In this document: one piece after another, positions 1 to 64,000 of the stretch | Position numbering within the stretch: the stretch's first letter is position 1 | Layout: the number at the start of each line of letters is the position of its first letter | Assembly (NCBI GenBank): GCA_041660005.1 | Contig: JBAZXG010000001.1 | Location: 4,253-68,252, forward strand | Reading direction: 5' to 3' | Origin: Patescibacteria group bacterium | GTDB lineage: Bacteria > Patescibacteriota > Patescibacteriia > GWA2-46-9 | Length of the DNA: 64,000 nt | Notes under the pieces: model-generated | Databases searched by the model: none | Seen by the model: only the letters and a program-made list of their open reading frames with translations | What the model was told of the DNA's origin: nothing | Made by a program: the position numbers and the translations under genes

Positions 1-740
1 AGATCAGGTAAATATTCTTCCGTCCGTAATCTGCTGTCTGTTTCCGAAAAAAGAGGAAAAGAAGATATGGCCAACATCGGCTTTCTTGAACCAGCGCTGG
101 CACTAGCATATTTTTTTGGTATTAGTAAAACGGCTCCAATATCAACACCTTCAGAAAAGTCAGTGGGATACTCAAAGGTAAAGTTGTAGGGCGCAAAAGG
201 TCCACCCGCTTCATGCTGAAGCCAATTAGTTGTGTCAATCGCAACTAGACCAGTAGGGATAGCAAAAAGATTCTGATTAGTAACTCCAAGACTAAGTACC
301 CGCATGACTTGATAGGCCGTATTGCCGTCCTTCAGATAAATTCGGCGACATTTTTCTGGATGGATGTACCAAGCTTCGCCATGCTGCTGCACCCGTAAGA
401 GTATGCGCCCCTTGAGTCGGTTAGCGAGAACGTTTGCGCTACATGCACTTGCACTTTGCAGCATGGCTTGTTCGTTGGTAACGGACGGAATCTTTGTAAG
501 GTCAACGTCAGTTATCCCAAGACCGAACGAGCGCATCATCTGGTAGGCTGTGGCGCCATCACGCATATAGTACCGCTTATCATCGATTGGACTGACATAC
601 CACGCCTCACCTTTTGACTCGACTTGAAGGAGTATGCTGCCACGAACACGCTCAGTCATAGTAAGAGCCGAAGCGTCGTTTGCACCTATGACGCTGCTTA
701 CAATGGTTAACAGCAGAACCAAATACTTTGTATGTTTCAT
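1..740 (-). CDS. Partial (3'-truncated by window edge) secreted protein with N-terminal signal peptide and two tandem ~45-aa repeats (GEAWY...DG.TAYQ.MR..LG.T)
   Basis: Manual minus-strand translation from ATG at 738-740: MKHTKYLVLLLTIVSSV... with no stop before position 1. An internal duplicated motif is visible. It is missing from the ORF track because it runs off the window. Confidence 0.45.
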   Translation of the reverse strand, partial: MKHTKYLVLLLTIVSSVIGANDASALTMTERVRGSILLQVESKGEAWYVSPIDDKRYYMRDGATAYQMMRSFGLGITDVDLTKIPSVTNEQAMLQSASACSANVLANRLKGRILLRVQQHGEAWYIHPEKCRRIYLKDGNTAYQVMRVLSLGVTNQNLFAIPTGLVAIDTTNWLQHEAGGPFAPYNFTFEYPTDFSEGVDIGAVLLIPKKYASASAGSRKPMLAISSFPLFSETDSRLRTEEYLPD

Positions 741-952
741 ATATTTAGTATAGCACCGTTTCTTGCAATGCTTCTCGTGCTAGCTCAACTTGGCAGGGGC
801 TCTGAAGTGATGTTAGAGCCATTATTACCAATAACCTTGTGGAACACGTTTAAATTTAACTTATCTATTTCACCTACGCTGCTGGATTTTAAATAGCTCC
901 ATAGTTAGTTTCAAGATTTAAAAAACAAAAAAACTAGTAAGACGCTTGAATC

Positions 953-2494
953 TTATACTACAGGGCTACCCTTAATGTAGGCTGCTTTCCCCTGATCGGC
1001 GTCTTCGAGTCGATATTCAACGTCAAACTCCCACTTATCACGTCCCTGCTGGGTTGCACGATAATGTAAGACTACCGAGCGAACTTTTGGAGCGAGTACT
1101 TTCGCGCCGAGCATTTTTGATAGTTCCTGCCCAATACCTCCGTCAGCACCAGTTGAACATGATGCCAAAATGATAGTTGAATTTTCCTCAAGAAACGAAT
1201 CAACGCCTTTTGCATTTCTTTTCTTAAGGTCTTCACTGGTTAACAAGTGCCGCTTGTCTGTGCCACCAAATTGGATCGAATTTTCTGTGCCGTGCCCACC
1301 AATAATTGCGAGGGAAATTTTATGTCCTTTTTTATCTTTGGGATTATATTTTTTGTCGAGATCATAAAGTGCATGAGCAACATTGTACTTTGTTGCACAC
1401 TCCACTGCGCGTAAACTAAATGAACCGCGAGTTGCCTTATAGAATTCATCAAGTGCCATGCTATTGAGATAGTACGCACCATTGTAATCATTACGAGGAT
1501 AAACAATCACGCCGTACGGTTTCGTAGTATCATTACGTTCTTCATATTGTTTGCAAAGAAGGTCAGTAGGATAACGACCAAAATCAGCGATGCCAAATTC
1601 ATCGTAAAGTACCCTACAAGCACCCGGCTGCTGTTTTTCTACTTCACGAATTCTGTCGATGTTTTTTCGCATTGGATATTCGAGGTCGTCACCACTCTTC
1701 ATCCAGGCGCTAAAAAATATCTCCGGAGGTAAACCAAATTGTTCAAAAATAGGCTTCACTGCCGTCTTACCGTATGTGTCACGAAATTCTTCTGTTTTAT
1801 TCCCTTGGAAAAGAAAACCTACGAGTTTAGGCACCCACTTTCCGTCAGGGTCCTGTTGTATATGGCCAACAAGAATATCGGCAGCTTCTTTCACTTGTTC
1901 CGCATTACCGTATACCATCATTGTATTAAGACAAATAGCAGCTGTATAATATTTTTTTTCGTCTTCAAGTTCCTCTTTAAACAATGAAATATGCTTACTT
2001 AGTATACCAAGGCCGGCACCACGTTGACGTTTGCTGCCCTGTTTAACTAGATCGCATATTAAATCGATACCCCAACCTGCAACCTGTGAATGTTCGCTCT
2101 GTTCAATATCTTCTTCAATAGAATCCTTCAGATCATCTATAACGTCGATGGCAAAACGTGTCAGCGCGTCTCTTGCCATAGATTCTTCTTCAGAAAAGGG
2201 TATGCTCGTCAACTCCTCAAGGCCCCGTAGAACTTGTTCCTTTAGTGACGGTTGACGGTATGCTTGAATAATTACATTGTGGTGCTTTTGCAATACCGAA
2301 CAAAACTCAGTAAGTTCTTCCTCTGACCATGGCGTAAACATCAAGCTTGAATCTGTATAATCATGCCCATGGTTAATGTTGCTCATAATACCCATAATCT
2401 CTTGATAAGCAGCATCGTCAAATTCTCGCCCCGCCTCACCCTCCTGCTGCCTTTGAGAGAACTCCTGTTCTATTGTTGCTTTCGTTTCACTCAT
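953..2494 (-). CDS. Hypothetical 513-aa cytoplasmic protein. The C-terminal region has a caspase/CHAT-like His...Cys dyad pattern (IIGGHGTENS ... IILASCSTGADGG).
   Basis: Long ORF in the track. HG and ASCSTG motifs in beta-strand-like hydrophobic contexts resemble caspase-fold proteases. Confidence 0.55.
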   Translation of the reverse strand: MSETKATIEQEFSQRQQEGEAGREFDDAAYQEIMGIMSNINHGHDYTDSSLMFTPWSEEELTEFCSVLQKHHNVIIQAYRQPSLKEQVLRGLEELTSIPFSEEESMARDALTRFAIDVIDDLKDSIEEDIEQSEHSQVAGWGIDLICDLVKQGSKRQRGAGLGILSKHISLFKEELEDEKKYYTAAICLNTMMVYGNAEQVKEAADILVGHIQQDPDGKWVPKLVGFLFQGNKTEEFRDTYGKTAVKPIFEQFGLPPEIFFSAWMKSGDDLEYPMRKNIDRIREVEKQQPGACRVLYDEFGIADFGRYPTDLLCKQYEERNDTTKPYGVIVYPRNDYNGAYYLNSMALDEFYKATRGSFSLRAVECATKYNVAHALYDLDKKYNPKDKKGHKISLAIIGGHGTENSIQFGGTDKRHLLTSEDLKKRNAKGVDSFLEENSTIILASCSTGADGGIGQELSKMLGAKVLAPKVRSVVLHYRATQQGRDKWEFDVEYRLEDADQGKAAYIKGSPVV

Positions 2495-2641
2495 ATATGT
2501 AGCATATTACCACAATTTTACTGGCAACAGGCGGTCAATACTCCCCTGAAAAACAAAAAATCCCACCCTTATCGGGCGGAACTTCTTTAGTAGAAGGCTA
2601 TCTACTCACGTTAGAACTCTAGCGTCATCGCCGACTTGCTT

Positions 2642-3013
2642 TTAGACAAACTTTTTCGTTAATTCAAACGGCCCAACGGGAGTTACCCGCCAGTTACCAT
2701 TCACAAGCTTGGCAATCGACTCTCCGTACGCAGGCATTCCGTCTTTGTCGTAATACGTTGTGTAGATAGTTGCCGTGATCTCAATCCCTTGTTCTGTTCC
2801 CTGCTGCTTCTTCCGTTCATAGGTATATTCTCTTTGACCTTCGCCGTCTTCCACTTTAATCTCCCAAAAACACAACCCTTGTTCATCTTCCCGTTTTGGG
2901 ACCTCAGTAAACGGAACTTCGCCAGTTGATCCCCGAAAAAGCCAGCGCACTTCTTCTTCGCTCGGAATTCTTTCAGATCCTTGTTCATTGTGACTGGTGC
3001 GTAATTCGCTCAT
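2642..3013 (-). CDS. Hypothetical protein, 123 aa
   Basis: ORF track entry. It is co-oriented with its neighbours. No recognisable motifs. Confidence 0.45.
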   Translation of the reverse strand: MSELRTSHNEQGSERIPSEEEVRWLFRGSTGEVPFTEVPKREDEQGLCFWEIKVEDGEGQREYTYERKKQQGTEQGIEITATIYTTYYDKDGMPAYGESIAKLVNGNWRVTPVGPFELTKKFV

Positions 3014-3075
3014 ACTGGAAAGTATATCATGGTTCTACAGAAAAACCGGCTGACCAAAATGGCCACCGGTTCTTC

Positions 3076-3149
3076 TGGCAGGAGCGGTAGGAATCGAACC
3101 TACGACGACCGATTTGGAGTCGGTCATGATGCCACTTCACCACGCTCCC
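3076..3149 (-). tRNA. tRNA-Trp (anticodon CCA)
   Basis: The reverse complement folds as a cloverleaf: acceptor GGGAGCG/CGCUCCU, anticodon stem ACCGA/UCGGU, loop CUCCAAA, T-loop GGTTCGATTCC, encoded CCA. Confidence 0.85.
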
Positions 3150-3811
3150 ATAGTTTGCGCTACTGCATGATATATAGATGCTAAACTTCTAGCAATACTA
3201 GCATCATTGTACCGTACCGATAAACAACCTTGATACCCATCTCGAACTCGCACACCAGTATTCGGCTTTTGGTATGATCTCATGAACTGCGAAATGGGTA
3301 TACCTGTTACGCGCGACCAAAACTGCAACTGTTCCTTTTCGTTATGATATCCGTGTAAATGAATAAGCGCATGGAGCTTACCATTGTCAATATTGTAACC
3401 GCGTCTAAGTGCAGTTAAAAAGGCGGACACCAAATCAGGATCAGAATTTGTGAACTGCAATGTTGACAAGTACCTTTTGCTGCCCTCACACCAAAAAATA
3501 AGAGCAGCGAATAACCGCCAAAAATCTTTATTCCTGGTGCCAAGATGAGCAGCTACCAGTTTTTTTGCTTCTTGCGACCGCTTCGCTTCTGCTTCATCGC
3601 GATGAACAGCTTGTAGGTGTCGACCCCGGGCACGACCCAGTGCTGAATTATTCAACAATTTATTTTTTGCAGCAATTGATAAGTCAACATCACGCACCCA
3701 GATATAGGCTGTGCTCTTAGCGATACTTAAAAGTTTCGCAATATCGTCGATTGATTTCCCGGACGCTCTTAACAGTTGGGACTCCTTCTTTTTATTGGTT
3801 GGGTATAACAT
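3137..3811 (-). CDS. HTH plus LAGLIDADG-like homing-endonuclease-like protein. It is a paralog of the 59996-60685 gene.
   Basis: N-terminal HTH (SIDDIAKLLSIAKSTAYIWV). Single LAGLIDADG-like motif LIFWCEGSK, aligned with LAILYAGEGSK in the paralog. The 3' end abuts or overlaps tRNA-Trp. Confidence 0.55.
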   Translation of the reverse strand: MLYPTNKKKESQLLRASGKSIDDIAKLLSIAKSTAYIWVRDVDLSIAAKNKLLNNSALGRARGRHLQAVHRDEAEAKRSQEAKKLVAAHLGTRNKDFWRLFAALIFWCEGSKRYLSTLQFTNSDPDLVSAFLTALRRGYNIDNGKLHALIHLHGYHNEKEQLQFWSRVTGIPISQFMRSYQKPNTGVRVRDGYQGCLSVRYNDASIARSLASIYHAVAQTMGAW

Positions 3812-3836
3812 TAATGTACCTACAAGTGTAGTTACA

Positions 3837-3842
3837 TTATAA
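3837..3842 (-). promoter_or_regulatory. Putative extended -10 (TGtTATAAT) of a sigma70-like promoter for the HTH-LAGLIDADG-like gene. TAGGCA lies 17 nt upstream.
   Basis: Reverse complement of 3814-3860 reads ...TAGGCA-17nt-TATAAT...ATG. A similar TTGCTT-17-TATCAT sits upstream of the paralog at 60686-60730. Confidence 0.25.
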
Positions 3843-3867
3843 CATTACATATTTGTACTGCCTAGTA

Positions 3868-3890
3868 GCAGAAATCCCCTTGCGGGGATT
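3868..3890 (-). terminator. Hairpin AATCCCC-TTGC-GGGGATT immediately downstream of rpmG
   Basis: 7-bp GC-rich stem with a 4-nt loop. The U-tract is weak. Confidence 0.35.
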
Positions 3891-3893
3891 CGG

Positions 3894-4049
3894 CTACTTC
3901 GTTTCTTTATGAAGGGTGTGCTTGCCACACCAGGCACAGTGCTTCTTCAGCTCAAGACGGCCCTTGAGCTTCTTCTTGTTCTTGTAGGTGTGGTAATTAA
4001 TTTGGTTGCAGCTCGTACACTGCATCTTAATGAGATTGTCTTGGGACAT
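3894..4049 (-). CDS. rpmG: 50S ribosomal protein L33
   Basis: Manual translation gives [51 protein letters not shown], 51 aa with the CxxC...CxxC L33 zinc ribbon. It is below the ORF-track size cutoff. Confidence 0.85.
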
Positions 4050-4071
4050 AGGATAGAAAGTTAAAATCCTC

Positions 4072-4100
4072 CGCCAGAGGCGGATCCGCGGATTTGACTG
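4072..4100 (-). terminator. Double-hairpin element TCCGCC-AGAG-GCGGATCCGCGGA, a member of the GGCGGATCCGCC repeat family
   Basis: Lies downstream of the 4188-5078 gene. The same module recurs at about 10438-10468 and 46765-46797. Confidence 0.4.
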
Positions 4101-4187
4101 AATAATAGTAGCGGAAAAACTTAACCAGCTACTAATGTGGTGACAGCTTACTAGAAATGGCTACCACTGTCAATCGCGGCGTGAAAA

Positions 4188-5078
4188 CTATGGACACACG
4201 ACGTTTCTTTGTCTCAAATTGCTTTTTGCCTGTGAAACAACGGTTCGGTCAGCATCTTCTCGCAAAACGCACAGAATGTCTGTAGGAAGGTTTGGGTTAA
4301 ATGTACTGTTACTGCGCACGATTTCGTCTTCACTCTTACTTAATAAAATCAAAATATCTAAGGGGGTGCTCGGGTTTACAGCAAGATCATAGGCAACGTA
4401 CGCGTCGCTATTTCGATTCGTACTATTGTGCTCATACAAAAACCGTAATGACTCTATGGGCGTTTGAGGGTTGCGCGCAACATTATGAAGAACTCTCCCG
4501 CGGTTGTCCTTTGCAAGATCACCCAAGATGTCACTTGGAGTATTTTCATTGGCGGCAACTGCAGAAATGAGGACACTATCGTAAGCCGCTAACGGAGAAT
4601 GATAAAGTCTGACTATCTCGGCAGCACTCGTTGTGGCACGAACCTGTTCGATGTTCGTAAAACGGTAGCTCTCAACGACGGCGACCACAACAAACAAAAT
4701 CACAATAATAAGTGCAACCACTCTCAAGCGAGAAGAATGATCTTCGATGTTTCCACGCAAGATCGTTCTTGCAAACAACAGCGTGGCGATTGCCCATTCA
4801 ACTAGGTACGCAAGCAAAGCGAGTGGCAGACCAGACAAGGGAATGTTTACTATGCCAAGAATTCTTGTTGAGTTCGTTGAGACAAGTATTAAATAAACGG
4901 TATACAATACAAAGGCCAGAAAAACAAAGGCAGCAGAAATGAGGGCGGTGGCATGAACTTTCTTTCGCACTGCCACTTCTCGCTTGCGGTAGATGACAAC
5001 ACCGACCACAGAACCGAACACTAAGGCGGGTAGGATGAAACAACCGAGAACAAACGGATTAAAAAAAGATAAAAACAT
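4188..5078 (-). CDS. Membrane protein with C-terminal leucine-rich-repeat-variant (LRV)-like repeats (NPQTPIESLRFL / NPSTPLDILILL / NPNLPTDILCVL)
   Basis: Several N-terminal hydrophobic helices. Three NPxTPxxxL repeats typical of LRV. Confidence 0.55.
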   Translation of the reverse strand: MFLSFFNPFVLGCFILPALVFGSVVGVVIYRKREVAVRKKVHATALISAAFVFLAFVLYTVYLILVSTNSTRILGIVNIPLSGLPLALLAYLVEWAIATLLFARTILRGNIEDHSSRLRVVALIIVILFVVVAVVESYRFTNIEQVRATTSAAEIVRLYHSPLAAYDSVLISAVAANENTPSDILGDLAKDNRGRVLHNVARNPQTPIESLRFLYEHNSTNRNSDAYVAYDLAVNPSTPLDILILLSKSEDEIVRSNSTFNPNLPTDILCVLREDADRTVVSQAKSNLRQRNVVCP

Positions 5079-5098
5079 ATTCGTAAAAAGTTATTTTC

Positions 5099-5175
5099 TG
5101 GAGCCGCCTCCCGGACTCGAACCGGGGACCTTCGCTTTACAAAAGCGTTGCTCTACCAACTGAGCTAAGGCGGCG
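5099..5175 (-). tRNA. tRNA-Thr (anticodon UGU)
   Basis: Reverse complement GCCGCCUUAGCUCAGUUGGUAGAGC...UUUGUAA...GGUUCGAGUCC...AGGCGGCUCCA forms a cloverleaf. Confidence 0.85.
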
Positions 5176-5243
5176 TATTTGGCAAATGGCTAATCGCATA
5201 TAGCCAATAGCAGGCTGGACCTATGCGAAAAGAAAACAAAAAC

Positions 5244-5492
5244 TCATGAACTCAAAATTAACTCTAACTTCTTCCCTCTCTTCCAACGCTTTATTTGAGC
5301 TTCCCGCTTGGCAGCTGCTTTTCTCGTTTCGTGTTGTTCAGTATAAAGCACTTGCACTGGCTTTCTAGCTCTTGTATATTTTGCACCGCTACCGTTTTTA
5401 TGACGGCGTAAACGGTTTTCTATATTTACTGTTATACCAGTATATATAGAATTATCCTCACACAAAAGAAGATAAACAAAATACATAATCAA
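5244..5492 (-). CDS. GIY-YIG family nuclease (small stand-alone YhbQ/UPF0213-like)
   Basis: FVYLLLCEDNSIYTGITVNIENRLRRHKNG...KPVQVLYTE matches the GIY-YIG core. It lies between two tRNA genes. Confidence 0.8.
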   Translation of the reverse strand: MIMYFVYLLLCEDNSIYTGITVNIENRLRRHKNGSGAKYTRARKPVQVLYTEQHETRKAAAKREAQIKRWKRGKKLELILSS

Positions 5493-5583
5493 AGATTAAC
5501 TCGCCCTTCGACTCCTTGCAGTCGCTCAGGACATTCTCCTCGCTTATATATTCACTATGGCTGGCTTGCCATGAGCGAGCGTA

Positions 5584-5670
5584 GCGAGTCGAATGGTGGG
5601 TGGTGAAGGATTTGCACCTTCGAAGGCACATGGCCACCTGATTTACAGTCAGGCCCGTTTGACTACTTCG
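5584..5670 (-). tRNA. tRNA-Tyr (anticodon GUA), long variable arm
   Basis: Reverse complement has acceptor GGGUGGU/ACCACCC, anticodon stem CCUGA/UCAGG, loop CUGUAAA, a long variable arm, T-loop GGUGCAAAUCC and encoded CCA. Confidence 0.8.
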
Positions 5671-5844
5671 GTAACCACCCGCACATTGGCCTATGGCAAA
5701 TAGCCAATAGCAAATCGTGAAACAACTGCGAACTACGAAGAAAACTAAACTCCTGACTTGCAGACGAGACTTCGTGAACAATGGCTGGCTCGCGGCCGTC
5801 GTTAAAACTATGGCTGGCTTGCCGGCCGTAGCCTTGGCGAAGGC

Positions 5845-5920
5845 TGGAGCCCACGCGCAGATTCGAACTGCGGACCTTCTCCTTACCATGGAGATGCTCT
5901 ACCAACTGAGCTACGTGGGC
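5845..5920 (-). tRNA. tRNA-Thr (anticodon GGU)
   Basis: Reverse complement GCCCACGUAGCUCAGUUGGUAGAGC A UCUCC AUGGUAA GGAGA ... GGUUCGAAUCUGCG CGUGGGCUCCA. Confidence 0.85.
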
Positions 5921-5952
5921 ATTATTGGGACAAAAAAACTGCGCTTTGCAGC

Positions 5953-6927
5953 CTATTCGTCGGTTGGGGTGGTTTGTGCGACAGCACGGGAACGATTGCT
6001 CTTTTTTGCAGGCATAGCCGCAATACGCTCCTGAAATTCAGATAATTTGTTATTATCCGGGTTTACTGCTTTTAATTGACGTAAACTGCTGATAGCCAGC
6101 CGTTTATTGCCTCCAAGTATACAAACCTCGATGAGACGGTCAAGGCATCGAGGGTTACTTGACTCAATGGCCACCGCCTCTTCAAAGGCACCCGTGGCAC
6201 TGGGTAACTCTCCTAATTGCAAGAGAATATCACCCAGTCCAATGCGATAAGCAACTGATTCTGGGGCTAAGTTGGCTGCTTGTTCATAAGCAAGGCGTGC
6301 TTCTTCAAGTTTCCCCTCTTTAACTGCGAGTTCAGCGAGCTCGCTATAAATGGCATCATTATTTGCATCGAGGCCGCGAGCGAATTCTAATGACTGCCGT
6401 GCTTCGTTATAGTTTTCATCCTTAACATAGAGGCGCGCCAGCCCGCGATATGCTGCGACGTTATGGTGGTCAACCTGAATAACTCCAAGGTAATCACGCT
6501 CTGCGTCTACGGTCTTTCCTTCTTCTTCTGCTGCACGTGCAACTGCTAATAGCGCATCAACATCAGATACAGCAACAACGCCGCCTTCTTCTTGAGATTG
6601 CGGCAACGGGTTTCGATAACGCGCTTCCAATGTCATGAGTCGCCGATAGAGTGCAGACGTTCGCTCTGCTAATCGCTGTCGTAACGGAGCAATTTTTCCA
6701 GCGACTGGCGTCAACATTGCACGCAACTGATCCTCAAGACGACGCACGAGAAGCGCCCGCTTGCCTGCTGCAGAAACCGCTCGAGGTAGTTCGCTTAAAT
6801 CAAGAGCAACAATTTCAGGCAGCCGCCGCCCAACGACAATGACAATAACCGCAACTGAAAAAAATATGAGAAGAACAGGAAATATATTAAACAGCATAGA
6901 GTTTACGTACGTTAGCAAGAATGCCAA
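5953..6927 (-). CDS. Membrane-anchored tetratricopeptide (TPR) repeat protein
   Basis: N-terminal TM helix followed by TPR-like repeats (AYEQAANLAP..., ARQSLEFARGLD...). Confidence 0.65.
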   Translation of the reverse strand: MAFLLTYVNSMLFNIFPVLLIFFSVAVIVIVVGRRLPEIVALDLSELPRAVSAAGKRALLVRRLEDQLRAMLTPVAGKIAPLRQRLAERTSALYRRLMTLEARYRNPLPQSQEEGGVVAVSDVDALLAVARAAEEEGKTVDAERDYLGVIQVDHHNVAAYRGLARLYVKDENYNEARQSLEFARGLDANNDAIYSELAELAVKEGKLEEARLAYEQAANLAPESVAYRIGLGDILLQLGELPSATGAFEEAVAIESSNPRCLDRLIEVCILGGNKRLAISSLRQLKAVNPDNNKLSEFQERIAAMPAKKSNRSRAVAQTTPTDE

Positions 6928-7669
6928 GAAAATCCTTTGCGGTCAAACTTGCACCGCCAACGAGCGCACCAGCAAAAGCAGATGGCCCCACCAACGACTG
7001 CACATTGTCTACTACTACGCTACCACCGTAGATAACGGGAGCGACACGATTTGTTTCTCGAAGGTAGGCGGCAATAAGAACGCGCAGCGGCTCGACCTCT
7101 TCTTTGATGACAACATGCGGCGTGCCGTGACTAATAGCCCAAACGGGTTCGTAGGTAATAATGCAGGGCTGGTCAACCGGAAAATCAGCAAGCGCTGTTT
7201 TCAACTGCTCCATAACGACATCTTCGCTCTGACCTTGTTTCCGCTCCTCAGCTGTTTCTCCAACGCAAAGAACTGGCGTCATACCATTCAAAGCAACGGC
7301 ACGCATTTTTTTCTGAATAACATCGTTCGTATCCCCAAACAGATAGCGACGATCTGAGTGGCCGACAATAACATACTTGCAACCGAGTTCAGCAAGAACC
7401 GCCGGAGAAGTTGCACTGGTAAATGTCCCTTTCGTTTCAAAGTAACAGTCCTGAGCACCCAGCAGTATTTGACTGTTTATAGCTTCGACTTCAGCAACAA
7501 CGGATAATGCTGCAAAGGTTGGACAAAGAACAACCGTACCCACAACATCAGTTGCTTCACTAGCAATTTGTTTTGCCAGCTCTTGGCTTTCTGCTATGCC
7601 GAGCTGCATTTTCCAGTTGGCAATGATAATGGGTTCTTGCATAGCATTAGTATAGCAGACGATTCCCAT
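6887..7669 (-). CDS. tpiA: Triosephosphate isomerase
   Basis: IIANWKM..., GAQDCYFE, VIVGHSDRR, VLCVGET, YEPVWAIS, IYGGSV motifs. Confidence 0.9.
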   Translation of the reverse strand: MGIVCYTNAMQEPIIIANWKMQLGIAESQELAKQIASEATDVVGTVVLCPTFAALSVVAEVEAINSQILLGAQDCYFETKGTFTSATSPAVLAELGCKYVIVGHSDRRYLFGDTNDVIQKKMRAVALNGMTPVLCVGETAEERKQGQSEDVVMEQLKTALADFPVDQPCIITYEPVWAISHGTPHVVIKEEVEPLRVLIAAYLRETNRVAPVIYGGSVVVDNVQSLVGPSAFAGALVGGASLTAKDFLGILANVRKLYAV

Positions 7670-8627
7670 CTATTTCACCTGCGGGCATCTTTTGCGCTGT
7701 TTCAGTGGCCCATTCAAGCAATGCCGAGGCATCCTCGGCTCGATTCAAGACTGACGCACTTCCTAAAACAACCGTAAGCATTTGATTCCCCACCACGTCA
7801 CCCCCTAAAACCGCCACATTATAGCCCGATTCATCAATAAATCCCGTTTTGCCGGAAATAAATTGCCAAATATGTGGCATCGGTAACGCACCTTTCAACT
7901 CTTGGTCTGTATTGTAAACCTTGCGCTGTTTCCCGCTGACCAAAATGAACGCCTCTGCCTCAGCCAGCGGTTCCGCGATGCGCGACTCTGCAAAAGCACG
8001 CCTAGCCACAACGGCATACTCCCTGGCGGTGGATAGGTTACCCGAGGACAAACCCGTTGGTTCAACAAAAGTAGTTTTTGTAAGATTTAAAGACTTTGCT
8101 TCTGCGTTCATCTTCTCTACAAAAGATTGCTCCGATATACCAAGCCCTCGAATAAAAGCAACGACAGCGTCGTTATCAGAACCAACGAGCATGAGTGTCC
8201 ACAAATCTTGCATGCTGACAACTTCACCAGGATAGACGCGCTGCTGCGCACCCGACCGACGATCTGCATCTTCAATGGTGACCGTTTTGCTCCAGTCTGG
8301 GTGAAGCGACAAAGCGACAAGCGCTGACATAAGTTTTGTAAGACTGGCGAGCGGCGCAACATCATCGGCATGGTAGCGAACAAGAGGTAGCTGCACGGGT
8401 TTCTCTAAACTGACGTATGCACGACGCGCCGTTAAACGTGAAAGAAGAAGTGGCGGCAGTGGAGGGCGATAATAATCTCGCTGGCGCGGCAGCGTGCCCG
8501 CTTTGACACCGGATACCAAAGCGGAATCACTGACGCCAGGAAAAGCCGCCGCAAAAGTGGTTACATTGAACAAAGTTACAACTGCGCAGAGTGCAATTGC
8601 AAAAAAAATAATCCGCTTACGTAACAT
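7647..8627 (-). CDS. D-alanyl-D-alanine carboxypeptidase (peptidase S11, PBP5-like)
   Basis: SxxK (ASLTKLM), SDN (GSDNDA) and KTG (SGKTGF) motifs. The start is likely the internal Met MLRKRIIFFAIAL... (signal peptide). The longest ORF extends to 8756 and overlaps scpB. Confidence 0.75.
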   Translation of the reverse strand: MLRKRIIFFAIALCAVVTLFNVTTFAAAFPGVSDSALVSGVKAGTLPRQRDYYRPPLPPLLLSRLTARRAYVSLEKPVQLPLVRYHADDVAPLASLTKLMSALVALSLHPDWSKTVTIEDADRRSGAQQRVYPGEVVSMQDLWTLMLVGSDNDAVVAFIRGLGISEQSFVEKMNAEAKSLNLTKTTFVEPTGLSSGNLSTAREYAVVARRAFAESRIAEPLAEAEAFILVSGKQRKVYNTDQELKGALPMPHIWQFISGKTGFIDESGYNVAVLGGDVVGNQMLTVVLGSASVLNRAEDASALLEWATETAQKMPAGEIDGNRLLY

Positions 8628-9207
8628 GCTCTGCTGCTTCGTTAGCCGGCTGCTGTTCGTTGTCTTCGGCAAGTAGGCGTTCAACAACCTCAGGGTTATG
8701 CAAGGATATATACTCAGGCAAATCCTGAATACTCGTAAGCCCAAGATGGCGAACAAAATCTGACGAGACCGCGTAGTACGTAACCAAACGCCGCTTGTCT
8801 TCCTCGGCGATCACAAGACCCCGCATCATCAAGTTTCTTAAAATGAGACTACAATTTACACCACGAATTTTTTCAAGATCTGATTTCATGATTGGGCCGC
8901 GGTAGGCAATAATTGACAACGTCTCTAACGCTGGTCGCGTCAACTCCCCGCTGGTTTCTGCTTTTAGGAATGTCTGTACCACTGCTCCACACTCTGCTGC
9001 GGTAACGAACTGCAGTTCTTTACCATGGCGCAATATCTGAACACCGCCCTGCCTCACGTTGTACTCGCTTAACAATGCATCCACAGCATCGCTGACCTCA
9101 GTCTCTTCCGTCTCTAAAATTCCGGCGAGCTGCTTAATAGTCAGCGGTCGTGAGGCAACGAAAAGAATTGCTTCAATACTATTCTTGAGTGACATAGCTC
9201 TCTTCAT
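8617..9207 (-). CDS. scpB: Segregation and condensation protein B
   Basis: EAILFVASRPLTIKQLAGIL..., typical ScpB winged-helix tandem. Adjacent to scpA. Confidence 0.85.
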   Translation of the reverse strand: MKRAMSLKNSIEAILFVASRPLTIKQLAGILETEETEVSDAVDALLSEYNVRQGGVQILRHGKELQFVTAAECGAVVQTFLKAETSGELTRPALETLSIIAYRGPIMKSDLEKIRGVNCSLILRNLMMRGLVIAEEDKRRLVTYYAVSSDFVRHLGLTSIQDLPEYISLHNPEVVERLLAEDNEQQPANEAAEHVT

Positions 9208-9913
9208 AGTGAGTAATAAGAATGATGTCCGTATCCTTGTCTTGAGTAACCAATACGTGCCGCTGTTTAACGAGCTCCAGGAGCGCTAAGAAACTCACAA
9301 TAACTTCGACTCTCGTTTTAGCATCGGCTAAAATCTGACGAAAATCAAGCTGATGCGCAGAGGAGATGAGTGTCCGCATGGCTCGAATGCGCTCTTGCAA
9401 ACTTATCGTTCGGCTAATGAGCTCGGGTGCTGGACGCACAAACGACTCGAGTTCTGCAATAATAACAGCAAAAATGTTACCAAGGTGGTCGACGGCGAGC
9501 GAGGGCGGCGGACTAAATGAAATGACCGTTGAACGTGGTGCGCGTTCTCGCGCAAAGCAGGTCAGTGGGCTCCTGTACTGCTTATAAAGCTTCATACCTG
9601 CGGCAACATATAACCGGTATAAGACGAGCTGCGAAGTTAGATCAACCCCCGCTTCAGCTTCTTCGTCTTCGATAAATAACTGCGGCAAAAGTACGCGAGA
9701 TTTAAGCAGCAACAAACGTGCCGCCACCACAAGGAAATCGGCCAACTCTTCAGGTCGTAGGTCACTATTTTTATCGAGGTATTCAAGATACTGTTCCGTC
9801 ACCGAAGCCAGTGAAACATCGGTAATCGTCAGTTCATTGTGCTCGATCAGTTGCAACAGTAAATCAAGCGGTCCCTCAAAACGTTCTAGCTTGAACTTGT
9901 ACATGAAAAGCAA
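9179..9913 (-). CDS. scpA: Segregation and condensation protein A
   Basis: FEGPLDLLLQLIEHNELTITDVSLASVTEQYLEYL, the ScpA N-terminal motif. Confidence 0.85.
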   Translation of the reverse strand: MLFMYKFKLERFEGPLDLLLQLIEHNELTITDVSLASVTEQYLEYLDKNSDLRPEELADFLVVAARLLLLKSRVLLPQLFIEDEEAEAGVDLTSQLVLYRLYVAAGMKLYKQYRSPLTCFARERAPRSTVISFSPPPSLAVDHLGNIFAVIIAELESFVRPAPELISRTISLQERIRAMRTLISSAHQLDFRQILADAKTRVEVIVSFLALLELVKQRHVLVTQDKDTDIILITHYEESYVTQE

Positions 9914-9918
9914 AGTCT

Positions 9919-10416
9919 CTAGCGCAGCTTCGACTTATTGGCAAAGACAGCAATTTTTCCATTACTTGCTTTAACAAAATCCTTCCCTTTGATGAGGAGT
10001 GAATCGGTGAAACTGCCGCTGCGAGCAACTATTTTTTTTACTTTAAGCAAGGTTTTATCGATCAAAACCGGAATGTTAGCATGTACTGGCCCAAAGGCAG
10101 TCATGGCGCCTGCTTTCACTTTAAAAACTTTTGCCATAACGGACTCGTTCACTATGCTAATTTTTTTTACCTTCAGTATCTTTTTAAGCTTTGGCAAATT
10201 GAGCTGGTGAGAAGCAGGCAGCAGCACCATGATGTATTTACTCTTCGTCTCCCCATAGAGCGGCTCAACTTTTAACAAGACGGTTTTAGCAATTTGTTCA
10301 AGTTTTAAACCCGTTGTTTTAGCGAGGTCATAAGCCGTATAAACTGTTTTATGAACAATAACTTCGGTATCAACTTCAATCTTTTTTAGATACGTCTGAA
10401 TTTTTTTGGGGATCAT
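9919..10416 (-). CDS. YbaK/ProX-type aminoacyl-tRNA deacylase domain protein
   Basis: Layout of YbaK-like proline-editing domains (…VHKTV…, GxxxFGP…). It sits next to aspS. Confidence 0.65.
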   Translation of the reverse strand: MIPKKIQTYLKKIEVDTEVIVHKTVYTAYDLAKTTGLKLEQIAKTVLLKVEPLYGETKSKYIMVLLPASHQLNLPKLKKILKVKKISIVNESVMAKVFKVKAGAMTAFGPVHANIPVLIDKTLLKVKKIVARSGSFTDSLLIKGKDFVKASNGKIAVFANKSKLR

Positions 10417-10437
10417 ACGATAATTAAGTAATCCGCA

Positions 10438-10468
10438 CTAGGCGGATCCGCCGTTGGCGGAAAAAACA
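10438..10468 (-). terminator. GGCGGATCCGCC double-hairpin element (TCCGC-ACTAG-GCGGATCCGCC-GTTG-GCGGA) downstream of aspS
   Basis: Two tandem GC hairpins followed by an A-run on the plus strand. Member of a 3-copy repeat family. Confidence 0.4.
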
Positions 10469-10481
10469 AAAAGCAAAAGAG

Positions 10482-11891
10482 CTACTTAATAAATTTGATG
10501 TGTAAATCCTTAAGCTGAGCATCGGCAAAAGAGCTCGGTGCACCCATCAGTAAGTCGCGAGCGTCTCCGGTTTTGGGGAACGGAATGACTTCGCGGATGT
10601 TCGGCTCGTTTGCAAGGAGCATAATAAGCCGGTCGAGACCCGGAGCAAAGCCGCCATGTGGAGGTGCACCATACTCAAAGGCTTCAAGCATGTGACCAAA
10701 TTTTTCCTGCATTCTTTCCTCGGAAAAACCAAGAATTTTAAATATGCGATCCTGTAATTCGCGTTCATGAATTCTAATAGATCCACTCGACAACTCGCAC
10801 CCATTCAAAACAAAATCATAAGACCAGGCGCGCACACGCAAAGGATCTGATTCTAAATATTTTTCATCTTCTGGATTCGGACGCGTAAAAGGATGGTGCG
10901 CGGCTTGCAACGCCCCTTGGCTATCTTTTTCAAACATTGGAAAATCAATCACCCAGCAAAAGGCAAGCTCCTTGGGGTTGGACTTGTCTTTCCTTAAGTC
11001 TGGTTTATCGCTACCATATTTTTCCATCGACTCAGCATAGGTTATGCGGGGCCAAGGCTTGGTCGTAATAGTATAACCACCGCCCTCTTCGTTTAAGGAA
11101 TCGATCAGCGTATTCATCATGGCCTCACCAAATTCCAAAATGTCGTCTTGCTCCACAAAACTCATTTCGATATCTAATTGCGTAAATTCTGGTTGGCGAT
11201 CGCCGCGCTGATCTTCGTCCCTGAAACACCGGGCAATTTGAAAATAGCGTTCTACACCGGCAACCATGAGTAACTGTTTAAACTGTTGCGGTGACTGCGG
11301 TAAAACATACCCCAGACCCGAATGAAGTCGCGACGGAACCATAAATTCTCGCGCACCTTCTGGGGTACCTTTTGTTAAAATTGGTGTTTCAACTTCCAAG
11401 AAATCTTGCCCTCGCAAATATCTCCTGAAAAAATCGATAATGCGGTCGCGCAAAATCAGATTAGTCTGCATTCTCTCTGTGCGGAGATCGAGATAGCGAT
11501 ATTTAAGCCGGACATCTTCGCTAACACCGCTCGAATCTTTATCTAGTTCAAATGGCGGCGTTTTGGCAGCGTTCAAAATAACTACTTTGCTCGCCAGGAC
11601 TTCTATGTTGCCAGTGGCTAAATTCGGGTTTTCATTTCCTGCTTTGCGCGCTTGAACGACGCCCACCACTTGCACGACGGTCTCTGGACGAATGGCTTCT
11701 TTTAAATTGTTACGCTCGCTTTCTTCAAAATCTTTCTCGCGAATGACCACCTGCACAAGATCACGCCGATTCCTGAGATCAATAAAAATGAGCGGCCCGT
11801 GGTCGCGACGGCGATGCACCCAACCGGCAAGTTTGACTGTTGTTCCTGGTTCAACACTGAGAAGCCCAGAAACGGTGTGCGTTCTTAGCAT
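10482..11891 (-). CDS. aspS: Aspartyl-tRNA synthetase, short archaeal/non-discriminating type (no GAD insertion)
   Basis: MLRTH..., FIDLR anticodon-binding OB fold, class II motif 2 FRDEDQRGDRQPEFTQLDIEMSF, motif 3 GGFAPGLDRLIMLL. Length is 469 aa. Confidence 0.85.
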   Translation of the reverse strand: MLRTHTVSGLLSVEPGTTVKLAGWVHRRRDHGPLIFIDLRNRRDLVQVVIREKDFEESERNNLKEAIRPETVVQVVGVVQARKAGNENPNLATGNIEVLASKVVILNAAKTPPFELDKDSSGVSEDVRLKYRYLDLRTERMQTNLILRDRIIDFFRRYLRGQDFLEVETPILTKGTPEGAREFMVPSRLHSGLGYVLPQSPQQFKQLLMVAGVERYFQIARCFRDEDQRGDRQPEFTQLDIEMSFVEQDDILEFGEAMMNTLIDSLNEEGGGYTITTKPWPRITYAESMEKYGSDKPDLRKDKSNPKELAFCWVIDFPMFEKDSQGALQAAHHPFTRPNPEDEKYLESDPLRVRAWSYDFVLNGCELSSGSIRIHERELQDRIFKILGFSEERMQEKFGHMLEAFEYGAPPHGGFAPGLDRLIMLLANEPNIREVIPFPKTGDARDLLMGAPSSFADAQLKDLHIKFIK

Positions 11892-12141
11892 AATAGCATT
11901 TATAGTACTAAAAAAAGGGACTTTGGTAAAGCGACGAGATTGGAAGATATGTTTAAAAAATACATCTAAAATACTTAATTAATGCTTGGGGCGGGTCGAT
12001 CATTGCTGATCTTCCCGCCCCACTGCGTCTACTGCTCGGCCGCCTCCTTTGGCCGAGACTTACTTCTTCTCATAAATTCAAAGACCCCGGCACCACTGTT
12101 AGTTTCAAGCAGTGCGGGGGTCTTCTGATTGGTGTGTCGTT

Positions 12142-12450
12142 CTAACGACTGACGAAGGTCACCTTCGGTTTAATGCCGAAGGTCTCTTCGATCGCAGTCG
12201 CCAGTACCCACAGGTGTCCTTCACCCATGGGAACGGAAACGTGGAATTGTCCGACGACCTGACCATCTCGGTCGGTCGGCTTCTCAAGCACGCGCCCGAT
12301 GGGCGTGCTCGTGATTGTTGACGGGTTGAAAAGGATACGCCGCCACAGTGAATGGTGGCAGACTCGCACTTTCATGACGCACCCGCCTTCAAGCACGGCG
12401 AGACCGAGCTCTCGCAGCTTTTCCTGGTACCAGGCTTCGAAGTCTGACAT
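12142..12450 (-). CDS. Hypothetical protein on a GC-rich cassette
   Basis: ORF in a roughly 57% GC segment. Flanked downstream by strong hairpins at 11995-12035 and 12083-12125. Confidence 0.4.
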   Translation of the reverse strand: MSDFEAWYQEKLRELGLAVLEGGCVMKVRVCHHSLWRRILFNPSTITSTPIGRVLEKPTDRDGQVVGQFHVSVPMGEGHLWVLATAIEETFGIKPKVTFVSR

Positions 12451-12517
12451 CTAGTGTTTCCCCTTGTTGCGTCCTGAGGTCAGTGAAGTTGTTGGTCGCG
12501 CGGTCGGTAGGCCTTCC

Positions 12518-13087
12518 TTACGCCCGGCTCTGCGTCGCGTCGAGTGCCCGCAGGGCTTTCTTGAGACGCCTCGCTGCGTCTTCCTTCTTTGCCCCACCTT
12601 CTTTCAGCAGACGCCGGAAACCTGCGAATACGTCGCAAATCCGGTACCAGTAGCATTCCGTCTCGCTCTCCGTATCACTCAGTGAGCATGTGAGGTGATA
12701 GTGATTTCCGCCATGTTCGCATGGCAGCGCTGAGAAGAGCTTCCCGTTCCTTCGAAGAAATAGAACTGTCCCAGCCATCTCCGTCTCAACACAGACGGCG
12801 ATGCGAGCAGCCCGAACCTGCTCAATGCGCTCGCGGTAGTTCTTGTCCATACACTGTGGATAGAATTCATCAGTTACGGACACAGGTTCGTCAACGAACG
12901 GCAGGAAGGGCTTGACCACGCGGATGTTTTCCGCGATCGCTTGCTTGAGCCGTTCCCACAGTTGGGTCGCTTTTTCTTGCCCCATCCCTTCGTTGATCTG
13001 GTAGATGGTTCCTTGGAGACTTCGGAATTTGCGTCCACAAATGAGCGTACTCATTGTCTCGCGAACGCGGTTGAAGAACTTTTTCAT
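12518..13087 (-). CDS. Hypothetical protein, 189 aa, on a GC-rich cassette
   Basis: Longest ORF of the locally GC-rich segment. No recognisable motifs. Confidence 0.45.
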   Translation of the reverse strand: MKKFFNRVRETMSTLICGRKFRSLQGTIYQINEGMGQEKATQLWERLKQAIAENIRVVKPFLPFVDEPVSVTDEFYPQCMDKNYRERIEQVRAARIAVCVETEMAGTVLFLRRNGKLFSALPCEHGGNHYHLTCSLSDTESETECYWYRICDVFAGFRRLLKEGGAKKEDAARRLKKALRALDATQSRA

Positions 13088-13329
13088 GGCTCTCCTTTTG
13101 AGTTCAGACCGTGTGCCTCATTGCACAGCGGCTAACCATTTCATGGAACTCTATGGTCAGCCAATAATAAACATTACTATTTACTCTTGGCTGACCACGA
13201 GAATAATTGTTAAAGAACGTCACACGATACCATGTTTGTCTAGCTGTGTCAATCGTTCAATAGAAACGGAGAATAGAACCCCCCTTCTGGGAAGGGGCAG
13301 AACGACAACAAAAATGTTTGCCAAAAATC

Positions 13330-13671
13330 CTACCTTTTCCCAGAAGTGGTTACGGTATGATGACTATTATTTTTTATTGTGCGGCGGTAACCACCAACTC
13401 CGTCAATTAAAAAACGAGCGACACGGGTTACGGTTGTTGTACTGGCACCAGTGGCATTAGTAATTTCACGATAGGTACGCCCGCGACTGACTTGGTATGC
13501 GACCTCAAGCCGTTCGCTCAAAGCCTGTAGCTCAGCCAAGGTTGCCACGTCCCGTAAAAAATCTGCAACTGCAGCCTCTGATCGACACGACAAAAATGCC
13601 CGACAAAGTTGCCGAAACCATTGATTTTGTCGATATTCATTTTCTAAAAATCTCTTCCTTGCCATAGACAT
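13330..13671 (-). CDS. TrpR-like YerC/YecD family DNA-binding protein
   Basis: C-terminal HTH RTYREITNATGASTTTVTRVARFL, typical of the YerC/YecD (Trp repressor-like) family. Confidence 0.6.
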   Translation of the reverse strand: MSMARKRFLENEYRQNQWFRQLCRAFLSCRSEAAVADFLRDVATLAELQALSERLEVAYQVSRGRTYREITNATGASTTTVTRVARFLIDGVGGYRRTIKNNSHHTVTTSGKR

Positions 13672-13875
13672 CCCCTACTATAACGTCCCCCTTTTTTTCT
13701 GTCAACGTTTTATCGCGTTGGTACAGAAAGGAAAGTAATAGCTAAGCACAGAAAATAAAAAAATAATAATTTCAACAACACTACGTACAACTACAGACAA
13801 CGCCAATACGAACCAGGGCTAAATAGACCGTATCACTTGCACTTTAACGAAAGTGACAACGCCCTAAACGTTTAC

Positions 13876-14664
13876 CTACACCGCCGTCTGCCAAAAGGCA
13901 CCTCCGGCCGCAATATCGAAACGCTCTTCCATCAACGCTTCGATAGCTCCGGCAATGTTTGAGAAAACTGATGGCGTCGTGTTGAGGCGCAGCGCATCTT
14001 CGAGCGGGGCCTGCGCCATGTAGTGAAGCCCTTTCAGGGCGGCGGGCAAAAGCACAATACCTGATTCGCTACCTGATGTAGCTCGACAATTCTCATGAAT
14101 AACAACGCCACGGCGCGGGAACAGGATAACGGCTTCACTGCGTGCATGCCGAGAGCAAACCGCGCAATGCGTTAAGGTTGGTCTATAGCCAGATAGCGCC
14201 ATTAACTTCCAGGCAAAAAAATGTGGTGTGATACGCAGCGTTGCTTCACGGCAAGTTTGATCGTCAAGAATACCCAAGGCCGAGAGCAAAAAAGAAAAAA
14301 ATTGCTCATCAGTGTTTTCATAAGGCGCCATGAGTTCTGCGATGCGAACAATAAGACCGGCCGCAAACAATCGACGAATATCAGAACGGATTACCGAAAA
14401 CCGATTCTCAACAACACTCCCGCCGACCAAACGACGAGTGCGTCCATCAATGAAAAAAAGTTCAACTAATGTTATCGGCTCAAGGTGCGCCGCCAGTTTA
14501 CTGGTGGGTTTTTGTAACCCTCGTGCAATGGCATCAATCTTACCATGCGAGGCGGTAAAAAAAGACAACCGCGCGTCAGCGCCATTGAGCGGGTCATTAC
14601 GTAAAATGATAGCAGCCGTGTTTGTGGTCCTACTCATGTTGCTGGTCAAGATAGGTATCAACAA
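13876..14664 (-). CDS. recO: DNA repair protein RecO
   Basis: N-terminal OB fold and C-terminal zinc finger C..C...C..C (CAVCSRH...HENC). Sits next to ruvX. Confidence 0.75.
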   Translation of the reverse strand: MLIPILTSNMSRTTNTAAIILRNDPLNGADARLSFFTASHGKIDAIARGLQKPTSKLAAHLEPITLVELFFIDGRTRRLVGGSVVENRFSVIRSDIRRLFAAGLIVRIAELMAPYENTDEQFFSFLLSALGILDDQTCREATLRITPHFFAWKLMALSGYRPTLTHCAVCSRHARSEAVILFPRRGVVIHENCRATSGSESGIVLLPAALKGLHYMAQAPLEDALRLNTTPSVFSNIAGAIEALMEERFDIAAGGAFWQTAV

Positions 14665-15034
14665 TGAGCATAGCAGCTAACGCGTGTTCATCCGCCTCTG
14701 GTACTTCTCGCCGAAGGACGCCGGCTGCTAAACTGGTAAAACGTTCGTCAACTTCTACGACAGGGATCGTAAGTTTTTTTCTAAGAACATCGGAGAACGC
14801 CTCCGTTTCTGAGCGAAAACCACCCCCTGTTTCTTGCTCAGGCCGCTGAGCACGTGGCGACCCGACTACCACCACCCCTACTGATTCCTCTTGGATCATT
14901 TTTGCAATGGCATCAATCAACTGATTTTCATTCAACCCAGAAAGTGTCTTGTGTGGTAAGGCAAGTCGCGGCTCATCATGACCAAGAGCAATACCAACAT
15001 GCACTCTGCCATAATCAATGCCGAGTATCGTCAC
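14630..15034 (-). CDS. ruvX: Putative pre-16S rRNA nuclease / Holliday junction resolvase-like YqgF
   Basis: MTILGIDYGRVHVGIALG... RNase H-like YqgF signature. Confidence 0.85.
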   Translation of the reverse strand: MTILGIDYGRVHVGIALGHDEPRLALPHKTLSGLNENQLIDAIAKMIQEESVGVVVVGSPRAQRPEQETGGGFRSETEAFSDVLRKKLTIPVVEVDERFTSLAAGVLRREVPEADEHALAAMLIVDTYLDQQHE

Positions 15035-15813
15035 AGAAATGGTGTTAAAATTTTGACGCCTTCTCTTGTAACGGCAATCGTTTGTTCAAAATGCGCAGAG
15101 AGTGAATGATCCGCCGTTACCACCGTCCAACCATCTTGCAAAATAGCGATATCAGGACCGCCAGCGTTAACCATAGGTTCAATAGCAATAACCGTACCAA
15201 CGGGTAATACCACGTTGCCAATGATGCCGCGCACTACGAAATTTGGCACCTCCGGCTCCTCGTGCACATGCTTCCCTACTCCATGGCCAACATACTCCCG
15301 TACGACACTGTAGCCCTTAGACAAAACATACTTTTCAACTGCCTCGCCAATGTCCCGCACTCGACAGTCCTGTCTGACCGCAGCAACACCGCGAGCTAAT
15401 GCTTCTCTGGTCGCTGCCACTAATCGTGATGCTGTGGGCGAGACTTTGCCAACCTCAACCGTAATAGCGGTATCGGTGCAAAGTCCACCCTTGGCAGGGT
15501 AACGCATGCCGATATCTATGCCAACAATATCGCCGTCGTTCAAAATCCTGTCAGGATAAGCCGGACCATGTACGACTTCATTATTGATAGAAACACACAA
15601 GGTTGACGGGAACGGTGTCAGGCCGACATTGCCGCGGTAGTGCAAAAAGGTTGGCGTGCCACCCACATTGCGAATAGCATCATGGGCAAACGTGTCTAGC
15701 GCTTTGGTGCTGACCCCTGGTCGTACTAACCTCGCAACATCACGCAGAATTTCAGCTAAACGAATACCGCACTCAGCAATAACCGCAATTTCCTTTTCGC
15801 TATAAGTCGCCAT
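15031..15813 (-). CDS. map: Methionine aminopeptidase type I
   Basis: Pita-bread metal ligands: DGDIVGIDIG, VGHGVGK.H, EPM... Confidence 0.9.
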   Translation of the reverse strand: MATYSEKEIAVIAECGIRLAEILRDVARLVRPGVSTKALDTFAHDAIRNVGGTPTFLHYRGNVGLTPFPSTLCVSINNEVVHGPAYPDRILNDGDIVGIDIGMRYPAKGGLCTDTAITVEVGKVSPTASRLVAATREALARGVAAVRQDCRVRDIGEAVEKYVLSKGYSVVREYVGHGVGKHVHEEPEVPNFVVRGIIGNVVLPVGTVIAIEPMVNAGGPDIAILQDGWTVVTADHSLSAHFEQTIAVTREGVKILTPFL

Positions 15814-15815
15814 AG

Positions 15816-16457
15816 CTACACTTTGAGAGCGCTGCGAATGCTGGCAGCCACAACATCAACGGCAGGCGCTGCGTCAACGCGAACTAACTTATGCTGGTTA
15901 TCGTAGTAGCTTAACAACGGTTCCGTTTCTTTGTGGTACAACGCTAGCCGTGCACGAACCGCTTGTTCGTTATCGTCTTCGCGCATATGCAATACTCCTC
16001 CACAGTTGTCGCACACATTTGCAACCGCGGGTTTCTTTGCGGTCAGGTGATAGGTTGCGCCACAACCCGAACAAACAAGACGGCCAGCAATACGCAATAC
16101 TGCATCATCGTCAGTCAGTTCCAAAACGATCGCCATGCTCGGTGCTGCTAACGTCTCAAGATATTCGGTTTGGACCAACGTACGTGGATAACCGTCAAGA
16201 ATATACCCATCAAAAAGTATTCGCCGCTGAAACTCTTCACGAACAAGTTTATTAACTGAATCATCGGTGACCAACTTCCCAGATTTCATGTCCGCGGCAA
16301 TCGCTTTCCCAAGTGGCGTGGCATTTTGAATAGCATTACGAAAAAGTTCACCGGTAGAGATATGCTGTATGTGCAGATACTCCGCAAGCAAGGCGCTTTG
16401 TGTCCCTTTGCCTGACCCTTGAGGTCCAAACATGACATATCGATGCAATTGCGTCAT
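15816..16457 (-). CDS. adk: Adenylate kinase with zinc-binding lid
   Basis: GPQGSGKGTQS P-loop. LID CSGCG...CDNCGG. Confidence 0.9.
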   Translation of the reverse strand: MTQLHRYVMFGPQGSGKGTQSALLAEYLHIQHISTGELFRNAIQNATPLGKAIAADMKSGKLVTDDSVNKLVREEFQRRILFDGYILDGYPRTLVQTEYLETLAAPSMAIVLELTDDDAVLRIAGRLVCSGCGATYHLTAKKPAVANVCDNCGGVLHMREDDNEQAVRARLALYHKETEPLLSYYDNQHKLVRVDAAPAVDVVAASIRSALKV

Positions 16458-16552
16458 ACGAGAAGTATATCACATGCGGCATTTATCGCCGGCGCAAATG
16501 ATGTTCAGTCTTTCAAATTCTGTAGGACCAACAAACTTAAATTTGAAACCAA

Positions 16553-17893
16553 CTAAAGTGATTCATAGTCGCGCATAACAAGCTGCGCCTGAATTTGCTG
16601 AATGGTTTCAATAACAACCGAAACAACGATGAGAAGCGAGGTACCGCCAATAGCCAGACTGCTAATTCCTGTGATGCGCTGCATAGCGAGCGGCAACACG
16701 GCGATCGCACCTAAAAAGAGCGCACCCGCAAAAATGATACGGTTAATGACATAGTTCAAATAGTGGGCCGTTGGCTGCCCTGGACGAATACCAGGAATAA
16801 AGCCGCCTTGTTTCTGCAAGTTTTCACTAATTTGATCCGGTTGGAAAATCACGGCGGTGTAGAAGTAGGTAAAAATGAAAACTAAGACAAAATAGCTAAC
16901 GGCATAAAATGTTTGGTTTTGAAAGACGCGCGTTACCGTTGAGGCAACATGAGCAATCCAGGCGGTACCGGCGTTGGCAAAAAACTGCGCCACAAGCGGA
17001 GGGAACAGCAAAATAGAAATTGCAAAAATGATAGGAATAACACCCGCTTGGTTAACCCTGAGCGGCAAGTGCGTATCAACGCCGCCATACATACGATTAC
17101 CGCGAATACGTTTAGCGTAAGAAACCGGCACATTGCGTTGTGCCTCAGTAATATAGACAACCCCGTAAATGGTTACAACGGCAATAACCGCAAAAACCAC
17201 CAGATTAATAATTTGACTTTTGTCTATTCCGCCGGTTGGACTGCTGATGAGCGACCAGGTATTACTAGCAGCCGCCGGAAGCGAGGTAATAATACCCGCG
17301 AAGATAAGAAGAGAAATGCCGTTGCCAACGTGTCGTTCGGAAATGAGCTCACCAATCCACATGAGCAGCATGGTACCTGCGGACATGGCAATAACCAGTC
17401 CAAGGTACGTTAACGTATCAAGGTCTCCGGGTAAAATAGGTAAACCACCACTGGCCGATTGCTGGATGAGGCCGATGAGCGCCACCGCCTGCAGGGCAGC
17501 CAACGGTACGGTCGCCCAGCGGGTATACTGGTTAATTTTCTGTCGACCATACTCCCCTTCCTTAGAAAGCTCCTCCAGGCGAGGAATGACCATAGCGAGC
17601 AGCTGAAAAATAATTGAAGCGGTAATGTACGGCGCAACACCCATGGCAACAATGGAGAAGTTCTCAAGTCCGCCACCAGAAAAAATGTTAATAAAACCAA
17701 GAAATTGATTCGACGAGAAAAACGCGCGCAAGTTCTCCTGATCAACACCCGGCAACGGAATGTGCGCAAGCACGCGGAAAATCACTAACATGCCAATCAC
17801 GACCAGCAAGTTACGCCGGAGATCACGAGCCAGCCATATTTGTCGTAATGTCGCGATCATATCAAAAATCTTATGAAGTAACGACCGTACCAC
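16553..17893 (-). CDS. secY: Preprotein translocase subunit SecY
   Basis: 10-TM protein at the canonical position after rplO. GIMPFI-like motifs. Confidence 0.9.
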   Translation of the reverse strand: MVRSLLHKIFDMIATLRQIWLARDLRRNLLVVIGMLVIFRVLAHIPLPGVDQENLRAFFSSNQFLGFINIFSGGGLENFSIVAMGVAPYITASIIFQLLAMVIPRLEELSKEGEYGRQKINQYTRWATVPLAALQAVALIGLIQQSASGGLPILPGDLDTLTYLGLVIAMSAGTMLLMWIGELISERHVGNGISLLIFAGIITSLPAAASNTWSLISSPTGGIDKSQIINLVVFAVIAVVTIYGVVYITEAQRNVPVSYAKRIRGNRMYGGVDTHLPLRVNQAGVIPIIFAISILLFPPLVAQFFANAGTAWIAHVASTVTRVFQNQTFYAVSYFVLVFIFTYFYTAVIFQPDQISENLQKQGGFIPGIRPGQPTAHYLNYVINRIIFAGALFLGAIAVLPLAMQRITGISSLAIGGTSLLIVVSVVIETIQQIQAQLVMRDYESL

Positions 17894-18308
17894 CAGCCTT
17901 AGTAATTGCTTCTTTGGCGCCAGCAGAAACTCGGCATCTGCGGACAGTAATGCTGTGCTTCAAGGTACCGCTGTTGATAATCTTGATGCCGACACCGAAA
18001 GGCACGAGTCCTTTCTTGGCAAGCGTAGCAGGCGTCACGGTTGCACCTGAGACAAATGCTTTACTGATGGCGCCGAGAGTAACCGCAGTGAGCGCTTTGT
18101 CTGCTCGAGAGAAACCACCGGTTTTTGGAATACGTCGGAAGAACTGCTGCATAGCAAGCCGCTTCAATCCGCGTGAACCACCCGTACGCGCTTTCTGCCC
18201 TTTCATGCCACGCCCCGCGAATGTACCGCGACCCGAGCCGTTACCTCGACCCACTCGGCGATGTTTATGTTTTGGAGTTGTCTCCAATGTAGAAAGTGTC
18301 AAAGCCAT
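17871..18308 (-). CDS. rplO: 50S ribosomal protein L15
   Basis: KHKHRRVGRGNGSGRGTFAGRGMKGQK. Confidence 0.9.
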   Translation of the reverse strand: MALTLSTLETTPKHKHRRVGRGNGSGRGTFAGRGMKGQKARTGGSRGLKRLAMQQFFRRIPKTGGFSRADKALTAVTLGAISKAFVSGATVTPATLAKKGLVPFGVGIKIINSGTLKHSITVRRCRVSAGAKEAITKAGGTVVTS

Positions 18309-18310
18309 AA

Positions 18311-18925
18311 TTATGCATCTTTAGCTACACCATTTTTCTTCTGTTCTTTAAATGGTGCGCGCTTAGTGAGTCCTGCAAGCGCCAGTATGGTCGCCCGAGC
18401 ATTATTAATTTTACTGCGTGAACCAAGCATCTTAGCAGCAACATTTGGTACGCCACCCAAGTCAAGAACGCTTCTAACCGCACCGCCGGCAATAATACCC
18501 GTACCCCGAGGAGCGGGCTTCAGTAAAATGCGGGCAGCACCATACTTCATGTGGGTTTCGTGCGGAAGCGTCTCTTCGTACAACGGAATTTCAATCATTT
18601 CCTTCTTGGCGTTAGCAACCGCCTTTGAAATAGCCAAACTGACATCAGCACCCTTGCCAATACCAATACCTACATGACCCTTATGGTCCCCAATGGCAAC
18701 GCAAGCACGGAAACGCATACGCTTTCCTCCTGCCATAACACGTGTCACGCGCGCTAGGTCAATAATATTCTGATCAAACTCCCGGGGCTCGCGCTCAGAA
18801 GAATCACGACGAGACCGACGGCCGGTGTCGCCACCACGGCGTTGACCGCGACCACTTTTTTCTCCCGACTCTTTCGTGTCTTGCGGTACACTCACCGTAA
18901 CTACATTGTCTTTTTCTTCTGCCAT
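18311..18925 (-). CDS. rpsE: 30S ribosomal protein S5, with N-terminal Arg/Glu-rich extension
   Basis: S5 dsRBD and C-terminal domain (GKRMRFRACVAIGDHKGHVGIGIGKG). Directly abuts rplO, with no rpmD/L30 between them. Confidence 0.9.
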   Translation of the reverse strand: MAEEKDNVVTVSVPQDTKESGEKSGRGQRRGGDTGRRSRRDSSEREPREFDQNIIDLARVTRVMAGGKRMRFRACVAIGDHKGHVGIGIGKGADVSLAISKAVANAKKEMIEIPLYEETLPHETHMKYGAARILLKPAPRGTGIIAGGAVRSVLDLGGVPNVAAKMLGSRSKINNARATILALAGLTKRAPFKEQKKNGVAKDA

Positions 18926-18936
18926 ATACGCTACAG

Positions 18937-19302
18937 TTAAAAACTAAGCCCACCAGTGCGAGCAGCTTCAGCAAGCGCTTTCACCTTACCATGATAACGA
19001 TAACTCCGCCTGTCGAATAATACCTCAGTAATCCCTTTGGCCACAGCCAACTTTGCCAACTCTTGTCCAACCGCTGTCGCCGCTGCAACGCCTTTCAGTT
19101 TCTTGTCGACCATTCGATCAGACGCAGAAACTAAGGTACGTCCTGCATTGTCGTCAATGAGTTGTGCGCTAATATGGGTCAAACTGCGATAGACAGCAAT
19201 GCGAGGTCGCAAAGCCGTGCCATGAATTTTAACCCGCACGCGACGAACTCGCTGGCTGCGAATGTGATCAAGTTTTTTCCTCTGTTTAGAAAGTATAGCC
19301 AT
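18937..19302 (-). CDS. rplR: 50S ribosomal protein L18
   Basis: [20 protein letters not shown]. Confidence 0.9.
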
Positions 19303-19310
19303 AAATCTCT

Positions 19311-19856
19311 TTACTCAGATGCCTTAGCAGTCTTACCCGCCTTACGGCGAATGACCTCACCGACATACTTAATACCTTTACCTTTATAAGGTTCTGGTTT
19401 TCTAATACGCCGAATCTGTGCCGCGATTTCTCCAACCAGCTGCTTATCAATGCCCTGCAACGTCAGCACCGTCTTTTCGGCAGATCCAACAATACCTTCG
19501 GGCAAGGTCATTTCAACCGGATGGGAAAACCCCACATTCAGTACCACCTTCGATCCTGTAACAGCAACTTTGTAACCTACTCCCACGAGTTCCAGTTGCT
19601 TGGTAAATCCCTGCGTAACGCCGACAATCATGTTATGAATCAAGTTTCGAGAAAGACCCCAAAGCGCCCGCTGTTGATTATCCATTGCGTTCTCTACGGA
19701 CACGACGAGTTCTTTTTCGCCGACGGCAACGCGAACGGAAGGGTGCAGCACCATACTTAAAGCGCCGCGCGTGCCTTTCACATTCACTTGTTGACCAACG
19801 ACATCCACCGTGACGCCGCTAGGAATAATGACTGGTTGTTTGCCAATTCTGGACAT
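19311..19856 (-). CDS. rplF: 50S ribosomal protein L6
   Basis: [15 protein letters not shown]. Confidence 0.9.
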
Positions 19857-19865
19857 ATGCTTATC

Positions 19866-20306
19866 TTAGTAGATACGGCACAGCAACTCGCCACCCACAC
19901 CGGCACGCCGCGCCTGACGATTCGTCATGAGTCCTTGCGGGGTAGAGATAATAGCAATACCCAAACCAGAGTGCACAATAGGAACAGCGTCTTTCTTTAC
20001 GTAGACACGGTTCGACGGCTTGCTGATGCGAATAAGGGACTTTGCCGCCGGTTTTCCATCAGCTGCATAATGGAGGACGAGACGAAGCAAGTTGCTTCTC
20101 CCTTTACGACCAGCGCGAATACTTGTTCGCGGCGACCAAGGAATAGCGGCAACGTCAATAGTTTCTACACCCTCGAGATATCCTTCAGCGACCAAAAGAT
20201 CAGCGAGTGATTTCTTGAGATGTGAAAACGGCACAACCACTTCGACTTTCTTAACGAGAAAGCCGTTGCGGATTCGAGTTATCATGTCTGCGATTGGATC
20301 TGTCAT
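19866..20306 (-). CDS. rpsH: 30S ribosomal protein S8
   Basis: MTDPIADMITRIRNG. Confidence 0.9.
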   Translation of the reverse strand: MTDPIADMITRIRNGFLVKKVEVVVPFSHLKKSLADLLVAEGYLEGVETIDVAAIPWSPRTSIRAGRKGRSNLLRLVLHYAADGKPAAKSLIRISKPSNRVYVKKDAVPIVHSGLGIAIISTPQGLMTNRQARRAGVGGELLCRIY

Positions 20307-20321
20307 AGGTCTTTCGTAAAA

Positions 20322-20516
20322 TTACCAGCTAGCTTTTGTCACCCCGGGCACTTCACCCTTGAGCGCAAGTTCGCGGAAGCAAATACGGCAAAGGGCAAAT
20401 CGCCGCATATACCCGCGCTTTCTTCCGCAGCGCCAGCATCGACGGACAACGCGCGTGCTGTACTTGGGCTTAGTGAGTGATCGTGTTGATTTAACAACCT
20501 GTGCTTTGGTAGCCAT
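20322..20516 (-). CDS. rpsZ: 30S ribosomal protein S14 type Z (zinc-binding)
   Basis: 61-aa class with CxxC...CxxC ([10 protein letters not shown]...CRIC). Confidence 0.9.
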
Positions 20517-20526
20517 AGTAATGCAA

Positions 20527-21084
20527 TTAATCGTTACGGAAAGGAAAACCGAGGGCGGTCAGAAGAGCAATTCCTTCCTCGTGGTTCTTCGCCGTTGTAT
20601 CAATAATAACCTCAAGCCCGTGAATTCGTTCAACCTCATCAGAGCGAATCTCCGGAAACACCAAGTGTTCTTTAAAACCAATAGTGGCATTGCCCGTACG
20701 ATCGACAACCTTCTTTGAAATACCACGAAAGTCTCGAACGCGCGGCAGAGCAATGTTCACCAGCTTTTGCAAAAAGTCGTCCATACGCTTGCCTCGCAGC
20801 GTCACCTTTAACCCAATAACCATGCCCTCGCGAATCTTAAAATTCGAAATTGATTTTCGGGCAAGTGTTTTAACGGGCTGCTGACCGGTAATGCGGCGCA
20901 GTGTTTCGATGGCAGTTTCTAAAAACTTGGCATCGGTGAGCCCTGGGCCAGTACCCACATGAACAACAACCTTTGCGACACGCGGCGCTTGGTGCACGTT
21001 GGTATAACCGAACTCTTGCATGAGTTTCGGCAGTACGGTTGATGTATAATATTTTGCTTCTGCTTTATTCGTCATATTAAGCAA
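20527..21084 (-). CDS. rplE: 50S ribosomal protein L5
   Basis: [20 protein letters not shown]. Confidence 0.9.
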
Positions 21085-21400
21085 CAGTTATGCTGGCGTC
21101 ACACTTCGGGCACCTTCGCTCCTTCTTGCCATCAGTCAGTATGCGATAACCGACGCGAATGGTTTTTTTGCAGCTCGGACAAACGAGGGCGACGCGAGAC
21201 ACCGGTAAGGGCGCTGGAAATTCAACAATCTGCCCTCGTTCACCTTCGCGGCGCGATTTATTAAACTTCTTTCTAATATTAAGCCCCTCCACCACAACCT
21301 TTGCTATCTTTGGTTGAGCGGAAAGTACCTTCCCTTGTCTCCCGCGGTCTTTGCCGCCGAGCACTTGTACGGTATCACCTTTTCGAATCTTCATAGCCAT
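21077..21400 (-). CDS. rplX: 50S ribosomal protein L24 with C-terminal CxxC...CxxC zinc-ribbon
   Basis: KOW motif KIRKGDTVQVLGGKDRG. C-terminal CPSCKK...CPKCD. Confidence 0.9.
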   Translation of the reverse strand: MAMKIRKGDTVQVLGGKDRGRQGKVLSAQPKIAKVVVEGLNIRKKFNKSRREGERGQIVEFPAPLPVSRVALVCPSCKKTIRVGYRILTDGKKERRCPKCDASITVA

Positions 21401-21404
21401 AGAA

Positions 21405-21776
21405 TTAAAGCACCTCAGGCGCTAGAGAAACAATTTTACTGTAACCCTTAGCACGCAATTCTCGAGCCACGGGTCCAAAGATACGTGTTCCTTTTGGCTC
21501 TTTTGATTTTTTGTCTATGAGCACTGCCGCATTGTCGTCAAAGCGCACGTAAGAACCGTCTGAGCGGCGCGTCTCTTTTCGTGTACGAACAACAACCGCG
21601 TGAGCAACTTCACCCTTTTTTACCCCACTGTGCGGCTGTGCTTCTTTGATGGATACGGTAATGACATCACCGACATGTGCGTAACGCTTCCGGTAACCAC
21701 CGAGCACGCGGATACACTGCAGCTTTTTGGCGCCGCTGTTATCTGCCGGTAGAAGCATGGTTCGTAATTGAATCAT
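21405..21776 (-). CDS. rplN: 50S ribosomal protein L14
   Basis: [27 protein letters not shown]. The ORF track extends the start to 21815. The start chosen here is the conserved MIQ. Confidence 0.9.
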
Positions 21777-21781
21777 AGACC

Positions 21782-22063
21782 TTATTCTTTTTGCGAGGGC
21801 TCTGTAACACGCCAACGCTTCTGTTTAGACATCGGCCGACACTCTACAAAAGTAACGGTGTCGCCAACATGATAGTGGTTTTCTTCGTCATGCACTGCAT
21901 AACGACGGCTCACTGAGTAACGCTTGTGGTATTTCGAATGCACCCGTGTTCCAACCACTTTAACAATAATAGTCTTCTGCATCGCGTCCGAAACGACGAC
22001 GCCGCTCATTGTTCGTTGCATTTTCTTTATTGGTTCCATACTATTTCGTGTTAGCTCGTTCAC
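21782..22063 (-). CDS. rpsQ: 30S ribosomal protein S17
   Basis: [16 protein letters not shown]...[13 protein letters not shown]. Confidence 0.9.
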
Positions 22064-22235
22064 GCAGGATAGTTAATGTGCGGGCAACATCGCGCTTGGC
22101 GTTGCTGAGATCGTGCACATTTTTACTCTGCCGCGTGGCTGCCTTAAAAGCAAGTTCATGAACCTTACGCCTGTTTTCATCAAGGAAATGGCGAAGTTCT
22201 AAATCTGTTTTTTGTCGTAATTCTTTAGCTTGCAT
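22041..22235 (-). CDS. rpmC: 50S ribosomal protein L29
   Basis: MQAKELRQKTDLELRHFLDENRRK. Confidence 0.9.
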   Translation of the reverse strand: MQAKELRQKTDLELRHFLDENRRKVHELAFKAATRQSKNVHDLSNAKRDVARTLTILRERANTK

Positions 22236-22244
22236 AACAGTAGG

Positions 22245-22658
22245 TTAATCTCGTTCGATTACTTTTGTTTTGACCGGCAGTTTGTAGCCAGCGCTACGCA
22301 ATGCCTCAACGGCAACTGCATGTTCGATACCGTCAACTTCAAAAAGCACGGTACCGGCACGTACAACGGCTACATAGTGATCAACGGCACCCTTACCGCT
22401 ACCCATAGTGTTCTCGTTTCCATGGAAGGTAATTGGCTTGTCCGGGAAAATACGAATCCACATTTTTCCGCCACGCTTCAAGTGACGGCTAATGACGCGG
22501 CGCGTCGCTTCAATTTGGCGAGAGGTCAGCCAACCTTCAGTTGTGGCTTTGAGGCCAACGCTACCAAAGCTGACGGTGGTCTTTCTGCTCGCCAAAACGT
22601 CGCCACGGCTACGCCCCTTATGATGTTTTCGGTGTTTTACTTTTTTAGGTAACAACAT
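22245..22658 (-). CDS. rplP: 50S ribosomal protein L16
   Basis: [16 protein letters not shown]. Confidence 0.9.
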
Positions 22659-22667
22659 AGGTTTGCA

Positions 22668-23354
22668 TTATGAACGTTCGCGATCACGGCGCGGCGATCG
22701 ACGAGCAGGGGCCGCCGATTCTTTCTTCGGGTCACGGAATACCCACACCTTAATACCAATAACACCGTACGTCGTTTGCGCGACACCGCGCGAATAATCG
22801 ATAGCTGCGCGAATGGTATGCAAAGGCAATGTTCCGTGGACAACCTTTTCTGTTCGGGCAATTTCGGCGCCGTTTAGTCGGCCGCCAATTTGAATCTTAG
22901 CGCCAGCTGCACCCGCTTTCACCAACCGAGACATGGCTTGACGCATAGCTCGGCGAAACGGAATACGCTTTTCAATATCTGCGGCAACCGCTTGCACAAC
23001 GAGCGCAGCAGACAAATTGGGCTGATCAATTTCTTGAATGGTAAGTTGCAATGTTGCTTTCTGGCCGAGAACTTTCTGCTTCAATTCCTTCTGCAGGTCT
23101 TCAACACCCTGTCCGCCACGACCAATAACTAAACCTGGTTTAGCGGTATTCAGAATGACCGTAATGGAGTTCTGCGATCGTTCAATTTCTACCTTGGACA
23201 CACTAGCATCCTTGAGGCGCTTTTTTAAATAGCGTCTAATCTCAACATCTTCACGCAACCGGTCACGATACTGCTGACGAGTAGCAAACCACCGCGAAGA
23301 CCAGGTGTAAACACCCCCGAGGCGAAATCCAGTTGGATTAACTTTTTGTCCCAT
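22668..23354 (-). CDS. rpsC: 30S ribosomal protein S3
   Basis: MGQKVNPTGFRLG, KH domain. Confidence 0.9.
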   Translation of the reverse strand: MGQKVNPTGFRLGGVYTWSSRWFATRQQYRDRLREDVEIRRYLKKRLKDASVSKVEIERSQNSITVILNTAKPGLVIGRGGQGVEDLQKELKQKVLGQKATLQLTIQEIDQPNLSAALVVQAVAADIEKRIPFRRAMRQAMSRLVKAGAAGAKIQIGGRLNGAEIARTEKVVHGTLPLHTIRAAIDYSRGVAQTTYGVIGIKVWVFRDPKKESAAPARRSPRRDRERS

Positions 23355-23359
23355 AGAAA

Positions 23360-23758
23360 TTACTTTTTAACCGCTTTTACCTTGGCCTTCGAAACCGCCA
23401 CTACTTTTGCCTGTTTCACGCTTGGCTCGCGCTCTGCCAAAACGAGAATAACGTGACTTCCTCGTTTTCGGATTGGTGTTGCTCGTCCAAAGGCACGCGG
23501 AAGTGAACGCTTCATAGTAACAGCATCGTTTACCGTAATGCTTTTAATCACCAGGTTGTCTGTTTTCACTTTAAAATTGTGCTCAGCGTTGGCAATGGCA
23601 GATTCAATCAATTTCCGAATGGGCTCTGCGGCACGCTTCTGCCAAAATTGCAGTTCCGCAACAGCAGACTCTACGGAGCGACCACGAACGAGGTCGGCAA
23701 TGAGCCGAACCTTACGGGGCGCGATGCGGAGATTTCGTAATTTAGCAGTGATATCCAT
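23360..23758 (-). CDS. rplV: 50S ribosomal protein L22
   Basis: AKLRNLRIAPRKVRLIADLVRG. Confidence 0.9.
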   Translation of the reverse strand: MDITAKLRNLRIAPRKVRLIADLVRGRSVESAVAELQFWQKRAAEPIRKLIESAIANAEHNFKVKTDNLVIKSITVNDAVTMKRSLPRAFGRATPIRKRGSHVILVLAEREPSVKQAKVVAVSKAKVKAVKK

Positions 23759-23764
23759 ACAATT

Positions 23765-24094
23765 CTACTTTTTCTTCGCTGGAGCTGGAGCCGGCGCTGC
23801 TACGGGAGTAGCCGCCTTTTGCTCTAGTTCTTTCTGAATCTTTCCGCCATGACGACGGAAGGTGCGCGACGGAGAAAATTCTCCAAGCTTATGCCCGACC
23901 ATGTTTTCGACAATGCGCACAGAAACGTGCGTTTTACCGTTATGCACACCAATAGTAAAGCCAACCATTTCTGGAGTAATGGCGCAGGCGCGTGCCCACG
24001 TCTTGATAATCGTCTTATCATTCGGTTTTAAAGCGCTAATCTTTTTCACTAATTTCTGGTCGATGTAGGGACCCTTTTTGAGACTTCGAGACAT
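23765..24094 (-). CDS. rpsS: 30S ribosomal protein S19, with Ala/Pro/Lys-rich C-terminal tail
   Basis: [12 protein letters not shown]...GVHNGKTHV. Confidence 0.9.
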
Positions 24095-24099
24095 ATAAA

Positions 24100-24951
24100 T
24101 TACTTACGTCGCGCTTTACGCGTGGTACGGCGATTGAGAATAAGACGCTGCGAAGAACGATGCGTATCCCGAGTACGGACACCAAGAGCTGGTTTTCCAG
24201 TTGGTGTTTTCGGATACTTCATACCAATGGGGTTGTTACCTTCACCACCGCCGTGCGGGTGATCGACTGGGTTCATCGCTTTACCACGAACCGTTGGACG
24301 AATGCCGCGATGGCGAGATCGGCCTGCTTTACCCCAACGAATGTTACGGTGGTCAGCATTACCAACAACGCCAATTGTTGCCGAACATTCTTTGCGCACC
24401 AAACGAACTTCGCCTGAAGGCATTTTTAACTGAGCGTAATCTCCTTCAATAGCCATAAGCTCAACGCCGACGCCGGCACCGCGTGCCAGCTTACCACCTT
24501 CACCAGGACGAAACTCAACACTGTGCACCACCACACCCGGCGGAATGAGCTGAAGCGGCATGCGGTTTCCGGTAGCAACTTCGAGCGCATTTTTTGAAGA
24601 GACAATGGTATTGCCTACCGTAAGACCTTGCGGCGCAATCATATACGCTTTGGTGTTGTCGCTATATTCGACCAGTGCCAAGAAGGCGTTGCGATTCGGG
24701 TCGTACTCAATAGCCGTAACGGTTGCAGGAATGTCATAACGCGTACGCAAAAAATCAACAATTCTGATGTAGCGTTTTGCGCCGCCGCCACGATGACGAA
24801 CCGTAATTTTACCTTGATTGTTTCTACCGCCCTGTCTCTTTTTTGGAAGCAGGAGCGATTTCTCCGGATTGGTTTTCGTAATTTCAGCAAAAGACTGAAC
24901 GCTTGAATTACGTCGTCCCGGGGAAGTTGGTTTATAGATGCGTACGGGCAT
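24100..24951 (-). CDS. rplB: 50S ribosomal protein L2
   Basis: [15 protein letters not shown]...[10 protein letters not shown]. Confidence 0.9.
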
Positions 24952-24955
24952 AGTG

Positions 24956-25417
24956 TTATACTCCTTCAGCTACGGTGATGCGCTTACCCGCTGGTATGGT
25001 AACGATGGCTTTTTTCCATGCAGGCACACTGCCAAGGAAAGACTTGCGTATTCGTGATTTTGATGGCATATGCAACACGCGAACCGCCACCGGACGCACG
25101 CCATAGGTCTTCTTAACAGCATCCGCAATTTCATACTTGTTGGCATCCATACGTACAGCAAAGACATAGCAATTTGCGGCTTGAAGTAAACCCGCTTTTT
25201 CTGTCACAACAGCGCGGAGCAAGACATCACCATGCTCTTGCGTCGCCTTCGCTGCTGACTTCGCCTGTTTTTCAGTTGCCACAACCGCTTGCTTTTCAGC
25301 CGGCTGCTTTTTCTTGACAGCGCTCGGTTTTTTGACACTTGGCTCTACAATTTCGTCCGCTTGGAAAATTTTATTTAAAATGCTCATACTACTTTCGTTT
25401 AGCAAACCACTGCTCAA
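24956..25417 (-). CDS. rplW: 50S ribosomal protein L23, with a roughly 60-aa Lys/Ala-rich N-terminal extension
   Basis: [11 protein letters not shown] core. The extension start is uncertain. Confidence 0.85.
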
Positions 25418-26042
25418 GCGCTTCTACGCCAGCAACGGTTGTGACGGTATACTCATGGCCTAAAATTGCAGTCAAATTTAAACTATCAGCGCGAATCGCC
25501 TCCACGCCCGGAACGTTGCCAGTGGAACGTTTCAACTCTTCGCTAATACTTGGAACCACAACAAGCGCTTTCGGTTGCTTACGCTTCGCTTTCAGTACTG
25601 AAAAAATTTGTCTGGTCGCGTCGTGCCAATCCTTCGCTTTCCCTTTGGCTGGTAATCCTTCGAGAACAATGAAATGATTTGCCTGCACCTTATCAGAAAG
25701 CGTCATCAGCAAGGCCTTCCTCTTCATCTTTTTGTTAATCCTCAAAGAAAAGTTAGTGTCGCTGCGTGGACCGAATGTGACACCACCACCGCGCCAGAGC
25801 GGCGAACGAATGGAACCGTGACGAGCACGCCCAGTCCCCTTCTGCTTCCATGGTTTTTTACCGCCGCCGCGCACCTCCGCACGCGTTTTAGTGTGCGCAA
25901 TACTCGCGCGTGCGTTTGCCTGCTCCGTAATAACGGCTTGCTGCACCAACGTTGGGTTAACCACAACGCCGAAGAACCGATCGTCTAATTGACGCTCGGT
26001 AACTGCTTCTCCTTTGGTGTTATAAACAGGAACTTTTGCCAT
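25389..26042 (-). CDS. rplD: 50S ribosomal protein L4
   Basis: MAKVPVYNTKGEAV... The track's longer N-terminus (to 26141) overlaps rplC and is rejected. Confidence 0.85.
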   Translation of the reverse strand: MAKVPVYNTKGEAVTERQLDDRFFGVVVNPTLVQQAVITEQANARASIAHTKTRAEVRGGGKKPWKQKGTGRARHGSIRSPLWRGGGVTFGPRSDTNFSLRINKKMKRKALLMTLSDKVQANHFIVLEGLPAKGKAKDWHDATRQIFSVLKAKRKQPKALVVVPSISEELKRSTGNVPGVEAIRADSLNLTAILGHEYTVTTVAGVEALEQWFAKRK

Positions 26043-26046
26043 AAAT

Positions 26047-26664
26047 TTACTGTGCCTCACTGATGAGCACCACGGACCGCGGAGCACCAGGAACGGCACC
26101 CTTAATGGCAATTTCACCGGCATCAGGATTAATAGCAACAACGGTCAAATTCTTAACCGTAACACGATCGCCGCCCATGCGGCCGCCCATCCGCTTCCCT
26201 TTGAAGACGTGCTGCACGCCACCCGCACCAATAGACCCCGGCATGCGCAACTGATCTTTGTGACCGTGCGTCTTCGGACCACCATGGAAGCCGTGCCGTT
26301 TCACTACACCCTGAAAACCAAGTCCTTTAGACGTACCCGTAACGGTAACGCTGTCCCCAACAGCAAATTGCGAAAGATCAAGCGTTGTACCAACGGCAAT
26401 TTCTGGCATATCTTCGCCCATTTGCGGTCGGAACTCGCGAACATAGCGGAAGGCGCCAAGTTTGCCAAAGTGCCCCTTAAGCGGACGAGAGAGGTTCTTT
26501 CGCTTGCCGGTTCCGACTTGCAGTGCACGATAACCATCGCGTTCATTGGAACGAATCGCGGTCACTACACAAGACGCAGCACCAATCACGGTCACAGGAA
26601 TGACCTGCCCGTCTGGTTGGTGCATTTGTGTCATGCGCTTTTTGGTTCCGATGATGAATTTCAT
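26047..26664 (-). CDS. rplC: 50S ribosomal protein L3
   Basis: MKFIIGTKKRMTQMHQPDGQVIPVTVI. The start is probably the internal Met. The track ORF extends to 26745. Confidence 0.85.
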   Translation of the reverse strand: MKFIIGTKKRMTQMHQPDGQVIPVTVIGAASCVVTAIRSNERDGYRALQVGTGKRKNLSRPLKGHFGKLGAFRYVREFRPQMGEDMPEIAVGTTLDLSQFAVGDSVTVTGTSKGLGFQGVVKRHGFHGGPKTHGHKDQLRMPGSIGAGGVQHVFKGKRMGGRMGGDRVTVKNLTVVAINPDAGEIAIKGAVPGAPRSVVLISEAQ

Positions 26665-26798
26665 GTGGGTATCGAGAGAGGCCGGGCCCAGAGCCCGGCC
26701 TCCACGCTGGAAGTCACAAAATGGCTCGGGTACTTTCTCTGCCATGTGCAGAGAGTTGCCTCGATGATGTTTATGTATGAATCAAAAGAATAGGTGAA

Positions 26799-27164
26799 TT
26801 ACATTTTTATTTCAACCTCGACGCCTGCAGGAAGATTGAGTCCCATTAAGGCGTCAATCGTTTTTGGTGTTGGTTCAAGAATATCAATGAGTCGCTTGTG
26901 CACCCGGATTTCAAACTGATCTCGAGAATCCTTATGAACAAACGAGGAACGTGCAACCGTAAAGAGACTCTTTTCGGTCGGCAAAGGAATCGGCCCAACC
27001 ACATTTGCACCTGATCGCTTGGCTGTATCCATAATGGTACGAGCCGATTGATCGATGATCTTGTGGTCGTAGGCGCGAATCTTAATGCGCACCCGTTGCT
27101 GAAACTCTTCGCCGTTTTTGCCAGTAATCACTTTTGGCTTTGCGACGGTTGCGGTTTTGCTCAT
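26799..27164 (-). CDS. rpsJ: 30S ribosomal protein S10
   Basis: [31 protein letters not shown]. Confidence 0.9.
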
Positions 27165-27199
27165 TGCTTTGAAAAGAACGAAAAGGAACGAACTCTGCG

Positions 27200-28387
27200 T
27201 TACTTAACAATCTTTGTTACCACACCGGCACCAACAGTGCGACCGCCTTCGCGAATAGCGAAGCGTTGCTTCTCTTCAAGAGCCACCGGCACAACCAACT
27301 TCACAACCATTGTTGTGGTGTCGCCCGGCATGACCATTTCGGTCCCCTGTTGCAATGTAATTTCACCCGTCACATCCGTTGTACGCATATAGAACTGTGG
27401 CTTGTAGCCGGTAAAGAACGGCTTGTGGCGCCCACCCTCTTCTTTGGTCAAGGTGTATACCTCGGCTTCGAATTCGCTGTGCGGCGTTACCGTACCTGGC
27501 TTGGCCAACACTTGTCCGCGCACGACATCGTCTTTCTTCGTACCACGAAGAAGAATACCGGCATTGTCACCAGCGCGACCTTCTTCAAGGGACTTGTTAA
27601 ACATTTCAATCCCCGTGACCGTTGTCTTTTGCGTGTCTTTGATACCGATAATTTCGACTTCATCGCCGACTTTGACGATACCGCGCTCGATACGTCCGGT
27701 TACCACAGTTCCACGACCTTCAATAGAGAAAATGTCTTCAATCGGCATGAGGTATGGCTTTTCTGTCTCACGAACCGGTTCTGCGACGTAGGTATCAAGT
27801 TGATCAACGAGATCAAGCACTGGTTTTGCGAACTCTCCTGTTGGGTTTTCGAGAGCTTTCAATGCTGAACCGCGAATGATCGGAGTCTTGGCACCGTCGA
27901 AATGGTACTTCGTCAAAAGCTCCCGAATTTCCTCTTCAACGAGGTCAATCAGTTCAGGATCGGAAACCATGTCGACTTTATTGATAAACACCACAATCGT
28001 CGGCACACCGACCTGATAAGCAAGCAGAATGTGTTCACGTGTCTGTGGCATTGGACCGTCTGTTGCTGAAACGACGAGAATCGCTGCGTCCATCTGCGCT
28101 GCACCCGTAATCATGTTCTTGACATAGTCGGCGTGACCAGGACAGTCAACGTGAGCGTAGTGGCGCTTGTCTGACTCGTATTCAACGTGCGCAGTGGCAA
28201 TCGTAATACCACGGGCTTTTTCTTCCGGCGCTTTGTCGATTTCGTTAATACCTTTTTTCTGCGCGGTTTTACCAGCAGCAGAAAGAACTGCGAGCAATGC
28301 TGCAGTTAAAGTTGTCTTGCCGTGGTCAACGTGACCAATAGTCCCGACGTTGACGTGTGGCTTTGAACGGTCAAACATTTCTGCCAT
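27200..28387 (-). CDS. tuf: Elongation factor Tu
   Basis: [25 protein letters not shown] GTPase motifs. 395 aa. Confidence 0.95.
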
Positions 28388-28536
28388 AGTATGGTCTCCT
28401 TCTCAACGACCCCCGGCCTTTAAAAAGTCCAGGGTTTTACCCAATCGTTGAGGAAATAAAAAAACTTAATGGTAAACAATATAATGGACCGAAATTTCCG
28501 GCCCTTCATTAGCAGACGCTTCTAGCGTCGCGAATT

Positions 28537-28565
28537 ATCCTAACAGGCGGGTGATAATATGTCAA
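28537..28565 (-). promoter_or_regulatory. Putative sigma70-like promoter for tuf (TTGACA-17-TAGGAT on the minus strand)
   Basis: Reverse complement of 28537-28565 reads TTGACAtattatcacccgcctgtTAGGAT. It lies between the hairpin terminator at 28590-28620 and the tuf start. Confidence 0.3.
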
Positions 28566-28589
28566 GCTTCATATCACAACAGCAAAAAT

Positions 28590-28620
28590 CCCCATTTCGT
28601 GGGGATTTTTGCTGTTCGTT
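28590..28620 (-). terminator. Perfect 11-bp hairpin AAAAATCCCCA-TTTCG-TGGGGATTTTT, bidirectional terminator-like
   Basis: Immediately downstream of the 28636-30834 gene. A-run and T-run flank the stem. Confidence 0.55.
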
Positions 28621-28635
28621 TGTATTTTCTCCTAT

Positions 28636-30834
28636 CTAACGCGTCGCCCCAGAGTACGTGATGGCCTGCATTATATTCCAGTCATTTGTTGAATTGGGCG
28701 TACGACCGTAAATATCTTCAAATATCTCAATGCCCTTCTTCTCACTCTCTAATTTTCGGTTTTCAGCTTTTTGCCTGAGACCATACGCCATAACGGTAAC
28801 GGCGGCATTATCCTTGCCGTTCTGAAGGTTTGCTTCCCGCTTATAGATGTTTTTGAACTCAATTTTTGCACGACTTTCTGCTACCGCACTCTTCTTCTCT
28901 GGCCATCTGCCATTAGCAATTTTAATCGCATCAGTGAGTTCATCCTCGCTTTCGGGTAACTTGCCAAAGGCAGATTTGTACGAATACATCACTGCCGCTC
29001 GCTCTCCTGCTCCAAGCTTTTGTGTATTATCATCCACGCCGTAGGTGATAAAATTACTTAAGGCCTCTTTTGCCTCTTCAGATTTCATCACTTGACCAGA
29101 TGTCAATGCTCTAAGGTATTTGATTTCGGTCTCCTGCTCTTTAATGATGTTTCTAAGTTCTTTCAGTTCTCTTAGGATGGAATCAACATTATTTTCTTTC
29201 AGTAGGTACGCTTTCTCGCCGATGGTTTGCAACTGTTCGTCGGCAACTGAATCTTCCTTGCTCTCATCGGTACGAATTTGCACCTCTGTTTCTACTTCCG
29301 TCTCGCCGACTTCAGTAGTGCCAGTGCTCCCTCCACCTCCGCCGCCACCTGAACCGGAAGAAACAAACCACACAACGTTTGAACGGTAGGTTTTACCTGC
29401 CTTGCGGTCTATTAAAGAAATATAAACCCCCAGCGGTGGAGTACTCCCCTTCTTAATGGCGAACCAGAGATCATCCAGTTCTGCTGCTTTTTTCAGCCCG
29501 CAGAAACCATATATTCTTTTACCGTTTGCTTCGAATATCTCTACCCAGGTTCGGGAAGAGTTCACGTTAAGTCCGCACGCCGGCAAACTTGGCGCAACTT
29601 CAAACAGGGTATCAGGAAATGATGAACGGTTTGTTACGCTCAACCGGTAACGTACGAATTGACCGTCATTCGTTGAATAACTTTCAGTTCCTTTAAAGAC
29701 CAGCACAGGCTTAACGACCAATTCATCCTTATAATCAACGACAAAAACGTTACTGTCGTCATACCAACCTGACGCACCCGACGCACACGACTGACAGGCA
29801 ACCGTGATGACGTATTTGCCCGGGGCAATGCCGTCCGGAATGGTCCAAGCATAGGAACCGGTGTTCTTTATGCTGAGCGCAATGTTCTTTGTTTTTGTAT
29901 TTTCCCGGTCATTCAAGAGCACGTTGACGAGCCAGTTTGCTTCACCGCCACTCCAGGTGATATTACGCGTGTCACCAATGTACCAGGTTTCCCCGACGTT
30001 TTCTGGCGTATGAACAACGATAGGTTTCGTAATGTTCACGCTGCCATTAATCGTAAAAACGGGGCCGTCGCCAAACCACCCGGTTGTACCCATTTTGCAA
30101 CTCTGGCAAGCAACCCTAATAAAATATTCTCCCGGCTCAAGGTCGCGAGGAATGGTCCAAGAATAGAAACCGGTATTCTTTATGCTGAGAGCAATTTCTT
30201 TTGTGCGAGCAGTTTCTTTACCGGCTTCGATTAAGAGAACATTCACCGACCAGTCGGTTCCTCCGCCACCCCAAAAAATATTATAGGTCTGCCCAGCGTT
30301 CCACACAGCACCCGACTTCTCCGGAGTTGTCACGACAATGGACTGGTTAGTCAGCGGCGGTATGGTTACCTTCTGTTCCAGGGAGTTATTTTCTTCGTTA
30401 AATTCTGAAAGAATATTTTTAGGATCAACGGTTGCTCTGAAATAATACGTTTCGCCAGGTACAGCGTCAAAATATGCTGCCCCGCCGGTACCGTTTGTTT
30501 TACATTCACCCGGAGCAACCGCACTAACTCCCACCAAGTGATGGACAACCCGTGGCGCTCCCATGCCAATACGCTGAGTATCAACTTGAACCTCGCCTGA
30601 ACTCACTCCTCCGTTATTACAAACCGTAACCAAAATGACGCGATACGGTGTCGTGTCCGCTGCTATGGCGGACACGGATAAATCAGCTGACCGAACCGGA
30701 AAACCTAAAGACCCGCTCGAATCATCTGACGAAACTTCGGCTGCAGAAACAACGCTGACAGAAAAAACGGACGCACTAACAAGACTTACCGCAAACAGAA
30801 TCCCAACAAAAAGCGACATTTTTCTTCCTGACAT
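28636..30834 (-). CDS. Large secreted/surface multidomain protein. Domains in order: signal peptide, CARDB-like domain, two tandem ~100-aa Kre9/KNH(GPI-anchored)-like domains, beta-rich domain, poly-Gly linker, coiled-coil/alpha-helical C-terminal domain.
   Basis: N-terminal hydrophobic signal. Internal repeat IVVTTPEKSGAVWNAGQTYNIFWGGGG...YFIRVACQSCK versus IVVHTPENVGETWYIGDTRNITWSGGE...YVITVACQSCA. GGGGGGG linker. Confidence 0.7.
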   Translation of the reverse strand: MSGRKMSLFVGILFAVSLVSASVFSVSVVSAAEVSSDDSSGSLGFPVRSADLSVSAIAADTTPYRVILVTVCNNGGVSSGEVQVDTQRIGMGAPRVVHHLVGVSAVAPGECKTNGTGGAAYFDAVPGETYYFRATVDPKNILSEFNEENNSLEQKVTIPPLTNQSIVVTTPEKSGAVWNAGQTYNIFWGGGGTDWSVNVLLIEAGKETARTKEIALSIKNTGFYSWTIPRDLEPGEYFIRVACQSCKMGTTGWFGDGPVFTINGSVNITKPIVVHTPENVGETWYIGDTRNITWSGGEANWLVNVLLNDRENTKTKNIALSIKNTGSYAWTIPDGIAPGKYVITVACQSCASGASGWYDDSNVFVVDYKDELVVKPVLVFKGTESYSTNDGQFVRYRLSVTNRSSFPDTLFEVAPSLPACGLNVNSSRTWVEIFEANGKRIYGFCGLKKAAELDDLWFAIKKGSTPPLGVYISLIDRKAGKTYRSNVVWFVSSGSGGGGGGGSTGTTEVGETEVETEVQIRTDESKEDSVADEQLQTIGEKAYLLKENNVDSILRELKELRNIIKEQETEIKYLRALTSGQVMKSEEAKEALSNFITYGVDDNTQKLGAGERAAVMYSYKSAFGKLPESEDELTDAIKIANGRWPEKKSAVAESRAKIEFKNIYKREANLQNGKDNAAVTVMAYGLRQKAENRKLESEKKGIEIFEDIYGRTPNSTNDWNIMQAITYSGATR

Positions 30835-31074
30835 ACGAATTCAACACCTAAATATGAATAAATTGATGCTTTGGCAAGCACCCTAATGCCTTATATGACG
30901 GTACGCTGTTTTATTTCTTACAGACCCTTACACACTTTGCTTAGTTTCTTCTCATCACGACGGCTAGTCAAGTATTGCGGAGTGTTTTTGGTTGTTAGCA
31001 TGAAAAAATTTATTACCGGGTATTTGAGTGAAGTTCCAATAGCAACTTGCACCTACGATCGACACCAGCGTCAA

Positions 31075-31112
31075 TTTACACATTTTTGCGCGTACGCGCA
31101 AAAATGTGTAAA
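31075..31112. promoter_or_regulatory. 38-bp perfect palindrome TTTACACATTTTTGCGCGT|ACGCGCAAAAATGTGTAAA upstream of the secreted-protein gene
   Basis: Seen directly in the sequence. A near-identical 40-bp palindrome at 59063-59102 keeps perfect symmetry through paired substitutions. Confidence 0.5.
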
Positions 31113-31248
31113 AATTCTAAAGTACGAAAGCGCTAAATAGTAATCAATGACCCCGCCCCAAAGGGGACGGGGTATGTAATGGTATTTTGTCTTCTGCAAT
31201 GGTAACCTCGCGGCAAGCCGACAAGGTATTGGCAAAAATAAAAGCTGC

Positions 31249-33327
31249 CTACTTCTTTGCCCGCTCCCCAACGATCGTTTCGGTAACGTTTCGAGGAACT
31301 TCAGAATAGTGGGCAAACTCCATGGAGTGGCTAGCGCGGCCCTGAGACATTGAGCGTAATTCCGTCGCGTAACCGAACATTTCAGCCAAAGGAACCAGTG
31401 CGTCAATAACCCGCATACCACCGCGTTCACGCATTTCCTGTACCTGTCCACGGCGTGCATTAACGTCTCCAATAACATCACCCATAAACTGCTCCGGAGT
31501 AATGATTTCTGTTTTCATCATCGGCTCCAAAAGTACAGGATTTGCGCGCTTACAACCTTCTTGGAAAGCCATCGATGCAGCGATTTTAAATGCCGCCTCA
31601 GAAGAGTCAACGTCGTGGTAAGAACCGTCATACACCGCAACACTGACGTCAATCATGGGGTACCCGGCAAGCACACCACGGTCTAAGGCCTCTTGTACGC
31701 CCTTACGCACGGCCGGAATGTATTCGCGAGGGATAGCGCCGCCTTTAACCTCGTCAACGAATTCGAACCCAGCGCCTTCTTTGCGAGGGCTAACGCGCAA
31801 CCAGCAGTGACCGTATTGTCCGCGTCCGCCAGATTGCTTAATGTATTTTCCTTCAGCTTCTGAAACTTTACGAATAGTCTCGCGATAGGCCACCTGTGGC
31901 TTACCAACGGTCGCTTCAACTTTAAACTCTCGCTTCATGCGGTCGACAATGATGTCGAGGTGCAATTCTCCCATACCCGAAATAATGGTCTGCCCAGTTT
32001 CTTCGTCGCTCCTGACCTTGAAGGTTGGGTCTTCTTCAGCCAATTTTTGTAGGGCAATACCCATTTTTTCTTGATCTGCCTTGGTTTTTGGTTCAACCGC
32101 AACGGAAATAACTGGTTCAGGGAAGGTAATCGATTCAAGCACAACGGGTCGCGCTGGATCACAAATGGTGTGGCCGGTAAAGGTGTTACCTAGCCCGACA
32201 GCCGCGGCAATGTCGCCTGCGTAAACCATGTCGACTTCTTCGCGACTATTGGCGTGCAAGCGCACGATGCGACCGATGCGCTCGCGTTCATCAGTAACCG
32301 TGTTTAACACATACGAACCCGACTTCAATGTTCCAGAGTAAACGCGGAAGAAACAAAGCTTGCCGACAAATGGGTCAATAGCAACCTTAAAGGCGAGCGC
32401 GGTAAAGGGCTCGCTGTCGTCAGCTGGAATCAAAACCTGTTCTTCGCTGTCTGGTATAGTCGCCATGACTGGCGGTACCTCAATTGGTGAAGGCAAATAA
32501 TCAACCACCGCATCAAGGAGCTGTTGCACACCCTTGTTCTTCAACGCTGAGCCGCACAGTACGGGAATAATAGTCTGGGCAATAGTCGCTTTGTGGAGCA
32601 CGCGCTTCAAATCAGCAAGCGACGGCTCAGTGCCGCCAAGGTACTGTTCCATCAACACTTCGTCTTGCTCAACAATGGCGTCAATGAGTTTCGCGCGGTA
32701 GGTTGCTACCTTTTCTTTCATGTCGTCTGGAATATCTCGTTCTTCAAATTTCGTTCCTAGTTCGTCCGTATAGAAAAAAGCTTTCTGTGTCAAAAGATCG
32801 ATAATTCCAAGAAAATTCTCCTCAGCGCCAATCGGTAGCTGAATGGGGTAGGCCAGAGGGTTCAATCGTTCGTGAATAGAAGCAAGGTCAGCATAAAAAT
32901 CCGCACCCGTACGATCCATTTTATTGATGAAGCAAATGCGCGGCACGTGGAATTTGTCTGCCTGGTGCCAAACTGTTTCAGACTGCGGTTCAACGCCGGC
33001 CACGCCGTCAAAAACGACGACACCGCCGTCTAACACGCGCAGCGACCGCTGTACCTCAACCGTAAAGTCGATGTGCCCGGGCGTGTCGATAATGTTGATG
33101 CGGTTGTCCTTCCAGAAACAGGTGGTAGCTGCAGCAGTAATGGTGATACCCCGCTCGCGCTCTTGCTCCATCCAGTCCATGGTCGCTTCACCCTCGTGCA
33201 CTTCGCCTATTTTGTGTTTTTTCCCAGTATAGAAAAGGATGCGTTCCGTCACCGTTGTCTTACCCGCATCAATGTGGGCGATGATACCGATGTTGCGTGT
33301 TTTTTCAAATGTATAATCGCGAGGCAT
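31249..33327 (-). CDS. fusA: Elongation factor G
   Basis: [25 protein letters not shown]. 692 aa. Confidence 0.95.
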
Positions 33328-33451
33328 AGATTAAGAATTTATGATAATCCCCACATTGATGCGGGAAGGGGTCGGTGAACCTGGGTTCCCGCGGCGGAAA
33401 TACCAAAACCGAGGGGTTGTGGAGAGCAGTGGCGGATGCCGCTGCGATGCG

Positions 33452-33510
33452 AAATGTGGGCGATGATACCGATGTTGCGCGTTTTTTCAAATGTATAATC
33501 GCGAGGCATA
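33452..33510 (-). repeat. 59-bp direct duplicate (1 mismatch) of the fusA ribosome-binding site and first 19 codons, about 180 bp upstream of the real start
   Basis: 33270-33328 versus 33452-33510 are near-identical. Inverted copy of fusA codons 17-22 at 33349-33364. Confidence 0.7.
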
Positions 33511-33617
33511 GTTTAATGCTTTAAGCTGTACGTTTTACGCTTTACGTTGTTTTACGTTGATTCTTATTTCACTAAATGAGCGCGCGTATAGCGTAGTACG
33601 TACTGCCATTGTCGCGC

Positions 33618-34085
33618 TTAGCGCGCGAAGTGAGAGAATGCGCGGTTCGACTCTGCCATCCTGTGGATGTCCAGCTTTTTCTTTATGGCTGCGCCTTCTC
33701 CCTCGGCAGCTGACATAATTTCGTGTGCTAATTTTTGCTGCATAGGACGACCCTTACCGTTTCGTGCGGCTTCAATAATCCACCGATATGCTAGCATTTG
33801 GCGCCGTTCTACACGTACCGGAACAGGGATCTGATAGTTACCGCCACCAACTCGACGACTTCTAACCTCAACCACTGGTGCGACGTTCTTAATGGCTTCG
33901 TCAAATACTTCTGTCGGGTTTTTCTTGGTCTTTGCCGCTACAATATCAAACATGCCGTAAACAATTTTTTGTGCGGCTGCTTTTTTCCCACGACCCATGA
34001 TGTAGTTGATGAATTTTGCAATATCAACCCGCTGAAACTTTGGATCAGGGGCAATCGTTCTTTTTGGTGCTTGCTTACCTCGCAT
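33618..34085 (-). CDS. rpsG: 30S ribosomal protein S7
   Basis: IAPDPKFQ..., conserved S7 core. Confidence 0.9.
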   Translation of the reverse strand: MRGKQAPKRTIAPDPKFQRVDIAKFINYIMGRGKKAAAQKIVYGMFDIVAAKTKKNPTEVFDEAIKNVAPVVEVRSRRVGGGNYQIPVPVRVERRQMLAYRWIIEAARNGKGRPMQQKLAHEIMSAAEGEGAAIKKKLDIHRMAESNRAFSHFAR

Positions 34086-34090
34086 AATTA

Positions 34091-34510
34091 TTACTTCTTA
34101 GGTCTCTTCGCGCCATAGCGGCTGCGAGAGCGGTTGCGGTTAGCAACGCCTTGTGTGTCATAAACACCACGCACGATAGTGTAACGAACACCTGGTAAGT
34201 CTTTAACACGTCCCCCACGAATAAGGACGATAGAGTGTTCCTGTAGGTTGTGGCCAACACCAGGAATGTAAGCCGTTACTTCCATGCCGTTTGATAGTCG
34301 AACACGGGCAATTTTACGCAGCGCCGAGTTTGGCTTTTTCGGTGTTTGTGTCGTTACTTTAAGACAGACTCCCCGTTTGAACGGGCTGCCCATAGCAATA
34401 ACACTGCGACGACGGTGCAGTGTATCCAGCACGGTCTGCATGGCTGGTGACTCAGATTTTCTGTTTTTGCTCCGTCGCGCACCGCGTCGAAGCTGATTAA
34501 TAGTTGGCAT
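34091..34510 (-). CDS. rpsL: 30S ribosomal protein S12, with a roughly 16-aa insertion near the N-terminus
   Basis: MPTINQL...KRGVC...[11 protein letters not shown]...[14 protein letters not shown]. The insert [16 protein letters not shown] is unusual. Confidence 0.9.
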
Positions 34511-34652
34511 TATGGGTATTTTTCAGTAAACGAAAAGTAGACTAGAGGTCCCCTAGATCTACTTAAAATGAGAGATATCTATGGACAAACTGCCTTTCTC
34601 GACAGTGCGGAGATTGTACGGTAATTACTGCACTTACGTCAAGTCTACCTCT

Positions 34653-35291
34653 TTACGTAGAGAGAAGGGCTTGAATAAGGAGCGAAAAACCACTCTGGCC
34701 AAGGATAATACTTGCCACCCAAAAAATGAGCGGTGCAATGATATTCGCGAAAAAAAGAATGAAAATCAGGAATAAAAACATGCCATACTGACGCAAAAAA
34801 TCAGCCACATGGTCAAAACGCGGCGGCAGCATTGCCAAAAGAACGTGCGATCCATCGAGTGGTGGTATGGGAACAAGGTTGAAAACAGCGAGTAGAACGT
34901 TGGCATAGACTACAATTGTTGCAACCGATGCCATGACTGCTGGTAGCGGCACAAAACGGACAATGAGGCCAAAAACGCAAGCAAGCGCCAAATTTCCCGC
35001 TGGACCAGCGAGCCCCACCAAGGCCGGTCCATATTTTGGATATTTTAAGTTGTACGGGTTAAACGGAACAGGTTTCGCTGCTGCAAACATAAACCGGCCA
35101 CCGGTTGAAAAAAACAACAGCGCCGGCAGTAGGAGCGTCATGAACGGATCAATGTGTGCCGCTGGATTCAACGTCAGTCGCCCGAGATCACGCGCAGTCG
35201 AATCCCCCATCTGGTCAGCTGCCCAGCCATGCATATACTCGTGAAAAACCGCCGAGAGCAAAAGTATTACAAAAAATGCTGCAATCATCAT
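34653..35291 (-). CDS. Site-2 protease family (peptidase M50) membrane zinc metalloprotease
   Basis: HEYMHG (HExxH) in a TM helix. NLVPIPPLDGSH motif. Confidence 0.8.
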   Translation of the reverse strand: MMIAAFFVILLLSAVFHEYMHGWAADQMGDSTARDLGRLTLNPAAHIDPFMTLLLPALLFFSTGGRFMFAAAKPVPFNPYNLKYPKYGPALVGLAGPAGNLALACVFGLIVRFVPLPAVMASVATIVVYANVLLAVFNLVPIPPLDGSHVLLAMLPPRFDHVADFLRQYGMFLFLIFILFFANIIAPLIFWVASIILGQSGFSLLIQALLST

Positions 35292-35535
35292 AAAGAACCA
35301 ATCGCAAAAATAGTTTTCAAGCCAAAGCGCAGAGATGCCAGCCGAGCCACGATTAAAAAAGCGGAAGAATACCGCGTGGGTCTTTCGAGCATTTTTTGAC
35401 GTGGTGCAGGCGGCATAGATGCGGTTTGGGTGAACAAGGATTTTTAAGAGAGGTTCTGATCATGAGAATAGCGGAAGCGGGCTAAGTTCGCAAACGCGAG
35501 TGTTTACCCAATCCTCTGTTAGCGACTAGATATCG

Positions 35536-35564
35536 TTGACGCACTATTTAACATCTGGTACAAT
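35536..35564 (+). promoter_or_regulatory. Consensus sigma70-type promoter TTGACG-17nt-TACAAT for rpmB
   Basis: TTGACG at 35536-35541 and TACAAT at 35559-35564 with exact 17-nt spacing, about 28 nt upstream of the rpmB ATG. Confidence 0.5.
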
Positions 35565-35591
35565 TGGCAAACTCAAATATAGCCTTAGAAT

Positions 35592-35771
35592 ATGGCAAAA
35601 TCATGCGACCAATGTGGACGAGGTTCGGCAAAGGCGACTAGCCGCAGCCACTCAAACATTGCTACACTCCGCCGTCAATACATTAATTTGCAGACGCGGC
35701 ACATCAATGGTACGAAAGTAAAACTTTGTACTTCATGCATGCGCACGAACACCAAACGCGCCGTCGTTTAG
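35592..35771 (+). CDS. rpmB: 50S ribosomal protein L28
   Basis: Manual translation gives MAKSCDQCGRGSAKATSRSHSNIATLRRQYINLQTRHINGTKVKLCTSCMRTNTKRAVV, 59 aa. It is below the track cutoff. It is one of only two plus-strand genes in the window; the other is the AT-rich ORF at 46067-46579. Confidence 0.8.
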   Translation: MAKSCDQCGRGSAKATSRSHSNIATLRRQYINLQTRHINGTKVKLCTSCMRTNTKRAVV

Positions 35772-35802
35772 TGAGCTGTAAAAAGATTGCAAGTAAAAAC
35801 CC

Positions 35803-35830
35803 CGCTTCCGCGGGGTTTTTACGTATCGAC
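35803..35830. terminator. Bidirectional rho-independent terminator AAAAACCCCGC-TTCC-GCGGGGTTTTT
   Basis: Lies between convergent rpmB (+) and the hyf-like operon end (-). Confidence 0.6.
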
Positions 35831-35856
35831 CGTCAAACTTACTTTGTAACAAAAAA

Positions 35857-37425
35857 TTATAGATCGTTACCCGTGTACGACAAACTGAAACTTTTATTGA
35901 TGAGCGGAAAATCTGGTACGACATTATGCGCTCCGGCATGCCCCAGTAGCGACCAGTTCATAAACGAAGGGTCGCGCAAGGCAACTCTGGTAATATTGCC
36001 GCGTTCGTCGGTTTTTACAAAATAGACTATTTCCCCTCGCCATCCTTCGACCACGCTTATTGCCAGTGCATTTTTTTTGTATGGAGTAGTGCTGGCCAGA
36101 CTGATTGGTCCTTCGGGCAGGGTCTGCAGTGTTCGCTCAATTAAGGCAAGCGATGCACGCGCCTCTTTAATGCGAACATAAAATCTTGCATAAACATCTC
36201 CACTTTCTTCAGTTTCAACTGTTTTAAAACCGAGTCCTTCGTAGGCAGCATAGGGAAAATCCAGACGCGCATCAGTTTTAATGCTAACTGCCCGAGCGGC
36301 AACGCCCGTTGCTCCATGCTCTAAAGCAATTTGAAGAGCGAGTACGCCAGTACCCTTCAAGCGGTTAAGGAGCGAATCGCTATTTTCAGCAACTGCAATA
36401 ACTTCACCAAAATCTTTTGCTATGAGAGCAAGGTCTTGCAAAAGTTTTTTCTTTGCTTCATCGGTGATGTCCTTCGTCACTCCACCGCACATACTTACAC
36501 CGCGCAAAAACCGAGAGCCGGTCAACCGTTCGTTGATTTGCATCACCATCTCCCTGAGACGAGCGCCTTGCGCCCCGCCAAAATTAAACCCCGTATCAGT
36601 CATGATGGCACCAATATCACCAAAGTGATTCGCTAGCCGTTCTAATTCTGCGTACACAACGCGTAAAGAAGCAGCTCGCTTTGGCACAGTCACATCACTT
36701 AATTCTTCGAGCGCCTGACAAAACGCGAGTGAGTGGCTAAATGAACTATCTCCAGAAATTTTTTCAGACAGACGCACCATGTCCGTTGACGATAATGTTT
36801 CGAATATTTTTTCACTCCCTTTATGCGTATACCCGAGCCGAGGTTCAAGTAAAATTATTTCCTCTCCTGCCACACTAAACCGGAAATGACCCGGTTCAAT
36901 AATCCCCGCGTGAATAGGACCCACTGGTATCTCGTAGATTCCCTCCCCTCCTACTTTTTGAAACTCATATGTTCCTATTGCAGTCTCTGGTCTTGTTTGC
37001 CAGTCAAAGTCTTTTCTCAATGGATAGACGTCTGCGGGCCAATTTTCATGAAGAATGTTCGGTCGATCGTCAGGATGACCAACAGGGTTCAAACCAAAGA
37101 AAGTTCTGATTTTTCTTTCGTGATTCCAAGCTTCGTGAATATCGGCAGATAAAGATGGAAATTCATTCGTACCTTTTAAACTGATAAAAGGAACGATGAA
37201 GGCATGCTCTCCCGGCACACCGAAGACATACCAAATTCTGAAACAACCATGCTCCTCTCTCTCGTCAGTAGCGGTGATGAACTTGAGCTGCAAATTTTTG
37301 TCATACCGCAAATTGTGAGCAAGGGCACACACCTCTGACACCGCAGTTTCAAAAACAGCGGCATTGCCAAACACATCTATTTTTACGCTACTGGGAATAT
37401 ACTTTTTGAGTTGCTCAATGTTCAT
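35857..37425 (-). CDS. NuoC-NuoD fusion / HycE(HyfG)-like large subunit lacking NiFe-ligating cysteines (Ehr-type)
   Basis: RLGYTHKG replaces the RxCGxCxxxH L1 motif. The C-terminal KSFSLSYTGND replaces DPCxxCxxR. Confidence 0.7.
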   Translation of the reverse strand: MNIEQLKKYIPSSVKIDVFGNAAVFETAVSEVCALAHNLRYDKNLQLKFITATDEREEHGCFRIWYVFGVPGEHAFIVPFISLKGTNEFPSLSADIHEAWNHERKIRTFFGLNPVGHPDDRPNILHENWPADVYPLRKDFDWQTRPETAIGTYEFQKVGGEGIYEIPVGPIHAGIIEPGHFRFSVAGEEIILLEPRLGYTHKGSEKIFETLSSTDMVRLSEKISGDSSFSHSLAFCQALEELSDVTVPKRAASLRVVYAELERLANHFGDIGAIMTDTGFNFGGAQGARLREMVMQINERLTGSRFLRGVSMCGGVTKDITDEAKKKLLQDLALIAKDFGEVIAVAENSDSLLNRLKGTGVLALQIALEHGATGVAARAVSIKTDARLDFPYAAYEGLGFKTVETEESGDVYARFYVRIKEARASLALIERTLQTLPEGPISLASTTPYKKNALAISVVEGWRGEIVYFVKTDERGNITRVALRDPSFMNWSLLGHAGAHNVVPDFPLINKSFSLSYTGNDL

Positions 37426-37426
37426 A

Positions 37427-38863
37427 CTAGTAGTTGAGCGCGGCGCCTTTAATTAAAACCTGTAAAAAGGCGGGCTGATAAAAACTAAGATACAGCACCA
37501 GGGTAATGAGCGCGAACGGTGGAATAATGAGTGTCATCTTTTCTTTCTCTGGCTCTAGATCATGGGGTTTCTCTCCGAAAAACATGTCTGAAGCGTGCTT
37601 TAGAAAACCAATAAACACCATGGCGGTCAGAAGCATTGCTACCACGGTTAAAAACGGATGCAGGGTTATACCAGAAGAGAAAATTAAAATCTTGGTAAGA
37701 AAAATACCGAAGGGCGGTGCGCCCGTTATAGCAAAAATACCAATCAAAAAAAGTACACTCGTTATCGGAAGCGCGCTGAGAGCACCTTTGACCTTGGCAA
37801 TTTTGGTCGAGCTGTATTTCAAAAAAATATTTCCCGACAGTAAGAAGAGTGCCGACTTCAGTAGCGAGTGATAAATCATGTGCAGCAACGCCGCAAAAAC
37901 CCCCACACCACCCAAACCAAAACCAAGCGCAGTGATTCCCATGTTTTCAATGCTCGAATACGCCAGTAACCGTTTGTAATTATACTGCGTGAAGATTATG
38001 AATGAAGCTACAAGAATCGATAGTAAGCCGAAAATAATAAGTAGGCGCTGCGGAAAATCTGGGCCTACAGACGCCGCAGTAATCACCTTAAATCGTAAAA
38101 TCGTAATGAAGGCCACATTCAGAAGGACGCCGGACAACAGCGCGCTCACGGGAACCGGCGCCTTGCTGTGCGCATCAGGGAGCCAGGTATGCATTGGCGC
38201 AAGCCCAACTTTTGTACCGTAACCAATCAGTACAAAAATGAAAGCAATCTTAGCAATCACCGGATCAAGATGCGACGCATTGTTGAGTAAGCTCGTCCAG
38301 GTAGCAAAGCCAGTACTCGTTTGTAATGAACTGAAAAAAAGCAGTGTTCCAAAAAACGCCAGCAGTAAACCAATGGAGTTGATAATGAGATACTTCCATG
38401 CTGCCTCTACAGCTGATGGTTTGTTGTAAAAGCTAATGAGAAACGCCGTAGAAAGCGTTGTGGCTTCAATAGAAATCCAGGCAATGATAGGACTACTGGA
38501 TGAGACGGCCAGAAACATCGCCGCCAAAAAGAGATCCAGCAAAATATAGTACTGCTTAGACCGAGTAAACCCAATAATTTTTTTCGCAGTTTCTTTTCTT
38601 AGATACTGAACGGAATACGTTACCGCCGCAAGGCCGACGCAAGAAATAAGAAGCATAAGGAGCGCCCCCAAGGCATCGACGGAAAAAAATTCAGACGGAA
38701 CATAGTTCCCCGTTGCTGCAACCCTGAGAGCAACAGTCACCGATTCCACCAAAGCAACGCCCACCGCTACAACTGCCGCTACCTCAATGACAGCTCGACG
38801 CCGCACCATCAGGGTGATAAGCGCAGCCGCACATAATGAGAAAAAGATGATTGATACTTCCAT
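37427..38863 (-). CDS. Antiporter-like membrane subunit (NuoM/N, HyfF/Mrp-D family)
   Basis: 14-TM protein with complex I antiporter-like motifs. Confidence 0.7.
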   Translation of the reverse strand: MEVSIIFFSLCAAALITLMVRRRAVIEVAAVVAVGVALVESVTVALRVAATGNYVPSEFFSVDALGALLMLLISCVGLAAVTYSVQYLRKETAKKIIGFTRSKQYYILLDLFLAAMFLAVSSSSPIIAWISIEATTLSTAFLISFYNKPSAVEAAWKYLIINSIGLLLAFFGTLLFFSSLQTSTGFATWTSLLNNASHLDPVIAKIAFIFVLIGYGTKVGLAPMHTWLPDAHSKAPVPVSALLSGVLLNVAFITILRFKVITAASVGPDFPQRLLIIFGLLSILVASFIIFTQYNYKRLLAYSSIENMGITALGFGLGGVGVFAALLHMIYHSLLKSALFLLSGNIFLKYSSTKIAKVKGALSALPITSVLFLIGIFAITGAPPFGIFLTKILIFSSGITLHPFLTVVAMLLTAMVFIGFLKHASDMFFGEKPHDLEPEKEKMTLIIPPFALITLVLYLSFYQPAFLQVLIKGAALNY

Positions 38864-38867
38864 AGCG

Positions 38868-39515
38868 CTAATCTTTTAATTGCTTCATAACACTGGTGTC
38901 GAGTGACCCAAAGTGCAGATAGATCATCGAAATAAAAACAGATGCAATAACCAGCCAAATCGAGATGTCAAAAATGATACCAATCTGAAGCATTGGTGAC
39001 TGTTCAAGTCCTGCAAAAACCGCAAAGGCGACAATACTATTTTCCAGAGAAAGAATACCGATCGCCTGAGACAGTGCACCTTTACGATTAACGATTAAGA
39101 ACAGTGAGATAAGCATTGCAGAAAACGTCAGCGACAATAAAGCGTGGTTGGCAGAAAGAATATCGGTGAGCGGCAAAAACTTTTCAGAATGCGCCACGGC
39201 AGTTAAGACCGTGAGCACGATCAATGTCAGCGGTGTATTTAGATAGGTGCTACCCGAAAAGGTTAAGTCGTGTCGCTGAATCAGTCGAACAAAAAATGAC
39301 GGCGCCAACATAACCTTAACAATGAAGGTTGCCAAAATGATGAAAAGAAGCGGAGCACTACTCGTGGCCAGAAAAGAATTAAATAAAATCAACACAACAG
39401 CAAAAGACTGAATACCATAGGCAACCACGGCTTCAAAATTCTTCTTAATGAGGTGCAAATAAATAATACTTAAAAAAACTGCACCAATTAAAAGGAGTAA
39501 AAACAATGAACTCAT
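38868..39515 (-). CDS. HyfE-like small membrane subunit (hydrogenase-4 component E / NuoK-related)
   Basis: About 215-aa polytopic membrane protein at the HyfE position and size. Confidence 0.5.
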   Translation of the reverse strand: MSSLFLLLLIGAVFLSIIYLHLIKKNFEAVVAYGIQSFAVVLILFNSFLATSSAPLLFIILATFIVKVMLAPSFFVRLIQRHDLTFSGSTYLNTPLTLIVLTVLTAVAHSEKFLPLTDILSANHALLSLTFSAMLISLFLIVNRKGALSQAIGILSLENSIVAFAVFAGLEQSPMLQIGIIFDISIWLVIASVFISMIYLHFGSLDTSVMKQLKD

Positions 39516-40444
39516 AGAATTTCGATGATACCAATAGCTACTGCGCTCAAAACAAAGGAAGTTACCAGAAGATCCGGTAATCTAAAGAACCTGAACTTCG
39601 CAGTCGTGGATTCAAGAACTGCAATAATAATGCAGAGTACGAATATTTTTGCGAGAAGCGCAGCCATACCCAACAGAACGGCACTAGCGTCTGCACTCGC
39701 AGCAATGCCATAAGGGAAAAACACATTCGCACCAAGAGCGGCAAAAATAAACAACTTGTTAGACGCCGCCCATTCCATGAGCGCCAACTTCTTTCCTGAG
39801 TATTCTAAAATCATCGCCTCGTGAATCATGGTGAGCTCCAGGTGCGTGGCCGGATTATCAAAAGGGAAGCGTCCGGTTTCAGCAAGTAAAACAATAAAAA
39901 AACCTGCAAACGCCAACACCATTGGTAAAAAGTACTGAACGGTAAATAATATTCTGGCATCCGCTATCACAAAAAGATTGGTCGTTCCGACCATGAGCGA
40001 AACCGCGACGAGTGCAAGTATGAGTCCCCCTTCTGCGAGTGCGGAGACGGTCATTTCACGACTAGAACCAAACCCGCCAAAGGCACTGCCCGTATCCATA
40101 CCAGAGAGCGCCAAAAAAAACGTACCAATAGCAAGTCCATACACTACCATTAAGAGATCGCTCGTTACCGCATTGTTCAAAAAAGAAGCGAACAACGGAA
40201 TACTGGCACCGATAACTACGGTAACCGTAAAAACAATCACTGGCGCAGCAGAAAAAATCCAGGAGGCGTCTCGGCTTACTACCTCATCCTTATGCATAAG
40301 TTTCCAGATATCACGGTAGGGCTGCAGAATACTGGCTCCGTCACGATTCTGCAACTTTGCTTTAATTTTTCTGATAATGCCGACAAAGAGCGGCGACAGT
40401 ACCGGCACAAAAACAAGTTGCATTATCCAAACAAGAGTCGTCAT
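39512..40444 (-). CDS. NuoH / HycD(HyfC)-like membrane subunit
   Basis: GIIRKIKAKLQNRDGASILQPYRDIWKLMHKDE and AETGRFPFDNPATHLEL signature motifs. Confidence 0.75.
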   Translation of the reverse strand: MTTLVWIMQLVFVPVLSPLFVGIIRKIKAKLQNRDGASILQPYRDIWKLMHKDEVVSRDASWIFSAAPVIVFTVTVVIGASIPLFASFLNNAVTSDLLMVVYGLAIGTFFLALSGMDTGSAFGGFGSSREMTVSALAEGGLILALVAVSLMVGTTNLFVIADARILFTVQYFLPMVLAFAGFFIVLLAETGRFPFDNPATHLELTMIHEAMILEYSGKKLALMEWAASNKLFIFAALGANVFFPYGIAASADASAVLLGMAALLAKIFVLCIIIAVLESTTAKFRFFRLPDLLVTSFVLSAVAIGIIEIL

Positions 40445-42501
40445 ATATTTATGGTGCTAAACAACAGGGCGGCTATAACGGCCACAAAAATATACAAAAC
40501 ATACATATTGATGTTCCCGCTCTGAATCGTCTTGGCGCGCATCGACAACGCGGTAACCACCTGACGAAGCGGCTGATAAAAATAGAGCTGATAGACATCA
40601 CGCGTCGTTAAATGTACCGTCCTCGATTTTGGCAAGTACCGCATCTCTGAATCGTGGTATTCAACATCGTGCTGCATGCTCGGCTTTAAAATACCGGCAA
40701 AGATAAGCACAATGGATCGGGCAAACCCCACGGCGGTAATTTCCATGCGCGAATTAAGGTCAACGCCGCAATCCCACGTTGACCCAATACTAATTTTCTG
40801 GTTCCTATTAACGATAAACTTAACTAACCAGAAAATCAGAAGAAATGCTAAAACAAAAAAGAAAAAGAACGCGGGTGCAGAAACTGAACCGAAAGCGTTT
40901 GATGCGATAAGTGCACTACGGAAAGCTGGCGCTACAGAAAACGGAACGTTCCGGAACAGATTAAGACTGCTGCTCACGTTAACAAAGAGCGGTCCGATGT
41001 ACCCTGACAATAGCCCAAGCAGAAGGGAGAGCGTAGCTAATGACCCCATGCCCAACGTAAGCCAAAGCGACGATTCTTTGGCATGACCAACTTCAGCACT
41101 CCTCGGTCGAGCGAGAAACGTTACGCCGAAAGCTTTGACAAAACAGGCGAGAGCCAGCCCACCCGTTATAGCCAGTGCACCTGTCGCTAGTACAAAAATT
41201 AACTTTACAAAAATATCCGCTGACGCCATTCCTTGAAGCAAAACCTGAAACGTCAGCCACTCGCTAAAGAAACCATTAAACGGTGGCAAGGCAGAAATCG
41301 CCATAGAACCAATAAGAAAAAAGAAGGCGGTCATTGGCATATACTTGATGAGTCCCCCGTACTCTTCCATGTTCCGTGTATGCGTTTGGTTAATCACTGA
41401 CCCAGCGCTCAAAAAGAGGAGCGACTTGAATATGGCGTGATTCAGGGTGTGAAACAGTGCGGCAGCTAGACCGAGAAGCGCTAGTGCTTGATTACCGAGC
41501 GCTGAAAAAGTAAGCGCACTACCAATGCCGAGAAGAATAATGCCGATGTTTTCAATACTGTGGTAGGCCAAAAGTCTTTTTATATCGTGCTCCGTCAGTG
41601 CATACAGAACCCCGAGAAGGGCAGATACGGCACCAATAACGAGCACAGTTATCCCCCACCACAAAGGAATTGGCTGCAGCACATCGAAGAAAATCCTGAT
41701 CATCATGTAAATACCGGTTTTTATCATGACCCCAGACATGAGCGCCGAGACATGAGAAGGTGCGGCAGGATGAGCACTCGGTAACCAAATATGGAATGGA
41801 ATAATACCGGCCTTTGTGCCAAAGCCGATGAGCGCCAGTATAAAAATAACGTTTTTAATACCTGTAGGAACGAGTGCAACACCTGATTGAATTACTGCAA
41901 AATCGAATGAGCCGGTGAACCTATAGAACAATAAAAAGGCAAGGACAATAAATGCAGTACCAATATGCGTCATGATGAGATACAGAAATCCTGCTTTGAC
42001 GTTGTTCGTATCGTTTTTATCATAGACCACAAGAAAATACGACGCGACCGCCATAATTTCCCAGGCAATCAAAAAGAACAGTCCGTTTGATGCTGATACC
42101 ACCATAAACATGCCCGCGATGAACAAGTGATAAAAAAATCCTAAAGCACCAATACTATAGCGATCGTAAAAATGTTTTATATAGCCGACTCCGTACATTG
42201 AACAAAAAAGAGAGACGACCGAAATAATAAAAATGAAGAAAGCCGCAAGTAAATCAATATGGAAAGAGAAGGAAAGAAGTGGAAAAACCGATGTGCCTAT
42301 TGAAAAAGAAATTGCTTGTGCGCTAGAAAATGCTTGAATCGAAAAGAATATACCCCAGAGCGAACCTAAAGCTGCAAAAAAATGCTGCCAGATATTCGCT
42401 AAGGCGTTTCGTTTTCTAAAGAGTAGTGACCCCGAGGCACCTATAGCATAGAGCGATAGAAGAACACCAAAACTCATTTCAAACGACAAAGGCCCAATCA
42501 T
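40441..42501 (-). CDS. NuoL / HyfB(HycC)-like large antiporter subunit
   Basis: 686 aa. AWEIMAVASYFLV...KAGFLYLIMTHIG motif. Confidence 0.75.
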   Translation of the reverse strand: MIGPLSFEMSFGVLLSLYAIGASGSLLFRKRNALANIWQHFFAALGSLWGIFFSIQAFSSAQAISFSIGTSVFPLLSFSFHIDLLAAFFIFIISVVSLFCSMYGVGYIKHFYDRYSIGALGFFYHLFIAGMFMVVSASNGLFFLIAWEIMAVASYFLVVYDKNDTNNVKAGFLYLIMTHIGTAFIVLAFLLFYRFTGSFDFAVIQSGVALVPTGIKNVIFILALIGFGTKAGIIPFHIWLPSAHPAAPSHVSALMSGVMIKTGIYMMIRIFFDVLQPIPLWWGITVLVIGAVSALLGVLYALTEHDIKRLLAYHSIENIGIILLGIGSALTFSALGNQALALLGLAAALFHTLNHAIFKSLLFLSAGSVINQTHTRNMEEYGGLIKYMPMTAFFFLIGSMAISALPPFNGFFSEWLTFQVLLQGMASADIFVKLIFVLATGALAITGGLALACFVKAFGVTFLARPRSAEVGHAKESSLWLTLGMGSLATLSLLLGLLSGYIGPLFVNVSSSLNLFRNVPFSVAPAFRSALIASNAFGSVSAPAFFFFFVLAFLLIFWLVKFIVNRNQKISIGSTWDCGVDLNSRMEITAVGFARSIVLIFAGILKPSMQHDVEYHDSEMRYLPKSRTVHLTTRDVYQLYFYQPLRQVVTALSMRAKTIQSGNINMYVLYIFVAVIAALLFSTINI

Positions 42502-42503
42502 AG

Positions 42504-43040
42504 TTATGATGGCAGTTTACTTTCTTGCGTTTTCAAAATACGGAGCAAGTGCGCAAGAATGGTTTTGGGTGAAGGTGGATCTCCGGGAATCGCGTAGTCT
42601 ACGGGTATGACTTCTTTTACACCGTCTAATACTGCATAGGACCCTTTAAAAATACCGCCGCTTATAGCGTCGTCACCAACTGCGACAACAATTTTAGGGT
42701 CAGGCGTCGCCTCGTACGCACGGCGCACAGCAACCGCCATATTGCGTGAGACTGGGCCCGTAATGAGCAACATATCAGCATGTTTGGGAGAAGCGACAAA
42801 ATGAATTCCAAACCGTTCTACGTCGTAAAAAGCATTAGAAAGGGCGACCAACTCTTGTTCGCAGGCATTGTCGGATCCTGCGTCAACTTGTCGGATAGCC
42901 AACGACCCACCAAATAACCGTTTAATACTGTCTTGCAATTCTTTACCAAGCACGACAATGTCTGGTTGTTCTTTTTCAATATCAGTCAAAGGAATAACAT
43001 TCCTATGCGTTTTCAAAATTTTCAAAAAAAGTTTAATCAT
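42504..43040 (-). CDS. NuoB / HycG(HyfI)-like small subunit lacking 3 of 4 Fe-S (N2) cysteines
   Basis: DVERFGIHFVASPKHADMLLITGPV and TPDPKIVVAVG conserved. The C ligands are replaced: CNGC becomes DNAC, GACP becomes GDDA, PGCPP becomes PGDPP. Confidence 0.75.
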   Translation of the reverse strand: MIKLFLKILKTHRNVIPLTDIEKEQPDIVVLGKELQDSIKRLFGGSLAIRQVDAGSDNACEQELVALSNAFYDVERFGIHFVASPKHADMLLITGPVSRNMAVAVRRAYEATPDPKIVVAVGDDAISGGIFKGSYAVLDGVKEVIPVDYAIPGDPPSPKTILAHLLRILKTQESKLPS

Positions 43041-43144
43041 AATGCCGCAGAAGTAATGCGTGAACGAAACGTCCTATAATTGTTTTAATTTTGTGTGCCG
43101 CGGGGGGTCCTACGCGTTGCGCAGGACCCCCGTGGCACATTGAG

Positions 43145-43663
43145 TCAACGACGAAGGCGTACCGCCCTCTGAACGTCGACCTCATGGACTGGCTTGCCGG
43201 TTTCGTCGACCTTCTGAAGGACGGCGATCACCGACATTTGTTTGATTACACCGTCTCGTTGGCGCTGAGTGAAGTACTCGACAGTACGACGATGCGCTCG
43301 TACGACTGCACCAAACATTGCATCTTGAGTCTGGTATCCGGACGCATGCCCCTTTCCGCAGGGAAAGTGGGCATGGAGTACGAGATGTTCCGCCCCCTTG
43401 ATGAGGGCCGACTCGAGAAGATCCTCGAGTAAATGAAATCGTCTTTGTTGTGTTCGCTGCTTTCCGTACCTAAAATCAACGAACTGTGGATCTAGAACAA
43501 GGCATCCCCCGTTCACGGAATTGAGATGTACATTTCTTGTGTACTTCCAGAGTGTCTCCAGAAGATCAGCCGAATGGCTGCCATCTCCGCACGCGGCCAG
43601 TACGACATGACCATCTCTCGGGAGCGTTCTCGCCCCTAGTGGCTTCAGATATCGTTGCTCCAC
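43145..43663 (-). CDS. Hypothetical protein on a GC-rich island
   Basis: 172-aa ORF in a roughly 60% GC segment. Imperfect hairpin at 43097-43140 downstream. Strand assignment is uncertain. Confidence 0.35.
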   Translation of the reverse strand: MEQRYLKPLGARTLPRDGHVVLAACGDGSHSADLLETLWKYTRNVHLNSVNGGCLVLDPQFVDFRYGKQRTQQRRFHLLEDLLESALIKGAEHLVLHAHFPCGKGHASGYQTQDAMFGAVVRAHRRTVEYFTQRQRDGVIKQMSVIAVLQKVDETGKPVHEVDVQRAVRLRR

Positions 43664-43994
43664 TTCCTCTTCTCCCCTTGCCGCATCTGGCGGCTAAAAA
43701 CTCGACGCGCACATCACGCGCCGGCTTGCAGCCGAGTTTACGCCTGCTTTTTAAAAATGTCAAGATAAAACAACCAATAATTCAAAAATCTCCTCCGTTG
43801 GGCGGAAAAACTTCAAGTCAAAAATTTCCACCAGTCGTTCGAGATCCTGAGAGGTTCTCTCGGACACTGAACGGAAAGCGAACTCGTCCTTACTAATAAA
43901 TTTGGGTGTGTCCCGACGTAAGGCCGAGATCCCGATTCAATTGATTTTATAAAGTAGGTAGCGTCGGGACAAAAGAGTAACAAACAGTCGCGAT

Positions 43995-44087
43995 GTCCCG
44001 TCTGACGGGACCAAGGACATTCATGTAGTTCTTGGTCAAAATTATTGCCGAATAGCATTTGTACCATAGTTCGAACTATAGTACAAA
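43995..44087. repeat. About 95-bp repeat module, left copy: CCCGTCTGACGGG hairpin, spacer, palindrome GTACCATAGTTCGAACTATAGTAC
   Basis: Homologous to 46838-46931 (about 70% identity, same orientation) and partly to 63300-63350. Confidence 0.6.
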
Positions 44088-44177
44088 ATAAAAAAACAGT
44101 GGCTTTGAAAGCGGTTTAAAAAATACTACTCATCATCCTTACATTCTCAAGTATGTAAGGATGAGAAAATTAATATT

Positions 44178-44735
44178 GTAATCCTTCAAGGTCTCTTTTT
44201 TCTACTCTTTCGACTATGCTCACAGCAGATTGCTTAGGAGAGATAGGATCATTTTTACCTTTCGTATAAATGGCAACCCTTCGACTACGCTCAGGGTTAT
44301 TGTTTCTTCCTTATACAAAATTTGAAATCCTACGCTACGCGTTGGTAATCCTTCAGCTACGTTCAGGATCATTTTTACCTTTCCTTGAGGAAAGGTAAAA
44401 ATGAAAAACCTCCCGGCGGGGAGGACAAAAAATTGATAAAAGCAAGCTTCACGTATTGGTCTCATTTTGGCTGAAGGCCAGTTGGGCGATTGCGATCATG
44501 TTCGGCATCGTTGTGAAAATCACGCCGAGCGGAATGAGGCAATTGTTCGCCGCCGGTGCCCGCACCGTACGACCACAGTCGTGCGGAATAAAGACTCCAT
44601 TGCACCCATGTTGTCCCAAAAGAGAATCCAATAATGTTGTGAAGCTGCTTGCCCATTGAAGGGCTCATTAAGTTTAACCCCGTGATAAAAAAAGTCAATA
44701 AATGATAAGAGTAATCCCTCGGCTACGTCGTTTTG
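44178..44735. repeat. Array of degenerate 17-20-bp direct repeats (consensus aatccTTCGACTACGCTCAGG) with interspersed hairpins, iteron-like
   Basis: Copies at about 44178, 44204, 44270, 44322, 44346 and 44711. GGATCATTTTTACCTTTC occurs twice. Confidence 0.45.
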
Positions 44736-44890
44736 ACTTCTCTCGGGATGAATCTTTACGCTTCACTTTGTATTACAAAATATTATAGGTAAAAGATTCA
44801 TAAGTGACTCGAGGCGGCTCCGGAATATCCCTTTTGCAGGACATCCGGAGCCGCCACGATTCGGGTTGAACTAGCGCCGGATGGGGCGCG

Positions 44891-45487
44891 CTAGTTGGGC
44901 GTCGTCTGCGAACCGCACGGCGTACTGCATGTCGGACATGCAGGAGTCCCGTCGGAACATAGCCGCAAAAGCGAGATGACGCCGTCGTCGGGCATCTGAC
45001 AGACCTCCGTGTTCGCGTCCCATGAGTTCAACGCGACACTCGTGAGCTCCAGATCAATGATGGCCCATGACTGATTCCAGACGTCGTCGCCGCCGACTTG
45101 GTCGGCCGGAAGGGCCCAGAAGTTCTGGAAGAAAAGATGGGCGCACCGCTGCGTCTTTTTTCCCCGGAACTTCAAAATCGCCGGTTTCAGCGAGTTGCCC
45201 AAGACCGCGCCGTCCTGGTCAGTGTCGAAAGCCCTTCCAGTGACGAGCATTTTCTCGTACTGGTTTGCCCTCGTGTAGCATGCGGCGACCTCGAGGAGGT
45301 CAGTCACCTGACACGAGTCGCCGGACCAAAGCTGGCGATCGACGTACGTCCACGAGCCGTAGTCGAAGTACGAGCACCCGACTACTGACGCATTGCGGAA
45401 CGTCGCCGCCTCGGCTTGCGGGGCCGTGGCGAACAACGAAACGACGCACAAGAACGCCGCGAGAACGAGAAAACGGATACGCTTCAT
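44891..45487 (-). CDS. Secreted cysteine-rich hypothetical protein on a GC-rich island
   Basis: Signal peptide MKRIRFLVLAAFLCVVSLFATAPQAEA. About 12 Cys. Perfect 11-bp hairpin terminator GGCGGCTCCGG...CCGGAGCCGCC at 44808-44853. Confidence 0.55.
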   Translation of the reverse strand: MKRIRFLVLAAFLCVVSLFATAPQAEAATFRNASVVGCSYFDYGSWTYVDRQLWSGDSCQVTDLLEVAACYTRANQYEKMLVTGRAFDTDQDGAVLGNSLKPAILKFRGKKTQRCAHLFFQNFWALPADQVGGDDVWNQSWAIIDLELTSVALNSWDANTEVCQMPDDGVISLLRLCSDGTPACPTCSTPCGSQTTPN

Positions 45488-45652
45488 GATTTTCCCTCCG
45501 GAAAATTTCCCTTTTCAGGGATGGTTGTGCCCATGAGGTCGGTCGCATCTGTTGGCGACAAACTCACATGAACCGATGAACCTAGCATAAATTGAGGGAA
45601 ATGTCAAGAATAAATGACAAAAATATTTGAAAAATCTTTTTTAAATTTAAAT

Positions 45653-45914
45653 TATAAACTCTTAACGTCCTCGGGCTGTGCCCTCGAGACTAGTTGTCCA
45701 CTTTCTTACTTGTCTAAGAAAATGGACGGAAAGAATGACACCCTCAGGACTCGGCTGGGGCATGACTGCACTCCGAAAACCGATAGTCGTGAACTCCCCG
45801 CCATACTTCTTCAGATGTAGGCGGGTCAAACAGCACGACCATTCCTTCGGTTCTCTCCGTTTGTCATTACCTACGCCGATCCTATGGGACTTTGCACTCC
45901 GCTCTGCCAAACCC
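45653..45914. repeat. About 260-bp interspersed element copy 1: terminal hairpin segment plus conserved core
   Basis: About 85% identical, in inverted orientation, to 63040-63250. Its 5' 80 bp is also found direct at 62823-62905. Confidence 0.6.
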
Positions 45915-46066
45915 TATTGTCGACCAAGGAGAACAAACATATGGCAAACAAAACGATTTCACAAATATTTTGACTTTCTGCAAGGTGACGCGTAGCATGC
46001 TGAATAGAAATATTTTTCAATAAGCGCTCAAATTGAAACGCCAACCTAAAATTTTACTCTAACAAT

Positions 46067-46579
46067 ATGGACGATTTACTGAATCAAATACAAAAAGGGC
46101 TTGATGCAAAATTATATTATCTTGCACTTTTTGCTGCCTTAGCAATACCAGATATCTGTGGTGCACTCGACTCGGAAAATGGTGAAGCCAGTCGTGATAA
46201 ATATATTGCATGGTTCGACGCTAACTTGAAAGAGTACTATGGTGACGAATTCGATGGAAAAATTTGTTATTTTTTTAGATGTTCTTTTTTGCATCAAGGA
46301 TCTTCTATCAAGCAGGAAAGCCCTTACGAAAGAATATTTTTTGCGGAACCTGGATATGGTCATAGTATGCATAATTGTACTTTTAGCAGGACAGGCGTTT
46401 CAAAAAAAGTTTTCTCATTAGATATTGATAAGTTTTGCAATGAAATGATTCAAGCATGTTCAAAATGGCAACAGAAAGTTAAAGACAATAAATTGTTTAA
46501 AAAACATTATGAAAACTTTATGAAACGATATCCCAATGGCCTCGAACCCTATATAAATGGAATACCCATAATTGGTTAA
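46067..46579 (+). CDS. Hypothetical AT-rich 170-aa protein with Rx4H (RCSFLH) HEPN-like motif
   Basis: Long ORF in about 33% GC DNA, which contrasts with its neighbours. Lys/Tyr/Phe-rich. One of only two plus-strand genes in the window; the other is rpmB. Confidence 0.5.
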   Translation: MDDLLNQIQKGLDAKLYYLALFAALAIPDICGALDSENGEASRDKYIAWFDANLKEYYGDEFDGKICYFFRCSFLHQGSSIKQESPYERIFFAEPGYGHSMHNCTFSRTGVSKKVFSLDIDKFCNEMIQACSKWQQKVKDNKLFKKHYENFMKRYPNGLEPYINGIPIIG

Positions 46580-46764
46580 TACCCTTTTTCACTCGGAGTC
46601 TGGATCTTAAAACCCATTGATGTTGTGTTGATGTGTTGTCCGGCGAAAGAAGCTGAAAAAAGTGACGGTTGTGTCTGACGAACGAGAACGTGAGAAGTTT
46701 AATTGTCACCAGCGTATGAAGACGAGCAACACCCAACACAAACACCACGGGGGTCATTTCCGCC

Positions 46765-46797
46765 GAAGGCGGATCCGCCTCTGGCGGACTTTCTCTG
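46765..46797. terminator. GGCGGATCCGCC double-hairpin element (TCCGCC-GAAG-GCGGATCCGCC-TCTG-GCGGA)
   Basis: Third copy of the repeat family, downstream of the 46067-46579 ORF. Confidence 0.4.
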
Positions 46798-46837
46798 CTA
46801 TCTAATCTTAGACAAGTAAGAAAAGTCACAACCTACA

Positions 46838-46931
46838 GCCCCGTCTGACGGGATCGAGGACGTTAACGTAGGTTTTGATAAAAAATTTTTACAAATAAAT
46901 TAGTACCATAGTCTAGACTATGGTACTAATT
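46838..46931. repeat. About 95-bp repeat module, right copy: CCCCGTCTGACGGGA hairpin plus 34-bp perfect palindrome AATTAGTACCATAGTCTAGACTATGGTACTAATT
   Basis: Direct repeat of 43995-44087. Confidence 0.6.
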
Positions 46932-46990
46932 TAAAACTTGTCTTTTAAAAAACTTTTCTTAAAGAAAATAAGAAAAGTTACAAATTTCTC

Positions 46991-47425
46991 TTAGGCTCGT
47001 GGTAAATCCTCTGGCGGTGCTTTATAAAATCCAGACCGCATTAATTGATCGTCTTTCGTGGCTAATATATTTGCCGCTTCATCTAGCGCAACAAGTAATT
47101 TAATAAATTCTTCTACGCTCACTGCTGCGTGAAAATCTCGCTGCATCAACTCGTGGAACTCAGTAATTGTTTTCCGTAATGTTATTGCATTGATTCCTCT
47201 TTCACGCTGACCGAGCGCTTCCGCTTGAGTATAAATTTCACTCACAACACCTCCTAATTCCCAAAGTGTTCGATGCAGATACTGTCCGAGTTCTTGTGTG
47301 CCTAAATCTCTTGTTTCAAGATACCCCTTGTGCAGAGCAACAAAAGCCCGCACACGTTCAACAAGAGCTTTTAACTCCTCTGCTTTACGCATTTCGCTCG
47401 CCCCTTCGGAATCGTGCTCGCCCAT
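46991..47425 (-). CDS. Hypothetical alpha-helical protein immediately downstream of atpC
   Basis: ORF track entry. 12-bp gap to atpC. No recognisable motifs. Confidence 0.45.
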   Translation of the reverse strand: MGEHDSEGASEMRKAEELKALVERVRAFVALHKGYLETRDLGTQELGQYLHRTLWELGGVVSEIYTQAEALGQRERGINAITLRKTITEFHELMQRDFHAAVSVEEFIKLLVALDEAANILATKDDQLMRSGFYKAPPEDLPRA

Positions 47426-47436
47426 AGTAACAAACT

Positions 47437-47898
47437 TTATGTATCCTGGAGAACGCCTTCTGAACCCACGCTATGCTTGCCGCGATGACGTTTTCGCTCT
47501 GCAATGTGTAAGCGCGCAAGTGAACGCTGCAGCTCAGCAGCAGCATCAGTGTAGTGTTCAGTGTCAACACGTTCGGTCTCCATTATTTGCTTCGCACGTT
47601 CTTTAGCCGCTTTTGCTCTTTCGACATCAATTTCGTCAATGTGCTCGGCAGCGTCTGCCAAAATGATAACCTTGCTACCCGCTTGCACTTCGATAAAACC
47701 ACCCGCCACAAAAATTGATGTAATATCATTACCTCTTTTTATGGTTAGCTCCCCGGGCACGAGCGCGCTAACGAGCGGGATGTGATTTGGCAAAATAGTA
47801 ATTTCGCCGGTGGTCGTCGGCAGTGTTACCTGATCGACCGTCTCTTTATAAACGGTTCGCTCGGGAGTAGTGATTTCGAAATCAATCATAGTAATTAA

Positions 47899-47910
<12 letters not shown>
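47437..47910 (-). CDS. atpC: ATP synthase F1 epsilon subunit
   Basis: Beta-sandwich N-terminal (ITILPNHIPL...) followed by a helical C-terminus. Confidence 0.85.
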
Positions 47911-49830
<1,920 letters not shown>

Positions 49831-49834
<4 letters not shown>

Positions 49835-50742
49835 ACTCCCAAAGCTAATCGCCCAGCGCTAATTTCAGCGAGTTCACTTGTTATACCACTCTGCCGAATT
49901 TGGTTTAAGGTTAAAGTAAAGTCTTCTTTAAGATCCTGCGCAGCATCTGAGGCGTTCCTCATCGCCAACATGCGCGAGGCATGCTCTGCGGCATTAGATT
50001 CCTGCAATGCCTGATAGAGTTGCACTTCGATAAGGCGAGGAACGAGACGAAGTAAAACGGCGCTAGCACTTGGCTCGAAAAGATGCACGGCTTCATCCTC
50101 AGTAGTAGACTCTGCGGCGTAATCATGTGCCGTATGACCCAAGTTTGCATCGGGTTCAAGAATCGGTAACAACCGACGCACGCGTGGCACCTGTTTCAAC
50201 ATCGAAATAAAATCGGTATAAACAACAGAAACCTCGTCATACTCTTTATTCACATAGCCCGACATAGCGAGTTCCACAATAGGCGTCATTTGCGCTGTTA
50301 TATTCTCGCGGTCATTACGTTCAAATTCCGCAGCAAACGCTGCGCCTCGCTTAGACAAATAATCCCGCCCTTTTTTACCGAGCGCCACTATTTCGACAGA
50401 GACACCCGGAGTTTCTTCTTTGATTGTTTTACTGTAGGCGCGAGCAACTTCGGCAACTTTGGTGTTGTACCCGCCAGCCAGTCCCCTATTTGAAGACATG
50501 ACAATCAGCATGACGCGACGACGCGGACGAACAGATAGAAGTGCATGCGTAGTGCCGTCCAATTTAGCTGTGACGGAATGCAACATATCCCAAGCAAGAG
50601 TTGCATAACGGCGAGATTGCTGCACCGCACTAATTGCTCGCTGCATTTTTGCAGCAGACACCAGCTCCATGGCGCGTGTAATTTGCCGGATGTTAGTAAC
50701 ACCCTTAATTCTACGCTTAATTTCTCTGGTGGAAGCCGGCAT
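49831..50742 (-). CDS. atpG: ATP synthase F1 gamma subunit
   Basis: Conserved N- and C-terminal helices (ITSELAEI...). Confidence 0.9.
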
Positions 50743-50748
50743 AAAAAA

Positions 50749-52278
50749 TTAACTGATCGTCAAAAACGATTCGTTAAAAGACTGCGTCGCCTTGGTGAGT
50801 TCTGCACCTTCACTATCTTCTATCTTGCCCGCTTTAGTAATGCGGCCAACTAAATCGCGGTTCGTGCTGTGTAGGTGCTTTAAGAATTTCTTTTCCCACT
50901 CTTTCAGACGATCAACTGGCACGGCATCAGCATACCCATTGACTGCCGCATAAAGAACAAACACCTGATCAATAACATCCATTGGTTCATATTGCGCCTG
51001 CGTCAGTAGCTCGGTTACGCGTTTACCGCGCTCAAGTCGCGCTTTGGTTTCTTCGTCCAAATCTGAACCGAACTGGGCAAAGGCCGCGAGCTCTCGATAT
51101 TGCGCGAGGTCGAGGCGCAGCTTGCCGGCTACTTGTTTCATGGCTTTAATTTGCGCAGCTGAACCAACACGAGAAACAGAAAGCCCCACATTGAGCGCCG
51201 GGCGAATACCCTGATAGAAAAGATCAGATTCAAGATAAATTTGCCCGTCAGTAATGGAAATAACGTTCGTCGGAATGTAGGCAGAGACGTCCCCCGCTTG
51301 CGTTTCAATAATGGGTAGCGCGGTGAGTGAGCCACCGCCCTCCTTCTCACTCAAACGTGCCGCACGCTCGAGCAAACGCGAATGCAAATAGAAGACATCC
51401 CCAGGATAGGCCTCACGACCTGGCGGACGCTTCAAAAGTAGTGAAATTTCTCGATAGGCAACCGCGTGCTTAGAAAGATCGTCGTAAACAACGAGCGCAT
51501 CCTGTTTATTATCTAGGTAATGTTCACCCATGGCGCAACCTGCGTACGGCGCCAAATACCCGAGCGCCGCAGAATCAGACGCACCAGCAACAACAACGGT
51601 GGTGTACTCCATGGCGCCTCGCGCTTCAAATTCACCAACAATTTTTGCCACCTTCGATTCTTTTTGACCGATGGCGACATAGATGCAGTGCACACCCTTA
51701 CCTTGCTGGTTAATGATTGCATCAATCGCAATAGCTGTTTTTCCGGTTTGGCGGTCGCCAATAATGAGCTCACGCTGACCGCGACCAATAGGAATCATGG
51801 CATCAATTGCCTTAATGCCGGTTTGAAGCGGCGTATCGACTGACTTACGAGTAATAACACCAGGCGCAATGCGCTCAACCGGACGCTGGTGCACTTCACC
51901 TTTGAGTGGTCCTTTACCGTCAATCGGTTCACCAAGCGGGTTAACAACGCGCCCGACAAGTGCAGGTCCTGTCGGAACGGAAAGCACTTCGCCTGTACCT
52001 TTAACAGAATCCCCAGCAGACAACTTTGCGGCGTCTCCCAGGACAACAGCACCAATACTGTCTTCGAGTAAGTTCAAGGCAAGTCCGTAAACAATCTCGT
52101 TTTTATTCGTTGTAAAGGCCAAGAGTTCAGAAGATTTGGTGTTCGGTAGACCCGCAATCACCGCAATGCCGTCCCCTACCTCGAGCACAACACCAACAGT
52201 ACTTACCTTGGGCGAAACGTCAGCCGCCTCAAGTTTTTTTCTTAATTGCTCGACAATTTTTTCAGAAATTGATGCCAT
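50749..52278 (-). CDS. atpA: ATP synthase F1 alpha subunit
   Basis: GDRQTGKT P-loop. 509 aa. Confidence 0.95.
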
Positions 52279-52280
52279 AA

Positions 52281-52649
52281 TTATACAGATTTCATGACCA
52301 TACGCAGTTGCTCGAGCGCTCCACTGACGGACGCATCGATTGCTCGATCTTCCTGCTTGACGGTAAACCCGCCAATAAGATTTTTATTTTCAGTGATGAC
52401 AGAATTTTCAAACATTTTAAACGTGGACTCCGGCGTTGCATGCGCCACTTGAATAACGCTTGACTTGCGGTACTGCCTCAATTCAACCTCACGTAACACT
52501 GCAGACAGGATGGCCGGAACAAGCGGCGCTAACCGATGTTGTTTTATGAAGGAGACAAAATGATCAAGCATCTTCCCGGCACTGTTTTCAGATGTAGCTT
52601 GCTCGTAGGCGTCGAGTAGTGCCTTGGCGTAATGCGTAGAGGTCGTCAT
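52281..52649 (-). CDS. atpH: ATP synthase delta (OSCP) subunit, short form
   Basis: YAKALLDAY start typical of delta. Only 122 aa. Confidence 0.7.
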
Positions 52650-53194
52650 ACTGCTTTACTCACCTCTTTCAACGCTTTGGCAACGAGCGCTTTATCCAAA
52701 TGCGCGTCTACACGACCTTGCAACACTTTCTCAGCGGCGAGCGTAACTAAATCAGCTGCCTCGGCACGTACCTCAGTGAGCAACTTTTCTTTTGCCTCTG
52801 CAAGTTCTTTCACTGCGCGATCTCGAACAGTTTGCACTTTTTCCTCAGCTGCAGCTACGGCGTCGGTAACCACGCGCTTTGCCTCATCGTCAGCTTTGGA
52901 AAGAATTCTACTCGCTTCTTCCTCTGCTTTCGCAACCACGCGCCGACGCTCTGCTTCGAGTTCAGCCAACTTCCGGTCAGCTTTCTCAGCATTCTCTAAA
53001 CCAGACTGTATGCGCTCACTGCGCTCAGCCATATACGTTGTCAATGGACGAAACAGTAAAAACCACAGCGCAACAATGAGTAGCCCAAAATTTAAGAGCT
53101 GCGCAAAAAAGAGCGTCAGGTTAAGTCCGAGCGTCCCTGCGACACCCCCTGAAGCTACTTCTTCTGCGGCCAATGCCGCGTGGATAAGGTCCAT
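52646..53194 (-). CDS. atpF: ATP synthase Fo b subunit
   Basis: N-terminal TM followed by a long charged coiled coil. Confidence 0.8.
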   Translation of the reverse strand: MDLIHAALAAEEVASGGVAGTLGLNLTLFFAQLLNFGLLIVALWFLLFRPLTTYMAERSERIQSGLENAEKADRKLAELEAERRRVVAKAEEEASRILSKADDEAKRVVTDAVAAAEEKVQTVRDRAVKELAEAKEKLLTEVRAEAADLVTLAAEKVLQGRVDAHLDKALVAKALKEVSKAV

Positions 53195-53224
53195 GGCAAC
53201 TACGAAAAAGAAACGAGGACCAAA

Positions 53225-53452
<228 letters not shown>

Positions 53453-53572
53453 CTAAATATATGTAAATGCCCCATGGCTCATAGGCCATCAGGCGTTTGT
53501 AAGAATGAGTAAAGTATGCCATATTCGCTGGCTTTTGCAAGAGGTTACTAGAACCCACCTTTGAGATGGGTT

Positions 53573-54370
53573 CTAGTGCACTGCTTCCATTTCGGTTGTG
53601 GCAACCGAAAGGTAAACGAGCGCTAACAGAGCAAACACCATGGCCTGAATGATGCCGACCAAAACTTCTAAAAGCAAAAACGGCAGCGGTACGGCATAGG
53701 CGATGAGACTGGCCATAACCGTTAAGAGCACCTCACCAGCAAAAATGTTGCCAAACAAACGAAGGGAGAGACTGACGACTTTGGCCACTTCACTAATTAT
53801 TTCGATGAGGCCGACAAAAAATTCAACAATGCCGACAAAAATACCGATGCCACCCTTTCTGACCGACTTCCAGAGTGTGCCAAGTTTAATGAACCGATCA
53901 GCATACTTCCAAAAACCAATGGCGGCTACGCCAAAAATATGCGCACCAACAACTGCCACAACTGCCATAGCGACCGTTAAGTTGAGGTCAGCGTTGGCAG
54001 GACGGAACAGTGGAAACGGAATTAACTCACCATGTTCGCTACTCAGAATGGTTAAGGAGCCGATTCCGGGCAACACACCAATCCAGTTTGAAATGAGGAT
54101 GAAAAAAAAGAGCGTGCCGACAATCGGAAAAAACTTCAGCGACTTCTTCCGGTCATGGGTCACGCGGTCCATATAATCAAGCACGGTATCAACGGCAATT
54201 TCAAGAATGTTCTGCGCACCATGCGGAACAGGGCGAAGGCGTCTGCCAAAATACGCCGCAAAAAGAATGAGCCCAACCGACACGACGAGAGCATTCACAA
54301 AACTGTTCGTTACCGGGAACGAACCGATGTGAAATACTACTTCAGCAGCAAGTGGAGGGAGGTGCACCAT
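53573..54370 (-). CDS. atpB: ATP synthase Fo a subunit
   Basis: LSLRLFGNIFAGE motif with the essential Arg. Confidence 0.9.
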   Translation of the reverse strand: MVHLPPLAAEVVFHIGSFPVTNSFVNALVVSVGLILFAAYFGRRLRPVPHGAQNILEIAVDTVLDYMDRVTHDRKKSLKFFPIVGTLFFFILISNWIGVLPGIGSLTILSSEHGELIPFPLFRPANADLNLTVAMAVVAVVGAHIFGVAAIGFWKYADRFIKLGTLWKSVRKGGIGIFVGIVEFFVGLIEIISEVAKVVSLSLRLFGNIFAGEVLLTVMASLIAYAVPLPFLLLEVLVGIIQAMVFALLALVYLSVATTEMEAVH

Positions 54371-54397
54371 GTGAGTGAGGTTAATCGCGAGAACCTA

Positions 54398-54610
54398 CTA
54401 GGGTTTCAGCGACTTTATTTTTCGGTACGTCCAGACTGCGCCAAGCAAAAGCCCAATCCCTAGACCCACGAGAGACAGCCAGGGAGCGGTATTGAAAGCG
54501 ATATCGGCCTTACGCCCTAGCCAAATAAAAACAAAAAGGACGACGGCGAGCGTAATACCAAACTCCAGCGCAAAGGAAACTGCGTTTTTACCAAGCTGCT
54601 GTTGGGTCAT
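54398..54610 (-). CDS. AtpZ/AtpI-like small membrane protein
   Basis: Two-TM 70-aa protein upstream of atpB. The track ORF extends to 54700 and overlaps ndk, so the internal Met MTQQQLGK is preferred. Confidence 0.5.
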   Translation of the reverse strand: MTQQQLGKNAVSFALEFGITLAVVLFVFIWLGRKADIAFNTAPWLSLVGLGIGLLLGAVWTYRKIKSLKP

Positions 54611-54639
54611 AGTAAAAAAATCCTGAGCAACCAAAAAAT

Positions 54640-55233
54640 CTAGAACATGATATCTTCTTCCGCCCGCGGGTATTCGTGAATCTCTTCTTTGCTGAACCAA
54701 TGTTTCAGTTCATGCGCAGCTTCTGATGGATCACCCGAAGCATGAACAACATTGTGCAGCGTTCGCTTATTCTCGTTTGCGAGCATTGGTGAATCCACAG
54801 AATAATCACCGCGAATGGTTCCCATGTCTGCTTTTGAAGGCAGCGTGTGGCCAACAATTTTTCGAACCATAGCAATGGCATGGATCCCCTGCACCACCAT
54901 GGCGACAATCGGACCAGAGGTTAAAAACTCTGTGTTCCATTCGCCCACTTCTTTACCAATAGCCACCGGATCATCCGTACCAATTTCTTTCAAAGGGTCT
55001 TTCCCGAGCTCTTTATAGTTGGCGAGCGATTTTTCTCCGATTGCCTTATACCACGCCTCAGTGTTCGGGTAATGATCGTGCGCTTGCTTTTCGGTTGCCA
55101 CTACCATCTTGAGAGCAATAATTTTGAGTCCTCGCTGTTCGATGCGGTGAATAATTTCACCAATGAGTCCGCGCTTGACGCCGTCTGGCTTTACGAGAAC
55201 AACGGTTTTTTCTTGCATGAGTTCTGATTGCAT
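54640..55233 (-). CDS. ndk: Nucleoside diphosphate kinase with a roughly 40-aa internal insertion
   Basis: VLVKPDGV, active-site His in NVVHASG. 197 aa against a typical length near 145. Confidence 0.8.
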   Translation of the reverse strand: MQSELMQEKTVVLVKPDGVKRGLIGEIIHRIEQRGLKIIALKMVVATEKQAHDHYPNTEAWYKAIGEKSLANYKELGKDPLKEIGTDDPVAIGKEVGEWNTEFLTSGPIVAMVVQGIHAIAMVRKIVGHTLPSKADMGTIRGDYSVDSPMLANENKRTLHNVVHASGDPSEAAHELKHWFSKEEIHEYPRAEEDIMF

Positions 55234-55257
55234 AAAAAAATTAACTTATACTTTGAA

Positions 55258-55659
55258 TTATGGTTTTGCTAAATAATTGCGAACTTCCTTAACAACCTCA
55301 CCCGGAGTTTTGCTGGATTTCACGATGTAGCCCAGTGCCCCGAGCTTCACACCTTTTTCCTTGTCTTCGTCTTGACCAAGGTTCGTGAGCATCACCACGC
55401 GCAAGTTCTTCGTTTTTTCATTTTGACGAAGCATCTGCAGAACGCTAAACCCATCGAGACCAGGCATGATGACATCCAATAAAACGATGGCCGGCTGTTC
55501 TTGCTCTGCCAGCTCCGGCGCCCCGTCACCGCGATTATGCGAGACAACAAGAAACCCTTCCTGTTCAAACTTATGAACATACATATCGAGAATCATCGGG
55601 TCGTCCTCGACAATCATTATTTTTGTCTTTGCTTCGGCCATAGGAATTGCCCGTACCAT
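55258..55659 (-). CDS. Stand-alone response-regulator receiver (CheY-like) domain protein
   Basis: MIVEDD...LLDVIMPGLDG...KS receiver signature. Confidence 0.8.
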   Translation of the reverse strand: MVRAIPMAEAKTKIMIVEDDPMILDMYVHKFEQEGFLVVSHNRGDGAPELAEQEQPAIVLLDVIMPGLDGFSVLQMLRQNEKTKNLRVVMLTNLGQDEDKEKGVKLGALGYIVKSSKTPGEVVKEVRNYLAKP

Positions 55660-55741
55660 ACCATACAGGCACTAAAACGCAAGTGTTAACGGGCGTTTCT
55701 GTGATTTTTCGCCGCGAAAATTCCGCCAATACAATTTTTTC

Positions 55742-56455
55742 CTACGGTTCAAGGGTTTGAAATCGTTTTACAAATGCCGGTCTAAGAACAGTCATCAAAG
55801 TAAGGAGCCAGACACCAATAACGTAACCTCCAAGAACATCACTCAACCAATGCACGCCAAGGTAGACCCTACTTACGCCAATAGCTAAGACAAGAATCGT
55901 TGCGCTAACCAGCGCATAAAAACGTGGCGCGTGGCGTTTTGTCTGCCAAAAAACGTAGAGTGCCATAAAACCAAAAAAAACAAATGCGGCCAGCGCGTGA
56001 CCGCTCGGAAAACTGTACGTCGTTTCAATGGTAATCGGAGAAAAAAACGGTCGTGGACGGACAAAAACAATTTTCAAAACAAACTGCAACACCCAAGCGG
56101 CACTCATGCCGACAACCAGAAGGAGCGCATCAGCAACGTGACGTTTAAGATAAAGTGCGGCAGTGACGACTGCCACCAAAACAATGAGAAGCTCTCTTCC
56201 AAAAAGCGTCACCACAAACATGATTGCATTTAAAAATGGCGTATGCCAACCCACGGTCATCCTAGCAACCGAGATGTCCACAACAGCAAACTGTCCAATA
56301 GATAAAAAGTACATGCCATAACTCGCAACAACCAGGCCGGCAACCCACAGTAGCAAGGAGGCAATTTTTTTGTTGGTCATGAAAGTAGTGTAGCGCGAGA
56401 CGCTGAAAACGAAAACCGGCCGTCGAAGTGGTTTGATGCGCAACGTTGTGCACAC
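55742..56455 (-). CDS. PAP2-family membrane phosphatase (undecaprenyl-diphosphatase / PgpB-like)
   Basis: KxxxxxxRP (KIVFVRPRP), PSGH, SRVYLGVHWLSD motifs. Confidence 0.8.
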   Translation of the reverse strand: MCTTLRIKPLRRPVFVFSVSRYTTFMTNKKIASLLLWVAGLVVASYGMYFLSIGQFAVVDISVARMTVGWHTPFLNAIMFVVTLFGRELLIVLVAVVTAALYLKRHVADALLLVVGMSAAWVLQFVLKIVFVRPRPFFSPITIETTYSFPSGHALAAFVFFGFMALYVFWQTKRHAPRFYALVSATILVLAIGVSRVYLGVHWLSDVLGGYVIGVWLLTLMTVLRPAFVKRFQTLEP

Positions 56456-56512
56456 CTACCTACTTCGACGGCCAGCTCCGATTTATCTCTTGTGCCTACC
56501 TCCTTGTTGGGC

Positions 56513-57664
56513 TTATGCTTTCGCCGCCACAACTTCCCGGCGTTTCTCTACGGCAGCCGCGAGCTCCCCAAAAAGCTCCTCGGTGGTTGACCAGCCCATG
56601 CACTCGTCAGTGATGGACTGCCCATAGACTAAAGGAACTCCCTCCTTACGGTCTTGCCGTCCAGGAACCAGAAACGACTCCATGCCGATGCCGACGAGAG
56701 GTTCCGCGCCCTTTCTGACTTGCTCCGCGATGCCGTGAACCACGAACGGCTGCCGATGATGATTGAACTGACTGTTCCCGTGACTGGCATCGACCATCAC
56801 TTTGGTATCGATGCCGGCTCCAAGCAAGGCATCACTTGCGCGCCGAACAGCCAGCGAGTCACAGGCCGCATGCGTTCGAGACCCTCGCAGCATCAGACAA
56901 CAATCAGGGTTGCCGGCCGTCTCGACGATCGCCGCAAGGGCGGTCTTTGTCACCGACAGAAAGGACTGCTGGCGACGAGCTGCCTTGATGGCGGCGATGG
57001 CAACGTCAACGTCCCCGGTTGGACCGCTCTTGACGATGACGGGCATTGAAAGCCCGCTCGTGAGTTCCTGGTGTGGCTGACTGCCGGTCATTTGAGCACC
57101 GACAGCACCCAGACTGATCAAATCAGAAACCCACTGGGGCAGCATGACGTCCGAAAACTTCACAGCCGTCGGAACGCCGAGTTTTGCCAGGTCGATCAGT
57201 AGCTTTCGAGCTACCCGTAACCCTTCATTGATCTGACAGCTACCGTCCAGAAAAGGATCGTTGACGAGACCCTTCCATCCGGTCTCTGTCCGGTGTTTTT
57301 CGATGTACGTCCGCACCACAAACAAAAGGTTTTTGCCGAGCGCCTTCTGAACACCTGCGAGACGTTCTGCGTACTCGACTACCGCCTCGGGATCATGCGC
57401 AGAGCACGGCCCAACGGCTACCAGGAGCCGGTCATCTCGCCCATGCATGATATCGGCTATCTCTTGCCTCCACCGGATGACATTGTCAGCGATGGCACCT
57501 GTCAACGGTAGCTCCTCGATCAAGATCGCGGGTGGCTTCAAAGCACGCGTTCTTTTTATCCTGACATCATCAACCGTTGCATAGAAACCATCAAACTTCA
57601 TCTTCCTCTCCCCTTGCCGCTTTCTGCTACGGCCCGCATCCCTGGTCTCACTTGCGTGAGACAA
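56513..57664 (-). CDS. aroG: 3-deoxy-7-phosphoheptulonate (DAHP) synthase, class I, in GC-rich DNA
   Basis: LLVAVGPCSAHDPEAVVEYAERL motif. About 58% GC. Confidence 0.7.
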   Translation of the reverse strand: MSHASETRDAGRSRKRQGERKMKFDGFYATVDDVRIKRTRALKPPAILIEELPLTGAIADNVIRWRQEIADIMHGRDDRLLVAVGPCSAHDPEAVVEYAERLAGVQKALGKNLLFVVRTYIEKHRTETGWKGLVNDPFLDGSCQINEGLRVARKLLIDLAKLGVPTAVKFSDVMLPQWVSDLISLGAVGAQMTGSQPHQELTSGLSMPVIVKSGPTGDVDVAIAAIKAARRQQSFLSVTKTALAAIVETAGNPDCCLMLRGSRTHAACDSLAVRRASDALLGAGIDTKVMVDASHGNSQFNHHRQPFVVHGIAEQVRKGAEPLVGIGMESFLVPGRQDRKEGVPLVYGQSITDECMGWSTTEELFGELAAAVEKRREVVAAKA

Positions 57665-57983
57665 GCCAATAAACGAAAGTTAACGACTCATTGCCGAAAA
57701 TACTGACAGGTGTTTGATGTTATTCCCGGCAGCGGTGGGCTGGCGTAAACCAGCCCGACGCTGCCGAAAACGTTTGTTAAAGAACTAAGAACCTGTTCAA
57801 CATCTTCCCCCATCCAGAAAACAAAATGACCCGCCGGTTAAGGCGGGTCAGTCGGTTTTCTGTTTCAGAGTACGTTACACCGCCTGGCCTGCCTGGTCAG
57901 TAAAGAAATAAAAACCAAAAAACGTTGTGCGGGTGTAATTCATACCAAAAACAGTATAGCCAAAACGAGAAAAAGGTCAAGGT

Positions 57984-58943
57984 CTAGCGTTGAACTGGCG
58001 GCCCAATCAACTTAGGAGGAAAAATATTATCCGGCCGTTGCAACTCGGGGTCAATCGTTCGCGCAAAACAAACGCGACCAGCACTGTGATCCCAATTTGC
58101 ATTTTCTATGCGCGTCGGAATGGAAGGCATTGTTTTTCCAACCTGTTCAGAAAACGCCGAAGAAAAAACGGCGCAGAGCTCAAACTGCAAATCAGCGAGA
58201 ACCTTGTACTCATAGGGCACCCCTGTTTCAGGATCAACGGGTACGGTGTAGCCAGTGAGACTGCTGGTGAGGTCCTCTAGTGTTTTGGGTAACGTATTCT
58301 TAGCTACCCAATAATCAACAACCTGACCTTGTGCAGTTTGTAGGTCGCTCACGCGCTGGTCATCAAACCGCCATGCTCGCTGCGTGGCCGGTGAACCGGC
58401 TAAGAAGAAACCGGAAACAACGGCGGCGATCACGAGAGCAGATAGCCCATACGCCAATGGTCGGCTGAACTTGTCTGTAACACCAGCTTCTCGTTTGAGA
58501 TCAGAAAGGTAATACCAAAACACCAAGGCAGCTACCGCTAGCACTACCAATATCTTTAGACCAAACCGCGTCGTCAATTCACCGCCGAGGAAACTCCGAA
58601 TGAGTACGATGAGGTCAATGATGATAGTTACCGCAGCAACAAAAAGCGTAAAGTTAAAAAGCCATCGACGCACGCGAATTTCTCGCTTCTCCGGATCGGC
58701 CTCTACATCTTTACCAAGGAGCCGCAGTACGTAGAGATAGACCGGCCAGGCAACGACGAGCGCCGCAATAGCTCCCTGCATGACGCTGCCGACCACTCGG
58801 CGCGATCGATAAAACTCTAGTGCGTCCGGGAAATACACATCAATAAACTGAAACAATAGCACAATGAAACTGACCACGCTGATAATCAGCGTAACAACGG
58901 CTAGCAAATGCGCAAACACGTCTCGCGGTGTGCTTTTGTTCAT
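57984..58943 (-). CDS. Membrane protein with 4-5 N-terminal TM helices and C-terminal extracytoplasmic domain
   Basis: Hydrophobic segments. The 59063-59102 palindrome lies about 120 bp upstream. Confidence 0.6.
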   Translation of the reverse strand: MNKSTPRDVFAHLLAVVTLIISVVSFIVLLFQFIDVYFPDALEFYRSRRVVGSVMQGAIAALVVAWPVYLYVLRLLGKDVEADPEKREIRVRRWLFNFTLFVAAVTIIIDLIVLIRSFLGGELTTRFGLKILVVLAVAALVFWYYLSDLKREAGVTDKFSRPLAYGLSALVIAAVVSGFFLAGSPATQRAWRFDDQRVSDLQTAQGQVVDYWVAKNTLPKTLEDLTSSLTGYTVPVDPETGVPYEYKVLADLQFELCAVFSSAFSEQVGKTMPSIPTRIENANWDHSAGRVCFARTIDPELQRPDNIFPPKLIGPPVQR

Positions 58944-59062
58944 ATATTAGTTAGTAGTGTCAGAGACTTTAAGTATAGGCCAAGCTCACGATTTTGCAAT
59001 CAAGCGGTCGCTATTTTTCTTTTAGTTACGAACAATTTTAGCATTGAAGCTTCTCATTATCG

Positions 59063-59102
59063 TTTTACACAATTTTGTGCGTACGCACAAAATTGTGTAA
59101 AA
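59063..59102. promoter_or_regulatory. 40-bp perfect palindrome TTTTACACAATTTTGTGCGT|ACGCACAAAATTGTGTAAAA
   Basis: Paralog of 31075-31112. Differences between the copies are symmetric. Confidence 0.5.
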
Positions 59103-59107
59103 AATAA

Positions 59108-59130
59108 AACCGGCAGAGAGCCGGATTATT
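59108..59130. terminator. Hairpin AAACCGGC-AGAGA-GCCGGATTATT. A second near-identical copy sits at 59508-59530.
   Basis: 30-bp near-identical direct repeats separated by 400 bp. Confidence 0.4.
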
Positions 59131-59277
59131 ACGACCAAAAATGTCTTTAAGAAAGTTAAGATAACTTATCTAGCGGTTTGTTGTGCGCAGTCCAATACCC
59201 GTGAGTTCTTCGATAGGTACTTTAAAGCGCTCAGCTAAATAACGCGTCAGATAATCGAATTCATCGCTACGATCGAT

Positions 59278-59460
59278 CTATGTGGCGAGAGTCGTTAGCT
59301 GATGAGTAATTTCCTTATGTCGCACTTCCTGCTTTTTGTCCCAGTTGGTAAATTTGTCATTCAAACCGCGAACGGCCGTCTCGTGATAGGCCTTCAGGGC
59401 TGCATGGAGTTCTTTGCGAAGAGTCGCGGCTGTGAGCGGTTGATTGCGTGGCGTGGGCAT
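59278..59460 (-). CDS. Small hypothetical protein, 60 aa
   Basis: ORF track entry only. Lies between the two CCGGCAGAGAGCCGG hairpins. Confidence 0.25.
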   Translation of the reverse strand: MPTPRNQPLTAATLRKELHAALKAYHETAVRGLNDKFTNWDKKQEVRHKEITHQLTTLAT

Positions 59461-59620
59461 AAATATTATTCAGTGAACATATAGTAGCACATCCTGAAGC
59501 AAAATTAAACCGGCAGAGAGCCGGGTTATTTGAGAGATGTTTTGTCCTTTTATCCGAAAAGAGTTAAGTGCACTCGCACCTCGACTGGTTCGATAAACTC
59601 ACCACAAGTCACTATGTTCG

Positions 59621-59873
59621 CTCAGGAAGAGTCTGCCCTTCGGCTCATTTCATTCGCTCAGGACACTTCGACTCAGGAAGAGTCATGGGCACTCGCCCCC
59701 TCGACTAAGTCGGTGTCGCTTACCTCGGCAAAATCCTCGGCATCTTCGACGGGACACTTCGACCTGTGGTGAACGTAGTCGAACCATTTATAGTGAACAA
59801 CGTCGAACCACTCAGGAAGAGTCTGCCCTTCGGCTCATTTCATTCGCTCAGGACACTTCGACTCAGGAAGAGT
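59621..59873. repeat. Two 64-bp direct repeats (59621-59684 and 59810-59873), each containing CTCAGGAAGAGTC inverted pairs. The second abuts the tRNA-Val 3' end.
   Basis: Exact repeat visible in the sequence. Confidence 0.6.
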
Positions 59874-59878
59874 CGAAG

Positions 59879-59955
59879 TGGTGGGCGGCAGAGGATTCGA
59901 ACCTCTGACCTTTTGCGTGTCGAGCAAACGCTCTAACCAACTGAGCTAGCCGCCC
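59879..59955 (-). tRNA. tRNA-Val (anticodon GAC). Position 33 is C.
   Basis: Reverse complement GGGCGGCUAGCUCAGUUGGUUAGAGC G UUUGC UCGACAC GCAAA ... GGUUCGAAUCCUCU GCCGCCCACCA. Confidence 0.8.
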
Positions 59956-59995
59956 ATAATGAGTCGTAGAATACTAGCAACATACTTCGTAAATA

Positions 59996-60685
59996 TCAAG
60001 CTTTTTCAACGACGCTTTGCATATAGGAATTTGCCAACAAAACAAGTTTCCGCTGAATTGCTACATTACCACATCGAACATGACAAACGCCTTTATATGA
60101 ATCGTACGTCTTAGACCCTAAAGTACGGCGATCTATATTAACCTGTCTAAAACAGGATAAGGGCAAGGCAAGCTCTTTTGACCAGTACTTTTTCAACTGA
60201 CTTGGATTCTGATCCGCCCGCAAATATAATTCGCATCTCATTTTCTGGATGTCGACCTTATAAACAGTACGCAGTACTTGTACAAAAAATCTTAGAATTA
60301 AAGGATTGGAACTGCCGAGCGCTGTCTCCAAATTTTTCTTGGAACCTTCTCCTGCGTAGAGAATTGCCAATGTAAGCTCAAGAATAGAACGATTGTTAAC
60401 GGGCAGTGAAAGCAGTGTCGCATTCGCTTGTTGCCTGGCTTCTTCTAAACGTTTTAATTTATCGTTGTTATGCCATACGACTGCTTTTTTCCGTGCCGAC
60501 ACAAGAGCATCTTCCCAACGTTTATCTAATTTCTTTTTTTGAGATGGAGTCAACGATATACCCCTTAACCAACCGCTGAGAGTCGAGCGCGGTATAGCGA
60601 GTTTCTGCTCAATGGTACGTATCGACATACCTCGTTTTCTTAACTGTATTGCACGCCCTTTAAATTCAGTCCACTGTGATTTCAT
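59996..60685 (-). CDS. HTH plus LAGLIDADG-like homing-endonuclease-like protein, paralog of 3137-3811, immediately 5' of tRNA-Val
   Basis: MSIRTIEQKLAIPRSTLSGWL HTH. LAILYAGEGSK motif. Collinear alignment with the paralog across the C-terminal domain. Confidence 0.55.
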   Translation of the reverse strand: MKSQWTEFKGRAIQLRKRGMSIRTIEQKLAIPRSTLSGWLRGISLTPSQKKKLDKRWEDALVSARKKAVVWHNNDKLKRLEEARQQANATLLSLPVNNRSILELTLAILYAGEGSKKNLETALGSSNPLILRFFVQVLRTVYKVDIQKMRCELYLRADQNPSQLKKYWSKELALPLSCFRQVNIDRRTLGSKTYDSYKGVCHVRCGNVAIQRKLVLLANSYMQSVVEKA

Positions 60686-60740
60686 GTATACATGATAACA
60701 TCAATGGTACGAATAAGCAAGTAATTCTTTTTTGAAAAGG

Positions 60741-60773
60741 ATGAGGGGGCGGTTGCCGTTGCAATCGCCCCCT
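60741..60773 (-). terminator. Hairpin GAGGGGGCG...CGCCCCCTC downstream of the pyrE-like gene
   Basis: 9-bp GC stem. Confidence 0.45.
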
Positions 60774-60821
60774 CGTCCCTCCTGTGAAACCTCCTTGATC
60801 CTCCTCCTTCTCGTCTCTTGT

Positions 60822-61634
60822 CTACGAACGAATCCCCTTGCTTACCAGGAACTGCTTCCCGTGACCGAACTCTGTGTTGACCGGAACACCGTCGGCGCAC
60901 ATGCCACCAGGAGCGGCGCACTCCTCCTCGGTCAGGACTCGTCTCGTAACATTGAGCAGAGCTTCGATCCGAGGTACGCCGAGATCTTCTGCGGTGATTC
61001 CACCGCCATTGACCAAGACCCCGACGCCAACCACTTCTCCGCCGGCCTGCCTGACCGCCGCAATCGATCCGTGGGCCGAGAGGCCTGTTGTGAAAACGTC
61101 CTCGAACACAGCGACACGTCTGCCTTTGACGTCTGCCGCAAAGCCGCGATTCAGGACGAATCCTTGCCTCATCACGACGAGAGTCTGCCCCGGTAACAGA
61201 AGGAGAACACCGTTGTCGCCGACATCTGTCAGTGATGTCGTTATGCGAACGGGCCGAGATCCTTCGCCGCATGCAGCGATGACCTGCTGTTCGTGCTCGC
61301 AGTACAGCGACAGAACCTCGGGGCGATCCGGACGCAGACGAGTCAGGTGGTGCCCCCCCCAGTGCGACAATGCTACGCCGCCCACCGCTGGAGAAACGAC
61401 CGCATCGATGCCCTCGTCGGCGAAACGCCGTGCCAACATAGCACACAGCGAGGAGGCGACAGACGAAATGCGAGTGCCGCGGTCCTTTGCCACGTAGAGG
61501 TTCAGATGCTTTCTGCTAACCCCTACGAAGTGCCCAGTCAATACTGCGCCACAGCCAGCGAGCAACGAACTTGTTTGCTCGCTCTCTTCCTGTTCAATCT
61601 TCATGGTTCTTCCCTTCCCTGCCGGCGGCTCCAC
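60822..61634 (-). CDS. pyrE: Type I phosphoribosyltransferase, likely orotate phosphoribosyltransferase, GC-rich
   Basis: PRPP-binding motif VAVFEDVFTTGLS. Sits next to pyrF. The start is probably the internal Met (MKIEQEE). Confidence 0.55.
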   Translation of the reverse strand: MEPPAGKGRTMKIEQEESEQTSSLLAGCGAVLTGHFVGVSRKHLNLYVAKDRGTRISSVASSLCAMLARRFADEGIDAVVSPAVGGVALSHWGGHHLTRLRPDRPEVLSLYCEHEQQVIAACGEGSRPVRITTSLTDVGDNGVLLLLPGQTLVVMRQGFVLNRGFAADVKGRRVAVFEDVFTTGLSAHGSIAAVRQAGGEVVGVGVLVNGGGITAEDLGVPRIEALLNVTRRVLTEEECAAPGGMCADGVPVNTEFGHGKQFLVSKGIRS

Positions 61635-61663
61635 CTGAGCCGCCGGGTTGATGGTCTCGACCG

Positions 61664-62674
61664 CTACGCCGCGGCCAGAATCCCAGTGATCTCTTGGTGT
61701 AATTCTGCCACCACCTCTCCAGAACGGGCTTCGTTGTCTCCGCCGTCGGAAACGAAGATGGCATTGCGGGACATGTTGACGACGGCGTTAATCTCGCCAT
61801 CACCGTTTCGTGCCGCCAGCAGCGAACCCCTGAGAGCGCCTGCCTGCTTGCCGATGCCCGGGATCAACAGCGGTCCATCGTAGATCTCACGAATACGGCC
61901 GAGCTCCACCGGATACGTCGCACCTGCCACGAGTCCGATGTTTCCGTTCTCGTTCCAACACTTGGCGTATATAGCCACCTCTTCGTACAAGGGAAGGCCG
62001 GGGCCGTCGGATTCCACCAGAAGCTTTTCCTGAAACTCGGTAGCTCCGGGGTTTGTCGTATGGCACAAAACGAAGCAGCCCTTGTCTGGACGACTAAGGA
62101 AAACGTCCAGAGAACCCGCCTTGCCGAGGTAGCCATGCAATGTCACGGCGTCGGCACCGACAAGATCGAGGAAACGAACATAGGCATCGTTCGTATTCCC
62201 GATGTCGCCGAACTTCGCGTCTAGAATCACGATCGCATCCGGCGCAACCGCATGGATGTACGCGATGGTAGCAATCAAGGCGTCGATACCGGCGCCGAGC
62301 TCAGACAGATAAAACGCGAGATTGATCTTGAAGACCCGAACGACGCCGAGGTTCGCGCTGACGATCCCTTGGTTGAATGCGAGAATCGTCTGGCAGACCT
62401 CGCTCTTCAAGGCCATCCGAGAAATCTCGGTCTGCAAGATTCTCGCTGCCTCCACCCCCACTCCCGGATCGAGCACCTGGCTCATTTTCACCGTCGCGAG
62501 AGCACGCCACGCAATCGAAATGGGCGCATTCGCTCCGGCTAGCTTCACGTAACCCGGAATCTTGGCGAGTTCGGAATCCAGGCCGACACAGACGTGCCGA
62601 CCAGCCGCTTGTACGTTTCTCCAAAGCTCCCTAAAGTCTCGCATGACTTCTCTAACCTCCAAAACCTGCAACAA
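61664..62674 (-). CDS. pyrF: Orotidine 5'-phosphate decarboxylase, long (type 2) form, GC-rich
   Basis: ILDAKFGDIGNT signature. 336 aa. Confidence 0.65.
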   Translation of the reverse strand: MLQVLEVREVMRDFRELWRNVQAAGRHVCVGLDSELAKIPGYVKLAGANAPISIAWRALATVKMSQVLDPGVGVEAARILQTEISRMALKSEVCQTILAFNQGIVSANLGVVRVFKINLAFYLSELGAGIDALIATIAYIHAVAPDAIVILDAKFGDIGNTNDAYVRFLDLVGADAVTLHGYLGKAGSLDVFLSRPDKGCFVLCHTTNPGATEFQEKLLVESDGPGLPLYEEVAIYAKCWNENGNIGLVAGATYPVELGRIREIYDGPLLIPGIGKQAGALRGSLLAARNGDGEINAVVNMSRNAIFVSDGGDNEARSGEVVAELHQEITGILAAA

Positions 62675-62822
62675 AACGTTATTCAGCTGTCAAAGGCCAG
62701 CCAACTTTGCCTAATTCTTGAAATTCGCACCGGCGAAACCTTATCAAAAAGTGAGGAAAGTTACAATGAAAAATAATCTGGCCATTAACATGGAGTGTTA
62801 CATCTATTTCGTTTATTTCTTT

Positions 62823-63250
62823 AAAAACTCATAACGTCCTCGGGCTGTGCCCTCGCGACTATTTGCCTACTTTCTTACTCGCCTAAGAAAGTAGACGGAA
62901 AGAACGGCGCCCCGCATCGACGCTCCTGGTCGGCAGCCATTCCGAAACGAACACGGCGGCAATGAACTTGCTACGCTGCAGACAGCATTGCCGCTCAATC
63001 GTGTTCGTTTCGTCTGTCTGCTCTCCCCGGTCGATGAGGGGGTTTGGCAGGAAGTGGAACAATCCCATAGGATCGGCGTCGGTAATGACCAGTGGAGAGA
63101 ACCGAAAGAATGGTCGTGCTGTTTGACCCTGAGTGAAGTCGAAGGGGAGTTCACGACCATCGGTTCTCGGAGTGCAGTCATACCCCAGCCGAGTCCTGAG
63201 GGCGGGCTTTCTTTCGTCTATTTCTTTGCCCGCACAAAGAAATAGACAAC
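62823..63250. repeat. Composite copy 2 of the ~260-bp element: direct terminal segment (62823-62905), a 150-bp unique segment, and an inverted full copy (63040-63250)
   Basis: Alignment to 45653-45914 in both orientations. Confidence 0.6.
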
Positions 63251-63320
63251 CGTCGGCCATGCTAATGGCCAGGTTAAAATTGAGCGATATAAAAAATTTG
63301 CTTAATTCTAACAAAAACTG

Positions 63321-63350
63321 TTTGTACCATAGTTCGAACTATGGTACAAA
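63321..63350. repeat. 30-bp perfect palindrome TTTGTACCATAGTTCGAACTATGGTACAAA, third member of the GTACCATAG family
   Basis: Exact palindrome in the sequence. Confidence 0.6.
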
Positions 63351-63486
63351 ACGAGAATAGCGCTTTTACGAATACAAAAAACAAACAACTACACTTTTTC
63401 ATTCTCACATTCTTACTTGCCCGTCCGTAGTTCGTGATAGCAAACGAAGGTGGGAGAATGTAAGAATGTCAAAATGAATCTTGATT

Positions 63487-64000
63487 TTATATCTCGAACT
63501 TCTCCCCTATCTCTAAATTCTTGACGGTGATACCCGTCCCCTCAAGCGCCATCTCGCACATTTGATAAATACGGGGGCGGAAAAAATCTTTAACTACTGC
63601 GTCGTGAATAGGGATGACAATTTCTGGCTGTACTTGTTTAGCAAAGGCAATACCTTCTCTCATTGCTAACCACGGCGCAGTCAATGGTAATGCTAAAACC
63701 AATGGTTTGCTCTTAACCACAACCCTCACTGAATCCCCCGGATGCAAAAACACATCATCAACGAGGTACGCAGTATTGAGCACACCAGGAATCGGCAGCT
63801 CGCCGTGCTGCCCATCAAGCACTTCGACAACGAATCCCAAAACATCGAACCGCTCCCCTACTATAACTTTTTGAAATGGAATTCCCTCTTTGCTCAATGC
63901 AGAACCAACGCTTTCGTTTGTAAAAATCGGCGCATTGTTCATCGCCAAAAAACTTTTGATCGCTTCAACCGAACAATGGTCAGCGTGTTCATGCGTAATC
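63487..64000 (-). CDS. Metallo-beta-lactamase-fold hydrolase (partial, N-terminus beyond the window)
   Basis: The HEHADH (HxHxDH) motif is encoded at 63975-63992 on the minus strand, upstream of the track's Met. Confidence 0.6.
   Translation of the reverse strand, partial: ITHEHADHCSVEAIKSFLAMNNAPIFTNESVGSALSKEGIPFQKVIVGERFDVLGFVVEVLDGQHGELPIPGVLNTAYLVDDVFLHPGDSVRVVVKSKPLVLALPLTAPWLAMREGIAFAKQVQPEIVIPIHDAVVKDFFRPRIYQMCEMALEGTGITVKNLEIGEKFEI

Follow-up and report, generated by a model that had tools for sequence, protein, structure and literature searches.

A repeat-bounded 2.9-kb segment of a Patescibacteria genome: probable regulator operators in a rearrangement-prone region

Does a 2.9-kb segment of a Patescibacteria contig (43995-46931), bounded by two ~95-bp direct repeats with palindromes, represent a single integrated mobile element, as a first-pass annotation proposed, or do its repeats serve another function? 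We analyzed it within a window of 64,000 nt (i.e., the whole stretch of DNA studied, to which the coordinates refer), where it is placed between the atp operon and a complex-I/group-4-hydrogenase-like operon. We favor, with a probability of about 0.6, a rearrangement-prone, intergenic-rich region that is not a single mobile element and whose bounding palindromes are regulator operators. The repeats, palindromes, open reading frames (ORFs) and GC contrasts in the annotation were real, but its iteron array was not confirmed as described, and high GC content is not unique to the segment; the segment is indeed mosaic and has a phage-associated HEPN-like gene, but the att-bounded mobile island was not supported.

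Bounding modules and palindromic boxes

The two modules are, as described, homologous and point the same way (a 76% match over 58 nt, besides the palindrome). The hairpin assigned to each (CCCGTCTGACGGG) occurs exactly twice in the window (at 43997 and 46840), and the palindrome, with its TCGA or CTAG center, is present in both modules (with one mismatch in the first copy) and, as reported, a third time at 63321-63350. The features concerned, including copies of a structured interspersed repeat (the E family), are as follows.

43995..44057, minus strand: module A, comprising two hairpins (CCCGTCTGACGGG at 43997-44009 and another at 44010-44038) and an AT-rich spacer
44058..44087, no strand: box P1, palindrome TTTGTACCATAGTTCGAACTATAGTACAAA with one half-site mismatch, identical to boxes upstream of yerC-like genes
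44128..44168, minus strand: terminator-like hairpin CTCATCATCCTTACAT...ATGTAAGGATGAG, then a T-run on the minus strand; the same stem and 3' flank lie beside the orthologous P3 box in L030
45652..45945, no strand: E1, a full E-family copy (core, 45690-45862)
46806..46902, minus strand: module B, a truncated E-family 5' end (AACGTCCTCG, CCCGTCAGACGGG, GTTGTGACTTTTCTTACTTGTCTAAGA) plus an AT-rich spacer, inverted relative to E1
46900..46930, no strand: box P2, TTAGTACCATAGTCTAGACTATGGTACTAA, with a CTAG center also seen in Saccharibacteria loci L014, L017 and L020
46951..46979, minus strand: atp-side terminator, a AACTTTTCTTA...TAAGAAAAGTT hairpin then a T-run on the minus strand, read directly, which ends the atp operon and a 144-aa ORF
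62821..63262, no strand: E3 (62821-63014, plus) and E2 (63262-63005, minus), tail to tail
63321..63350, no strand: box P3, orthologous to the box at 11032-11055 of L030 in a related genome

The pattern GTACCATAGT-N4-ACTATGGTAC was found three times in the window (44061-44084, with one mismatch; 46903-46926; and 63324-63347), about one site per 20 to 30 kb, against none expected in shuffled sequences. The inverted repeat has a 24-bp core that extends to 30 bp, is perfect in P2 and P3, and shows the two-fold symmetry over 18 to 30 bp expected of a Trp-repressor-family operator. Beyond the palindrome, each ~95-bp repeat corresponds to the terminal ~70 nt of the E family; modules A and B align to the E 5' end, which module A resembles on the minus strand (xxGTCCTxG, a GC hairpin and GTTTGTTACTCTTTT). 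The bounding repeats are most likely box palindromes for a Trp-repressor-like regulator fused to the end of this small structured repeat; each module would pair a perfect palindrome with a hairpin of the terminator type, a spacer rich in AT and a short GC hairpin. P1 and P2 resemble each other more than either resembles P3, owing to the exact 13-mer common to their modules, so that they may stem from local duplication linked to a rearrangement.

All three boxes sit at transcription-unit boundaries. With the predicted directions of transcription, P1 would lie upstream, on the minus strand, of a 172-aa gene and the hydrogenase-like operon, P2 of a dead-end E fragment, and P3 of E2/E3 and pyrF. 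These target promoters are guesses, because no ORF begins immediately after any of the three boxes. Scans for consensus promoters gave values near background.

The box at Trp-repressor-family genes

The function that we propose for the palindromes comes from their placement in other Patescibacteria. At seven loci (L013, L020, L024, L032, L036, L038 and L046), pattern scans placed the palindrome about 100 nt or less from a Trp_repressor-family ORF. In the reverse test, all eight loci fetched by protein identity (L053-L059 and L064; five distinct genes) carried the box or a variant upstream, and every fetched gene of a 139-173-aa Trp-repressor/YerC-like subfamily has the box or a symmetric variant 7 to 28 nt before its start codon. 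This distance separates the box end from the ATG in L013, L020, L036, L053-L059 and L064, and in L032 the start is a TTG about 12 nt away. Between the box and the ATG of the regulator's own gene stands a TATAAAT, a layout that, with the box 7 to 28 nt before the start, implies autorepression. The box occupies the regulator's own promoter in several genomes, as expected of an operator.

The 24-bp box is identical across distant lineages (i.e., Saccharibacteria and other Patescibacteria), and where it varies, both half-sites are altered alike (GTACCATGAT-TCGA-ATCATGGTAC, GCTACCATGATTCGAATCATGGTAGC and GTATTATGAT-TCGA-ATCGTAATAC). These symmetric changes follow the regulator lineage (ATAGT/ACTAT to ATGAT/ATCAT; CC/GG to TT/AA), and in L062, a more distant member, another perfect palindrome (36 bp) takes the position of the box. 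Several boxes elsewhere lie 9 to 47 nt past a stop codon, a terminator-like placement. With conservation and position read directly from the sequences, the box is most likely the operator of the 139-173-aa subfamily; a dimer seated on the two 10-bp half-sites would block the neighboring promoter.

The box-associated regulator gene (147-aa type) was not found within the 64-kb window. In relatives it lies between fusA and rpsG, a gap that measures only 290 nt here. The subfamily profile matched one protein in the window (E = 8e-11; about 20% identity to the box-associated subfamily), which differs in its recognition helix and has no box upstream.

13330..13671, minus strand: 113-aa YerC/YecD-family Trp-repressor-like protein, of another subfamily and the sole family member in the window

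Putative resident and imported units between the repeats

The interior of the segment contains the following units.

44178..44404, no strand: irregular cluster of CCTTCRRCT...TCAGG motifs, with an exact 19-nt repeat (44245 and 44365) and a perfect 17-bp hairpin (44369-44404)
44409..44698, minus strand: small unit, promoter-like site at 44698-44671, terminator at 44424-44409; partly conserved at 1427-1610 of L039
44813..44855, minus strand: perfect 12-bp-stem hairpin 3' of the secreted-protein gene, sharing TCGAGGCGGCT with the hairpin after its positional orthologue in L039
44891..45487, minus strand: 198-aa orphan secreted Cys-containing protein (59.8% GC), with a 281-aa gene of 59 to 64% GC as its positional counterpart in L039
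46067..46579, plus strand: 170-aa HEPN-fold protein (R71x4H76; PHROG 18591; 33.7% GC), with its own promoter-like site (45970-45998)
46757..46788, plus strand: double GC hairpin, TTTCCGCCGAAGGCGGATCCGCCTCTGGCGGA then CTTTCTCT, the terminator of the 170-aa gene

The locus comparison was made with one related genome, in which synteny was seen directly at two loci. L030 is syntenic with the window from 53.6 to 64 kb and keeps the box at the orthologous pyrF-MBL intergenic site, without E2/E3. L039 joins the window's 34.3-35.8-kb region to atpC via 3.4 kb that contain a homologue of the 172-aa protein (E = 4e-14), one box, the small unit, the hairpin motifs, and a secreted-protein gene, likewise high in GC, whose TTGACA-17-TAGG(T/G)T promoter and TCGAGGCGGCT hairpin match those in the window; E1, the 170-aa gene and the hydrogenase-like operon are absent from it. 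The interior is a composite and not one unit: the small unit, the hairpin motifs and the secreted-protein gene would be residents, and E1 and the horizontally acquired HEPN-fold gene would be later arrivals.

Among the residents, the supposed iteron array (44178-44735) dissolved into about five or six irregularly spaced, degenerate hairpin-type units and the one exact 19-nt repeat. The motif recurs at 5505, 59637, 59827 and 63128 (six in total versus 0.03 expected) and is present in relatives as well; with irregular spacing, a motif dispersed in the genome and no rep gene, plasmid iterons or an origin were rejected. The stretch at 44440-44670 belongs to a separate unit conserved in a relative, and the small unit around it (44409-44698) may be either a small ORF or an sRNA. 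The secreted-protein ORF was as annotated, with a signal peptide, nine Cys residues in the mature part, 59.8% GC, and its own perfect hairpin terminator; its promoter is TTGACA-17-TAGGTT (45607-45579), compared with TTGACA-17-TAGGGT in L039.

The reported ~260-bp interspersed element is likewise real (45652-45945, with copies at 63262-63005 on the minus strand and 62821-63014 on the plus strand). The E family, a highly structured repeat of 190 to 290 nt, comprises three full and two partial copies: pairing holds in 93% of cells, and double (compensatory) changes affect 14 of the 35 pairs versus 0 to 2 when the partner is slid, in a structure derived from the same three copies of one genome. 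The family is non-coding (a shared ORF has three of three differences non-synonymous in the best-conserved block), and no Rfam 15 covariance model matched it: only tRNAs reached the gathering score, with nothing credible at E values up to 10 in 43600-47100 and 62600-63500. Being multi-copy, non-coding and variably present, with duplicated flanks and no E2/E3 at the orthologous site of L030, the E family behaves like a miniature inverted-repeat transposable element (MITE), a pattern from which mobility may be inferred. Inverted arms occur only in the E3-E2 pair and between E1 and module B, and the flank duplications (13 to 16 nt) are imperfect and AT-rich or hairpin-like. No transposase was identified for the family.

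The low-GC ORF with an Rx4H motif (RCSFLH) was also upheld, as was the GGCGGATCCGCC terminator after it, which recurs at 4070 and 10432; at 33.7% GC, the ORF is the lowest 500-nt stretch of the window. In fold and motif, its 170-aa product has a HEPN helical bundle in which, among 26 diverse homologues (RCSLLHQG), R71 is invariant and H76 at least 90% conserved. It matches PHROG 18591 (E = 3.5e-33; 44 phage records), and its family comprises about 3,100 clusters (50% identity); there was no Pfam, NCBIfam or PADLOC match, and a PDB profile search returned nothing relevant. Homologues adjoin integrase and repressor genes in Arthrobacter phages (next to the integrase and immunity repressor in phage Popper). 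The gene looks horizontally acquired and phage-associated, and it is probably an RNase-type defense or exclusion gene from the phage gene pool, a predicted function.

GC extremes had been taken as marks of foreign origin, a criterion that singles out the 170-aa gene (z = -3.2) but not the 59.8% GC gene, whose composition is paralleled in core regions and in its positional orthologue; the stretches at 56.4-57 kb and 60.7-62.1 kb are equally GC-rich. Overall, the segment has 44.9% GC versus 47.7% for the window. Of the genes between the two repeats, only the phage-associated HEPN-like gene looks imported.

Alternative readings and known systems

Could the HEPN-fold gene have traveled as cargo between inverted E-family termini, in a mobile unit of ~1.25 kb (about 45633-46897)? 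E1 on the left and the truncated copy in module B on the right both face inward; complementarity between their arms (45693-45719 and 46806-46832) is 85%, and both outer ends carry AACGTCCTCG. The cargo-free E3/E2 pair, of which this unit would be the cargo-bearing counterpart, is an analogous inverted arrangement that the relative lacks and that stands between two copies of a GGCCAT..ATGG hairpin (62780-62793 and 63255-63270); L039 has neither E1 nor the 170-aa gene, which is the window's most extreme GC outlier. However, the closest homologue of that gene (68% amino acid identity; L060) lies in an unrelated low-GC contig and is surrounded by neither E sequences nor boxes, the E family has no known transposase, and E1 has a possible flank duplication of its own (ACAAAAATATTTGA at 45617 and ACAAATATTTTGA at 45961), which points to a separate insertion. 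Flank duplications are weak evidence because the flanks are AT-rich. We consider this unit unlikely; it would be compatible with our main explanation.

That the palindromes are generic intergenic hairpins (bidirectional terminators or REP-like) with no dedicated binding protein would suit the many copies 9 to 120 nt downstream of stop codons and their location among other hairpins. A scan for intrinsic terminators left P1 and P2 unscored and scored P3 alone as terminator-like, on the minus strand (63350-63321), where 4 of 13 pairs are GC and the combination of a GC-rich stem with a U-tract is missing. Terminators are not expected to keep 24 bp identical across distant lineages, the stem is only ~40% GC, and P1, L029 and L031 have a T-tract before and an A-tract after the hairpin on both strands. 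Together with the fixed position of the box just upstream of the regulator ATG and the half-site changes that follow regulator lineage, these features make generic terminators, which the annotation itself had named as a counter-reading, very unlikely.

The reading from which the question arose, one island of plasmid or phage origin, integrated or decayed, with the repeats as attL/attR-like products of site-specific integration, draws on direct repeats whose exact 13-mer is found nowhere else in the window, a mixed interior with one gene from a phage-borne family, and an arrangement not conserved as a block in the sole relative. Against its proposed borders stand the third box 16 kb away (at 63 kb), the orthologous boxes in the relative, and the box at Trp-repressor-family promoters across Patescibacteria. 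No empty site was found in the one relative compared, in which a single box coexists with the interior units in a different order. A phage link is supported for the HEPN-like gene but not for the segment as a whole, which lacks regular iterons and a rep gene and is in part resident in the relative, including the secreted-protein gene with its promoter and terminator. The annotation had seen no integrase, and we found no recombinase in the four ORFs scanned in or beside the segment (43145-43663, 44891-45487, 46067-46579 and 46991-47425; Pfam, PADLOC, NCBIfam and PHROG), which is flanked by the complex-I-like and atp operons; nor is there a tRNA target at the borders, the window's five tRNA genes lying at 3-6 kb and 59.9 kb. 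Such an island is highly improbable.

Recombination sites (dif-, res- or serine-recombinase-type) driving the regional rearrangement are hardly credible: the region is rearranged relative to the related genome, and in L031 only 11 nt separate a box from the end of an ORF that has Resolvase, Recombinase and Zn-ribbon domains, but a recombinase occurs at 1 of roughly 25 loci and near none of the window boxes, the association with Trp-repressor-family genes is far stronger, and the site has no polarity because all half-sites are identical and the 4-bp center is itself symmetric.

To our knowledge, Patescibacteria have few recognizable regulators, and their transcriptional control is almost uncharted; our literature search found no paper connecting YerC/TrpR proteins with them. 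A box whose sequence is unchanged between Saccharibacteria and other classes, and which is linked to a single regulator subfamily, is a candidate regulator-operator pair that allows regulon prediction from sequence. It also calls for caution in island calling, since repeated regulatory modules in a one-strand genome always look like "bounding" direct repeats. The 170-aa family (large, uncharacterized, phage-associated and HEPN-like) is a reasonable candidate for single-gene defense or exclusion, and the E family is a candidate new structured repeat, so far in one genome only. As a conjecture that we regard as distinctly unlikely in its entirety, the 24-bp box may mark a large regulon across several Patescibacteria lineages, run by a lineage-specific, autoregulated Trp-repressor-family protein usually encoded in the str operon (fusA-rpsG), with the E family a new structured RNA or mobile element that inserts in a hairpin ~50 nt from boxes, or is transcribed from boxes, and thereby rides on this regulatory circuit, sometimes with cargo such as the HEPN-fold gene.

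Like att-bounded genomic islands, the segment has direct repeats that flank a compositionally mixed stretch with an accessory phage-related gene; unlike them, it has no integrase or tRNA target, its repeats are conserved boxes not unique to the borders, and part of its interior is ancestral to a related genome. The E family resembles bacterial MITEs and structured intergenic repeats (ERIC, Correia/NEMIS, RUP and REP/BIME) in being short, non-coding, multi-copy and intergenic, in forming a long imperfect hairpin present or absent between related genomes, and in adjoining terminator-like hairpins and possible target duplications. It differs from known MITEs in that a single copy lacks clear terminal inverted repeats, no parent IS or transposase is known, it was found in this genome only, and the many compensatory changes between the stems of its copies suggest selection on structure. 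The 170-aa protein shares the conserved R-x4-H in the fourth helix with HEPN RNases (the MNT-HEPN toxins 7ae2 and 5yep, the HEPN domains of Csx1/Csm6, and AbiV), but it additionally carries a three-stranded sheet (residues 89-119) and conserves PD and Cys residues. Neither an MNT antitoxin nor another partner accompanies its gene, in contrast to MNT-HEPN systems; genes of this type are small and solitary, in phage lysogeny modules and beside defense genes (MjaV, mCpol and MazE/PIN in L011).

The predicted operator departs from those of TrpR (the trp operator of Escherichia coli) and HisR (YerC; Firmicutes and Proteobacteria) in its length (24 to 30 bp, not 20 bp), its half-site spacing, and the lack of adjoining trp or his genes. 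The box-associated proteins (139 to 173 aa) have a C-terminal extension and a KVSRGTIAKI recognition helix, compared with GASTxTITR in YerC/TrpR, but share the Trp_repressor domain (PF01371). With its TGTAC...GTACA ends, the box, itself a perfect inverted repeat, follows the style of the TrpR consensus, TGTAcTnGTnnACnAgTACA (PMC9413887). About half of hisR genes have the operator at their own promoter, the location seen for the box, and the consensus of TrpR and HisR is lineage specific, as is that of the box (PMC9413887).

Organization of the 44- to 47-kb segment

The repeat segment at 44 to 47 kb is placed between a Nuo-like operon and the atp operon, in a window where nearly every gene is on the minus strand. 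The first-pass annotation read positions 43995 to 46931 as a 2.9-kb island bounded by att-like repeats, and the palindromes, repeat modules, ORFs, hairpins, and GC values that it described were borne out in the sequence. The att-bounded island was not: its borders are conserved boxes of a putative regulator fused to the ends of a structured repeat (i.e., E), and its interior, partly resident in a relative, mixes ancestral and acquired units. The features are as follows.

13330-13671 (-): YerC/YecD-family protein, 113 aa (TIGR02531, E = 2e-17, HMM search)
35857-43040 (-): six-gene operon of group-4 hydrogenase or complex-I type, encoding NuoB-, NuoL/M- (two), NuoH-, and fused NuoC-NuoD-like products and one unassigned 215-aa product
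43145-43663: 172-aa ORF, which precedes the Nuo-like operon together with box P1
43995-44057: module A, the repeat flank adjoining P1
44061: palindrome (box) P1
44409-44698 (-): small unit, candidate sRNA
44891-45487 (-): 198-aa secreted-protein gene (NCBI WC817_00330)
45652-45945: repeat copy E1
46067-46579 (+): 170-aa HEPN-like gene (NCBI WC817_00335, on the same 244,965-bp contig as WC817_00330)
46806-46902: module B, the repeat flank adjoining P2
46903: box P2
46991-47425: 144-aa ORF beside atpC
47437-47910: atpC, atp operon
62821-63014 (+): repeat copy E3
63262-63005 (-): repeat copy E2
63324: box P3

The relative is represented by two loci (L030 and L039) of one 45-kb metagenome contig, the proteins of which are 50 to 80% identical to those of the window. 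In L039, the equivalents of window 34.3 to 35.8 kb and atpC are linked by only 3.4 kb, in which the minus-strand order is atpC, a 215-aa gene, a 281-aa secreted-protein gene, one box, a 180-aa gene, the small unit, and one CCTTC...TCAG hairpin-like unit. The 215-aa protein is homologous to the 172-aa protein of the window (E = 4e-14), and this locus lacks E1, the hydrogenase-like operon, a second box, and both the 144-aa ORF and the 170-aa gene. The 281-aa gene (59 to 64% GC) lies between TTGACA-17-TAGGGT upstream and a TCGAGGCGGCT hairpin downstream; the window 198-aa gene is flanked likewise (i.e., by TTGACA-17-TAGGTT and the TCGAGGCGGCT hairpin). The small unit and the hairpin motifs, both represented in L039, are therefore resident features, and so, by these matching elements, is the high-GC secreted-protein gene. 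Since the similarity between the 198-aa and 281-aa proteins is confined to the signal peptide (E = 0.006), the case for their orthology is made by position, promoter, and terminator; the 198-aa protein had no homologue among 5.8 billion proteins. As L039 keeps some interior units and lacks others, the 2.9 kb does not behave as a single present-or-absent unit.

The second locus, L030, is collinear with window 53.6 to 64 kb and keeps the box at the orthologous spot, between pyrF and an MBL-fold gene, with the flanking hairpin CCTTACAT...ATGTAAGGATGAGAAAAT found in the window and a GC hairpin. It lacks the approximately 450 bp corresponding to E3 and E2, which in the window have a copy of a GGCCAT..ATGG hairpin on either side. 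Alignment to the relative thus spoke for a mosaic interior, as had been proposed, and, with a box at the orthologous site, against att-type borders.

The "iteron array" of the first-pass annotation dissolved into a handful of degenerate CCTTCRRCT...TCAGG hairpin units with irregular spacing, a motif that is also dispersed at four further places in the window (expected, 0.03) and in relatives. Positions 44440 to 44670 belong to the separate small unit (approximately 250 nt), which combines a promoter-like site with a good terminator (CCTCCCCGCCGGGAGG and then a T-run). Its blocks are kept in the relative (L039 1427-1610) with no open frame in common, and we regard it as a candidate sRNA.

Several other repeats were noted in the window. 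An exact 64-nt direct repeat (59621-59684 and 59811-59874, 190 nt apart) adjoins tRNA-Val (59879-59955) on its downstream side and includes the CCTTCGGCT...TCAGG hairpin motif. The GC hairpin TCCGCC-N3-GGCGGATCCGCC, found downstream of genes at 4070-4089, 10432-10463, and 46757-46788, serves repeatedly in the genome as a terminator motif. Between atpD and atpC, an A-rich repeat (AAAGTCAAAAG...; 47894-48063) consists of two tandem 85-nt copies (87%), and A-rich pieces related to it recur at 6832 and 10461. A 732-aa ORF (28636-30834) contains a direct repeat of 102 nt (77%; 29791-29892 and 30103-30204), probably an internal repeat of the protein.

The structured repeat E and the 170-aa gene

Modules A and B, which have identical orientation, are 76% alike over 58 nt and share the palindrome as well, and CCCGTCTGACGGG is present exactly twice in the window. 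An alignment of five sequences (E1, E2, E3, A, and B) revealed a shared order of an AT-rich stretch, AACGTCCTCG, a short GC hairpin, and GTTGT with a 13- to 15-bp hairpin (CTTAC-type stem); therefore, the direct repeats and the interspersed element constitute one family. A long nested hairpin continues in E1, E2, and E3, while A and B end after approximately 70 nt; in E2 and in both modules, approximately 50 nt separate the GC hairpin from the box upstream of it. In the three-copy core alignment, pairing covers 93% of the cells, and both sides are changed in 14 of the 35 pairs, compared with 42 to 55% and 0 to 2 in controls with the partner slid, the structure having been derived from the very three sequences scored. 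In all three copies, the better-folding strand is the one opposite the box-proximal reading (-113 versus -89, -109 versus -98, and -81 versus -73 kcal/mol); it has more G-U pairs (22 versus 11). The promoter-like sequences favor the other strand, and the boxes lie on that side.

Nothing in Rfam matched E, the palindromes, or modules A and B, either at the gathering score or at E values up to 10. Neither blastn with the five sequences nor the covariance model of E detected a copy outside the window in any fetched locus, relatives included, the leftover model matches being generic hairpins. In viral contigs, the 19-nt E core had two matches, both by chance and within coding genes, and no E copy was found. 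Short-read contigs of the same strain break within E1, as expected of a repeat.

We rejected E as a protein-coding gene, given that the E1 and E2 ORFs terminate differently and that the best-conserved 57 nt differ by three substitutions, all nonsynonymous in the shared frame; E2 is spanned by an ORF beginning 9 nt past P3. A 5' leader or riboswitch was also rejected, as E1 is separated from both the 198-aa and the 170-aa gene by candidate promoters of these genes. We regard E as a MITE-like structured repeat. Because the 170-aa gene is enclosed by E1 and the truncated copy B in opposite orientations, an E-bounded cargo unit of approximately 1.25 kb holding this gene remains a live secondary hypothesis beside the mosaic of ancestral and acquired units.

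The 170-aa gene itself has 73 close homologues across scattered phyla, always solitary and in varying contexts (one adjoins MjaV, mCpol, and MazE/PIN), and a profile of the family matched 3,134 clusters among 1.84 billion representatives. The protein had no family match in Pfam, NCBIfam, or PADLOC; it matches PHROG 18591 (E = 3.5e-33). The family occurs in 44 phage records, and the copy in Arthrobacter phage Popper adjoins an integrase and an immunity repressor. R71 is invariant and H76 nearly so (RCSFLH motif), and the HEPN call holds. The proposed import of the gene also holds: its GC content (33.7%) makes it the lowest 500-nt stretch of the window, and its nearest homologue (68% aa identity) is on an unrelated low-GC contig with neither E sequences nor boxes nearby. 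Most likely, it is a horizontally acquired gene for a HEPN-type RNase, the predicted activity of which would serve defense or exclusion.

Boxes and Trp-repressor-family genes

The palindrome GTACCATAGT-N4-ACTATGGTAC, with a chance expectation of none, occurs at 44061, 46903, and 63324. The viral contigs contained 0 matches to it. A perfect 40-bp palindrome (TTTTACACAATTTTGTGCGT/ACGCACAAAATTGTGTAAAA; 59063-59102), approximately 120 nt upstream of a minus-strand gene (57984-58943), may be the operator of another regulator.

Within the 64-kb window, the HMM of the box-associated regulator subfamily detected no member, only the 113-aa YerC/YecD gene of another subfamily, which is approximately 20% identical, has another recognition helix, and lacks an upstream box; hence, the cognate regulator of the three boxes was not found there. 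A near-consensus promoter (TTGACA-17-TATAGT) precedes the 113-aa gene. In genomes with the box-associated regulator gene, its place is between fusA and rpsG; the 290 nt between these two genes in the window contain a duplicated fusA 5' end instead. The duplicates (first approximately 17 codons plus upstream bases; 33271-33341 and 33453-33523; 93% over 71 nt) are separated by a 110-nt GC-rich insert.

Pattern scans of genome and metagenome collections detected the palindrome pattern in 39 stretches. In L013, L020, and L036, TATAAAT or TGTAAAT follows the palindrome, and the ATG of a Trp_repressor-domain gene begins 9 nt past its end; the HMM placed a Trp-repressor-like gene within approximately 100 nt of the palindrome in L024, L032, L038, and L046 too. 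In L024, L038, and L046, two ATAT-centered boxes (GTACCATAGTATATACTATGGTAC and GTATCATAGTATATACTATGATAC) approximately 70 nt apart sit just downstream, not upstream, of that gene. On another metagenome contig, a box (L031 2003-2026) lies 11 nt past the stop of a 946-aa ORF (2037-4877), a large serine recombinase (Resolvase, Recombinase, and Zn ribbon) joined to an MnmA-like tRNA methyltransferase.

Conversely, when subfamily genes were picked by protein identity, with the palindrome ignored, the box or a variant was just upstream in all eight loci, representing five distinct genes (L053-L059 and L064). The variants alter both half-sites alike (GTACCATGAT-TCGA-ATCATGGTAC, GCTACCATGATTCGAATCATGGTAGC, and GTATTATGAT-TCGA-ATCGTAATAC), and L062, a distant member of the subfamily (41% identity), carries in the same position another palindrome, perfect over 36 bp. 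Boxes that accompany subfamily genes in both search directions, with half-sites that change symmetrically, are what would be expected if a dimeric repressor regulated its own gene; we read the box as the putative operator, which this repressor would bind. Known TrpR-family operators are likewise palindromes, with TGTAC...GTACA ends and a lineage-specific consensus, and about half of the hisR genes have a site of their own (PMC9413887).

Follow-up and report, generated by a model that had tools for sequence, protein, structure and literature searches.

A segment of about 260 bp with hairpin-bearing ends occurs at 45653-45914 and again, inverted, at 63040-63250 in a 64-kb stretch of the genome of an uncultivated, Uhrbacteria-like Patescibacteria group bacterium (64,000 nucleotides of contig JBAZXG010000001.1, hereafter the window). 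The question raised by this locus is what kind of element the segment belongs to. A preliminary description regarded it as either a MITE-like non-autonomous element or a family of structured RNA genes. Patescibacteria genomes are tiny and streamlined, and to our knowledge almost nothing is known of their repeats, mobile DNA and non-coding RNAs. The family is found where the chromosome is most conserved, between the operons for ATP synthase and ribosomal proteins. Should the repeats be mobile, they would represent a new type of gene-gain cassette in Patescibacteria genomes; if they act as RNAs, they would form a new structured RNA class.

Architecture of the repeat elements

Reading of the sequence identifies the ~260-bp segment as one unit of a larger mirror-symmetric element. 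From 5' to 3' on the folded strand, a unit includes an imperfect long hairpin of ~140 nt (the core), which is closed by CCC/GGG and has a variable apical stem; an AU-rich hairpin of 13 bp (hp2); a linker with the conserved ACAAC..GUC (ACAAC..GTC in DNA); a GC-rich hairpin of 6-8 bp (hp1); and the tail GAGGACGTTA (GAGGACGUUA as RNA). The units form inverted pairs with the hp1 ends facing outwards, and the direction of the folded strand is always outwards, from the interior of the element to its end. Element 2 (62829-63272, ~445 bp) is an empty pair of two units placed back to back, with 23 bp between the cores. Element 1 (45660-46868, 1.2 kb) is a pair enclosing a promoter-like site and a gene for a 170-aa, possibly HEPN-like protein. 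A third end module (43913-44030) is solitary and has no core. The units are as follows.

45660-45958, minus strand: unit U1L, the first copy of the preliminary description; 5' extension, core at 45888-45741, hp2 at 45727-45696, linker ACAACTAGTC, hp1 at 45688-45670, tail GAGGACGTTAAGA
46590-46868, plus strand: unit U1R; diverged core at 46613-46751, twin hairpins TCCGCC..GGCGGA at 46759-46788, hp2 remnant at 46806-46823, hp1 at 46839-46852, tail GAGGACGTTAACG
62829-63040, minus strand: unit U2L; hp1 at 62839-62857, hp2 at 62865-62896, diverged core at 63040-62911; its end is 86% identical to that of U1L
63064-63272, plus strand: unit U2R, the inverted segment of the preliminary description; core at 63064-63202, hp2' at 63214-63249, hp1' at 63255-63270
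43913-44030, plus strand: end module U3R; hairpin at 43913-43973, linker AACAAACAGTC, hp1 at 43996-44012, tail AAGGACATTCA

The covariance model R1 was built from the two close core copies and run unfiltered on both strands of the window (128 kb searched). It returns four cores, each on the strand that reads towards the end of its element and at the position predicted from the end hairpins; no core was returned at U3R.

45888-45741, minus strand: core of U1L, 178 bits
63064-63202, plus strand: core of U2R, 170 bits
63040-62911, minus strand: core of U2L, 29.2 bits, E 5e-4, full length
46613-46751, plus strand: core of U1R, 17.1 bits with a marginal E of 0.14, full length, in the expected place and on the expected strand

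The inverted-pair layout, the cores at 63040-62911 and 46613-46751, the enclosed gene at 46067-46579, the end module at 43913-44030 and the palindromes at the right ends (see below) were not mentioned in the preliminary description. In addition, the region 45914-45958, which matches 63015-63050 in inverted orientation at 78%, resembles the 5' portion of another core.

Similarity between the units

BLASTN within the 64-kb window aligns 45720-45958 with the opposite strand of 63223-62997 (79.4% identity over 243 columns, E 3.5e-50). The earlier value of about 85% for the inverted copies is a fair one, and the similarity runs ~45 bp beyond the limits first given, to 45958 and 62997. Identity is 93% in the sub-block 45823-45889 versus 63063-63129 and 78% in the sub-block 45693-45799 versus 63144-63250. 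The direct copy of the first ~90 bp is confirmed (45652-45743 versus 62821-62912, 86%, E 3e-25, BLASTN within the window). The fragment of the terminal hairpin originally placed at 46811-46830 corresponds to 46806-46832, a stretch with 85% complementarity to 45693-45719 that includes 18 exact nt. The window has exactly three occurrences of the 11-mer TAACGTCCTCG, at 45663 and 62832 on the plus strand and at 46855 on the minus strand. Its inverted occurrence at 46855, together with the match at 46806-46832, identifies the fragment as the right end of the 1.2-kb element and not a stray piece.

The likeness among the units is mosaic: U1L resembles U2R in the core (91% over the 148 columns of the central hairpin) and U2L at the end (86%), and the end of U1R resembles that of U3R (74%; 43997-44094 versus 46840-46936, E 4e-11). 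The hp1 and hp2 of U2R are unlike those of U1L in sequence, with pairing kept. The right unit of the second copy is the counterpart of the left unit of the first, and the left end of the second copy is the counterpart of the left end of the first. The second copy is not a rearranged snap-back, as had been proposed, because both elements have the same two-unit mirror layout. It had also been described as bounded by terminal inverted repeats; the order of hp1 and hp2 is indeed mirrored at its two ends, but little sequence is common to both. At the two ends of element 2 only the hairpin architecture is mirrored; element 1 has inverted repeats of 11 nt (exact) and 27 nt (85%).

Six-frame (chimeric) translations of both cores, compared with 5.8 billion proteins, gave no match, which indicates that the repeat region is non-coding. 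The preliminary description stated that the ORFs predicted inside the element are not conserved between the copies; given their DNA identity, the copies have several reading frames open in common.

Folding and strand asymmetry

The minus strand of U1L folds at -118.2 kcal/mol (z -5.5) with 14 G-U pairs, compared with -91.2 kcal/mol and 3 G-U pairs for the plus strand. For element 2 as a whole z is -7.5 relative to shuffled sequence, and for the four cores it ranges from -3.6 to -6.1, with U1R at -3.6. The strong folds of U1L and element 2 support the initial view of the repeats as structured. For the consensus of the two close cores the folding energy is -66 kcal/mol, with several G-U pairs, on the strand that is minus in the first copy and plus in the second, and -46 kcal/mol, with zero G-U pairs, on the opposite strand. 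All five one-sided substitutions between these two cores keep pairing on the strand that bears the G-U pairs (chance ~0.03 by a rough binomial estimate). Replication-linked mutation bias cannot explain the strand pattern, since the two copies sit on opposite genomic strands.

As regards covariation, proposed at the outset as a check, pairing is kept through compensatory change across the units. For hp2 in the five units, 88.5% of cells are paired, versus 40-50% with partners slid, and 5 of 13 pairs are changed on both sides. Between the cores of U2R and U2L, 20 of 45 pairs are changed on both sides and 96.5% are paired; this alignment is model-fitted and so partly circular, and under the model the comparison shows shared architecture rather than independent covariation. 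Two unpaired motifs beside the variable apical stem are common to all four cores, UGCUGUYUG on the 5' side and AGUUCA on the 3' side. The stems vary yet stay paired, and the G-U pairs are confined to one strand, so that selection acts on the sequence as a folded single strand. It follows that the functional form of the units is single-stranded, whether RNA or DNA.

These features could be explained by stand-alone structured RNA genes of ~250-300 nt, transcribed outwards and acting in trans (for instance as protein-binding RNAs), their pairing into elements being incidental. Such genes would account for the G-U pairs on one strand and the strand-compatible one-sided changes (5/5), and for the conserved unpaired motifs beside covarying stems in the four cores; an apical stem of variable length is typical of RNA families, and another clearly conserved ncRNA gene lies in the same island. 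However, the cores of element 2 stand head to head, 23 bp apart, leaving no room for promoters, and upstream of the cores no consensus promoter was found except one inside a hairpin. Moreover, hp1 has no adjoining U-tract, there are relatives that retain the neighbouring ncRNA but have no units, and Rfam has no match. We consider this explanation rather unlikely. The RNA gene family suggested originally is thus upheld as regards strong structure and compensatory change, but no convincing promoter or terminator defines a discrete RNA gene.

Genomic context and distribution in relatives

The window represents core chromosome, with a ribosomal-protein operon, EF-Tu and EF-G, ATP synthase and a nuo/hyf-like cluster, and the minus strand carries nearly all genes. 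Both elements are intergenic, placed between core genes, and have AT-rich flanks. Among the ORFs scanned in the 64 kb there is no transposase, integrase, reverse transcriptase, TnpB or HUH gene.

At 30-50 nt beyond each right end there is a perfect palindrome of 24-30 nt, GTACCATAGT-NNNN-ACTATGGTAC, which occurs nowhere else in the window.

46900-46930: perfect palindrome TTAGTACCATAGTCTAGACTATGGTACTAA, ~30 nt outside U1R
63321-63350: perfect palindrome TTTGTACCATAGTTCGAACTATGGTACAAA, ~50 nt outside U2R, followed on the minus strand by a T-run
44058-44087: third copy, perfect palindrome TTTGTACCATAGTTCGAACTATAGTACAAA, beyond U3R

The palindrome GTACCATAGTTCGAACTATGGTAC was also found in the relative L108 (12648-12674; 100% over 27 nt), with nothing adjoining, although AtpC identity to this relative is only 66%. 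In all four cases, three in the window and one in L108, a T-run follows the palindrome on the gene strand, so that it looks like the terminator of the upstream gene. The palindrome could be a conserved terminator or a protein-binding site. It had no match in viral contigs. The right flanks of the elements stay homologous out to the palindrome; the likeness of the left flanks (promoter-like TTGACATTTCCCTCA..TAGGTT) is marginal, its score being reached by 14 of 500 shuffles. Sitting after terminator-like palindromes, the units occupy the gap between a terminator and the next promoter. Inspection of the edges of elements 1 and 2 revealed no consistent direct or boundary repeat, and the search for target-site duplications, suggested with the original proposal, was negative at both elements.

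The closest relative is L106, a Ca. Uhrbacteria MAG; AtpC of the window is 74% identical to that of a Ca. Uhrbacteria MAG. The relatives share the order atp operon, atpC, a variable region of 2-4 kb, an M50 protease, S12/S7 and EF-G. A single diverged unit is present in L106; its parts follow the same order (hp1, TGTAGGTTGT, hp2 and a shorter core-like region), and a different, zero-loop palindrome precedes it. A second candidate at 13850-14085 of L106 gave no convincing alignment. The units are absent from L108 and L110-L116, which are most of the relatives read in detail and have the same atp-M50-S12 synteny. R1 found no core in the loci of six relatives, and BLAST of L112-L116 found no unit. 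This distribution points to gain or loss of the units within this lineage. Retrieval of GTDB genomes through pyrF gave only relatives of at most 47% identity (43% for the closest full-length CPR matches), useless for synteny, and exact look-ups of two flanking proteins for strain variants of the loci returned nothing on record.

A 172-aa ORF adjoining U3R (43145-43663, minus strand) is conserved in relatives (L108 10697-11266, 34%, E 9e-15) and contains an H-x-x-C-G motif; a neighbouring 146-aa gene in the same position in L115 and L116 is called Pfam Pro_CA_2.

Beyond the relatives, exact-pattern scans with the conserved core blocks gave no matches in viral contigs or in GTDB genomes; the 41 loci returned from JGI metagenomes were all chance 18-mer matches. 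BLASTN in its 'distant' setting against phage and plasmid collections gave no match, and an origin as phage or plasmid DNA was set aside on that ground. With Rfam 15 covariance models, among them those of group I and II introns, 6S, HEARO/omega RNAs and ribozymes, only tRNAs reach the gathering score in the window, and nothing matches the cores at E <= 10.

The position of the units would suit purely cis-acting modules of transcript ends, in the manner of REP/BIME, that is, terminator-like hairpin stacks copied by recombination with no mobility machinery. The units always lie between the terminator-like palindrome of a gene and the next promoter, and U1R is immediately 3' of the enclosed ORF and on the same strand. 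A hairpin of the hp2 type, AACTTTTCTTA..TAAGAAAAGTT (46950-46980), followed by a T-run, is found directly after a 144-aa gene, and other genes are followed by the twin TCCGCC hairpins too, at 10432-10463 and 4070-4089. On the other hand, a terminator would be much simpler than a 140-nt core with conserved loops, half of the units oppose the direction of all adjoining genes, and the relatives do without units. Overall, a role confined to transcript ends seems doubtful.

The gene enclosed by element 1

The segment enclosed by element 1 includes the following features.

45970-45998, plus strand: promoter-like site TTGACT-17-TAGCAT before the enclosed gene, a consensus match only (9 of 12 positions)
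46067-46579, plus strand: enclosed gene, 170 aa, HEPN-like as a lead; among the very few plus-strand genes in the window

The product is recorded as a hypothetical protein of a 'Patescibacteria group bacterium' MAG. It belongs to a widespread family of ~165 aa, with 73 matches in many phyla. Loci of its homologues elsewhere (L043-L050) have no units, so that gene and units are not a fixed pair. In the family R71 is invariant and H76 nearly so, forming Rx4H; the HEPN superfamily is characterized by the helical HEPN fold and an Rx4-6H motif. Foldseek, PDB sequence, Pfam, NCBIfam and PADLOC searches with the protein were negative, and the HEPN-like assignment should be read as a lead only. An imperfect direct repeat, AAACCC(T)ATTG (45910-45925 and 46608-46625), brackets the promoter and gene segment and may be the junction at which the gene was inserted into a core.

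An independent assembly, contig L001 of 926 bp (Logan SRR18595301), is 100% identical to 45860-46785 of the window and has the same orientation. Its two breaks fall within the core and within the twin hairpins, as might be expected if the sample contained further near-identical copies or strain variants.

It is very improbable that element 1 is an invertible segment (inverton), in which a site-specific recombinase would use the inverted ends as crossover sites and so flip the promoter and gene between them. The inverted repeats of element 1 (11 nt exact, 27 nt 85%) do flank a promoter and a gene, and the neighbouring ncRNA is oriented oppositely relative to atpC in L106 and in the window; but the window has no recombinase gene, element 2 has nothing to invert, one independent contig (L001) has the same orientation, and structural covariation is not expected for duplex crossover sites.

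Comparison with known systems

MITEs are non-coding, shorter than ~600 bp, and have sequence-conserved terminal inverted repeats, a target-site duplication, many near-identical copies and a related autonomous IS. Mobile insertion cassettes (MICs) are exemplified by MIC231 of Bacillus cereus. Element 2, at ~445 bp and with no homologue, has the length and non-coding nature of a MITE; element 1, at 1.2 kb and with a gene, does not and resembles a MIC. Like MITEs and MICs, the elements are non-autonomous: element 2 is non-coding, and element 1 has a passenger gene but no transposase. They also share with them inverted ends, intergenic location, several copies in both orientations and folding into long hairpins. 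In contrast to MITEs and MICs, there is no target-site duplication, the copies are old and diverged, and the parent IS is not known; the ends are conserved in structure rather than sequence, and the 'inverted repeat' is a whole multi-hairpin unit of 200-300 bp. The MITE-like or RNA-family proposal stands in describing a multi-copy, non-coding, interspersed family with inverted ends; but there is no target-site duplication and no transposase in the 64 kb, and as near-identical copies are lacking too, the family does not count as an established MITE.

Correia and ERIC-type repeats of neisserial and enterobacterial genomes are intergenic imperfect palindromes of 100-150 nt that are co-transcribed and form long RNA hairpins affecting transcript fate. 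The present units are likewise intergenic imperfect palindromes folding as long hairpins, but those repeats are single palindromes with sequence-conserved terminal inverted repeats and, in Correia, a TA duplication, whereas here the units are paired and have three hairpins and conserved loops.

REPINs and BIMEs are inverted doublets of palindromic modules associated with RAYT transposases; the REPs themselves are ~20-40 nt long, have a conserved 5' tetranucleotide and occur in tens to hundreds of copies (PMC3116915, PMC3337134). Common to REPINs/BIMEs and the present family are inverted doublets that fold as single strands, mosaic combinations of intergenic modules, persistence within a lineage and a presumed trans-acting enzyme. 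The differences are that the units here are 200-300 nt long with three hairpins, that there are five in 64 kb, and that a gene can be enclosed. No RAYT (Y1 HUH) gene was found in the 64-kb window.

Palindrome-associated elements (PATEs) derived from IS200/IS605 are similar in having subterminal hairpins recognised as single strands and no target duplication, and one hp1 has an extrahelical base. However, PATE ends lie on the same strand, whereas the TAACGTCCTCG end motifs are inverted here, and the window has no TnpA or TnpB. An IS200/IS605 end pair was rejected because its end motifs and hairpins would have to be other than inverted.

Several further identities were considered and rejected. 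Integron attC sites are 57-141 nt long, with R''/R' core sites RYYYAAC / GTTRRRY and IntI nearby; here the ends tCTTAAC / GTTAAcg are imperfect, the 'site' would span 0.45-1.2 kb and no integrase is present in the window. A retron is an msr-msd ncRNA adjoining a reverse transcriptase gene, and no reverse transcriptase was found among the window ORFs scanned. The template and variable repeats of a DGR do not fit, as the differences between copies are not adenine-specific. There is no Rfam signal for 6S or SRP RNA. In an IS110 bridge RNA, as a programmable guide, the opposite of the pattern seen here would hold, in which loops are conserved and stems vary. Group I introns interrupt a tRNA, rRNA or protein gene and have a P3-P9 catalytic core; here no gene is split (tRNA or other), the flanks are AT-rich and intergenic, and Intron_gpI does not match even at E <= 10. 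Group I introns are common in Patescibacteria (PMC13011429).

The general kind to which the repeats belong, structured intergenic repeats, is already known. The family itself matches no described one and departs in defining features from each that was considered.

Possible origin and function of the units

Our tentative preference is for a lineage-restricted, non-autonomous cassette composed of mosaic structured modules, MITE/MIC-like or REPIN/BIME-like. The empty pair would be the MITE kind and the loaded pair the MIC kind of such a cassette, which may owe its spread or reshuffling to recombination, or to an enzyme that is encoded elsewhere and recognises the folded ends. Transcribed from the inside out, as the 3' part of the mRNA of the enclosed gene, the stacked hairpins might serve as stop or 3'-protection structures, and we speculate that the outward hairpin stacks insulate neighbouring housekeeping genes; hp1 is not followed by a canonical U-tract. 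We infer both the mobility and the function of the units. Against the cassette, old diverged copies with compensatory change fit long-term function better than recent transposition, and the two ends of one element share little sequence and so are not classical terminal inverted repeats. The known units number about five in the 64-kb window, which is part of a contig of roughly 245 kb, and one in L106. By analogy with REP elements, which are both mobile and functional in RNA, the readings as a mobile cassette, as RNA genes and as cis-acting modules would overlap.

A further possibility, to which we assign a low probability, is that the units, as structured RNA or as folded single-stranded DNA, form an undescribed class and have a specific partner protein. 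The units might then be recognition or guide modules of a mobile or defence system of CPR bacteria, whose paired form captures genes such as the HEPN-like nuclease candidate, and the loops UGCUGUYUG and AGUUCA would be the protein-binding site.

It is highly unlikely that the repeats are a neutral local segmental or inverted duplication, functionless and drifting, for although only two close core copies are present in the window and searches of public collections gave none, the four cores and five end modules keep their pairing through two-sided changes, the substitution pattern is strand-specific and a diverged unit is present in another species (L106). In its plainest form, two copies with no covariation, a segmental duplication is excluded by the further cores and ends and by the kept pairing.

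Additional features of the locus

A candidate ncRNA of ~260 nt is located at 44400-44670 on the minus strand, with a promoter-like site TTGACT-16-TAAACT at 44698-44671 and a terminator at 44424-44409. Copies were found in L106 (11712-12000, minus strand), L108 (13462-13750, plus strand) and L110 (~11640-11900, plus strand), including relatives without repeat units; over 237 nt the candidate shares 79% identity with the Ca. Uhrbacteria CG10 MAG (E 3.5e-49). For three species, RNAalifold predicts a multi-branched structure of 78 pairs, 14 of them with compensatory changes. The candidate matches no Rfam family at the gathering score.

A second family of perfect, zero-loop palindromes of 40-42 bp, TTTACACA(A)TTTTGyGCGTACGC..., is intergenic at 31074-31113 and 59062-59103, one copy following EF-G and the other close to tRNA-Val. 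Another small intergenic repeat family is formed by the twin hairpin module TCCGCC-GAAG-GGCGGA / TCCGCC-TCTG-GGCGGA (46759-46788, 10432-10463 and 4070-4089).

Two paralogous-looking ORFs of ~225 aa on the minus strand lie beside tRNA genes, 3137-3811 beside tRNA-Trp (3076-3149) and 59996-60685 beside tRNA-Val (59879-59955). An N-terminal HTH with weak Pfam HTH_23/HTH_28 matches is common to the two, and 59996-60685 also has a LAGLIDADG-like 'LYAGEGS' motif; they may be homing-endonuclease-like genes. Other repeats in the window are an 85-bp tandem duplication between atpC and atpD (47894-48063), a 64-nt exact repeat adjoining tRNA-Val (59621-59684 and 59811-59874), and a 71-nt repeat of 93% identity around the start of EF-G (33271-33341 and 33453-33523).
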